DNA of 32,000 nucleotides, taken from NCBI RefSeq assembly GCF_000012805.1, contig NC_007484.1, positions 90,001-122,000 on the forward strand, in the 5' to 3' direction. Position 1 is the first letter of the stretch. The number at the start of each line of letters is the position of its first letter. The translations under genes and the position numbers were made by a program. Source of the DNA: Nitrosococcus oceani ATCC 19707 (GTDB taxonomy: Bacteria; Pseudomonadota; Gammaproteobacteria; Nitrosococcales; Nitrosococcaceae). Of this stretch, positions 1-32,000 are shown piece after piece. Below the pieces are notes generated by a model. That model was not told the DNA's origin, made no database searches, and saw only the letters and a program-made list of their open reading frames with translations.

Positions 1-63
1 TGCCTACGGCGGCCTCTGAGCTCAAGCGTTCGCGCCGCTGCGCATCGCGAACAACCGTTCGAC
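1..63 (+). repeat. attC-like site, 3' portion (cut by the window edge)
   Basis: Contains CCGCTGCGC, shared with the site at 2901-2957. Ends GAACAACCGTTCGAC, comparable to the ...AACTCAAGCGTTAGAT end of classical attC. The SIMPL gene starts 85 nt downstream. Confidence 0.3.
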
Positions 64-147
64 TGGCAGAACCTCCTGCATCATCAGATGCCGCACACCT
101 ATTACCTAGGAGAACCCGCCAGTCAATTCCCCGATAAGGAGATATTA

Positions 148-867
148 ATGACGGAATCAAATAAAAGTAATGCGATCGTGCTTGGCGTTTGTCTAATTAT
201 AGCCTTATCCTCTCTCGGCTATCTTCTTGGTAATGCCGCTATTAGATTTAAGGAGTACGAGCGAACAGTTACCGTAAAAGGACTATCGGAAAGGGAATAT
301 AGTGCAGATATCGTAATCTGGCCCATCCAGTTCAGTACCGCAAGTAATGATCTCGAAGAGATGTATAGATCCATAGATGCAAGCACTGAAAAGATAAAAT
401 CGTTTCTTGAAAGCGCTGGCGTTAATGCTGATGAAATCTCATATTCATTGCCTGCGATCACCGATAAGTCAGCGCAACAGTATGGTAATCAAGCTAAATC
501 TGAATTCAGATATACCGCCTCCCAAACAGTAACCGTTTATTCCAAAAACATTAATGTGGTGCGAGACGTTATGGGAAATATGTCTGATTTAGGAAAGCGG
601 GGAATTGTATTTACTGGCGGTGATTATCAATCACAAACTGAATATATTTTTACACGCCTAAATCAGGTGAAGCCTGAAATGATCGAAGAGGCGACAAGGA
701 AGGCCCGTGAAGTTGCAGAGAAATTTGCCGCCGATTCTAAAAGTACTTTAGGAAAGATTAAATCCGCCTCTCAAGGGCAATTTAGTATTAGTGCCAGGGA
801 TAAGAACAATCCTCATATTAAAAAAGTGAGGGTGGTTTCAACAGTTGCTTACTATCTTTCAGACTAA
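148..867 (+). CDS. SIMPL (DUF541) family periplasmic/membrane-anchored protein
   Basis: ATG at 148 is preceded by AAGGAG (136-141). It has an N-terminal TM/signal segment (AIVLGVCLIIALSSLGYLL). TVTVKGLSERE..., IKPEMIEEATRKAREVAEKFA and VRVVSTVAYYLSD match my memory of SIMPL proteins. The ORF-track start at 88 lacks an RBS. Confidence 0.78.
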   Translation: MTESNKSNAIVLGVCLIIALSSLGYLLGNAAIRFKEYERTVTVKGLSEREYSADIVIWPIQFSTASNDLEEMYRSIDASTEKIKSFLESAGVNADEISYSLPAITDKSAQQYGNQAKSEFRYTASQTVTVYSKNINVVRDVMGNMSDLGKRGIVFTGGDYQSQTEYIFTRLNQVKPEMIEEATRKAREVAEKFAADSKSTLGKIKSASQGQFSISARDKNNPHIKKVRVVSTVAYYLSD

Positions 868-877
868 TTAAATTTAA

Positions 878-953
878 GCATAACAAGAGCATGCAGATGG
901 ACACAGTGCCCGCTGAGCGTGCCCTGCGCCGCTGATGCCGGACGCTGAGGGAT
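878..953 (+). repeat. attC-like site after the SIMPL cassette, non-canonical 3' end
   Basis: GCATAACAAGAGCATGCAGATGG...GCGCCGCTGATGCCGGACGCTGAGGGATC. It shares GCAGATG with 2901-2957 and GCCGGACGC with 3947-4012. It ends GAGGGATC rather than GTTRRRY and abuts the transposase remnant. Confidence 0.4.
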
Positions 954-963
954 CCCCACAAAA

Positions 964-1368
964 CTACGCCAAATTCCGTTCACGCACATAATCTGGGAAT
1001 GATTCCCAGGACTGAATCAAGTCAGTACAGTTAATTGGGTAATCAGGTTGCCTGATGAGGGCGGCAGCAAGAAACAAAATGGATAGGACGTTACGATCAC
1101 GTACGGTGTTGGCTTGGAAATGGCGGTGCCATTGGTTGCGCTTGGCATGGCAGCCAATCCACCATAGACATCATGTGGCCAGTGCACCCATCAAAAGGAG
1201 GAGATTGAGTCGTTCGATATTCTTCGAACAACTGATGGTAATACCGAATCCGTATTTATCACTCTTTAAATCATGGAAATACTCCTCGATAAAGGCCAAC
1301 CTTGGATCAACACCATTATCAGTTGCGATAAACAATCCAACCGGGCTTGATGCCAGGGCAAAAAGCGC
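964..1368 (-). pseudogene. DDE transposase C-terminal remnant (IS4/IS5-like) with an in-frame TGA
   Basis: The minus-strand frame reads ...DPRLAFIEEYFHDLKSDKYGFGITISCSKNIERLNLLLLMGALAT*CLWWIGC...HFQANTVRDRNVLS... The R..E......K/LKS-GF and ERL..LL..ALA pattern is typical of DDE_Tnp_1 C-termini. An internal stop lies at 1171-1173 and no N-terminal catalytic part is present. Confidence 0.5.
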
Positions 1369-1383
1369 TTAAGTTCTCGGGCA

Positions 1384-1466
1384 AGTACATGAGCCGTGTT
1401 CATCAGTTCGTGATCCAGGTTCGTTTAGTCTCGGACCTGCTATCATAGCTCTACGGCTCATGTACT
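1384..1466. repeat. Perfect 14-bp inverted repeat (AGTACATGAGCCGT / ACGGCTCATGTACT) with a 55-nt spacer
   Basis: Read directly: arms at 1384-1397 and 1453-1466. The spacer has a nested 5-bp stem (CAGGT/ACCTG). It lies next to the truncation point of the DDE remnant. Confidence 0.8.
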
Positions 1467-1709
1467 ACACAAACCATAACTGACTGACCATACTAATAAT
1501 ATCTCGGTTTTGCACCGTACTAAGGAAAAACCTTATGAAGGTAAGCACAAACGCCGGGTTTCAGGATCCGGCGGCGGTATTTGCAAACCCAAACCACATG
1601 CATATTGCAATCGATAAGCGCTGTGCCCGGTAGTAATGACTTCCATAAGCCCACAACATACCGCCGCTAGGCTCATTATCCACGGCTAAACCCGTGGTGT
1701 TCTGCCAGT

Positions 1710-1727
1710 CAACTCCCCGATTAGGCG
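1710..1727 (+). repeat. attC 3' half-site immediately upstream of nirK
   Basis: CAACTCCCCGATTAGGCG is identical (18/18) to the 3' end of the attC-like site at 5026-5043. The 5' half has been replaced by unrelated sequence. Confidence 0.45.
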
Positions 1728-1777
1728 TTTGAGTATCCCTTTTGTTTAAATTTTTTAATTTACCTAGGAGATAAAGA

Positions 1778-2896
1778 ATGAAAAAGTTAATAAAGTATTT
1801 TGCTTTCTATCTAGCGACATTTTCATCGGTTTTGTATGCTGATGGAGAAGCATCATCTTATATTGCTAATATTGGCACCCATGCAAACTTAAAAGATCTA
1901 GAAAGAGTGAGGCAGGAATTAGTTGCGCCGCCACATTTGCCTGATCATCAACAAGCCTATTCTGGAAAGCCTCGAATTGTAGAAATAGAAATGGTCATTG
2001 AGGAAAAAGAGGTGGAAATAGAACCCAATGTTTTTGTTCAAGCAATGACCTTCAATGGTACCAATCCAGGGCCTATTATTGTTGTTCATGAGGGTGATTA
2101 CGTCGAGTTAACACTTAAAAACCTTGATACAAACATGTTGTTACATAATATCGATTTTCATCCTGCAACAGGTGCATTGGGTGGTGGCGCGCTTACTAAG
2201 GTGGCTCCTGGTCAGCAAGTAACATTACGATTCAAAGCAGATAAAGCTGGAACTTATGTCTATCACTGTGCTCCAGGCGGGCTAATGACTCCTTACCATG
2301 TTGTTTCAGGTATGTACGGCGCGATAATGATTTTTCCAAAAAAAGGTTTAAGAGATCAAAATGGGAAAAAGGTTACCTATGACAAGGCTTATTATGTTGG
2401 TGAGCAAGGTTGGTATATTCCAAAAGATAAAAATGGAAAGTACAAACGATACGCAAATGCAATAGAACCTTATGGTGATACTTTAGAGGTTATGCGGGGA
2501 CTTGTTCCAACACACGTCACATACAATGGGTCGAAAGGCGCTTTAACGGGAGACAATGCAATGAAGGCCAAGGTTGGTGATTCAGTCTTGTTTATTCATT
2601 CGCAAGCCAATGAAGATTCCCGTATTCACTTAATTGGCGGACACGGAGACCTAGTTTGGCCAGGTGGCTCTTTTAAGAATACTCCTATGGTTGACAAGGA
2701 AACATGGCATGTAAATGGTGGAGAATCCGTCGCTGCACTTTACACATTTAAACAGCCAGGGCTTTATGCTTATCTCAATCATAATTTGATTCAAGCGTTT
2801 ATGCTTGGCGGCGCTGCTCATGTGAAGGTAGATGGTGAGTGGAATAATGATCTAATGGAACAAGTTGTTAAGCCTAGTCCTATTAATGCAGATTGA
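1778..2896 (+). CDS. nirK: Copper-containing nitrite reductase (NirK), Sec-type signal peptide
   Basis: GGAG RBS at 1769-1772. The protein aligns by eye along its length with AfNiR-type NirK: HNIDFH (T1 His, catalytic Asp, T2 His), [18 protein letters not shown] (T2 His, T1 Cys, T1 His, T1 Met), [11 protein letters not shown] (catalytic His) and [12 protein letters not shown] (T2 His). GC is about 38%, against about 50-55% in the core part of the window. Confidence 0.93.
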
Positions 2897-2900
2897 TACA

Positions 2901-2957
2901 CCTAACAAGAAGAGGCAGCAGATGCTCTGCACCGCTGCGCGGCGTGAATCGGAGATA
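2901..2957 (+). repeat. attC-like site after nirK, non-canonical 3' end
   Basis: CCTAACAAGAAGAGGCAGCAGATGCTCTGCACCGCTGCGCGGCGTGAATCGGAGATA begins 5 nt after the nirK stop. It ends CGGAGAT, where the classical site has CGTTAGAT. Confidence 0.4.
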
Positions 2958-3251
2958 CTGCCATATGAAATTGGCAATGCACTATCTATCATGATCAAAC
3001 GAAAACGGCTTACCCATAATGAAGCACTGTCAGCGTTTAAAATAACGAGCCTGATTCACGTAAGGCTTGTTGCTATTGACATTCAGCAGGCATTAAAACT
3101 GGCATTTGAATTTAATATCTATGCTTATGGTGCGTACTTTTTGCAGTGCGCTCAGTCCTTATCGTGTCCGCTAATTACACTGAATAAACGCATGAAACAA
3201 GTTTCTGTCCAGGACATTCTGAATGCAATCCGAGACTCTAGAAAGGGCTAA
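2955..3251 (+). pseudogene. vapC: 5'-truncated PIN-domain (VapC-like) toxin fragment
   Basis: ILPYEIGNALS..KRKRLTHNEALSAF......LVAIDIQQALKLAFEFNIYAYGAYFLQCAQSLSCPLITLNKRM follows the C-terminal two thirds of VapC. The N-terminal Asp-containing strand is absent. No antitoxin lies upstream. Confidence 0.6.
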
Positions 3252-3314
3252 CAAAGCGCTCTAGCCGGCCAAAAATCTCTAAATCTCTGCGCGCTTCTTA
3301 GCCGGCTGGAGATC
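3247..3314 (+). repeat. attC-like site after the vapC fragment
   Basis: GCTAACAAAGCG (contains the TAA stop) is followed by CTCTAGCCGGCC (3259-3270). That pairs 10/12 with AGCCGGCTGGAG (3300-3311). The site ends GGAGATC. Confidence 0.45.
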
Positions 3315-3368
3315 AAAAAACAAGCGCTACATAACAAAATACCCAACATGCTTGTGGTTAAAGAATCA

Positions 3369-3422
3369 GCATAACAAAAATAAGGGATACCTATATATTG
3401 TTGCCTATCTTGTTTTTATCCG
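3369..3422 (+). repeat. Short attC-like imperfect palindrome with no ORF
   Basis: GCATAACAAAAATAAGGGATACC...GCCTATCTTGTTTTTATCCG. The outer arms are roughly complementary (CATAACAAAAATAAGG vs CTTGTTTTTAT). Another ACATAACAAAA box lies at 3329. Confidence 0.3.
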
Positions 3423-3438
3423 CTACTAGATTACCACC

Positions 3439-3750
3439 ATGACACAAGCGCGTTCGATTCAAATCAGCCTCGTCGATACGCCGTACTACCACCGCCTCGC
3501 CCGTTGTGTGCGCCGTGCATTCCTGTACGGCGTCGATGACTTCTCCGGTCGCAATTACGAACACCGCCGCCCATGGATTGTTGACAAGCTCAGGAGCTTA
3601 TCGTCCGTATTCACTATGGACATCTGCGCCTACGCCCTGATGAACTATCACTCCCATGCCGTGCGGGTCGATGAAGACACGGCGGGGCGCTGGGAAGAGG
3701 ACGACGTTATGGAACGCTGGAGCACTTTGTTTAGCACACCGGAGAAATAA
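3439..3750 (+). pseudogene. HUH/Y1 (IS200-like, COG1943-type) transposase-like gene, N-terminal third only
   Basis: MTQARSIQISL.DTPYYH...RCVRRAFLYG.D.FSG.NYEHRR.W...L..L..VF...ICAYALMNYHSHAV matches my memory of the roughly 320-aa family, including the HUH box (HSH). Homology stops where AT-rich unrelated sequence starts at about 3750. Confidence 0.62.
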
Positions 3751-3946
3751 AACTAAATTTGTTCGTATTATTGAAGAGACCACAAAGTTAAAATCATGCG
3801 AGATAGGCAATTTTCATGACTTGGATTTTATGTATCCAGATTCTGAAAGCGCGTATAGTATATTGCAGTCAGCAGGTGCAGATTTAATAGCTGATCCAGT
3901 TGGCGTGGCAATGGATGATTAGTATCGTAAGCGAAGCATAAAAAAC

Positions 3947-4012
3947 GCATAACAAACACATTAAATTCGCTCCCTTTGGTCGCCGGACGCCCGCTAGCTA
4001 GCGTCGTTTATG
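3947..4012 (+). repeat. attC-like site upstream of the ZIP gene
   Basis: GCATAACAAACAC...GTCGCCGGACGCCCGCTAGCTAGCGTCGTTTATG. The outer boxes CATAACA and GTTTATG are near-complementary. It follows the stop (3920-3922) of an unassignable ORF fragment. Confidence 0.4.
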
Positions 4013-4033
4013 GGGGCATTATACCTAATAGAT

Positions 4034-4753
4034 ATGCCTGAATACGTCTACATCATATTGTTATCGCTTCTCGCTGGGGCTGCTATGCCGGTTGGGGCTT
4101 TGCTTGCTCGCCTTGATGTTATGCATCCCGCATTTTTGAGGCAAAAGTCTCGGCAGTTTATGGTTGCTTTCGGCGGTGGCGCGCTTATATCTGCTGTGGC
4201 ACTCGTCTTAGTGCCTGATGGGGCCAGTAAACTATCACCTTTAACTGCAGCCTTATGTTTCGGAGCGGGAGGAGTTTTCTTCTACCTCCTCGATATGCTT
4301 TTAAATCAACTAAAAAGCTCAGCCGGTCAGCTAGTTGCCATGCTTTCCGATTTTATTCCGGAAGCTATTGCCCTCGGAGCCGCTTTCGCCGTTGGTGAGA
4401 GCACTGGTTTGATTTTAGCGTTGCTTATGGTTTTACAAAATCTCCCCGAGGGGTTTAATGCATACGAGGAATTAGAAAATTCTGCCAAATTAGCCCCGAA
4501 CAAAATACTAATGGCGTTCGCCAGTTTAGCTCTTGCAGGCCCTGTCTCCGCACTCACTGGGTATTTCGTTCTTGCAGAGTCGCACCAATTTGTAGCGGGA
4601 TTAATGCTATTCGCCAGTGCAGGCATTCTTTATTTGGTTTTTCAAGATATTGCTCCCGAGTCCAAAGCAAAAAACAGTGGTTTTCCAGCACTTGGAGCAG
4701 TCGCAGGGTTTATGCTTGGTCTAGTGGGCAACATGCTAATCGTTCCTGCTTAG
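4034..4753 (+). CDS. ZIP (ZupT/GufA-like) divalent-metal transporter
   Basis: Polytopic membrane protein with the LQNLPEG (HNxPEG-type) and DFIPEAIALG motifs of ZIP TM4/TM5. I prefer the ATG at 4034, because the ATG at 4010 lies inside the attC-like GTTTATG box. The start is uncertain. Confidence 0.82.
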   Translation: MPEYVYIILLSLLAGAAMPVGALLARLDVMHPAFLRQKSRQFMVAFGGGALISAVALVLVPDGASKLSPLTAALCFGAGGVFFYLLDMLLNQLKSSAGQLVAMLSDFIPEAIALGAAFAVGESTGLILALLMVLQNLPEGFNAYEELENSAKLAPNKILMAFASLALAGPVSALTGYFVLAESHQFVAGLMLFASAGILYLVFQDIAPESKAKNSGFPALGAVAGFMLGLVGNMLIVPA

Positions 4754-4780
4754 GTATAACGCCTGCCTTCAGCCGGCCCA
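4754..4780 (+). repeat. attC 5' half-site after the ZIP gene (3' half missing)
   Basis: GTATAACGCCTGCCTTCAGCCGGCCC begins 1 nt after the stop. It shares the (T/C)AGCCGGCC arm with 3259-3270. No complementary arm follows. Confidence 0.35.
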
Positions 4781-4798
4781 CTTTCCGCTACTTCCCTT

Positions 4799-4987
4799 CG
4801 GTCATTCGCTCCAAGCAGTATTGCCTTTGCACTGCCCTATTACCTGCAACTGCTTGATTGGACCGGCCGGGCGGTGCATGAGGACAGGCACGGTGCGCGA
4901 TTCCCGCCGATGTGCAGCCGAACGCTTGCAGGCGATGGGACAGCTATTTTGGTCTATACTCAGAATGTAGGCAAACCGCATAGGTAG
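4799..4987 (+). pseudogene. C-terminal fragment of the same HUH/Y1 transposase-like family
   Basis: ...ALPYYLQLLDWTGRAVHEDRHGA... matches the remembered DYLELVDWTGR..REDKRGAI block. Downstream, the expected IP..LPPILERL continues in another frame (IPADVQP / ERLQAMGQ), so the fragment is frameshifted. Confidence 0.45.
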
Positions 4988-4988
4988 C

Positions 4989-5043
4989 TGTTCTAACTCA
5001 GCGCCTCTCCGTGCGGGGTGCCGCTCAACTCCCCGATTAGGCG
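4989..5043 (+). repeat. attC-like site (best match to the classical aadA-type architecture)
   Basis: GTTCTAACTCAGCGCC...GCCGCTCAACTCCCCGATTAGGCG, compared with classical GTCTAACAATTCG...GCGGCTTAACTCAAGCGTTAGAT. The core CTCCGTGCGGGGTGCCGCTCAAC recurs at 6934-6956. Confidence 0.6.
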
Positions 5044-5114
5044 GCTGCGCGGAGCTTGAACCCAAAATTCCTGAATAGCTTATCGTAGTATTGTGAGAGT
5101 AAAAGGAGATTGAC

Positions 5115-5894
5115 ATGAGCATTAACGGAAAAGTCGCCCTGATCACAGGCGCAGGACAGGGCATCGGACGGGCGATTGCGTTACGTCTGGCCAACGACGG
5201 CGCGGACATCGCCATCGTAGATCTTAACGAAGAGAAAATGGGAGCTGTCGCCGACGAAGTGCGGGCGGCGGGTCGCAAGGCCACCACATTCAAAGCCGAT
5301 GTATCAAAGCGGAATGAGGTTTACGCCGCCGTTGACCACGCTGAAAAGGAACTTGGCGGCTTCGACATCATCGTTAACAATGCGGGTATCGCTACTATCC
5401 AATCCATCGCCGAGGTCACGCCCGAAGAAGTCGAAAAAATCTTCAAGGTCAATATTGAGGGCGTTTTGTGGGGCATTCAGGCCGCAGGCGCGAAGTTCAA
5501 GGAGCGCGAACAGAAAGGTAAAATCATCAACGCAGCATCCATCGCGGGCCATGAAAGCATGCCTCTGCTGGGCGTTTATTCGGCGACTAAGTTCGCCGTT
5601 CGTGCCCTGACGCAGGCGGCGGCCAAAGAGTTTGCGAGCGATGGGATCACAGTCAATGCTTACTGTCCCGGCATAGTCGGCACCGACATGTGGGTCGAAA
5701 TCGATCGGCGCATGGCAGAAATCACGGGAGCCAAAATCGGTGAAAACTATGACAGATACGTCGGCGACATTGCTCTTGGTCGGGCGCAGACGCCCGAAGA
5801 TGTGGCATCTTTCGTTTCCTATCTGGCGGGGCCGGATTCGGATTACATGACTGGACAAGCTCCCTTGATTGACGGTGGCCTTGTTTATCGTTGA
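5115..5894 (+). CDS. budC: Acetoin (diacetyl) reductase / meso-2,3-butanediol dehydrogenase, classical SDR
   Basis: AAGGAG RBS at 5101-5106. [16 protein letters not shown] and YSATKFAVR (YxxxK) are present. Similarity to Klebsiella BudC runs nearly end to end as I recall it ([45 protein letters not shown]). GC is about 57%. Confidence 0.88.
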
Positions 5895-5969
5895 GTTTGA
5901 ATGCCGCGTTCTGCAAAGCAAGAACGTTCGTCGAACCTAAAATAAAAATTTTTTAACGAGAAAATTTAT

Positions 5970-6542
5970 ATGATTAAAATTGCGGTTATTATCGGTAGCA
6001 CCCGTCCGAAGCGTGTGGGCGAATCCGTCGCGCGCTGGGTTTATGACATCGCCGTGCAGCGCAGCGATGCCGAGTTCGAGCTGGTTGATCTCAAGGAGTT
6101 CGACCTGCCGCTGCTCGATGAGCCAGTGCCGCCTTCGATGGGGCAGTACTCCCAGCCGCACACTAAAGCATGGGCGGCCAAAGTCGCGTCCTTCGATGCC
6201 TATGTTTTCGTGACGCCCGAATACAATCACGGTACACCGGGCGCACTCAAAAATGCGCTTGATTTTGTCTATGCCGAGTGGAACAACAAAGCAGCAGGTT
6301 TCGTGAGTTACGGCAGCGCCGGGGGTGCGCGAGCAGTGGAACAACTCAGGTTGGTAGCAAGCGAATTGCAAATGGCTCACGTCCGCAATCAAGTGATGTT
6401 CTCGTTTTTCACCGACTTCCAAAACATGAGCGAGTTCACGCCGCACGAGCGTCATCAAAAATCGGTTGATGATATGCTGGATCAACTCATTGCTTGGGGT
6501 GGCGTGTTGAAAACCCTCCGTGAAAACGCAAAGGCTAAGTGA
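5970..6542 (+). CDS. NAD(P)H-dependent FMN reductase family oxidoreductase
   Basis: MIKIAVIIGSTRP.R.G..VA.WV, FVTPEYNHG.PG.LKNALD and NK.AGFVSYG are typical of the PF03358 flavodoxin-like reductases. Confidence 0.85.
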   Translation: MIKIAVIIGSTRPKRVGESVARWVYDIAVQRSDAEFELVDLKEFDLPLLDEPVPPSMGQYSQPHTKAWAAKVASFDAYVFVTPEYNHGTPGALKNALDFVYAEWNNKAAGFVSYGSAGGARAVEQLRLVASELQMAHVRNQVMFSFFTDFQNMSEFTPHERHQKSVDDMLDQLIAWGGVLKTLRENAKAK

Positions 6543-6593
6543 TGTTTCTTCATAATTCCGACTAACTAAAGTCCCGGCCCGATTGACACTGGG

Positions 6594-6930
6594 ATGAAAA
6601 TTGCTCACGCGCATTTAAAAGTCGCCACTTTGTAACGCGCGCTGGATTTCTACTGCGGAGTACTTAGCTTAGAGTTGACTCAACGCTTCGGATCACAAGC
6701 GGCATTTGTTTTGGCGGGCGGCTATCATCATCATATCGAGCTGAACACATGGGAAAGCGCGGGTGGCTTGCTGCCGTCTGCTGGCACCCCTGGACCTTTT
6801 ATCAGTTGGCGATTTTATATCCGACGCCTGGCGTGCTGCTGGCGAATGTTCGGCGCCGCGTACTGGTAGCTGGATTCAACTGAATGGTGTCGGCGGTCAC
6901 GGCGTTAGCGAAGCCTTATATCTGAACGGC
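6594..6930 (+). pseudogene. Glyoxalase/VOC-family gene, frameshifted and 3'-truncated
   Basis: Homologous blocks lie in different frames: MKIAHAHLKVATL* (6594), then LTQRFGSQAAFVLAGGYHHHIELNTWESAGG (frame of ORF 6675), then GHGVSEALYLNGP (frame of ORF 6763). The expected C-terminal ~40 aa are replaced by the attC-like site. Confidence 0.7.
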
Positions 6931-6972
6931 CCCCTCCGTGCGGGGTGTCGCTCAACGTTGACCCGTTATGCC
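6920..6972 (+). repeat. attC-like site ending in canonical GTTATGC
   Basis: ATCTGAACGGCCCCCTCCGTGCGGGGTGTCGCTCAACGTTGACCCGTTATGCC. 23 nt (6934-6956) match 5007-5029 with one mismatch. Confidence 0.55.
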
Positions 6973-6982
6973 GACAAGGAAC

Positions 6983-7217
6983 ATGGCAGTGAAGGCGATG
7001 AAATACTTCCAGGCAATTCGGGTCATACCGGATCGAGCGATCATCAAGGGCGAATGGATTCAACATGTAGTCCGGTTTCCTGAAAGAGAGCACTGACAGC
7101 CGAATAAAGCGATAGGCTAGAATTGAAGAAACGGAAAACCGATACTTGCGGGTAATCTTATTGCCGGCTGGCGAAACCATACATAACGCATTTTTTGATA
7201 GAGGGTACGAGGCATGA
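6983..7217 (+). pseudogene. DUF4258-family toxin-like gene, inactivated
   Basis: MAVKAMKYFQAIRVIPDRAIIKGEWIQHVVRFPERE. After a frame change it reads TDSRIKR*ARIEETENRYLRVILLPAGETIHNAFFDRGYEA. A TAG sits where I expect a conserved TGG (Trp). Its stop overlaps the next start (ATGA at 7214-7217). Confidence 0.55.
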
Positions 7218-7411
7218 AAGTCATCTATTTCGAAGACACTGACACGCTGTACATTAAGGTTCGCGGCAGTGATATCGCTGAGTCTAAAGACCTAGATGAG
7301 AACACTATTTTCGATATGGAAGCCAACGGTAACGTCCGCACTATCACGTTCGAGCATGCAAGCCAGCGCACCAATGTAAGCCGTTTGATTGTCGAAGGCA
7401 TTGCGGCATAG
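7214..7411 (+). CDS. DUF2283 domain protein (putative antitoxin partner of DUF4258)
   Basis: MKVIYFEDTDTLYIKV.....AESKDLDENTIFDMEANGNVRTITFEHASQR has the typical DUF2283 pattern (Y...D.LYI.......ES.........D.D..G.V.GI.I..AS). It is translationally coupled to the upstream pseudogene. Confidence 0.7.
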   Translation: MKVIYFEDTDTLYIKVRGSDIAESKDLDENTIFDMEANGNVRTITFEHASQRTNVSRLIVEGIAA

Positions 7412-7474
7412 CAATCCCATCAAGCTGATTGGGCTACGCTGTGCTCCGTCCAAAGGCTTAGCGGTTGTTAGGCA
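7406..7474 (+). repeat. attC-like site ending in canonical GTTAGGC
   Basis: GCATAGCAATCC (contains the TAG stop)...GGCTTAGCGGTTGTTAGGCAT. The outer boxes are about 8/12 complementary. The next ORF starts 20 nt downstream. Confidence 0.5.
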
Positions 7475-7493
7475 TATACAGGTAGGTGGCAGT

Positions 7494-8048
7494 ATGAGAT
7501 TTAAAGGCGTTCACCACATTGAGTTTTCAGTGCTTAATTACGAGGAGTCGATCCGATTCTTCGATCAGATGTTCGGCTGGCTTGGATACAGGAGTTTTTG
7601 GACATTAGATATCGGTTATAGGTCGACCTATTACATGGCCCGCTTCCCTTTCTTTCACAGTTACATTGGTATCCAACCGGCTAAAACGGGGAATAAGCTG
7701 GTGCATGTTGATCGTACCACTGGAGTACATCATATCGCGTTGTGGGCCAGGAACAGGAAGGAGGTCGATGACTTCCACATGGAGTTTCTGCTGAAAAATA
7801 ACATCGCTGTCACTAACCCGCCGAGCGAGTATCCAACTTATACTCCTGGTTACTATGCTGTGTTTTTTAATGACCCGATTACCGGAATTCACTTTGAGTT
7901 GAGCCACACGCCGATGCTACCTTCTCTGTCCAGCTATCTCGCGTGGATTCGGGCGCTAAAAAATATTTGGCGCAAGCACCCTGAATGGAAGGCGCCACCT
8001 TGGAAGGAATCGATGCGCAAGTTACCGTCAAGGCATGAGCAAGCCTAA
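7494..8048 (+). CDS. VOC (glyoxalase/bleomycin-resistance/dioxygenase) superfamily protein
   Basis: FKGVHHIEFSV.NYEESI.FFD..FGWLGY and TGVHHIALWA....EVD.F have the paired beta-alpha-beta-beta-beta module pattern. I prefer the ATG at 7494, because the ORF-track start at 7389 reads through the attC-like site. Confidence 0.72.
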   Translation: MRFKGVHHIEFSVLNYEESIRFFDQMFGWLGYRSFWTLDIGYRSTYYMARFPFFHSYIGIQPAKTGNKLVHVDRTTGVHHIALWARNRKEVDDFHMEFLLKNNIAVTNPPSEYPTYTPGYYAVFFNDPITGIHFELSHTPMLPSLSSYLAWIRALKNIWRKHPEWKAPPWKESMRKLPSRHEQA

Positions 8049-8247
8049 CAAAAAGTAGCCTTATCAATTTTGCACGTCCGCTTTTGATGTATTTTGGTCC
8101 GGAAGTTTTCCACCTTAAGCCAGTGGTAGAGGGTTTCGCGTGATACGTTAAATATTCGTGCGGCCTTTGTCTTACTGCCGCTATTATTTAGGTACGAGAT
8201 TGCCGCTCTATGACGGATGGGGTGAAAATCCTACTGTCCCGGTTCAT
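8045..8247 (-). pseudogene. IS630-family transposase N-terminal (HTH) fragment
   Basis: The minus strand reads ...RHRAAISYLNNSGSKTKAARIFNVSRETLYHWLKVENFRTKIHQKRTCKIDKATF. This fits the IS630/Tc1 OrfA HTH pattern (LR.RVI.Y...GGS...AA..F.VS..T.Y.W.K). The ATG at 8247 is in another frame, so the fragment is frameshifted. No DDE domain follows. Confidence 0.5.
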
Positions 8248-8302
8248 TTAGCTTAAAGAGAGGAAGTCGTATTTTATTGTCCTTAGTATTTGAATTCGGC
8301 GT

Positions 8303-8356
8303 GCCTAACAACGCGCCAACCGGACAGGTACTTCCTTTGCGCCGCGCCGGTTAGGT
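8303..8356 (+). repeat. attC site (most canonical copy): last recombination site of the array
   Basis: GCCTAACAACGCGCCAACCGG...GCGCCGCGCCGGTTAGGT. CCTAAC is complementary to GTTAGG, and the inner CCAACCGG/CCGGTT(A)GG arms also pair. Core-like sequence follows. Confidence 0.65.
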
Positions 8357-8554
8357 TGCTCAATACAATTTTTACCTGCTTTTCCTGTTATTATTTCCAT
8401 AGCTATCTTCTTTACTTTAGCAGGGATTATTTTACTGCTTATCTTTTAAATTATTTATAATACTAGCAGCTGAAGGTAAACTATTATTTCTTATGCCAAA
8501 ATTTAATATTCCCATGTCTCTTCCCATTCTGGCTAGCACCTTTAAACGATAGTA

Positions 8555-9265
8555 ATGAAGAAGACCCGCCTCCCGCTCCAGCGGAAAGCCCAGCTGCACC
8601 CATCCAAGGAAGAAAAGACGCCGTTATCTCAGCAAGAGCTGCTCCGGATCAGCCAAGAAACAAGAGATTGCTTTCTTCCACCAGCCTCCCCAGATAAAAC
8701 CCAGTTAGGGTTGATGGTCGTAAACCCCTATCGTGTTTACGCTTATTGGTCAATTCTGAACCAAGATCTTATCCGCGCCCATAAAAAACTCGGGATAAAG
8801 AAATCCGCTCAATGGGCGCTGCGGTTTTATGACTTTACTGCCGGGAAGCTTGCTATTAGCTCCAGTTTTGAAGTGGCTATCCCGAGGAAAGCCCATCATT
8901 GGTATATAGATCTTTGGGCTGACAATAAACATTATATGGCAGAGCTTGGATTAGCGGATTCTGAAGACCAATTTGTTGCCTTGGCACGCTCTAATATGAT
9001 AGAAACTCCCCGTGCTGGTTCTGCCGATCCTACCGCCCCGGTGATTTTCACGGGCCACGACCTTCAACCTTTCCATCCCGCTAAAACTTTTCCCCTAGAA
9101 TTTTCTGTTTCTCCAGAGGAGCGGGCTGTTCGAAGCCAGGAACTTACCGCCAGCTATTTTTCCTTTCTAGCGGAATCGTCACAAATTCAGCCTAAGGAAA
9201 ATATGCTTTCCAAGCCTAAATCGCTCTCCCAATGGTCCGCAAGCTTGCCCAAGAGGCGGTACTAG
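8555..9265 (+). CDS. DUF4912 domain protein
   Basis: LGLMVVNPYRVYAYWSI...WALRFYD......FEV......HWYIDLWADNKHYMAELG fits the DUF4912 pattern as I remember it. It sits 4 nt upstream of the GH57 gene. Confidence 0.65.
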   Translation: MKKTRLPLQRKAQLHPSKEEKTPLSQQELLRISQETRDCFLPPASPDKTQLGLMVVNPYRVYAYWSILNQDLIRAHKKLGIKKSAQWALRFYDFTAGKLAISSSFEVAIPRKAHHWYIDLWADNKHYMAELGLADSEDQFVALARSNMIETPRAGSADPTAPVIFTGHDLQPFHPAKTFPLEFSVSPEERAVRSQELTASYFSFLAESSQIQPKENMLSKPKSLSQWSASLPKRRY

Positions 9266-9269
9266 CTCC

Positions 9270-10871
9270 ATGGCCAGCGGTTATCTAAGCCTTATCCTAC
9301 ATGCCCATTTGCCTTATGTGCGGCATCCTGAACAGGAGGAAGCGTTAGAGGAACGGTGGCTGTTTGAAGCCATGACTGAATGTTACCTTCCCCTCCTGAC
9401 CACTTTTGAACGGCTAACGAATGAGGGAATTCCGTTTTACCTGACACTCTCCTTATCCCCAACCTTGCTCTCCATGCTTCAAGACCCCCTATTGCTGCAG
9501 CGCTATGGACTTCACATGGAGAAGCTTATTTCCCTAGCCGAGAAAGAAATCCGATATACCCGGGGCAATACTGATCTTAACCGGCTGGCGCGCCTTTACC
9601 GGCGCTGGTTTTTGCAGACACTTTCAGACTTTGAGGAGCGTTATCAGCGCCAATTGGTGCCGGCTTTTGCCCGTCTCCAGCAAGAAGGGGTCCTTGAGAT
9701 TATTACTTGTGCCGCTACCCATGGCTTTTTACCCTTGCTACAACCGGAGCCCACGGCTGTCTACGCTCAGCTCCAGGTTGCCGCTGATTACTACCGGCAA
9801 TGTTTTGGCATTGCTCCTAAAGGCATTTGGCTGCCCGAGTGCGCTTATTACCCAGGGCTTGAAAAGGTATTAAAAGCAGTAGGTTTCCGTTATTTTTTCA
9901 TTGAAACTGAAGCCCTTCTCCATGCCAGCACTCGGCCTCGCTATGACCATTTCGCTCCCGTTGCCTGCCCGAATGGGGTGGCTGCCTTTGGGCGGGAGCC
10001 AGCACTTTCGCGGCAAGTTTGGAGCGCCGAGGAAGGCTATCCTGGCGACGGTGATTACCGGGAATTCTATCGGGATGTGGGCTTTGAACGAGAACTGAGT
10101 TACCTTCAACCTTATCTTCCTGATGGCCGAATCCGGGTCGATACCGGCATGAAATATTATCGGGTAACCGATAAAACTGAGTATAAAGCTCCCTATCAAC
10201 CTGCTAAGGCCCAGGCTAGGGTTGCTTGCCATGCCGGTCACTTTTACCACCATTGCCTGCAACAGATAACAGGCGCCAACAGGATGGACCGGCCACCGCT
10301 CCTGGTTGCCCCTTACGATGCCGAATTGTTTGGTCATTGGTGGTTTGAAGGCCCCCAATGGCTCGAGCAGTTACTACGCCGGATCGGGACAGGGGAGGGA
10401 GCAATTCAAACCATCACCCCTTCCCAGTATTTGACTCAACACCCTGTGCTCCAGCAAGCGACACCGAACCTATCCAGCTGGGGCGATAGGGGCTATTATG
10501 ATTTTTGGCTCAATGAAAAAACTGACTGGATATACCCCCTGTTGCACCGGGCCGCGCGGCGCATGAAGGAGCTTACGATAGCTTATGGCCACGAGTCTAA
10601 GGGAACCCTTGCCGGCCGTGCCCTGGGACAGGCCGCTCGCTCACTGCTATTGGCCCAGGCTTCGGATTGGCCTTTTATCCTTCAAAATGGAACGACGGTG
10701 GAGTACGCCACTCGCCAGCTACAGGATCATTTGTCCCGCTTTCATTATTTAGAAATGGTTTTGGAAAGGAAAAGCTTTGATGAGCGCCGGCTACAGGCTT
10801 TGGAGGCCCTTGATAATATCTTCCCGGAACTTGATTACCGCGTTTACAAACACCCCTATAGGGAACGATAA
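9270..10871 (+). CDS. Glycoside hydrolase family 57 protein (GlgB-type alpha-glucan branching enzyme-like, DUF1957 C-terminus)
   Basis: GYLSLILHAHLPYVRH is the GH57 region 1. GIWLPECAYYPG carries the nucleophile Glu, and APYDAELFGHWWFEG carries the acid/base Asp. The ASDWPF block lies near the C-terminus. Confidence 0.88.
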   Translation: MASGYLSLILHAHLPYVRHPEQEEALEERWLFEAMTECYLPLLTTFERLTNEGIPFYLTLSLSPTLLSMLQDPLLLQRYGLHMEKLISLAEKEIRYTRGNTDLNRLARLYRRWFLQTLSDFEERYQRQLVPAFARLQQEGVLEIITCAATHGFLPLLQPEPTAVYAQLQVAADYYRQCFGIAPKGIWLPECAYYPGLEKVLKAVGFRYFFIETEALLHASTRPRYDHFAPVACPNGVAAFGREPALSRQVWSAEEGYPGDGDYREFYRDVGFERELSYLQPYLPDGRIRVDTGMKYYRVTDKTEYKAPYQPAKAQARVACHAGHFYHHCLQQITGANRMDRPPLLVAPYDAELFGHWWFEGPQWLEQLLRRIGTGEGAIQTITPSQYLTQHPVLQQATPNLSSWGDRGYYDFWLNEKTDWIYPLLHRAARRMKELTIAYGHESKGTLAGRALGQAARSLLLAQASDWPFILQNGTTVEYATRQLQDHLSRFHYLEMVLERKSFDERRLQALEALDNIFPELDYRVYKHPYRER

Positions 10872-10933
10872 ATAGGCGGTTCAGTCTATCGCGATATTTA
10901 ACCTAACTACATGAATGAGGGAGAAGCTACACG

Positions 10934-12397
10934 ATGTATATCGTTATGATCACGCCCGAGTGCGCTCCAATAGCAAAGGTGGGTGGTCTAGGAGATGTCG
11001 TTCAAGGGCTTTCTAATGAGCTTTCGATACGGGGCAATACCGTTGAGCTTATTCTCCCTAAATACGATTGTATGCGCTACGAGCGCATCTGGGGTTTGGA
11101 GAAAACCCATAATAATTTATGGGTGCCTTACCATGACCAGTGGATCCCTTGCGATGTGTATTTTGGTTTTGCGGAGGGGCTGAAATGCTTTTTCATTGAG
11201 CCCCATAATGGCTTTTTCCAGCGGGGGACCTATTACGGTCAGCCCGATGATCCCCAGCGCTTCGCCTTTTTCTGCAAGGCGGCGCTAGAATTCATGCTCA
11301 GGAGCAACAAATATCCGGAGATTATCCACTGCCACGACTGGCAAACGGGCCTTGTGCCGGTATTACTCTTCGAGCAGTATAAATATCTGGGGATGACTCA
11401 CCCACGAGTCTGCTACACTTTGCATAATATGCGGCACCAGGGGGTGACCGGTGGTCATATCCTCCAGCAGGTAGGATTAGATCCCGCAGCTTATATGACA
11501 CCAGAACGGTTACTCGACCATACTTACCCCCATGGGGTCAACCTGATGAAAGGAGGAATCGTCTTTTCCAATTTCATTACCACCGTTTCACCTCGCTACC
11601 TGGATGAAATCCGCTACACGGACCAGGGCTATGGTTTGCAACACACTCTTCATGAGCATAGTCAAAAACTAGGTGGGATCCTCAATGGTGTGGATTATAA
11701 GGTGTGGAATCCTGACATCGATCCCTACATTGCAGCTCGCTATAATCTGAAAACCCTGGACAAAAAATACGAGAATAAAACCGCCCTGCGCCATCGCTTA
11801 TGGCTACGGGATGAATATAAACCCATTGTGGGTGTTATTAGCCGTCTCGATCCGCAAAAAGGGGTCGAGCTTATCCGCCATGCCCTCTTCTATTGTCTTG
11901 CTAATGGCTGCCAGTTCGTTTTGCTGGGCGCTAGCGCCAGTAACAGTATCAATGCCGATTTCTGGTACCTCAAGCAATATCTGAATGATGACCCCGATTG
12001 TCACCTGGAAATTGGCTATGATGAAGATTTGGCCCACCAGATCTACGCAGGCGCCGATATGCTCATCGTTCCTAGTATTTATGAACCTTGTGGCCTCACC
12101 CAAATGATTGCCATGAAATACGGTACGGTCCCCATAGTGCGCCATGTGGGAGGGCTGGCGGATACGGTATTCGATGCTAATTACGCTCATAAACCGTACC
12201 ATGAGCGCAACGGTTTTGTCTTCCACGACTTTAACCATGAAGGGATAGAAGCTGCCCTCCATCGAGCTATTGGACTATGGTATGAATATCCCCAATATTT
12301 CCGGGAACTGATGGAAAACGGAATGCGTTATGATTTTTCCTGGAATCATCCAGGACAACATTACCTCAATATTTACCACCATATCCAAGAAATATAA
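10934..12397 (+). CDS. glgA: Glycogen (starch) synthase, GT5
   Basis: ECAPIAKVGGLGDVV is the KxGGL motif. HCHDWQTGLVP and the SRL..QKG, PS.YEPCGL.QM.AM.YGT.P.V...GGL.DTV blocks are present. Confidence 0.94.
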   Translation: MYIVMITPECAPIAKVGGLGDVVQGLSNELSIRGNTVELILPKYDCMRYERIWGLEKTHNNLWVPYHDQWIPCDVYFGFAEGLKCFFIEPHNGFFQRGTYYGQPDDPQRFAFFCKAALEFMLRSNKYPEIIHCHDWQTGLVPVLLFEQYKYLGMTHPRVCYTLHNMRHQGVTGGHILQQVGLDPAAYMTPERLLDHTYPHGVNLMKGGIVFSNFITTVSPRYLDEIRYTDQGYGLQHTLHEHSQKLGGILNGVDYKVWNPDIDPYIAARYNLKTLDKKYENKTALRHRLWLRDEYKPIVGVISRLDPQKGVELIRHALFYCLANGCQFVLLGASASNSINADFWYLKQYLNDDPDCHLEIGYDEDLAHQIYAGADMLIVPSIYEPCGLTQMIAMKYGTVPIVRHVGGLADTVFDANYAHKPYHERNGFVFHDFNHEGIEAALHRAIGLWYEYPQYFRELMENGMRYDFSWNHPGQHYLNIYHHIQEI

Positions 12398-12482
12398 GAG
12401 TTTTACAGTTAAGGTGTCTTCCCTAAAACTCTCTGTTAAGCGCTTTAATTCCGATGTGCTGAAACGAGCCATCGTGCCAATT

Positions 12483-14069
12483 ATGGCTGGGGGACTCTCG
12501 CTAATTTTCCTCTCCCTGGTAACGGTGAGTCCTTGGTGGCTGCTAGGACTTACCGTGACCCTGCCGCTAGTGGCGCTCGGCGTCTATGATTGGGTGCAGC
12601 AATGTTGGACCCTGACACGCAACTATCCAGCTGCTGCCCGCATCCGCTGGCTCTTCTACGACCTTCGGCCCTATCTGCGTGCCTATATCGTTGAGGACGA
12701 TTTAGAAGGCAAGCCATTTAGCTTTGATGCCCGTAACCTGGTTTACGCCCGCGCCCGAGGTAAGACCGATACTCACCCCTTTGGGACAGAGCGCGATCTG
12801 GCCTCTGATGAATATGAATGGCTGTGTCATTCCATGGCACCGGCTGAAAATCCAGAAAAAAACCCACGTGTCTCCATTGGCAGCGCCCAATGCGAGCAGC
12901 CCTATAACGCCTCACTCCTCAATATTTCGGCCATGAGTTTCGGCTCCCTCTCGGCCAGGGCGGTAGAAGCACTGAACAAGGGAGCACGGCTTGGCGGGTT
13001 TTATCATGACACGGGCGAAGGAGGTATTAGCCCCTATCATCTAAAGTGGGGTGGGGATCTGGTTTGGGAAATCGGTTCAGGCTATTTCGGTTGCCGGGAT
13101 GATAAAGGAAATTTTGACCCAGGCTTGTTTCATGAAAGCGCTACGCGCAATGAAGTCAAGATGATTGAAATCAAACTCAGTCAAGGCGCGAAACCTGGCT
13201 ATGGCGGGCTCTTGCCAGCTGCTAAGGTAACCGAGGAAATTGCGTGGGTACGTAAGGTTCCCAAGGGGCAAGACTGTCTCTCGCCTCGGAGCCATTCGGC
13301 CTTTTCTACTCCCTTGGAGATGTTGGAGTTCGCAGCTAGGATGCGGCAGCTTTCTGGCGGCAAACCGGTAGGCATCAAGCTTTGCGTTGGACAAGTTCAT
13401 GAAGTGCTGGCGATTATGAAAGCAATGCTCAAGACCGGTATCCATTTGGACTTTATCGTGGTCGACGGGGGCGAGGGGGGCACAGGGGCGGCACCGGTGG
13501 AGCTATCGGACTACGTGGGAATGCCCCTAACCGAAGGGCTGATGGTAGTTCGCAACGCCCTAGTTGGCACCGGACTGCGGGATAAGGTGCGGCTTGGAGC
13601 CAGCGGCAAAGTCTATTCAGGCGCTGGCATGGCCCGCAATTTCGCCATCGGCGCGGATTGGTGTAACGCAGCACGGGCTTTTATGTTTTCCATTGGCTGC
13701 ATTCAGGCCCAGCGCTGCCATTTGGGCACATGCCCAACCGGCGTTACCACGCAAGATCCTGGCCGCCAGCGGGGCCTGGTAGTGGATGTGCAGGCTAAAA
13801 GGGCAGCGCGGTTTCACCAACAAACCCTTACTGCGCTTGGCCATATCGTCGCCGCGGCGGGTCTGGCTCATCCTCGCGATCTGCAGCCTTATCATCTTAT
13901 TCGCCGAGTTGGCACAGCCGAGGCTAAACTCTTTGACCGAATTTATCCCTTCCTGCCGGAAAACGCCCTACTTGAGGGGGCCGAAGATACTCCCTACAGC
14001 GAATGGTGGCAGGCTGCTAATCCTGCCAGTTTTCGGCCGCGTATTGACTTGGCCGCTGCACGAATCTAA
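12483..14069 (+). CDS. Membrane-anchored FMN-binding glutamate-synthase-domain-2 family protein (GltB-like)
   Basis: Two N-terminal TM helices are followed by LRNYP-type RNYPAAARIRWLF. KLSQGAKPGYGGLLPAAKV and VVDGGEGGTGAAP are FMN-domain motifs, and C..G.C...C.LGTCPTG is present. The ORF-track start at 12330 overlaps glgA by 68 nt. ATG 12483 or GTG 12456/12414 are more likely starts. Confidence 0.83.
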   Translation: MAGGLSLIFLSLVTVSPWWLLGLTVTLPLVALGVYDWVQQCWTLTRNYPAAARIRWLFYDLRPYLRAYIVEDDLEGKPFSFDARNLVYARARGKTDTHPFGTERDLASDEYEWLCHSMAPAENPEKNPRVSIGSAQCEQPYNASLLNISAMSFGSLSARAVEALNKGARLGGFYHDTGEGGISPYHLKWGGDLVWEIGSGYFGCRDDKGNFDPGLFHESATRNEVKMIEIKLSQGAKPGYGGLLPAAKVTEEIAWVRKVPKGQDCLSPRSHSAFSTPLEMLEFAARMRQLSGGKPVGIKLCVGQVHEVLAIMKAMLKTGIHLDFIVVDGGEGGTGAAPVELSDYVGMPLTEGLMVVRNALVGTGLRDKVRLGASGKVYSGAGMARNFAIGADWCNAARAFMFSIGCIQAQRCHLGTCPTGVTTQDPGRQRGLVVDVQAKRAARFHQQTLTALGHIVAAAGLAHPRDLQPYHLIRRVGTAEAKLFDRIYPFLPENALLEGAEDTPYSEWWQAANPASFRPRIDLAAARI

Positions 14070-14224
14070 GTCCCAAAAGAGAGAGCAATTTATGGTGAAA
14101 AATCCATCGTAAGCAATCTGGTTACGGTATTGTGGGTGATACCATCAACCACTTTACCGATGATGGGACAAGTATCCCCTGAAGAGAGAAGAGGTCAATT
14201 AGAAAAGGCTTTTACTTCGAGCAA

Positions 14225-14252
14225 GTGCGGCCGCCTACCGTCATGGCCGCAC
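14225..14252. terminator. GC-rich hairpin between convergent genes
   Basis: GTGCGGCC-N12-GGCCGCAC, an 8-bp perfect stem. It lies between the gltB-like stop (14069) and the CBS gene stop (14323). There is no clear U-tract. Confidence 0.35.
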
Positions 14253-14322
14253 AGGCAGCTTTGTGGTGTGCGGATTAGAGACAGCAGGCGGCCTAGAAGA
14301 TGCGATAGGACAAACTTGTCCC

Positions 14323-14952
14323 CTAACTAACAACAGCACTACTCATCCCCATCTCTCCATGAATAAGCCATGCTTCCATCTCGGCAAAACTCTGCACTCG
14401 GCCCGTGGCTTGAATTTCCATGCCCAATTGCTTGCCAATCTGAGTAATGGAAAAGATGCCGCGAACAAGGGGTCCTGTTGTCTCGGTACTTCGATCCAGC
14501 ACGAGCGCATGTTGCCGTCGTGCCTCCCGTAGTACTTCCACCACATCGCCAACGCTGGCCTGGTAAACGTCTTCCATATCTAGGGCCTCGAGCTGGTTGC
14601 GCGGTGTCATGACATGGGCTACCTGAATCTCACTATGGGGTATATGTTCCTGTGAAATAAGCCTGATTGGCTTTTCACCTAGGATATCATGGGCCGTAAT
14701 AGCACCAATAACTGCGCCGTCGGAGGCGGTAACAAGTAAAAGACGCACTCCCTCGCTTATCATTTTCTGCAATGCGGAATCAATGCTGAGATCGGAGGAT
14801 ACCGTGACTGCCTTGACCCGGCGCAGATCGGTCATAACATCGATAGCTGGACTAGCCATCGTGACTTTTTCCGGTAGGTTCTGCAAAAATTGGAACACCT
14901 GGGTGTTCTTGGGAAGCGAATGAGTCGCGAGTTTGAAATAGCCATTATCCAT
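14323..14952 (-). CDS. CBS-domain pair protein
   Basis: Two CBS repeats are present: VMTDL..V.AVTVSSDLSIDSAL..M...GVRLLLV....G...G.IT..DI and VMTP......L...........V.....R...ALVLD........GI.S..QI. Confidence 0.78.
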   Translation of the reverse strand: MDNGYFKLATHSLPKNTQVFQFLQNLPEKVTMASPAIDVMTDLRRVKAVTVSSDLSIDSALQKMISEGVRLLLVTASDGAVIGAITAHDILGEKPIRLISQEHIPHSEIQVAHVMTPRNQLEALDMEDVYQASVGDVVEVLREARRQHALVLDRSTETTGPLVRGIFSITQIGKQLGMEIQATGRVQSFAEMEAWLIHGEMGMSSAVVS

Positions 14953-15188
14953 TAGATGATTACCTCATAGAAAAAATGATACAACGCGAACACACCATAA
15001 CGGCCCCCTTTCCGGGATAATCACGTATTCCCCCTGGATCGAGGAAAACTAAGGAAAGCGGGTAAAAAACTCTACTTTTCATTTGTCCACTGTGCCCTAG
15101 CCCTGTCGCACCGGCTCCAAACGCTAATGCATGACGCTTGAAGTCAAGCCCCTTAGCAATTAGCTACTCCGGTACACTGGCATCGCCC

Positions 15189-15731
15189 TCAGACGGCGGT
15201 AAGCAGGTTACCGTTCTGATCTCGCATCACCAGCTTGTTATCCTTGGCAAAGCCGATCAGAAAATCGAAAAGCATTGGGTTTTCCAATTGCAACTCCGCA
15301 TCCACCATTACGCACTTTATTCCCTGGGGTGACACCCCCATGTTAAGATGCGGGTTAAATATAGCAGTATGATTGGAGCTGTAGCTGGCTCCCGTGTAAT
15401 ATAGACGCTCGGCCCAATTACTAGGGCGAAATCTTTCATCCCTAGCAGTAATACCGTAGATAAAGACTCTTTTGACGCCAAGAGATTCGGCGTCGATGGC
15501 ATTACTATCGACTTCATCCGGTGCGGATGCGCCGTTAACGACAAATCGCACCTGTTGCCCCCGGAGCTTTTCGCCCAGATAATAGGACTCCTTAGCTTTA
15601 GGGATCTGACTATCAGCGGAGGGCGTTCCAATAGCTCCAGCCCCCGCTCCCAATGCGGCCATGAAGAACCATGAAATTAACCGCTTGAATTTCCGGATGA
15701 TCCCGTTTCCAGTTTTTTGTATGGAATTCAT
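15189..15731 (-). CDS. DUF3579-like protein with an N-terminal signal/TM extension
   Basis: The C-terminal ~100 aa (VFIYGITARDERFRPSNWAERL...GIKCVMVDAELQLENPMLFDFLIGFAKDNKL) resemble the DUF3579 pattern (G.T..G..FRPSDWAERL....V.V....L......F..FA..N.L). The N-terminus has a hydrophobic segment, LISWFFMAALGAGAGAIG. Confidence 0.55.
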   Translation of the reverse strand: MNSIQKTGNGIIRKFKRLISWFFMAALGAGAGAIGTPSADSQIPKAKESYYLGEKLRGQQVRFVVNGASAPDEVDSNAIDAESLGVKRVFIYGITARDERFRPSNWAERLYYTGASYSSNHTAIFNPHLNMGVSPQGIKCVMVDAELQLENPMLFDFLIGFAKDNKLVMRDQNGNLLTAV

Positions 15732-15902
15732 AGTGCAACCTCCTAAAGCAATGACGGTTTGTTGCTTTTGATCATCGTAAAAGAATTTTATGCAAGTTAT
15801 GTGCTATAGCTCTTTAAGCTATGGTTAACTTACTCAATAACTGGAAGAAATAAAGCGATCAACCCGCCGGCAGGGAACGAATATTGAGAGAAAAGGGTGA
15901 TT

Positions 15903-15947
15903 CCCCCCACTCCAGTGGGGGGATTTCAACAGTAGGGGGATTTCAAC
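15903..15947. promoter_or_regulatory. 20-nt near-palindrome plus 13-bp direct repeat
   Basis: CCCCCCACT-CC-AGTGGGGGG spans 15903-15922. GGGGGATTTCAAC occurs twice (15918-15930 and 15935-15947). The element sits between the YdjM-like gene stop and the DUF3579 gene start. Confidence 0.4.
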
Positions 15948-16086
15948 TAGCAATATAGGCGCATGAGTAGATTGGCAACAGCGCTGATAAATTCAGAATC
16001 AATTCTACTGTGTTGTTAAGGGGAAGGTTTGAGCATCACCAAAAGGGTTAAAGCTATTGGGGTGCGCCGCTTGGAATCAACGATTT

Positions 16087-17157
16087 TTAATCGGGGCGGC
16101 ATCTGAGCTGGGCGGAAGCATCACTGTTGGAATCTGGCGAAGGAGAGGCTGCCTGCTCAAGGGGGCGCCCCAGTAGCATATCCAAAAAGGCGCGCCGGGT
16201 GACTTTGTCCAAATGGCGGAAAGTACGAAAGCGAACATGCTGATTCTGCCGTGCAAGATCCAACTCGATGCCCCATAAAGGGATGAGCTGAGTAGGTAAC
16301 ATAGCATAGCGGATATCGCCAAGTATACAAGGTTGATTTGGATACTGGATTATGTATCCATCCGAGAAATCCGTGAATCGATCAATATCCTGAGCCAGGA
16401 CTGATCCGGTTTTAAGTCCATCCAGCCTTTCCGGGGAAAAATGTTCAATGGAGCTGCCAGGATAAATGCGTGGCTCGCTAAAGACGCCAGCGCGTACCGC
16501 ATTTACATAAAACCGTCCATTGGTTTCGTAAATGGTACGCCACAAAATAATATTACCTAAGGTTGGTTTGGCTTCTAGCCGTTCTATCCGCTGACCCTGG
16601 CTTTCGGCAAAGGTCGTTATAAAATTTTCTACCCGCTCCCGTTGTGCAAGACCAACCAACAGATAAAGAACGGCAATGCCTAGTCCTAGACGGGCCGGCA
16701 ACGGCGTAGATTTGAGCAGGCCCCACCCCAAAGCGATAATCAGCACTCCAGAAAATAAGGGATCGACGACGGCAATTAAATTCCAAGCAATTCGCGCCTC
16801 CGACACCGGCCAGAAGAGCTGTGTGCCATAGCTGGTACAGGCATCCAACAAACCGCTGGGCAAATAACCGAGTACAGCAAGAGGATATAACTGCCCAAAA
16901 TTGATGCGCCGCCGCAGAAATGGCCAGAGCAGTACTGTAGCGACCAATCCTCCAATAGGGACAAATAGGAGAGAATGGGTGAACTGCCGATGGTATTCAA
17001 GGACGAGGAGGGGATCATCTGGAGAGCGGATAAAGATATCCGCATCAGCCAACAATCCAGCTATAAATCCCACTGCGGCAGCCAAACGCGCCTGGGATGG
17101 GCGGGCAGCCGATTGGGCGACTACCGCACCTAGCAAACCTTGAGTCACAATATCCAC
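16087..17157 (-). CDS. YdjM/DUF457-type membrane-bound metal-dependent hydrolase with a C-terminal soluble domain
   Basis: MDIVTQGLLGA......, DADIF and YHRQFTHSLLF fit the family. Several TM helices are followed by about 170 aa of non-membrane sequence. Confidence 0.68.
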   Translation of the reverse strand: MDIVTQGLLGAVVAQSAARPSQARLAAAVGFIAGLLADADIFIRSPDDPLLVLEYHRQFTHSLLFVPIGGLVATVLLWPFLRRRINFGQLYPLAVLGYLPSGLLDACTSYGTQLFWPVSEARIAWNLIAVVDPLFSGVLIIALGWGLLKSTPLPARLGLGIAVLYLLVGLAQRERVENFITTFAESQGQRIERLEAKPTLGNIILWRTIYETNGRFYVNAVRAGVFSEPRIYPGSSIEHFSPERLDGLKTGSVLAQDIDRFTDFSDGYIIQYPNQPCILGDIRYAMLPTQLIPLWGIELDLARQNQHVRFRTFRHLDKVTRRAFLDMLLGRPLEQAASPSPDSNSDASAQLRCRPD

Positions 17158-17268
17158 TAGGTAAACCGATCTTGCCCGGAGGAGGCAGTGTAGAGAAACC
17201 TAGGAGAATACTTGCTGGAATAAGCAACTGCTGCGGTTAACATTTTATGGCTTTGGCGGATTTTTGGA

Positions 17269-18123
17269 TTATGGCCATATTGCTGGCACCAGGACAGGAA
17301 TGTAGTCTTGCTGTAGGTAAGGGGCAAAAAGCAAGCGAGGAACAACCTGCGGATAAAAATATTGCTGCCAAAAAGCCGTATGCACCCGTTGGAAGCCCCT
17401 AACAACAGCTGGCGCAACTCCTAAGGCAACCGCATCGACTAGGCAGTACCAGGCGGCAACACCGCTAGGGGGATTCCCCTGGGGAAGCTGCAGTACGGGA
17501 TCAATAGGCACCCATCGCCAAGTACCACAGGAAACGCCAATGAGTTCCAGCCAGGTAGTTACAAAAAAGGCGCCAAGGTAAACGCCCGGCGAGCGTCCGA
17601 ATAGGACGAACAGGACAAATACAATAAATAATAATGCGCCCACCATATCTCCCTGGGGAGCGATGGTTACGCCCCAAAGGGACCAAAGCCCGCCAGCCGT
17701 TAGCACTGTCGCGGTAATAACTTTAAGGTTTTGCTTGAAAAGTTCCGAGCGAGCTAGGGCCACAGCGGTCAGATAGACCATGCCATGACCTGGCGGAACA
17801 TAGGCGGGAACATTATGAAAACGGTAAATATAGCCTTCCATATAAGGAGAGGCAAAATGCTCGCCTATGGTAGCAAACGCCACCGCAACGAGTACCTGGG
17901 CGCGGACTAGACCACTTTCTCCACGAAGCAGCGCGAATAGGAATACCCAGGCGCAAACGCCCAGAAAATTCTGAAAGGTTAAAGTAGCATCCGCATCCAG
18001 ATATAGGCACAGGGCAATGGATGCAAAGACGATCAACGCAATTCCATAATTACGAAAATCCCTATTCGCCGTTCCAAGGGGTACCTTCCCAAGCAAGCCC
18101 AGGCGAACGCTCTCTTCCCTCAT
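17269..18123 (-). CDS. Polytopic membrane protein of unknown function
   Basis: It has about 7 hydrophobic segments. I prefer the ATG at 18123, preceded by GGAG at a 6-nt spacing, over the TTG at 18147. I recognise no family. Confidence 0.55.
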   Translation of the reverse strand: MREESVRLGLLGKVPLGTANRDFRNYGIALIVFASIALCLYLDADATLTFQNFLGVCAWVFLFALLRGESGLVRAQVLVAVAFATIGEHFASPYMEGYIYRFHNVPAYVPPGHGMVYLTAVALARSELFKQNLKVITATVLTAGGLWSLWGVTIAPQGDMVGALLFIVFVLFVLFGRSPGVYLGAFFVTTWLELIGVSCGTWRWVPIDPVLQLPQGNPPSGVAAWYCLVDAVALGVAPAVVRGFQRVHTAFWQQYFYPQVVPRLLFAPYLQQDYIPVLVPAIWP

Positions 18124-18237
18124 GATGATCTCCGACTTTCTTAGCAAATTTTTTGCTTGTTTTTTAACATCAAGCCATTGTAGGAGATGGGGTATAAAGG
18201 GGCAAGCTTGATTACGCCGATAAGCGAAGCGATCAGA

Positions 18238-18792
18238 TCAAAAAGAAGAATCAGCTTTCTTTAGAAAGGCGATCTCTGCTGGAGTAGATGGTCGCTCTAA
18301 TATTTGGTTTCGATGGGGATAACGACCAAACCGAGTAATAATTGCTTGATGCTTTATCTCACAATCATACTGGGACTCTAATCCCGGCTCAGCAAATAAT
18401 TTTATCCCAATCTGGTGAATTTTTAGGGATTCACTGTGCATAAAAGGCATATAAAGAAATATCTTATGCTCCGAATTGAGCATTTTACCGACATTTTTAT
18501 CAATGGCTTCCTGAGACAGAATTAGCGCGGCCGTATCATAAGCAAAGGACAAGGGGTGATTGCGATATATATTTCGTGAGAATTGATCTAAAATAATGAT
18601 TTCAGCTAACCTGCCAAAAGGCTCTCTCCTCCACTCGTAGAGTTCGCCCTGCACCGCCGCTCTATGATGGGCTTTGAAACGTTCCTTGATAAGTTGGTCA
18701 AAGTGGGGGATTTTTTTCCACCAAGACTCAGGCTTAATCTCTTTAAACCAAAAATCTATAATCTGCTGATGATGCATGCTATTAAGTAGCAT
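18238..18792 (-). CDS. DUF924 family protein
   Basis: IIDFWF.E..PE.WW.K...FD..I..RF, LDQFSRN.YR, HSE and RFGR.PHRN..L.R.ST..E..FL match the DUF924 pattern. The start is ambiguous (TTG 18801, ATG 18792 or ATG 18777). Confidence 0.78.
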   Translation of the reverse strand: MLLNSMHHQQIIDFWFKEIKPESWWKKIPHFDQLIKERFKAHHRAAVQGELYEWRREPFGRLAEIIILDQFSRNIYRNHPLSFAYDTAALILSQEAIDKNVGKMLNSEHKIFLYMPFMHSESLKIHQIGIKLFAEPGLESQYDCEIKHQAIITRFGRYPHRNQILERPSTPAEIAFLKKADSSF

Positions 18793-18916
18793 TAATTTCA
18801 AAGCTTATTTGAAAATAGCGCTCAGCAATTATTAAGTTTAATTCCATAAAGTAATGCCTTTATCAAGAATTGCAATGCAAAATCTGGCTCTGGTTTTTTA
18901 AATTTTCTTCAACTCA

Positions 18917-19843
18917 TTAACAGGAAAGTTCATCCAGGCAAGCGGACAGCATTTGTTCAAGGGAGCAGGGTTCAATGCCTAGATCATTAAAGGTGCTGGC
19001 CTTGGCGTTAGCCACATTATCTGTTTCCATGAGTATGACCTGATCTAAGGTCAGGGGGGCATTAGGCAGGAGGGAGGCTATCCTGGCAAGTAGCCTCCAG
19101 ACGACAAAAGGCACCGGCAACAGTAGTCGGCGACGACTGAGGTGAGTCAGCACTTGTTCTATGATATCTCGGTAGCGATAGGCGCGGGCTCCACCCAGTT
19201 CGAAAGTTTTTCCACTCGCCTCAGGCATTTCCAGAACCTGAAGCACCGCCCTGGCCACATCCTCCACATAGACGGGTTGCAGTCGAGTAGAACCTTGACC
19301 AAAGAGGGGTACCACGGGCAGCCGAGTCACTGTTTTCAGGGAATTTAGAAACGCATCATTGGGGCCAAACATCACACTAGGCCGCAGTATGGTAGCGTTT
19401 GGAAAAATCTCCCGAACCCGTTGCTCGCCGTAGGCGCGGGCGCGCGCATATTTCGAGGCTGACGCCGGATCTACCCCAATCCCCGAGATATGGATAAGCC
19501 TGCGGATACCGGCTTCCCCGGCTCGCCGCGCGACGCGCTCCGCTCCTTCTTCGTGGATAGCCCTAAAAGTCGCTTGCCCCTGTTCCACATAGAGTCCGAC
19601 GGCATTCACCACGCCAGTGGCGCCCTTGAGCGCTTCAGCAACGGAATCCTCATCGCGGACATCCGCCCTTTGGAGTGCAATCTGGCCGCGGGCTCCGGCA
19701 AGATTTGGAGCACGGGGATGGCGGGCCACAATCCGTACCCTCATCCCCGACTCAACAAGGCGGTGGACAATAGCGCGGCCTAAAAAACCGGTGCCGCCAA
19801 AGACAGTGATTAAGTTAGGTAATGGAGAGATTATCTTAACCAT
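18917..19843 (-). CDS. NAD(P)-binding atypical SDR (complex I NDUFA9-like / NmrA-like)
   Basis: TVFGGTGFLGRAIVHRL is the Rossmann motif. HISG.G, Y..SK..GE, ILRPS..FG and VYV.DVA blocks are also present. Confidence 0.78.
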   Translation of the reverse strand: MVKIISPLPNLITVFGGTGFLGRAIVHRLVESGMRVRIVARHPRAPNLAGARGQIALQRADVRDEDSVAEALKGATGVVNAVGLYVEQGQATFRAIHEEGAERVARRAGEAGIRRLIHISGIGVDPASASKYARARAYGEQRVREIFPNATILRPSVMFGPNDAFLNSLKTVTRLPVVPLFGQGSTRLQPVYVEDVARAVLQVLEMPEASGKTFELGGARAYRYRDIIEQVLTHLSRRRLLLPVPFVVWRLLARIASLLPNAPLTLDQVILMETDNVANAKASTFNDLGIEPCSLEQMLSACLDELSC

Positions 19844-19885
19844 ACTCTATAATAAATAAGTCCTGAAGCACTGCCGGAGCATACT

Positions 19886-20800
19886 GTGCCTAATACTACT
19901 CAAAACGCGCCCACGAATGTGGAAGAGATTGCCACTTCTATGCAAGATACCGTGCTGGGAATCTGGGCCGACTTTGTGAATCATAGCCCTTTTCTGGTGA
20001 TGGGAGCATTGATTTTATTATTCACGTGGGGAATATCCGCACTTGCTGCCCGGCTGATGGATGCTTCTTTGCGCCATTCCAAAATGCGGGGGTCGCTGCG
20101 CGAATTGTTTGTTCGGCTCCTGAGCATTGGTATTTGGATCACTGGAATTTTGCTTGCCGCTATGGTGACATTCCCTGGTTTGACACCAGCGCGGGCCTTG
20201 AGCGCCATGGGTATTGTGTCCATTGCCGTGGGTTTTGCTTTTAAAGATATTTTCGAGAATTTTTTTGCTGGAATTCTGTTACTTTGGCGTTTTCCTTTTG
20301 AAAAAGGGGATTTTATTGAATGTGAAGGAATTAGCGGGCAGGTGGAGCATATTTCTGTACGGCAAACCTTAATCCGTCAGACTTCCGGCGAACTGGTTAT
20401 TGCCCCCAACTCTTTTCTATTTCTCAATCCTACCAAAGTGCTGACCAATTTACCCCGGCGACGAATAACGATTATTACCGGAATAGCCTATGGCGAAAAT
20501 GTAACTGAGGCGGTCCGTGTAATTGAGCACGCCGTAGATGAATGCAGGACGGTCCACAAAGACCGGCCTCTAGAGATTTTCCCCCAGGCCTTTGGGGCCA
20601 GCAGTATTGATATTGAGGTGACTTGGTGGGCCGATCCTACGCCGGTGGATGTCCGCCGCTCACGAGGCGAGGTGGTCACGGCCATCAAAGGAGCTCTGGA
20701 CGAGGCCGGAATTGAGATTCCTTTCCCCTATCGCACCTTAACCTTTAAACATCCCTTGGAGACCGTATCATTGGAGAAAAGTGAGGGAGAAATTAGTTAA
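19886..20800 (+). CDS. Small-conductance mechanosensitive channel (MscS family)
   Basis: GTG start with GGAG 6 nt upstream. Three N-terminal TM helices are followed by FEKGDFIECEGISGQVEHISVRQTLIRQTSGELVIAPNS, the canonical MscS beta-domain signature. Confidence 0.85.
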   Translation: MPNTTQNAPTNVEEIATSMQDTVLGIWADFVNHSPFLVMGALILLFTWGISALAARLMDASLRHSKMRGSLRELFVRLLSIGIWITGILLAAMVTFPGLTPARALSAMGIVSIAVGFAFKDIFENFFAGILLLWRFPFEKGDFIECEGISGQVEHISVRQTLIRQTSGELVIAPNSFLFLNPTKVLTNLPRRRITIITGIAYGENVTEAVRVIEHAVDECRTVHKDRPLEIFPQAFGASSIDIEVTWWADPTPVDVRRSRGEVVTAIKGALDEAGIEIPFPYRTLTFKHPLETVSLEKSEGEIS

Positions 20801-20928
20801 CCTGGTATGCGGCAGGCGAAATTACTTAATGCTACCTTAAAAAACCAGGATGGATAAGTATTCAACCTGAAATCCAAATTTCTGCGGATATATTCTTCAA
20901 GCTCAATAAAATCCTGGCGAATAAGTCC

Positions 20929-20956
20929 GCTGCCCCGCCCCAAAGGAAAGGGCAGC
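20929..20956. terminator. Hairpin between the convergent mscS and FNT genes
   Basis: GCTGCCC-N14-GGGCAGC, followed by AAACAATTTATTT. Confidence 0.35.
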
Positions 20957-21010
20957 AAACAATTTATTTCGCGTCAAAAGAGTGCATGACATCCCTGTCT
21001 TGGGCTCCTT

Positions 21011-21931
21011 TTACGGGTTGATGCTATGAGTGTAATACCAAAGAGTGGCATTAAAAATCAAGGCACCCAGGATATTACCAAGCGTTACCGGGATTTGATT
21101 CCACATCCACCAGTCGTAAAGGGTAACCTCCGCACCAGCAAGTATTCCCACAGGGAAAACAAACATATTGACCACGGTATGCTCAAACCCCAGGGCAAAG
21201 AAGGTAGCGAGGGGAAACCACATCAGCATCACCTTTCCTGGAACGCTGCGGGCAGCCTTGGCAAAGACGGGCGCTAGGCTGACCAACCAGTTACAGAGAA
21301 TCCCCATTCCCACCGCAGCTAGCCATCCGATAGCTCCATAGTCCACATAAGAGGCCTTTTTTTCAGCCAAATGGGCTAAGGTAGTCAGTACCCCTGGGGG
21401 AGCAGCAGCTCCCCCTTTAGTAAGAGAGAACCAAAGCAGCCATGCAAAGAAAAGTCCCCCGAGGAGGTTTCCAAGCAAAGTCCAACTCCAATTACGCACA
21501 ACCCGCCATGCTTTAACGCGGCCGGCGTACATACCGATAGGCATGACTGAAAAACTTCCGGTCGCCATTTCAAAACCCAGGGTTGCAAGCATAATATAAC
21601 CAACCGGAAAAATAAGGCCGGCGGCGGCGCTCGACCACCCCTGAGCTACAAGCAAGGCTGAAAGCGCGGTTGCATAGGCCAAAAAGGGAGTGCATAGAAA
21701 CCCCCGTATGAGAATATTGGAGGTAGTGAATTTATCCTTTTTAACGGCATCTTCGGCAATATCACGCCCCATCTGGGCGGGGGGCACGGCATCAAGCACC
21801 GTAAAGTCGCTAGATTTTGCCGGGACTGGGTTCCCTGCAATAGTAGACCCCCCAGCCACTGGATGGTTGACTGGGGGGGCCTCTTGGGGGATTGGTTTAT
21901 CTGTTTCACTCATAGTGTGACTAGCCTTCAT
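21011..21931 (-). CDS. Formate/nitrite transporter (FNT) family channel
   Basis: GFEMATGSF is the ELFTG-type loop with a conserved Thr. ALGFEHTVVNMF contains the central His. The protein has six TM helices. The start is uncertain (M1 at 21931, M7 at 21913, M54 at 21772). Confidence 0.88.
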   Translation of the reverse strand: MKASHTMSETDKPIPQEAPPVNHPVAGGSTIAGNPVPAKSSDFTVLDAVPPAQMGRDIAEDAVKKDKFTTSNILIRGFLCTPFLAYATALSALLVAQGWSSAAAGLIFPVGYIMLATLGFEMATGSFSVMPIGMYAGRVKAWRVVRNWSWTLLGNLLGGLFFAWLLWFSLTKGGAAAPPGVLTTLAHLAEKKASYVDYGAIGWLAAVGMGILCNWLVSLAPVFAKAARSVPGKVMLMWFPLATFFALGFEHTVVNMFVFPVGILAGAEVTLYDWWMWNQIPVTLGNILGALIFNATLWYYTHSINP

Positions 21932-22382
21932 TATTATTAAAAATTTCGTTGTTGAAGCTTACTGCTCAGAGGGCAGATCTTCTTATGTACACATGCTTGG
22001 CCTATTTTTAAAGTTTAAAATATCACTTAAAATTAAGGGAGAGGACAGCGTAAGGAAATGCCCCAAGAATAAGTCTTTAACCAAAAACAAAGTTTAGGTA
22101 GAAAAACTAAAGCCTTGCCACCTTCTCCTGCTACCAGTAGCAAATTTCCAATAGAGATAAAATATCCACCTAATATTTTTGTGGTTATTTTGACTCAAGC
22201 TAATGTTTGCGGCAAGCAATGACGCTGAACTGGTGTTGAGAAGAATCACTCTTTTACTCGCCTTCCGGATACTTGAATGCCCGTTTTGAATGTCATCTAG
22301 CGCAACAGGCTGAACTAATTATTCTATAGCGGTTCCTATTTAGTCAGCATCTGAAGGAAGAAAATTCCAAAGCAACATGTTG

Positions 22383-22414
22383 ACGGGGGTGCCTCCTGGG
22401 AGGCACCCCCGTCC
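22383..22414 (-). terminator. Strong GC-rich hairpin downstream of the secreted-protein gene
   Basis: GACGGGGGTGCCTC-CTGG-GAGGCACCCCCGTC has a 14-bp perfect stem. It lies 43 nt past the stop at 22457. The U-tract is weak. Confidence 0.6.
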
Positions 22415-22456
22415 TTGTCCATATTTTACTTTAACTTAAAGGCGGAAAGGATGGTT

Positions 22457-22972
22457 TCAATCGGGAGAGCCGTCTTTTATAGTTCCGACTCGCACTCGGT
22501 CTACCGTCCACCACCAGTGGGTTATCTCGTAACTCTTGTCCGCATCAAAGCTAATCTTTGCTGTTTCTCCATCTTTGACCGTACCTTTTTCAAGCGTAAT
22601 TTCCGATCTGGTACCTGCTGTCGTGCTTTTGTCCTCTGTTACCGCTTTTCCAAAGGGTCCTTTCTTTTGTGTCTTAATTTCATCGACACTAAAAATTACA
22701 TGAAGATCATTAACATCTACTCCTTCCTCATTCTTAAATTTGAAGTCTTCCCAATGATCAGTGACCTCAGCCGTTTCCAAATTAAACCCGTTTATTTCAT
22801 ACAATTCATTTAACTCAGGGTCATATGATTGAATCTGAGGGATTGCTGCAAGCTGAGGGGTTTCCCTGAAGATATAGGGCTCCTGAGCCCAAGCGTTAAA
22901 AGCGGGTAAGCTGAAAAATCCCAGGATAATTGCAGCTACACTCATTGCGTAATGTTTATGATTTTTAAACAT
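22457..22972 (-). CDS. Secreted hypothetical protein (orphan)
   Basis: GGAG-containing RBS (AGGAGAAATACG ATG). The signal peptide is MSVAAIILGFFSLPAFNAWA/QE. I recognise no family. GC is lower than in the neighbouring genes. Confidence 0.6.
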   Translation of the reverse strand: MFKNHKHYAMSVAAIILGFFSLPAFNAWAQEPYIFRETPQLAAIPQIQSYDPELNELYEINGFNLETAEVTDHWEDFKFKNEEGVDVNDLHVIFSVDEIKTQKKGPFGKAVTEDKSTTAGTRSEITLEKGTVKDGETAKISFDADKSYEITHWWWTVDRVRVGTIKDGSPD

Positions 22973-23443
22973 CGTATTTCTCCTAAATAGCTTTAATTAG
23001 AATGAATATGCACACCTTTTATAGGTTGTACCTGTTTAAATACGATGCGAGGGGATAGCTTGGATTAGGACAAATCACCCAATTAAGATGTGGATAAATT
23101 CCTTGTAAATTTTTAATTTTTGTGATAATCGATGAGGGCAAAGCAGATCCAAGGGGATAATCAAAACTAGCTTATTTCTATTTCCCCTAATATGGAGCAC
23201 GCTATAGGGTGTTTACCCTGGAATTAGGGCTAGCCAAATAGCCATGACTGCCATTACCATCACGGTAAGAAATAAAAAAAGCGCCGTTAAGGAAAAACTG
23301 GTTATAGGGATAATGAAAGTAATAGTGGGAAAAGCAGATAAAAATTGTGCGAGCACAGAGGCTTATCATTTTCCACGAGCCCCTCTCAGCAGCGCCGGTT
23401 GGGCCTTTGGAAGTCAAGAATGAGAACTGAGTAACGTTGAGTC

Positions 23444-26266
23444 ATGGATGCTACTGTCAAAAAACAAGCAAGCCCTTCCCCATTAAATGCTGCCAATGCC
23501 TCTTATTTGGAGGCGCTGTACGAAAAATTTTTAAAAGATCCTAATACCGTACCCGCCCATTGGCGAATTTGGTTCAAGCGTCTCCAGGCAGGTGTTCCGG
23601 AGCAGGCCGCTCCTGAATTTCCTGCCCGCTCTCCAGGGCCAGCGGTGCAGCCATCAGCACCGTCAGCAGTGATGACCGAGGGGTTAACGGCGGAGGCGGC
23701 TGAAAAACAAATCGCAGTGCTTCAACTCATCAATGCCTACCGTTTCCGGGGCCATCAAAAGGCCAATATCGACCCCTTGCGCATTTATGATCGTCCGGTG
23801 GTTTCCGATCTTGATCCTGTCTTCCATGGTTTGACGGAAGAAGATATGGGCAAAGTCTTCAGTACAGGATCGCTGATTGGGATCGATCAGGCTCCTCTGG
23901 AAGAAATTTTCGCCTTAATAAAGAAGATCTATTGCCATACCATTGGCGCTGAGTATATGCACATCACTGAGACCGCCGAGAAACGCTGGATTCAAAGTTA
24001 TCTGGAGGGAGCCCAGGACGATCCGGGCCCGTCTGTAGAATTACAGCGCCATATTCTGGAGCGGCTTACAGCGGCTGAGGGGCTGGAGCGCTATTTACAC
24101 ACCAATTACGTGGGTCAGAAACGTTTTTCCCTGGAGGGGGGAGATAGTTTGATACCCCTTCTGGATAATTTGATCCTTTATGCAGGTAGTAAGGGGGTGG
24201 GGGAAATCGTCATTGGCATGGCTCACCGGGGACGGTTGAATGTGCTGGTGAATACTTTGGGTAAACTACCCCGTGATTTATTCATGGAGTTTGAGGGCCA
24301 ACATGAAACGGACAACAAACGCTCGGGAGACGTCAAGTATCATTTAGGATTCTCGGCGGACGGGGATACCCCAGGTGGGCCGGTACATATTACCCTGGCG
24401 TTTAACCCCTCCCATTTAGAAATTATTGACCCGGTAGTGGAAGGTTCGGTGCGGGCCCGCCAGCAACGGCGCAAGGATTGGTTAGGCGATGAGGTGATAC
24501 CGGTGCTTATTCACGGAGATTCCGCCTTTGCCGGTCAAGGTGTGGTCATGGAAACCTTTAACATGTCCCAATCCCGGGGATTTTTCACCGGTGGCACCCT
24601 CCATATCGTGATCAACAACCAGATTGGTTTTACCACCAGCAACCCCCTGGATACCCGTTCCACAGTTTACTGCACGGATGTGGCTAAGATGGTACAAGCC
24701 CCAATTTTTCATGTGAATGGGGATGATCCCGAAGCGGTTATCTTTGTTACCCGCTTAGCGCTTGATTACCGCATGACCTTTAAAAAAGATGTGGTGATCG
24801 ATCTGGTGTGCTATCGGCGTCAAGGGCATAACGAAGCGGATGAGCCGGCGGTCACCCAGCCGCTTATGTACCAGAAAATCCGCTCCCATCCTACGGTTCG
24901 CCATCTTTATGCTGAGCGATTGGCAGCGCAAAATATCATTGCATCCGAGGAGGCGGATCGCATGATGAACAATTATCGGCAAACCCTAGAGCAAGGGACC
25001 AATGTGGCGCCTTATGCGGAAGAAGGCGCCCGTTCTTCAAGGGTGAACTGGAAGCCTTTTTTGGGAACCCAATGGGATCAGCCGGTAGAAACCGAAGTGC
25101 CTTTGCCGCGGCTCCAAGAGCTTGCGGCCCATATCCAACAGCTTCCCAAAGGGTTTGAGCTTCACTCCCGGGTAGGTCATATTTTGGCCGATCGCCGTAA
25201 AATGGCTGCGGGGGCCTTGCCTATCGATTGGGGATTTGCGGAGACTCTGGCCTACGCTACTTTGTTAAATGAGGGGTTCTCGGTCCGGCTCACGGGTCAA
25301 GACAGTGGCCGCGGCACTTTTTTCCATCGCCATGCCGTGCTTTATAATCAGAAAGACGGCCAGGTCTATGTCCCCTTGGAGCAGGTAAACCCCGTGCAAA
25401 CGGATTTTAGTATTATTGACTCCCTCCTCTCGGAAGAAGCGGTATTGGCCTTTGAATATGGGTACGCCGCCACGGAGCCCAATACCTTAGTGATCTGGGA
25501 GGCGCAGTTTGGGGATTTTGTCAATGGTGCTCAAGTTGTCATTGACCAGTTTCTTGCTTCCGGGGAAGCAAAATGGTCCCGCTTGTGCGGGTTGGTACTG
25601 TTTCTTCCCCATGGCTATGAAGGCCAGGGGCCGGAACATTCTTCGGCCCGGTTAGAGCGTTTTCTACAGCTTTGTGCGGAAGATAATATCCAGGTCTGCG
25701 TACCGACCACACCGGGGCAAATGTTTCATATGCTACGGCGGCAAATGCTGCGGCCTTACCGCAAACCTCTCGTTGTGATGACGCCAAAGAGTTTATTGCG
25801 CCACCGGCTTTCGGTCTCATCCTTGGATGAGTTCTGCAGCGGCGCTTTTCGGTTAGTGATCGGTGAAGTAGATGATATTAAGCCTGCCATGGTGAATCGC
25901 GTTATTCTGTGTGCTGGCAAAGTATACTATGATTTGCTGCAAGCTCGGCGGGAGCAGAAACGGCAAGATGTGGCCATTCTCCGTTTGGAACAGCTCTATC
26001 CGTTTCCCCAGCAGCAATTAGAGAGAGAGCTTGAACGTTACCGCAAGGCCAGGGAGATTGTCTGGTGTCAAGAAGAACCTCAAAACCAAGGAGCATGGGA
26101 TCAACTTCATCGTCCTTTGCAAGGATGTTTGAGTCGAAACCAGTCCTTGCATTACACAGGCCGGGCCTCGTCGGCGGCACCCGCGGTGGGTTACTTTAAC
26201 TTGCATCTTGAACAGCAGCGTGCGGTGGTAGAAGAGGCTTTTGGTTCGATGAAAGAGAGCCAGTAA
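23444..26266 (+). CDS. sucA: 2-oxoglutarate dehydrogenase E1 component
   Basis: N-terminal ASYLEALYEKFLKDPNTVPAHWR. The ThDP fold is shown by HGDSAFAGQGVVMETFN, GGTLHIVINNQIGFTT and FHVNGDDPEA. The 940-aa length is typical. Confidence 0.96.
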   Translation: MDATVKKQASPSPLNAANASYLEALYEKFLKDPNTVPAHWRIWFKRLQAGVPEQAAPEFPARSPGPAVQPSAPSAVMTEGLTAEAAEKQIAVLQLINAYRFRGHQKANIDPLRIYDRPVVSDLDPVFHGLTEEDMGKVFSTGSLIGIDQAPLEEIFALIKKIYCHTIGAEYMHITETAEKRWIQSYLEGAQDDPGPSVELQRHILERLTAAEGLERYLHTNYVGQKRFSLEGGDSLIPLLDNLILYAGSKGVGEIVIGMAHRGRLNVLVNTLGKLPRDLFMEFEGQHETDNKRSGDVKYHLGFSADGDTPGGPVHITLAFNPSHLEIIDPVVEGSVRARQQRRKDWLGDEVIPVLIHGDSAFAGQGVVMETFNMSQSRGFFTGGTLHIVINNQIGFTTSNPLDTRSTVYCTDVAKMVQAPIFHVNGDDPEAVIFVTRLALDYRMTFKKDVVIDLVCYRRQGHNEADEPAVTQPLMYQKIRSHPTVRHLYAERLAAQNIIASEEADRMMNNYRQTLEQGTNVAPYAEEGARSSRVNWKPFLGTQWDQPVETEVPLPRLQELAAHIQQLPKGFELHSRVGHILADRRKMAAGALPIDWGFAETLAYATLLNEGFSVRLTGQDSGRGTFFHRHAVLYNQKDGQVYVPLEQVNPVQTDFSIIDSLLSEEAVLAFEYGYAATEPNTLVIWEAQFGDFVNGAQVVIDQFLASGEAKWSRLCGLVLFLPHGYEGQGPEHSSARLERFLQLCAEDNIQVCVPTTPGQMFHMLRRQMLRPYRKPLVVMTPKSLLRHRLSVSSLDEFCSGAFRLVIGEVDDIKPAMVNRVILCAGKVYYDLLQARREQKRQDVAILRLEQLYPFPQQQLERELERYRKAREIVWCQEEPQNQGAWDQLHRPLQGCLSRNQSLHYTGRASSAAPAVGYFNLHLEQQRAVVEEAFGSMKESQ

Positions 26267-26281
26267 AAGGAGAGCATATTC

Positions 26282-27589
26282 ATGGGGACAGAGGTGCGCG
26301 TACCCAGATTACCCGAATCGGTGACTGAAGCAGTCGTAGGGGATTGGCATAAAAAGCCTGGTGACCGCGTCCAGCGGGATGAAACTTTGCTGGACCTTGA
26401 GACCGACAAAGTAGTGCTGGATGTCCCTTCTCCCGGCGCTGGAGTTTTGCGGGAAGTAAAAAAGGAGAAGGGCGCTACCGTAGGCAGCGAAGAGGTGCTT
26501 GGAATAATTGAGGCCGCCGGGGAAGCGGAGGAAGAAACTGCACAGGAATCTTCCCCGAAGTCGACGCCTTCCAAGCAAGCCCCGGAGAGTAAAACGCAGG
26601 CTACGGAAAAAAAGAAAACAAGGGCTGATTCCCCAGAGACGGCGTTCCCTTCTAAAGAGACTGAGGCGGAGAAAATGCCGCCCTTAAGCCCTGCGGTTCG
26701 CCGCTTGGTTAGGGAGCATCAGCTCGATCCGCGGGGGATTCCTGCCACCGGTAGAGATGGCCGTTTGACTAAGGCCGATGTGGTTCAGTTTCTCCAAGCG
26801 GAAGAAGAGCAAGAGCCGGCGGCTACGCCTCCCCCCACCGAACCCGAGGCACCCGAGACAAAACCGGCTCCAGCACCGAGAGAAGAAGGTTATGGCGTTC
26901 GGCGAGAGGCCATGAGCCGGTTGCGGCAACGGATTGCCGAGCGGATGCTGGAATCTCAGCAGACTACGGCTACCTTGTCTACCTTTAACGAGGTGAACAT
27001 GCAAGGGATAATGGAACTGCGCCACCGTTATCGGGATGCTTTTGAAGAGCGGTATGGGGTACGACTGGGTTTTATGTCCTTTTTTATTAAGGCCTGTATC
27101 GAAGCTTTCAAACGTTACCCCGTAGTGAACGCCGCTGTCCAGGACGATGATATTTTATATTACCATTATTACCATATCGGTATTGCGGTGGCGACGCCCC
27201 GCGGTTTAGTGGTTCCCGTGCTGCGGGATGCGGATCAGCTCAGTTTCGCTGATATCGAACTCCAAATCATGGATTTTGCCGAGCGGGCGCGCAGTGGACG
27301 GCTCACGATTGAGGAGTTGAGCGGTGGCACTTTCACCATTACTAATGGTGGGGTATTTGGTTCCCTGCTCTCCACTCCTATCCTGAACCCGCCCCAAAGC
27401 GCTATTCTTGGGATGCACAAGATTGAAGATCGGCCAGTAGCGGAAAATGGCGAGGTTAAAATCCGTCCGATGATGTACGTGGCGCTCTCCTATGATCATC
27501 GCCTTATTGATGGCAAGGGAGCCGTTCAATTTTTAGTGGCAGTCAAAGAGGCTCTAGAAGATCCTGTGCGGTTATTGCTTGAGGTGTGA
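26282..27589 (+). CDS. sucB: Dihydrolipoyllysine-residue succinyltransferase (E2o)
   Basis: The lipoyl domain has [13 protein letters not shown]. An Ala/Pro/Glu linker and a PSBD ([14 protein letters not shown]) follow. The catalytic SYDHRLIDG motif is present. Confidence 0.95.
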
Positions 27590-27610
27590 TGGGTATAGGA
27601 CGTTTATCTT

Positions 27611-29053
27611 ATGTCTGAACGCTACGATGTTGTGATCATTGGCGCTGGGCCGGCTGGTTATACGGCGGCTATCCGGTGCGCTCAGCTTGGTTTGCAGACT
27701 GCTTGTATCGACAAGTGGATCGCTGCCGATGGCAGACCTGCTTTAGGAGGCACCTGTCTTAATGCAGGCTGCATCTCTTCCAAAGCCTTGCTGGACTCCT
27801 CGGAACTTTATCAACGGGCGCAAAAGGAGTTTGCCGAACATGGAATCAAGGTCGAGCAAGCCGGTGTGGATGTGACGGCGATGCAGGCCCGCAAGGACCG
27901 TCTGGTGCATCGTCTCACAGCAAATATCGCTGCGCTATTCGAGGACCGCCAGATCAAATGGCTTCCGGGGCATGGGCGGTTATTGGAAGATAATCGGGTG
28001 GAATTCACGCCCCATGGATTAGATCGTCCGGAGATACTGGCGGCGAAGAGCGTTGTTTTAGCCAGTGGTTCCCAGCCTATGGAACTAGGCGCGGCGCCCA
28101 TTGATGGAGAGCGGGTGGTGGATTCCACGGGGGCCTTGTCATTCCAGGAAGTTCCTCAGCGTTTGGGAATTATTGGTGCTGGAGTCATTGGGGTAGAGCT
28201 AGGCAGTGTCTGGACCCGTCTAGGGGCAAAAGTGACTTTGCTTGAAGCTCAGGATACTCTTTTGCCAATGGCGGATATCACCATTTCCCAAGAAGCTTAT
28301 AAGCAATTTAAAGACCAAGGGCTGGATATCCGTTTAGGTGCCCGCGTCGTTTCCACCCGCGTTAGCTCGAAGCAAGTGACTGTATGCTATCGGATCGGCG
28401 AAAAGGAGTATGAACTTGAGGTGGATAAGCTGGTCGTCGCCGTAGGGCGGCAGCCTTGTTTGGATAACCTTTTTGCCCTGGAAGCGGGTCTGTTATTGGA
28501 TGAAAGGGGTTTCATCCATGTAGATGAGTATGGTACCACGAATCTCCCTGGGGTCTATGCGGTAGGAGATGTAGTGCGGGGTCCCATGCTAGCCCACAAG
28601 GGTTCCCAGGAAGGAATCGCGGTGGCAGAGACTATCGCCGAGGGTAAAAAAACCGCGGTGAAACGGAATAGCATCCCCTGGGTGATCTACACAGAGCCTG
28701 AAATCGCCTGGGCGGGACGTACCGAACAAGCTTTACGAGATGCCGATATTGATGTGCGCGTAGGCACCTTCTATTTTGCCGACTCTGCCCGTGCTAACGT
28801 AATGAGCGGCAGCAAAGGCTTGGTCAAAATAATAGCGGATGCCATGACCGATCAGATTCTAGGGGTCCACATTATTGGACCTTGGGCCTCGGAGCTGATT
28901 GCCGAAGCTGTGTTGGCCATGGAATTTGCTGCTAGCAGCGAAGATTTAGCGCGGACCATTCATGCCTATCCCAGCCTGGCGGAAGCATTACACGAAGCAG
29001 CCTTAGATGTGGATAATCGCGCCATTCATAAGATAGGGCGGAAAAAAGAATAA
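27611..29053 (+). CDS. lpdA: Dihydrolipoyl dehydrogenase (E3)
   Basis: GAGPAGY is the FAD motif. GGTCLNAGCISSK is the redox-active disulfide. GAGVIGVELG is the NAD motif, and the C-terminal HAYPSLAEA carries the interface His. Confidence 0.95.
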   Translation: MSERYDVVIIGAGPAGYTAAIRCAQLGLQTACIDKWIAADGRPALGGTCLNAGCISSKALLDSSELYQRAQKEFAEHGIKVEQAGVDVTAMQARKDRLVHRLTANIAALFEDRQIKWLPGHGRLLEDNRVEFTPHGLDRPEILAAKSVVLASGSQPMELGAAPIDGERVVDSTGALSFQEVPQRLGIIGAGVIGVELGSVWTRLGAKVTLLEAQDTLLPMADITISQEAYKQFKDQGLDIRLGARVVSTRVSSKQVTVCYRIGEKEYELEVDKLVVAVGRQPCLDNLFALEAGLLLDERGFIHVDEYGTTNLPGVYAVGDVVRGPMLAHKGSQEGIAVAETIAEGKKTAVKRNSIPWVIYTEPEIAWAGRTEQALRDADIDVRVGTFYFADSARANVMSGSKGLVKIIADAMTDQILGVHIIGPWASELIAEAVLAMEFAASSEDLARTIHAYPSLAEALHEAALDVDNRAIHKIGRKKE

Positions 29054-29055
29054 GC

Positions 29056-29087
29056 TCTTTGAGCAGGAGATATCTCCTGCTCAAAGA
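29056..29087 (+). terminator. Perfect 32-nt palindrome 3 nt after the lpdA stop
   Basis: TCTTTGAGCAGGAGATATCTCCTGCTCAAAGA is self-complementary over all 32 nt. No U-tract follows. Confidence 0.55.
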
Positions 29088-29409
29088 AATACAAGTTACC
29101 CCTTGGGGCAGGAAGCATGCTATATTTTTTGAAGGTTATTTGTTAAATATCTTTCATTGAAGGAGTGCATGGACGCATGACGCCCCTAGCGTTCGATGCG
29201 CCATTTTACCATGAATTGGCGCTAGTATGCGCTTGCTCACGGAACCTAGGGTCGGGAGCACCCGATGTGAAAGCGCGAGGAGCAGTTAACCAACGGAGGT
29301 CAAGGAAACCCCTTCGCCGAAGGCTGCGAGGAACCGCGAATTCTCTAGGCTGATAAAGTTTTGTAGGAACAAAATAATTGCTATTAGTCATGGCGAAACT
29401 CCAGTGGAA

Positions 29410-30861
29410 TTACTCCACAAGCGTCAGATTGCTAGGTACTCTGTCTGGAATATCACCGCGCAAATCGAGACTGATAGGATCCGTTAAAGCATGAAGGAAT
29501 GCCAGCAGATGCTTTACCTCATCATCGCTTAACTCCCTTGTGGGGAGTGTGTTAGCAGCAGCAATCAGGTTAACCTTAGCGCTATCGTTTTGTACTAGGC
29601 AATCGAAAAAATCTAAATCCTCACGATAAGGTAGTTGGGCCTCCCTTAGGCATGAGTAAGTGAGAAGGGAACTCACTGGATCTAGGTGATGGCGAACCAC
29701 AGCTTCCAAGGTATTGTAGGTGCCATCATGCCCCCAGGGGCCTGTAAGCGCCACATTTCGAAGCGGGGGGGTGCGAAACTTATAGCGATCAGCGGGATCG
29801 TGAGTAACCCGCTCCCGTCCAAAATCCTCATGACCTTCAGCGCCATCTCCTTTGCCCGGACCAATCTGGGGCATTGCAATGGCATGATATTGCATATCGG
29901 TTTGAAAAACTCCGCTGTGGCATTGAGAGCAACCTGCCTTCCCATAGAAGAGGCTCATTCCTTGAATGGATTCTCTGCTCATTGCCTCTTTATCGCCGCG
30001 CAGGTAGCGATCAAAAGGGCTATGATCCGCTCGCCATGCCGCTGCCTCAAAAGCCGCAATAGCGTTGGCGGCATGAGCATAGGTAATTTGCTCAGGGGTC
30101 AGGGCAAAAGCTTGGTTAAACAGTTGAGCATACTCTTCGTTAGCTTTTAACCGATTCGCGAGCTGTTCCCAAACACCCCCGGGTCCTGCTAAATTGCCAG
30201 CTTCTGCCGCATCGGCAATAGGATTTTCCCCTGGTTGCCCTGCCATTTCTGAATTGGAAGTGACTGGAAACATAGCTTGAGCAGCCAACACATTTTCTAG
30301 AACTCCAATAGGTAACTCATCCCCTGCCGGGGTATTGAACCCGCTGGGTGCTAAGGAATCTACTTCTGCCCGGCCATCGTAAAACATCACGGTCATGTGT
30401 TTGGCGCCTACATTAAAAAGCGGAGGTGCATTCCGGGGAACGCGCTCGTAAATAGCCTCATTCCCGAAACCCGTATTTCGGGTAATTCCTAGTCCTCGTC
30501 CCCCTTCCCCCACGGACAAGGAAAGACCATCGCCGGTAGCAGCCAAGGGGTGATGGCAGGTGGCGCAGGAGATATTTTGATTGCCGCTTAAGATCTTGTC
30601 GAAAAAAAGGAATTTACCTAACTGGAACTTCGCAGGATCAGGCCTACCATGATCGTAAAAATCAGAGTCAGTCGCAGGGAGAGGCAAACGATAATTAGCA
30701 CCAGAGTAGGCTAGGTTATTTGCTGACAAATATGAAAATAAGGTTAAATGGCCGTGAGAATTGGGGCCGTTTGTAGGGATAGATGGCTCCTGATTGGCCA
30801 CTGCATAGAGGGGTATACCTGCTAATAATAAGCAGAAAGGCAAGATAGTTTTCTTTCGCAT
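29410..30861 (-). CDS. Di-haem cytochrome c peroxidase family protein (CCP/MauG superfamily)
   Basis: The signal peptide is MRKKTILPFCLLLAGIPLYAVA. Two CXXCH motifs are present (CATCH, CSQCH). FRTPPLRNVALTGPWGHDG is typical of the family. Confidence 0.88.
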   Translation of the reverse strand: MRKKTILPFCLLLAGIPLYAVANQEPSIPTNGPNSHGHLTLFSYLSANNLAYSGANYRLPLPATDSDFYDHGRPDPAKFQLGKFLFFDKILSGNQNISCATCHHPLAATGDGLSLSVGEGGRGLGITRNTGFGNEAIYERVPRNAPPLFNVGAKHMTVMFYDGRAEVDSLAPSGFNTPAGDELPIGVLENVLAAQAMFPVTSNSEMAGQPGENPIADAAEAGNLAGPGGVWEQLANRLKANEEYAQLFNQAFALTPEQITYAHAANAIAAFEAAAWRADHSPFDRYLRGDKEAMSRESIQGMSLFYGKAGCSQCHSGVFQTDMQYHAIAMPQIGPGKGDGAEGHEDFGRERVTHDPADRYKFRTPPLRNVALTGPWGHDGTYNTLEAVVRHHLDPVSSLLTYSCLREAQLPYREDLDFFDCLVQNDSAKVNLIAAANTLPTRELSDDEVKHLLAFLHALTDPISLDLRGDIPDRVPSNLTLVE

Positions 30862-31066
30862 GGTATTTCTTCCGTAGCTAAATTCTTTCTCTAGAAAATA
30901 ACTTCTTAGACGGTCACTTCTAGGATAAGGATAGGATAGAGCAAAAGAAAAAAGTAGGATTTACCGCACAAATCAACAGATAAGAGAGATTATAGGGATA
31001 TTAATATTTAAAGGCGGACTGAAATAATCGAGTGGGCTCTCCTGTTTGCCAGATGTAAAAAATGCT

Positions 31067-32000
31067 TCATCCCAGCAGCGTATCTTCGGCTTTAGCTAAG
31101 CCGGTTTGTACACGCCACTGGGCAGCATAGCGGCCATTAGCTTCAAGCAGCTCAGCATGGGTACCATGTTCGATGACCCGACCTTGATGAATCACTACGA
31201 TCCGGTCGGCGTATACGATGGTTGATAGTCGGTGGGCGATCATAATCACCGTTCGGTCATGGCCAATACGCTGAAGTGAACGCTGGATAGCTGCCTCGGT
31301 TTCATTATCGACGGCGCTGGTAGCCTCATCCAGCACCAGGATGGGCGGATTTTTAATTAAAGCCCGGGCCAAGGACAAGCGCTGGCGCTGACCGCCAGAG
31401 AGGCGCACGCCGCGCTCACCCACCGGGGTATCTAGCCCCTGCGGCAGCGCATGGATGAAGTTCCAAGCTTCGGCAGTGATAGCAGCCTTGATGATCGACT
31501 CCTCGTCGGCATCGGGACGTCCGTAGGCGATATTGTTGCGGATACTGCCTTCAAACAGATAAACCTCTTGGCTAACTAGGCCGATGGCTTGGCGCAGAGA
31601 GTATAAACTGATCTCCCTAACCGGCTGGCCATCAATGCATACTTGTCCCTCATGGGGATCATAGAAACGCAGTAGTAGCTTGATCAGGGTCGATTTGCCT
31701 GATCCCGTTGCCCCCACTAGGGCCAAGGTACTGCCCCCTGGCACAGATAGATTGATGTTCTCCACGCCGGCACCGCTGCTCGCGTAACGAAAGCTAACGC
31801 CCTGGAAGTGGACTTCCCCGCGAACTGGGGTCGCAAGAGAGCGATTGCTGACATCCTGCACTTCTACTGTTACTTCCAGTAGATCGAGAATGCGCCGTGT
31901 GCTGGCCATGGCCCGCTCGAAAAGATCAATAACCTCGGCCAAGCCGGTTAGCGGCCACAGCAGACGTTGCGTTAGAAACACTAGGACGCCATAGGCACCT
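31067..32000 (-). CDS. ABC exporter, fused permease/ATPase (MsbA-like), 3' part; the 5' end lies outside the window
   Basis: Walker A is GATGSGKST, the signature is LSGGQRQR, Walker B is ILVLDEATSAVD and the H-loop is IAHRLST. The frame stays open to position 32000 (GAYGVLVFLTQRLLWP...), so the ORF-track start at 31981 is internal. Confidence 0.9.
   Translation of the reverse strand, partial: GAYGVLVFLTQRLLWPLTGLAEVIDLFERAMASTRRILDLLEVTVEVQDVSNRSLATPVRGEVHFQGVSFRYASSGAGVENINLSVPGGSTLALVGATGSGKSTLIKLLLRFYDPHEGQVCIDGQPVREISLYSLRQAIGLVSQEVYLFEGSIRNNIAYGRPDADEESIIKAAITAEAWNFIHALPQGLDTPVGERGVRLSGGQRQRLSLARALIKNPPILVLDEATSAVDNETEAAIQRSLQRIGHDRTVIMIAHRLSTIVYADRIVVIHQGRVIEHGTHAELLEANGRYAAQWRVQTGLAKAEDTLLG

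Follow-up and report, generated by a model that had tools for sequence, protein, structure and literature searches.

A probable decaying chromosomal integron with a nirK cassette in Nitrosococcus oceani

In integrons the integrase IntI acts on the folded bottom strand of an attC site, which it recombines with attI or a second attC; promoterless cassettes are thereby inserted beside attI and excised again, and they are transcribed from a promoter, Pc, close to intI. In the sedentary chromosomal integrons of marine Gammaproteobacteria (the Vibrio cholerae superintegron, and those of Shewanella and Xanthomonas), intI diverges from promoterless, attC-ended cassettes of one orientation, the attC sites within an array are similar to each other, toxin-antitoxin pairs, VOC proteins and unknown open reading frames abound in the cargo, and close relatives vary in cassettes at a fixed chromosomal locus. 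The Nitrosococcus oceani locus analysed here is like them in these respects. It is unlike them in having a small array (about 12-14 cassettes), an inactivated integrase and many degraded attC sites, and in that one cassette encodes a respiratory nitrogen-cycle enzyme with a demonstrated host function.

Clusters of attC sites with a decayed integrase form a second point of comparison. Pseudogenes of intI lie at most 10 kb from 15 of 279 CALINs, and loss of intI has been proposed as one origin of these clusters (Cury et al. 2016, PMC4889954). The N. oceani array resembles a CALIN with a neighbouring intI pseudogene, but here the decay can be traced stepwise: at this locus the integrase gene of a sister species is still annotated as full-length, and the same attC sites bear independent lesions in two N. 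oceani lineages.

The window is a 32,000-nucleotide stretch of the chromosome of N. oceani, a marine ammonia oxidiser; its contig is NCBI GCA_000155655.1. The best explanation of its positions 1-8356 (Table 1), to which we assign a probability of about 0.93, is that they form the distal two thirds of a chromosomal integron, 11.5 kb long, that is decaying and has nirK aboard as a cassette. A DNA-glycosylase gene adjoins the integron on one side and the DUF4912-GH57-glgA glycogen genes on the other. We found no paper describing this integron. A first-pass annotation, made from the letters of the window, had read the segment as an integron array, and every testable prediction of that reading came out as expected. 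It had listed at least nine repeats in one orientation behind co-oriented open reading frames; the one-strand series of attC-like sites downstream of co-oriented frames is real, but about half of the repeats are remnants, truncated or mutated, and the annotation had misplaced two boxes. Composition changes in jumps from segment to segment (GC 0.41 to 0.58), as the annotation had it. The sequence TAACAA (the 5' box followed by AA) is present in 13 copies on the plus strand of the 11.5-kb array, against about 1.9 expected from flanking DNA (Poisson P = 1e-7), and four times on the minus strand.

Table 1. Features of the distal array (window coordinates; R1-R3 are attC models)
Feature	Position	Strand	Details
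BrnT/BrnA toxin-antitoxin cassette			closed by attC at -22..34
attC 3' part	1-34	+	site spans L001 9891-9947, its first 22 nt lying outside the window; 3' box GTTCGCG 28-34; whole site R2 27.2 (E = 4e-5), R3 45.8 bits
SIMPL/DUF541 cassette	29-950	+	ORF 88-867, Pfam SIMPL 1.3e-18; attC 878-950, 5' box GCATAAC 878-884; R1 36.3, R2 37.6 (E = 4e-8), R3 50.1 bits
Insertion-sequence debris	951-1708	-	IS200-type transposase fragment 1520-1654 (-), Y1_Tnp E = 2e-4, NCBIfam transpos_IS200 E = 8e-6; perfect 14-nt inverted repeat 1384-1397/1453-1466
attC 3'-end remnant TCAACTCCCCGATTAGGCG	1709-1727	+	19/19 nt identical to 5024-5042
nirK cassette	1721-2950	+	TTAGGC start 1721; ribosome-binding site; copper nitrite reductase ORF 1778-2896 (noc_0089); attC 2900-2950, 5' box ACCTAAC 2900-2906, 4 nt past the stop codon, 3' box GTGAATC 2944-2950; R2 22.9 (E = 7e-4), R3 38.5 bits
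Remnant cassette, C-terminal part of PIN-domain toxin gene	2951-3311	+	frame ends 3251; weak PIN match, E = 0.0099
DNA with orphan 5'-box-like motifs	3312-3946	+	ACATAACAA at 3329, GCATAACAA at 3369; ORF 3439-3750, no family match in profile searches
attC	3947-4024	+	5' box GCATAAC 3947-3953; 3' box ATTATAC 4018-4024; R1 15.4, R2 18.7 (E = 0.012), R3 26.1 bits
Membrane-protein cassette	4019-4800	+	ORF most likely 4034-4753 (the 4034 start agrees with a 239-aa gene called in other assemblies), no family match in profile searches; 5'-box-like GTATAAC 4755-4761 without recognisable partner
attC remnant	4990-5042	+	5' box TTCTAAC 4991-4997; 3' half GCCGCTCAAC-TCCCCG-ATTAGGC; identical in L022
Two-gene segment	5043-6566	+	short-chain dehydrogenase 5115-5894, Pfam adh_short 1.6e-59; NADPH-dependent FMN reductase 5970-6542, FMN_red 1.3e-43; weak 5'-box-like GACTAAC 6560-6566
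Pseudogene, presumably glyoxalase/VOC-type	6594-6924	+	in-frame stop, frameshifts, 3' end truncated (judged from translation)
attC 3' half, …CTCCGTGCGGGGTGTCGCTCAAC GTTGACCC GTTATGC	6925-6971	+	left edge of block shared with N. watsonii
DUF2283 cassette	6966-7473	+	ORF fragment 6968-7096; DUF2283 ORF 7214-7411, Pfam 1.4e-14; attC 7406-7473; R2 34.6, R3 46.6 bits
VOC/glyoxalase-like cassette	7468-8051	+	ORF 7494-8048; common to N. watsonii
IS630-type transposase gene remnant	8052-8302	-	helix-turn-helix part only, 8045-8218 (-), PF01710; inserted directly 3' of the 5' box
Terminal attC-like inverted repeat, GCCTAAC ... GTTAGGT	8303-8356	+	51/54 conserved in N. watsonii

The integrase predicted to lie to the left is there, as a pseudogene with a frameshift, on the opposite strand and divergent from the cassettes, 3.2-4.1 kb outside the window (window -4090..-3235; L001 5823-6678). 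The best profile for both of its frames is TIGR02249, 'integron integrase' (138 bits for profile positions 69-179, 206 bits for 189-315), and the fragments contain the IntI-specific segment, a 23-residue stretch. The profile coordinates point to an internal deletion of about 30 amino acids. More than 7000 homologues turned up, many carrying the name integron integrase, at 75-88% identity. For attI and Pc there are candidates at the level of consensus matches.

Three attC models, all from one attC subfamily, were applied. R1, trained on two upstream sites, finds attC beside related integrases in Thiomicrorhabdus, in one metagenome contig and in N. watsonii. R2, a covariance model trained on N. 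watsonii sites only, was run over 73,491 bases and recovers all four upstream sites and four in the window (878-950, 2900-2950, 3947-4024 and 7406-7473, the last homologous to one of its training sites), every one on the bottom strand; a model from one species finds the sites of the other because the attC family is the same. The highest R2 score outside the arrays is 14.6 bits (E = 0.17), and the remaining 24 kb of the window gave no R2 match. R3 separates true sites (at least 26 bits) from noise (at most 13 bits). Matches to these models of our own exceed noise and are confined to one strand and to the array, as the annotation had foreseen. The sites at 3246-3311, 4990-5042, 6925-6971 and 8303-8356 are missed by all models built here, so that the evidence for them consists of box motifs, breakpoints in homology and the sister strain's sequence. 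Folded, the upstream sites form canonical hairpins whose bulges lie on the 3' arm of the bottom strand, and six compensatory pairs distinguish two of them. Over 16 sites, in an alignment fitted to the structure, 91.5% of cells are paired (30-41% with partners slid) and 12 of the 14 stem pairs covary.

What state are the sites in? The four attC sites closest to intI are canonical; those in the window have mutated GTT cores (GCT, GTG, ATT), deletions and IS fragments. At 878-950 the 3' box position 944-950 reads GCTGAGG, so the core is mutated from GTT to GCT. In the window strain a 51-nt deletion has removed the 3' box of the site that begins at 3246, where the sister strain L022 retains GCCGTTATGC (R3 15.1 bits in L022). 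The crossover G of 1709-1727 is A in the window, C in the sister strain and G in Nitrosomonas cryotolerans. The array appears to be frozen and eroding. The stop codons that the annotation saw inside 5' boxes are real in all three cases (GGCTAAC at 3246-3252, GCATAGC at 7406-7412 and GCCTAAC at 8043-8049). Three of its four 3' boxes hold, namely GTTATGC at 6965-6971, GTTAGGT at 8350-8356 and GTTAGGC, whose true position is 7467-7473. The fourth, GTTTATG at 4005, was rejected: the model places the box at 4018-4024, where alignment with L022 shows a G-to-A change from the GTTATAC retained there.

The sequences at 1709-1727, 4990-5042 and 6925-6971 form one remnant family with a canonical 3' half and an unpaired 5' arm (fold z = 0.01). 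The annotation had likened 4989-5043 to the class 1 integron aadA1 attC (59-base element), the 3' half of which reads GCGGCTTAAC-TCAAGC-GTTAGAT. The likeness survives in the box order R''-L''-L'-R' and in the 3' half at 5021-5042, GCCGCTCAAC-N6-(G)TTAGGC; it fails in the 5' half, where the arm does not pair, and 4990-5042 also differs in being missed by all models and in having ATT for GTT. The repeat at 8303-8356, proposed as the last site of the array, is plausible, with good boxes and its conservation in N. watsonii, but weakly supported, scoring only 9 bits with R3 and with a fold that does not beat shuffled sequences (z = -0.86). Possibly it continues the VOC cassette's attC on the 3' side, the IS having split that site, as GCCTAACAA occurs on both sides of the IS630-type remnant.

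N. watsonii C-113 (CP002086, L024) has an integron at the same chromosomal position, where the integrase gene is annotated as full-length (327 aa, with Pfam hits), unlike the N. oceani pseudogene. The two share the last two cassettes (DUF2283 and VOC; the DUF2283 attC has its counterpart at L024 8724-8791), the IS630-type remnant (about 120 nt more is kept in N. watsonii), the terminal repeat and the attC family. The other cassettes of N. watsonii, about 15 in about 10 kb, differ from those of N. oceani and encode ParE, HigBA, HicAB, an FAD mono-oxygenase, CD-NTase/Cap15-like frames and others; nirK is absent from that array, and no N. watsonii NirK is among the best 120 homologues. Homology between the species resumes at window position 6929 and runs through DUF4912-GH57-glgA, and the integrase-proximal end is different in a divergent N. 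oceani assembly. Cassettes that vary beside a syntenic flank are what the annotation had anticipated. From the annotated full-length integrase gene and the different cassettes of N. watsonii it follows that the integron platform predates the split of the two species and was active after it.

The product of nirK matches TIGR02376 with 459 bits (cutoff 296), and the gene has a GC content of 0.41 against 0.50 in the flank. Homology with nirK of N. cryotolerans (BLASTN) covers exactly 1721-2905, from the TTAGGC of a canonical GTTAGGC box into the 5' box. In N. cryotolerans another attC lies 2.5 kb downstream of nirK, and no integrase gene was called in the 13,119 bases of that locus (about 6 kb on each side). 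On metagenome contig L033 nirK sits between attC sites of 24.8 and 44.7 bits in a four-attC array, and three further contigs (L062, L070 and L071) resemble it. No paper describing nirK cassettes was found.

Could the repeats instead be intergenic palindromes of the REP/BIME type, perhaps dispersed by a Y1 (RAYT/IS200-like) transposase, with no integron sites at all? The IS200-type fragment at 1520-1654 does adjoin one repeat copy, and the remnant family has no attC fold and escapes all models. We nevertheless consider this highly improbable: the annotation had named scatter of the repeats as the mark of such elements, but model matches lie on one strand, confined to the intI-adjacent array, with none in the 24 kb of flanking window DNA, and the attC family adjoins integron integrases in three other organisms. 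The suspected RAYT-like frames match no transposase family, and a scan of the genome collection gave no further copy of the doubtful family's 21-nt core, although it also returned none of the Nitrosococcus copies, even known ones, so that those genomes may be masked or only partly covered. Breakpoints of interspecies homology coincide with repeat elements, as for cassette junctions. Equally improbable is a generic genomic island with a phage- or ICE-type tyrosine integrase, its inverted repeats being ordinary transcription terminators. Comparative genomics of N. oceani describes integrase-associated clusters of mobile elements, treats this type of region roughly as an aggregation of them and never mentions integrons (PMC7285500); heterogeneous GC content and the IS fragments are compatible with that. 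The integrase fragments, however, fit the integron-integrase model best (C-terminal part, 206 bits versus 92 for XerD) and contain the IntI-specific segment, the attC structure covaries, and a simple scan gives no terminator-like site at attC coordinates. Single-gene units are bounded by RYYYAAC/GTTRRRY boxes, and between the sister species cassettes differ one by one at a fixed locus.

Did nirK arrive as a cassette? Or was a resident or separately transferred gene brought into a real integron by rearrangement or IS activity? The latter we regard as unlikely. IS debris lies directly upstream, the 5' end is marked only by the 19-nt attC remnant, the core of the 3' attC is mutated and its R2 score moderate, and the gene exceeds typical cassette size and is regulated (PMC3772326). 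Yet the edges of homology with N. cryotolerans are exact, not ragged, ACCTAAC also stands straight after the nirK stop codon in metagenome contig L032, and nirK relatives of two clades are bounded by high-scoring attC sites in metagenome contigs. The gene is oriented as all other cassettes are, with a short 5' leader of 57 nt. On the cassette reading, nirK would have been drawn from nirK cassettes that circulate as a pool among marine bacteria and would now be immobilised and transcribed from a promoter other than Pc. The N. oceani gene is transcribed and its enzyme is active and biochemically characterised (PMC3772326, PMC4103548); a nirK primer from the latter study matches window positions 1838-1858.

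The nirK gene of Nitrosococcus oceani ATCC 19707 (noc_0089) most probably came to this organism as an integron cassette (probability about 0.8). The open reading frame (1778-2896) has a product 100% identical to N. oceani ATCC 19707 NirK and scores 459 bits against TIGR02376 (cutoff 296); the published noc_0089 nirK primer (PMC4103548) matches the window at 1838-1858. The enzyme has been purified, characterised and found active (PMC4103548), and the gene is transcribed and induced, as determined by RT-qPCR (PMC3772326). The leader consists of 57 nt and begins with TTAGGC at 1721, and the attC of the cassette begins 4 nt past the nirK stop codon. The GC content of nirK is 0.41, compared with 0.50 in the flank. 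No convincing sigma-70 promoter emerged immediately ahead of the gene in a promoter scan.

Where else is this cassette found? Among the best 120 homologues of N. oceani NirK, the nearest named protein is that of the betaproteobacterium Nitrosomonas cryotolerans (82% amino acid identity), a metagenome protein reaches 85%, and no N. watsonii NirK is present. A BLASTN comparison of the N. oceani and N. cryotolerans nirK sequences shows homology over window positions 1721-2905 and nothing beyond. The N. cryotolerans gene (locus L030, 5930-5960 and 7119-7450) has a canonical GTTAGGC at its left edge and a 5' box at its right edge, the latter split by a remnant of IS5 type that has inverted repeats. 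The canonical attC of a further cassette (34 bits, L030 9666-9724) is situated 2.5 kb downstream of nirK. No integrase gene is called in the fetched 13-kb locus, and the cluster is therefore CALIN-like. In metagenomes, a scan with NirK yielded 80 loci, and in four of these an attC detected by covariance model R3 (below) is beside nirK, these relatives having 62-76% amino acid identity. Contig L033 carries a textbook array of four attC sites in 4.2 kb with nirK (76% identical) between the first two, i.e. with an attC on both sides (742-3557). In L062 (102-163) and L070 (3852-3949) an attC ends about 50 nt ahead of the nirK start codon, and in L071 (1744-1804) nirK and a small membrane open reading frame are followed by an attC.

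nirK is a marker gene and is central to NO and N2O production by nitrifiers, and integron-mediated spread thus bears on how nirK phylogeny and distribution are read. The nirK of a model marine ammonia oxidiser appears as a clean-edged cassette common to a betaproteobacterial ammonia oxidiser. If nirK does circulate as an integron cassette, integrons would be a vehicle for nitrogen-cycle genes that produce NO and N2O, beyond resistance, toxin-antitoxin and defence genes, and the patchy, phylogeny-discordant distribution of nirK among ammonia oxidisers would be explained in part. Some gammaproteobacterial ammonia oxidisers are entirely without nirK (PMC8115276). A literature search found no paper linking nirK or nitrite reductase to integron cassettes, and none on Nitrosococcus and integrons that was relevant by title or abstract; some integron papers name only 'Nitrosococcus mobilis', and the word integron is absent from a five-strain N. 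oceani genome comparison (PMC7285500). There is nothing unusual about the element itself. Chromosomal integrons whose integrase is dead are of a known kind. Good descriptions exist both of integrons that have a decayed integrase and of CALINs (Cury et al. 2016, PMC4889954), and large-scale IntegronFinder surveys probably catalogue this element already. The cassette-borne nirK is the part of the locus that deserves follow-up.

The first-pass annotation read the first 8.3 kb as the distal end of an integron array and placed intI to the left; the analysis supports this reading overall. An exact-protein match also puts the window on scaffold DS995301.1 of assembly GCA_000155655.1. In locus L001, the 10 kb of upstream DNA (window coordinate = L001 coordinate - 9913), an intI pseudogene is present at 5823-6678 on the strand opposite to the cassettes. 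For each of its two overlapping reading frames the best match is NCBIfam TIGR02249 'integron integrase', with 138 bits (profile positions 69-179) and 206 bits (189-315), far ahead of XerC and XerD. The additional segment specific to IntI is present in the C-terminal fragment, as expected of an IntI-type recombinase; this fragment has homologues in the thousands at 75-88% identity, of which many bear the name integron integrase. The gene is not intact: its reading frame is interrupted between positions 179 and 189 of the profile, and about 30 residues of the N-terminal domain appear to be missing, to judge from the alignment of fragment residue 36 to profile position 69. With its broken intI the element qualifies as a decayed integron or as a CALIN plus intI pseudogene. 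The two-frame state is found in strains NS58 and AFC27 as well. The cassettes are co-oriented, open reading frame first and attC second, and are transcribed away from the divergent intI. At the intI start, a consensus match only, TTGACA-16-TATAGT (11/12; L001 6672-6699), faces the cassettes and represents a candidate Pc. The candidate attI is a GTTAGTC box, also present in N. watsonii, some 95 nt away from that start; it too is a consensus match only, and the alignment around it is otherwise poor.

The attC sites are apparent as a motif, as a fold and in covariance models. The plus strand of the 11.5-kb array has 13 copies of the motif TAACAA (5' box core plus AA), where about 1.9 are expected from flanking DNA (P = 1e-7), and the minus strand has four. 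Sites upstream of the window fold into the canonical attC hairpin, in which a short unpaired spacer separates an R helix of 7 bp from an L stem of 13-15 bp with three single-base bulges, all on the bottom-strand 3' arm (the bottom strand being that of intI). Most sites in the window fold no better than shuffled sequence, so that there is a gradient relative to the upstream sites. A naive scan for foldable xxxxAAC...GTTxxxx pairs was dropped because it does not discriminate: matches were as frequent outside the array as inside, on both strands alike. Rfam at gathering thresholds gave zero matches within the window; Rfam is not known to include an attC family, and this null result says nothing either way. 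Detection was by home-made covariance models. A whole-site MAFFT alignment misaligned the 3' ends and a gapless one, for which the loops had been trimmed, shifted the arms against each other; both were replaced by model-guided alignments.

Model R1 was trained on two upstream sites, L001 7646-7717 and 8671-8746, which are six compensatory pairs apart and have bulges at equal places. In the window it detects two sites, 878-950 with 36 bits and 3947-4024 with 15 bits. Elsewhere it detects attC sites next to related integrases, in a Thiomicrorhabdus genome and one metagenome contig, and six sites in N. watsonii. It is too narrow, as short sites were missed and iteration on the N. oceani upstream region drew in noise. 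Model R2 was trained on the six N. watsonii sites alone. It recovers four sites in the window (see table) and 4/4 N. oceani upstream sites, i.e. the site in which the window starts and three further upstream. All R2 matches are on the bottom strand, and the best outside an array has 14.6 bits (E = 0.17). Model R3, trained on 16 sites, separates matches of at least 26 bits from noise of at most 13 bits and adds zero window sites. In the 16-site alignment, which is fitted to structure, 91.5% of cells are paired, compared with 30-41% with slid partners, and compensatory change is seen in 12/14 L-stem pairs. Contigs of three close integrase homologues (L019-L021) contain short arrays and partial integrases and were used for cross-validation only.

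attC sites and altered crossover triplets in the window
Feature	Position	R2 score or triplet	Remark
attC	878-950	37.6 bits	
attC, nirK cassette	2900-2950	22.9 bits, E = 7e-4	
attC	3947-4024	18.7 bits, E = 0.012	
attC	7406-7473	34.6 bits	homologous to a training site
altered crossover triplet	944-950	GCT	
altered crossover triplet	1720-1726	ATT	
altered crossover triplet	2944-2950	GTG	
altered crossover triplet	4018-4024	ATT	mutated in one N. oceani lineage only

Could the repeats be REP or BIME elements instead? Such elements would be present in many intergenic copies genome-wide and in both orientations. The model matches are confined to arrays and to one strand, with none outside the array in 42 kb, and the core motif has a strand bias of 13 to 4. 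A 21-nt core of the family represented by 4990-5042 had just two chance matches in the genome collection, in a coding region of a betaproteobacterial MAG and in Streptomyces, in a search that did not return Nitrosococcus' own copies; those genomes appear to be masked, which weakens this test. The sites have RYYYAAC ... GTTRRRY boxes, an imperfect palindrome, and a conserved structure with variable sequence, and they start 0-10 nt past stop codons or overlap them. These are properties of attC, and the repeats are best read as integron recombination sites, several further ones being remnants only. As all model matches are on the intI strand, all cassettes are on the opposite strand.

The inventory of sites made at first pass stands in part: about five sites in the first 8.3 kb are real and about five are remnants. 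The stop codons placed inside 5' boxes are visible in the sequence. Three of the four named 3' boxes are present; the fourth, GTTTATG, is not the box, as the model puts it at 4018-4024 (ATTATAC). The divergent N. oceani assembly L022 (GCA_000740735.1) has GTTATAC there, but 33 nt of the 5' half are gone. The proposed last site, 8303-8356, has good boxes, and 51/54 positions are conserved in N. watsonii, but it scores 9 bits only and is not intact. Site 3246-3311 is without a 3' box because of a 51-nt deletion; L022 keeps ...GCCGTTATGC at the equivalent site. Elements 4990-5042, 6925-6971 and 1709-1727 constitute one family with a canonical 3' half (GCCGCTCAAC-spacer-TTAGGC/GTTATGC) and no pairing 5' arm. 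Three genomes have three different bases (A, C or G) at 1720, just before the nirK TTAGGC; the N. oceani lineages differ, and N. cryotolerans has G.

Cassette content was expected to vary and the flank to remain syntenic, and both N. watsonii and the divergent N. oceani assembly fit this pattern. The equivalent locus of N. watsonii C-113 has a 327-aa integrase gene (by annotation only), then about 10 kb of other cassettes (ParE, DUF4160/DUF2442, FAD mono-oxygenase, HigBA, HicAB, NucS_C and CD-NTase/Cap15-like open reading frames). The array end is common to the two species: the last two cassettes, the IS630-type remnant, the terminal repeat and the DUF4912-GH57-glgA genes. DNA homology starts at window 6929, within the 6925-6971 element. 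Other N. oceani assemblies have the same array; the divergent one has another cassette beside the second upstream attC and one BrnT gene fewer. Synteny of the flank (8555-15500; genes for a DUF4912 protein, a GH57 branching enzyme, glycogen synthase and a glutamate-synthase-domain protein) extends to N. watsonii and the more distant L113 (DUF4912 protein 61% identical); a more distant DUF4912 contig stops short of the informative region.

Taken jointly, a likely reading is that the only N. oceani nirK is a captured cassette, that at least two clades of nirK cassettes circulate via integrons in marine nitrifiers, sulfur oxidisers and sediment bacteria, and that the N. oceani copy was immobilised through integrase loss together with mutation of the crossover triplets in its flanking attC sites. 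Were the mutated cores selected as a lock on useful cassettes, or do they represent neutral erosion following loss of intI? Either may apply. N. watsonii, with an integrase annotated as full length, and the two N. oceani lineages offer a natural decay series in three genomes, which shows the fossilisation of a cassette array and useful cassettes becoming fixed chromosomal genes. In the AFC27 lineage, 4/18 derived changes fall within the 68-nt attC 7406-7473, a weak enrichment (P = 0.02).

Several smaller observations concern the two N. oceani lineages. At the same attC sites, one lineage carries a point mutation of the crossover G and the other has deletions (window 4018-4024, 3300-3311 and 1720; L022 5418-5450 and 4790-4836). 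Substitutions between the lineages cluster at 7353-7462, in the attC of the DUF2283 cassette and at the 3' end of its gene. A sister strain has 28 additional nt at 1300/1301.

The gaps in the array contain IS200- and IS630-type fragments and pseudogenes. Between the attC of the SIMPL cassette and the IS200 fragment there are short minus-strand open reading frames (951-1500) that resemble transposase debris and a perfect 14-nt inverted repeat (1384-1397/1453-1466). The open reading frames 3439-3750 and 4811-4990, suspected to be RAYT/Y1 transposase halves, had no Pfam or NCBIfam support, and 4034-4753, considered as a ZIP transporter, had zero family matches. The 9-mer GCCTAACAA is present at 8043-8051 and 8303-8311, on either side of the IS630-type remnant, and the pair may be a target duplication. 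Site 8303-8356 would then be the remainder of the VOC cassette attC and no separate site; one idea is that the uninterrupted attC would read GCCTAACAA joined to CGCGCC...GGTTAGGT.

With respect to N. watsonii (locus L024), the two shared cassettes are 95.3% identical and the adjacent non-cassette DNA 89.2% (window 6929-8055 and 8052-9500; L024 8247-10946). No attC was detected by these models in a 2.8-kb stretch around the CD_NTase_C/Cap15 open reading frames, whose domains (L024 6269-7209) represent phage-defence-type cargo. The first 100 nt or so of the SIMPL cassette (window 32-135) are 90% identical to a cassette start at a different array position (L024 3839-3942).

Follow-up and report, generated by a model that had tools for sequence, protein, structure and literature searches.

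The 32,000-nt stretch of DNA analyzed here (the window) comes from the ammonia oxidizer Nitrosococcus oceani ATCC 19707 (GCF_000012805.1; NC_007484.1, positions 90,001 to 122,000, forward strand), confirming the kind of host that had been proposed from gene content. Its nirK gene (Noc_0089; 1778-2896, plus strand) encodes a class-1 copper-containing nitrite reductase of 372 aa. The product of the ORF is 100% identical to N. oceani ABA56624, matches TIGR02376 over the whole protein with 459.4 bits (curated cut-off 296.3), and aligns with solved CuNiR structures at E values of 1e-135 to 1e-137. In these alignments, the type-1 Cu ligands (His123, Cys164, His174, and Met179), the type-2 Cu ligands (His128, His163, and His284), and the catalytic residues Asp126 and His246 are all in place, in agreement with the original prediction. 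NirK has a Sec signal peptide with cleavage before A21-DGEAS, and the published mature NirK construct starts with ADGEAS (PMC4103548). The nirK locus of strain NS58 codes for an identical protein, and recombinant NirK of this strain has been purified as a green, trimeric enzyme that is active in nitrite reduction (PMC4103548). Thus, the functional copper nitrite reductase by which N. oceani forms NO is encoded at 1778-2896; the identity and completeness of NirK were established in this analysis, and its activity is as reported for the NS58 enzyme (PMC4103548).

In base composition, nirK is AT-rich and foreign to its surroundings. Its GC content is 40.5%, slightly above the 38% of the original prediction and far below the core level as had been claimed, and its GC3 of 30.6% lies ∼4 SD below the mean of the 18 core ORFs of the window (50.8 ± 5.1%). 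Consistently, its RSCU distance of 0.677 is ∼3 SD above the core mean (0.384 ± 0.093). NirK and the Nitrosomonas proteins form a cluster within a marine clade of the SUP05/Thioglobus type, and the nearest relatives of NirK are found in Nitrosomonas and uncultured marine Gammaproteobacteria. The closest protein (85%) is encoded at locus L008, where nirK is followed by an ordinary terminator and has no core sites; for the Nitrosomonas cryotolerans and N. mobilis nirK loci, the aa identity is 82%.

nirK lies in a sedentary chromosomal integron. Positions 1-8357 of the window are the distal section of a cassette array that is located between a DNA-glycosylase gene and glycogen genes, and the nirK cassette is approximately the seventh in the array. 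All ORFs of the array cassettes are on the plus strand with attC sites between them. The section opens with the 3' end (1-34, plus strand; R' GTTCGCG at 28-34) of the canonical attC of a BrnT/BrnA toxin-antitoxin cassette, of which the full site is at L001 8200-8257. The attC of the SIMPL cassette (883-951, plus strand) has the R'' box GCATAAC and the R' variant GCTGAGG; it scores 59.6 bits with our attC covariance model, to whose training set it belonged. The last attC (8303-8357, plus strand) reads GCCTAAC...GTTAGGT, is followed by the core glycogen genes, and is also present in N. watsonii (L096 9741-9794). Among 14 aligned attC sites, including the BrnT/BrnA site, the L box is 90% paired, seven of eight pairs show compensatory changes, and there is an extrahelical base; this alignment was cleaned and its structure set by hand, while RNAalifold returned 0 pairs for the first, uncleaned alignment as a result of misalignment. 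The covariance model has low power, as three true sites left out of training score just 10-16 bits, and single-strand folding energies of such short sites do not discriminate, with z near 0 for true attC sites. The integrase gene (L001 4133-4988, minus strand), ∼5 kb upstream, is a pseudogene: its two overlapping ORFs cover positions 69-179 and 189-315, respectively, of the integron-integrase model TIGR02249. It is frameshifted in both N. oceani strains in which the upstream flank was read (NS58 and AFC27), and the nirK cassette is, therefore, probably fixed and unlikely to be mobile today.

Upstream of nirK are remnants of two insertion sequences, both on the minus strand: an IS4-family transposase gene remnant (1171-1335; NCBIfam NF033591, E 9e-7, profile 237-273 of 340) and the N-terminal remnant of an IS200/IS605 tnpA gene (1520-1654; NF033573, E 8.6e-6; PF01797, E 2e-4). 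Downstream, an annotated ORF of 109 aa (2922-3251, plus strand) matches PF01850 weakly (E 0.0076, profile 53-118 of 120). Because its likeness is to the second, C-terminal half of a PIN domain only, we interpret it as a toxin gene that belongs to the following cassette and has been truncated; it has no similarity to the N. mobilis VapC. Further downstream, we suspected 3439-3750 and ∼4830-4990 to be halves of a Y1/REP-type transposase gene, but Pfam and NCBIfam gave no match.

The segment that we regard as the nirK cassette extends from ∼1721 to 2928. At its 5' end (1721-1777, plus strand), a TTAGGC(G) core at 1721-1727 starts at the junction A1720|T1721 and is followed by a leader with the RBS AGGAG at 1766-1770. 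In place of the canonical G, ATCC 19707 has an A and strain AFC132 a C directly before TTAGGC; N. cryotolerans has the canonical GTTAGGC. At the 3' end, an RYYYAAC box (ACCTAAC, 2900-2906) starts 4 nt after the stop codon (TGA, 2894-2896), and the chance of such a box within 10 nt of a stop is ∼1%. This box is the R'' of the 5' half of an attC site (2900-2928, plus strand), which continues with an AAG spacer typical of the attC sites of the array and the start of the L'' side, and no L'/R' partner follows. The original prediction of an attC-like element after the stop thus stands with respect to the R'' box and the spacer; what is present is only the 5' half, which is fused to a repeat remnant and reaches 8.3 bits (E 5.5), that is, the noise level of the covariance model. 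We attribute this low score to the missing 3' half rather than to the absence of a site. The covariance model detected no complete attC 3' of nirK and no attC upstream of it, and an MFE-based scan found no AAC-GTT-closed site for nirK.

Among the other cassettes compared, a boundary rule holds by which the first 6 nt match the reverse complement of the R'' box of the same cassette (6/6 in seven and 5/6 in one); the SIMPL cassette (2/6) breaks the rule. For nirK, the start TTAGGC is 5/6 complementary to its own ACCTAAC in ATCC 19707, the start TTAGGT of AFC132 is 6/6 complementary, and in N. cryotolerans GTTAGGCG is 7/7 complementary to CGCCTAA. The two nirK boxes are therefore mutually complementary in three hosts.

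The original prediction had placed an attC 3' half-site in front of nirK on account of the 18-mer CAACTCCCCGATTAGGCG, which is indeed present in identical copies at 1710-1727 and 5026-5043 (chance expectation of 0.06 matches); the repeat extends to 25 nt, and a third copy with three mismatches is at 124-141. The 18-mer is not a canonical attC half-site, however: it reads A|TT rather than G|TT and consists of part of the 3' arm of a separate inverted-repeat (IR) element of ∼160 nt plus TTAGGCG, with which the nirK cassette begins. This element is ORF-less and occurs at several cassette junctions. Its 3' arm precedes nirK (1703-1720, plus strand; TGCCAGTCAACTCCCCGA) and adjoins the tnpA remnant. 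An internally deleted copy (29-134, plus strand) ends in ...CCCCGA|TAAGGA, holds the three-mismatch 18-mer, and is 88.6% and 85.7% identical to two full copies in AFC132 (L014 41-145 and 703-807). After nirK, a remnant at 2929-2962 (plus strand) comprises hairpin-1, GCACCGC-TGC-GCGGCGTG, and a degenerate 5' arm, AATCGGAGATACTGCC. The motif CCGCTGCGC, common to both, links this remnant to the nirK attC half, and the remnant is truncated at ∼2962. A further remnant (5004-5036, plus strand), upstream of the SDR cassette, contributes to the second exact 18-mer with the junction A5036|TTAGGC. The element has perfect terminal inverted repeats of 14 to 16 bp and a strong fold (z of −7 to −8). Every Nitrosococcus copy has AAT and ATT, not the AAC of R'' and the GTT of R'; the stem is perfect, with neither an unpaired R/L-box spacer nor extrahelical bases, and the attC covariance model does not match it. 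The arm pattern AATCGGGGAGTTGAC-N95-125-GTCAACTCCCCGAT gave 0 matches in genome contigs, the 3' pattern gave 0 matches in metagenome contigs, and an Rfam scan of the window and L014 returned nothing.

The positions of the ends of the IR element follow the boundaries of the array. Its left end coincides precisely with the crossover point of a canonical R' (G|TTCGCG), and the initial 6-10 nt match the reverse complement of the element's R''-like box (CGCGAA|T; 6/6 by the boundary rule). The hexamers found after the right end (...CCCCGA|) are TTATGC, TTAAAT, and TTAGGY, and in each case the hexamer is complementary to the R'' of the cassette that it starts, as seen for the GFA, TIR, HigB, and nirK cassettes. 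Based on these boundaries, the IR element appears to behave like an ORF-less cassette in which the recombination site has AAT/ATT replacing AAC/GTT. For the 18-mer, a different explanation would be a small parasite that targets attC junctions, either MITE-like or an IS200/IS605-type end. The perfect terminal inverted repeats, the multiple copies, the strong fold, the lack of AAC/GTT, spacer, and extrahelical base, and the miss by the attC model would fit such a parasite, as would the fact that truncated copies abut the tnpA remnant at 1520-1654 and the ORF fragment at ∼4830-4990 (no family match). However, the ends are where integrase-mediated insertion of a small circle is predicted to place them, both at the R' crossover on the left and with respect to the hexamers of the downstream cassettes on the right, and we saw no target-site duplication. 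Moreover, we know of no insertion at the crossover point by the attC-targeting elements that have been described, i.e. IS1111-attC insertion sequences and group IIC-attC introns. We regard such a parasite as the less likely source of the 18-mer.

Comparison with relatives shows that the array is variable and that the presence of nirK at the array locus differs between N. oceani and N. watsonii. Using the DUF4912 orthologue, we located the corresponding site in the N. watsonii chromosome, where an apparently intact integrase of 327 aa is accompanied by a 9.7-kb array with different cassettes; only the two distal cassettes are shared with N. oceani, and nirK is absent from the array. (The GH57 neighbor as a synteny anchor in genome contigs yielded 80 loci, none from Nitrosococcus, with a best identity of 56%.) By contrast, nirK is present in every N. 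oceani strain examined. In AFC132, the proximal cassettes differ with a breakpoint precisely at G|TTAGCA, and nirK is 97.7% identical at the DNA level, comparable to its flanks.

The Nitrosomonas loci share more than the coding sequence with N. oceani. Downstream, the homology to N. cryotolerans and N. mobilis stops at the R''-like box; upstream, it goes beyond the TTAGGC core and takes in a short junction arm that is conserved, up to ∼75 nt before the start codon. Within the homologous segment, the AT-rich leader of ∼57 nt can be aligned with those of N. cryotolerans, AFC132, L008, and N. mobilis. With the attC model, sites adjoining nirK score 39.1 bits in N. mobilis, where the site is on the opposite strand, 32.6 bits in N. 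cryotolerans, and 28.4 bits in a metagenome contig. The N. cryotolerans nirK is flanked by an IS5 fragment and a resolvase-like remnant.

Altogether, N. oceani nirK is probably an integron gene cassette that was captured and is now fixed in a decayed chromosomal integron. The idea of acquisition as a mobile cassette is largely right, on firmer grounds than those of the original prediction: foreign composition, position in the array, absence from the N. watsonii array, and complementary boundaries speak for it, while the lack of a complete attC and the integrase pseudogene do not fit a cassette that is still mobile. Points that count against a cassette are the incomplete attC, the A or C before TTAGGC, the orientation of the N. 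mobilis attC, and L008 with its lack of core sites. Because IS remnants lie beside nirK both here and in N. cryotolerans, an IS-assisted move has to be considered, in which nirK came on an IS-mobilized or illegitimately recombined fragment that landed in the array, with the boxes being coincidental or belonging to the neighbors. The missing half of the attC would be accounted for in this way, as would the IS200 and IS4 remnants directly upstream of nirK and the IS5 piece and resolvase-like remnant in N. cryotolerans. However, none of the IS remnants falls within the segment common to N. oceani and Nitrosomonas, and what they interrupt is the IR element, whereas they do not mark the limits of nirK; the shared segment ends downstream at the R''-like box, the boxes match each other in three hosts, the orientation of nirK and the length of its leader are as in other cassettes, and an RYYYAAC box so close to the stop has only a ∼1% chance. 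We consider such a fragment unlikely. An old, vertically inherited nirK around which the array grew is strongly disfavored and, in our view, highly improbable: although nirK is in all N. oceani strains examined and diverges like its flanks, it is missing from the corresponding site in the N. watsonii array, its GC3 is ∼4 SD below the core mean, and its nearest relatives are in Nitrosomonas and uncultured marine Gammaproteobacteria. Moreover, other genera of gammaproteobacterial ammonia-oxidizing bacteria (gamma-AOB) lack nirK (PMC8115276).

As for how the cassette came to its present state, we infer the capture by the integrase, the direction and donor of the transfer, and the location of the promoter from the comparisons above. 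Capture of the nirK cassette would have taken place at a TTRRRY core site through recombination by the integrase, at a time when the N. oceani lineage had separated from that of N. watsonii but the sequenced N. oceani strains had yet to diverge. The cassette may have come from a pool of low-GC marine bacteria, from which N. cryotolerans and N. mobilis may also have received nirK. Since then, the integron has decayed: the integrase gene is frameshifted, IS200 and IS4 elements were inserted upstream of nirK and degraded, and the 3' half of the nirK attC was probably lost by deletion into the adjacent repeat. As a consequence of this decay, nirK would now be effectively fixed. In sum, it looks as though the NO-producing trait arrived, and spread among nitrifiers, via cassette exchange. 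A broader reading, in which nirK is an exchangeable cassette moved between gamma- and betaproteobacterial ammonia oxidizers and the IR element represents a new class of recombination site, with a compensated AAT/ATT pair where AAC/GTT is nearly invariant, that was inserted repeatedly by the integrase, is one that we put forward tentatively.

As originally predicted, the leader has an RBS and no obvious promoter or regulator site: no sigma-70-like promoter passes the scan, inspection by eye found no convincing FNR/NnrR, NsrR, or sigma-54 motifs, and the lack of an NsrR motif is also cited in PMC4103548. Based on RT-qPCR, nirK is upregulated 8- to 10-fold with ammonium or hydroxylamine (PMC3772326). 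The original prediction went on to suggest that nirK would depend on read-through transcription; nirK would then have no promoter of its own and be transcribed from upstream cassettes or from the integron cassette promoter (Pc). Integron cassettes are typically promoterless, and neither a sigma-70 consensus promoter nor an intrinsic terminator is predicted between 800 and 1778, both of which would favor read-through. However, Pc would be ∼5 kb and six cassettes away, past attC hairpins and opposite-strand IS remnants, and the AT-rich leader is kept in four hosts despite different upstream DNA. Because of the conservation of the leader and the RT-qPCR induction, which also argues against read-through, we suggest that regulatory signals carried on the cassette are at least as likely as read-through. 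The start signals for transcription would then most likely be located in the conserved leader of 57 nt, which travels with the cassette, and read-through is a possibility to which we give somewhat less credence.

The N. oceani integron resembles the sedentary chromosomal integrons of Vibrio cholerae (the superintegron), Xanthomonas, Shewanella, and Nitrosomonas europaea (IntINeu) in having the integrase at a fixed chromosomal site, a divergent same-strand array with many toxin-antitoxin cassettes and a species-typical attC family, and proximal cassettes that vary among strains and species. Integrase decay has been described for the Xanthomonas integrons and is a further likeness to N. oceani. 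Unlike these systems, the N. oceani array holds the gene for a respiratory nitrogen-cycle enzyme, has the atypical A|TT IR element at several junctions, and has a dead integrase, while that of N. watsonii is apparently intact. NirK itself is similar over its full length to the class-1 NiRs of Achromobacter xylosoxidans, Alcaligenes faecalis, and Achromobacter cycloclastes (E ∼1e-135), with the same Cu ligands and Asp/His; in contrast to the genes of these denitrifiers, nirK in N. oceani has no nirV, nnrR, or nor neighbors, and is cassette-borne and AT-rich. Like the N. europaea nirK cluster, it is proposed to act in nitrifier denitrification and in nitrite tolerance. However, N. europaea NirK is of class 2 and encoded in an operon with multicopper oxidase and cytochrome genes upstream and an NsrR operator, whereas N. 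oceani nirK is of class 1 and monocistronic. The IR element is comparable to ORF-less cassettes and V. cholerae repeats (VCR) in being short, non-coding, and exactly between crossover points, with a stem closed by the element ends and a branched variable part; it differs from them in having AAT/ATT for AAC/GTT and a perfect stem without central spacer or extrahelical bases. As with IS1111-attC insertion sequences and group IIC-attC introns, it is repeated DNA at array attC sites; unlike them, it is ∼160 nt, codes for nothing, is bounded by crossover points, and has no intron or IS110-family features.

NirK catalyzes the entry step of nitrifier denitrification, through which ammonia oxidizers produce NO and N2O. 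Lateral transfer of N. oceani nirK was proposed earlier from phylogeny alone (PMC4103548), and a strain-comparison paper described the region merely as an aggregation of mobile elements; in our search of the searchable literature, we found no link of Nitrosococcus nirK to an integron. Our analysis adds a concrete vehicle for this transfer, the integron cassette; the closest homologues, those of two Nitrosomonas species, likewise have cassette-like boundaries, and an attC lies beside nirK in four hosts. If the A|TT element is recombinogenic, the known sequence requirements of attC sites would be widened. If our reading is correct, a cassette origin would account for the patchy occurrence of nirK across gamma-AOB, chromosomal integrons would trade core nitrogen-cycle functions beyond toxin-antitoxin genes and genes of unknown function, and the capacity for nitrifier denitrification, and with it NO and N2O production, would belong to the marine integron cassette pool.

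The nirK unit is part of an integron array, whose upstream flanks were taken from N. oceani assemblies (window position = L001 position - 8223, L001 being the N. oceani locus with upstream flank). Approximately 5 kb upstream of nirK, two overlapping ORFs on the (-) strand match profile positions 69-179 and 189-315 of TIGR02249, the model for integron integrases; because they cover successive segments of the profile, they represent a frameshifted intI. All ORFs downstream of intI are on the (+) strand and, in order from intI, encode an unknown protein, a sulfotransferase, two BrnT/BrnA toxin-antitoxin pairs, SIMPL, NirK, a truncated PIN-domain protein, a membrane protein, an SDR and an FMN reductase, a DUF2283 protein, and a glyoxalase-like protein. 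Between these ORFs are sites of the form RYYYAAC...GTTRRRY, the last of which (8303-8357) is followed by the glycogen-metabolism genes. In an alignment of 14 sites from N. oceani and N. watsonii, the L box is 90% paired, compensatory changes occur in seven of eight pairs, and the extrahelical position is constant; judging from this alignment, the sites form a true attC family. In the SIMPL cassette, the R' box of the attC (883-951) is GCTGAGG in place of GTTRRRY with the paired structure fully kept, a variant that may reflect drift after inactivation. At 3247-3400 (7510-7700 in the AFC132 locus L014), several R''-like boxes (GGCTAAC, ACATAAC, GCATAAC) cluster without matching R' boxes, which suggests stacked attC truncations; AFC132 has an additional insertion of ~45 nt at the equivalent position. 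Two ORF fragments (3439-3750 and ~4830-4990) with two cassettes in between may correspond to an N-terminal and a C-terminal portion of a single transposase-like gene; neither had a match in Pfam or NCBIfam. An IS630-type HTH remnant (~8045-8200, (-) strand; L001 16268-16423) lies between the final two attC sites and, because it is kept in N. watsonii, is older than the split of the two species.

Because both ends are joined in the circular cassette, the first six bases of a cassette (TTRRRY) are expected to be the reverse complement of its own attC R'' box. This relation holds at six of six positions for the sulfotransferase, BrnT-1, GFA, TIR, 392-aa, BrnT-2 (AFC132), and HigB (N. watsonii) cassettes and at five of six for BrnT-2 in ATCC 19707, while the SIMPL cassette breaks it (TAAGGA versus GCATAAC, 2/6). 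The nirK cassette starts with TTAGGC in ATCC 19707 (5/6) and with TTAGGT in AFC132 (6/6) when compared with ACCTAAC, which fits RYYYAAC, begins 4 nt past the nirK stop codon, and is followed by AAG, the spacer of nearly all attC sites in the array. Among named NirK proteins, the nearest come from Nitrosomonas cryotolerans and N. mobilis (82% at the amino acid level). In N. cryotolerans, DNA homology extends from ...TCAACTTTAC-GTTAGGCG, ~75 nt upstream, to TGATAC-GCCTAA right after the stop codon, with none beyond; in N. mobilis, the boundary boxes are GTCAGGT and ATCTAAC. An attC model trained solely on Nitrosococcus sites detected clear sites 160 nt downstream of nirK on the opposite strand in N. 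mobilis (39.1 bits), 2.5 kb downstream in N. cryotolerans (32.6 bits), and near nirK in a metagenome contig (28.4 bits). The surroundings of nirK in N. mobilis further include a vapBC pair and two N-terminal pieces of intI. These pieces (L098 2013-2225 and 6413-6625 in the N. mobilis locus), each of 70 aa with an integron-integrase-type N-terminal domain (PF13495) and on the strand of nirK, enclose nirK, vapBC, and a further two ORFs. In a neighbour-joining tree, N. oceani NirK groups with the N. cryotolerans and N. mobilis proteins, and this group nests in a clade of uncultured marine Gammaproteobacteria of the SUP05/Thioglobus type. Based on the boundary complementarity, the homology limits, the attC sites near nirK elsewhere, and this tree, together with the array context, we accept the predicted identity of the nirK unit as an integron cassette.

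The original prediction that attC elements bracket nirK held for the R''-like box after the stop codon; however, the downstream attC is only half a site and the upstream 18-mer proposed as an attC 3' half-site, CAACTCCCCGATTAGGCG, is no canonical R' half because it reads A|TTAGGC. The 18/18 identity of its copies at 1710-1727 and 5026-5043 is exact (chance expectation 0.06), a further copy with three mismatches lies at 124-141, and the underlying repeat is actually 25 nt in three copies. Rather than an attC half, the 18-mer corresponds to the 3' arm of an ~160-nt inverted-repeat (IR) element, of which AFC132 has full copies (L014 1-146 and 649-808). The element consists of hairpin-1 (TTCGCGCCGC-TGC-GCGGCGCGAA), the 5' arm AATCGGGGAGTTGAC, ~109 nt making two hairpins, and the 3' arm GTCAACTCCCCGATT, and it folds into a three-way junction (z -7 to -8). 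Deletion variants are located at 29-134 and in N. watsonii (L096 ~3830-3947). A 3' remnant precedes the SDR cassette (5004-5036); upstream of nirK, an IS200/IS605 remnant truncates the element to its 3' arm (1703-1720), and downstream of nirK, hairpin-1 is left with a degenerate 5' arm (2929-2962). The remnant that precedes the SDR cassette has a 26-nt sequence (CCYCTCCGTGCGGGGTGYCGCTCAAC, 5004-5029) in common, at 24/26 identity, with 6931-6956, in the interior of a glyoxalase/VOC-like pseudogene region with a frameshift (~6620-7000).

Located at cassette junctions, the IR element begins precisely where a canonical R' is crossed over (G|TTCGCG), the bases at its start are complementary to the R''-like box that it carries itself (CGCGAA|T), and the cassettes following it have start hexamers complementary to their own R''. 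These three features argue for integrase-mediated insertion, and the element thus behaves as would a cassette without an ORF, in which a compensated AAT/ATT pair replaces the expected AAC/GTT. Unlike attC sites, the element has neither an unpaired spacer nor extrahelical bases, and it is not detected by model R1, the covariance model of the array's attC family; that it is a MITE-like parasite of attC junctions is a live alternative. Rfam and pattern scans of genomes and metagenomes returned nothing resembling it. In the genome contig collection, the GH57 protein of the window found no Nitrosococcus locus (best match 56% identity), and the genus seems not to be accessible there. The A|TT element is an additional feature of possible interest to integron specialists.

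The attC of nirK retains the 5' half alone (2900-2928), which merges into the IR remnant at the CCGCTGCGC motif common to canonical attC centres and hairpin-1; the remnant in turn adjoins the truncated PIN-domain ORF. A deletion of this type also explains the variant that precedes SIMPL and the one in N. watsonii. On model R1, 2900-2940 scores 8.3 bits (E 5.5), which is noise level; because true non-training sites score only 10-16 bits, this low score mainly documents the absent 3' half. Given the frameshifted integrase, the half attC, and the non-G base before TT, the nirK cassette is very probably immobile today.

The nirK ORF (1778-2896, (+) strand; 372 aa) encodes a protein with 100% identity to the nitrite reductase annotated in ATCC 19707 and in further N. 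oceani strains; in a search with the NirK profile TIGR02376, it scores 459 bits (curated cut-off 296), and its full length aligns with solved class-1 CuNiRs (E ~1e-135). As predicted, the type-1 Cu ligands (His123, Cys164, His174, Met179), the type-2 Cu ligands (His128, His163, His284), and the catalytic residues (Asp126, His246) are complete in this alignment. The same protein from strain NS58 was purified as an active green CuNiR, and lateral transfer of N. oceani nirK was proposed from phylogeny (PMC4103548).

The composition of nirK is AT-rich as anticipated (GC 0.405; GC3 0.306 versus 0.508 ± 0.051 for the 18 core ORFs of the window), and its RSCU distance to the pooled core is 0.677 (core ORFs, 0.384 ± 0.093). 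Beyond the array, two (-)-strand ORFs (18238-18801 and 22457-22972) with a low GC (0.40-0.42) and atypical codon usage (RSCU distances of 0.53 and 0.65) may be additional small foreign insertions. In N. watsonii C-113, the chromosomal site that corresponds to the array holds a 327-aa integrase, apparently intact, together with 9.7 kb of array with different cassettes (ParE, HigB, HicAB, a monooxygenase, CBASS fragments, and others); this array shares only the two most distal cassettes and the IS630 remnant with N. oceani and contains no nirK. AFC132 is colinear with ATCC 19707 (96-98% identity) from the second BrnT cassette through nirK into the core, while its proximal cassettes differ, with the breakpoint precisely at G|TTAGCA. 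These proximal cassettes are GFA, TIR/SEFIR, and a 392-aa ORF, and in the first BrnT/BrnA cassette of AFC132 (L014 3388-3645 versus L001 7114-7636) an internal deletion fuses the start of brnT to brnA. Because the array differs between species and strains, it is a working record of cassette turnover, and nirK belongs to its variable part. We infer that the acquisition of nirK falls between the separation of N. oceani from N. watsonii and the divergence of the N. oceani strains.

Consistent with the prediction that nirK lacks an obvious promoter in its leader, no sigma-70-type promoter and no intrinsic terminator passed a scan from 800 to the start codon. The missing consensus promoter and terminator would fit the originally predicted transcription of nirK by read-through from upstream; however, the cassette promoter of the integron would lie six cassettes (~5 kb) upstream, with IS remnants on the opposite strand in between. 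Moreover, the AT-rich leader is kept in AFC132, N. cryotolerans, N. mobilis, and an 85%-identical metagenome homologue, although the DNA upstream of it is unrelated in all of them. Finally, nirK mRNA rose 10.1- and 7.8-fold in RT-qPCR after ammonium or hydroxylamine, which also speaks against read-through, while microarrays showed no rise (PMC3772326). We therefore consider it somewhat more likely that a putative cassette-borne promoter drives nirK and read-through somewhat less likely.

The NirK enzyme, its activity, its class-1 affiliation, and its suspected lateral transfer are already published, and a comparative paper described the region as an aggregation of mobile elements beginning at an integrase (PMC7285500). 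In the searchable literature, we found no paper tying Nitrosococcus nirK to an integron or a cassette. Altogether, our sequence comparisons provide evidence that the nirK unit is an integron cassette for a respiratory nitrogen-cycle enzyme and that this cassette is in circulation among gamma- and beta-AOB.
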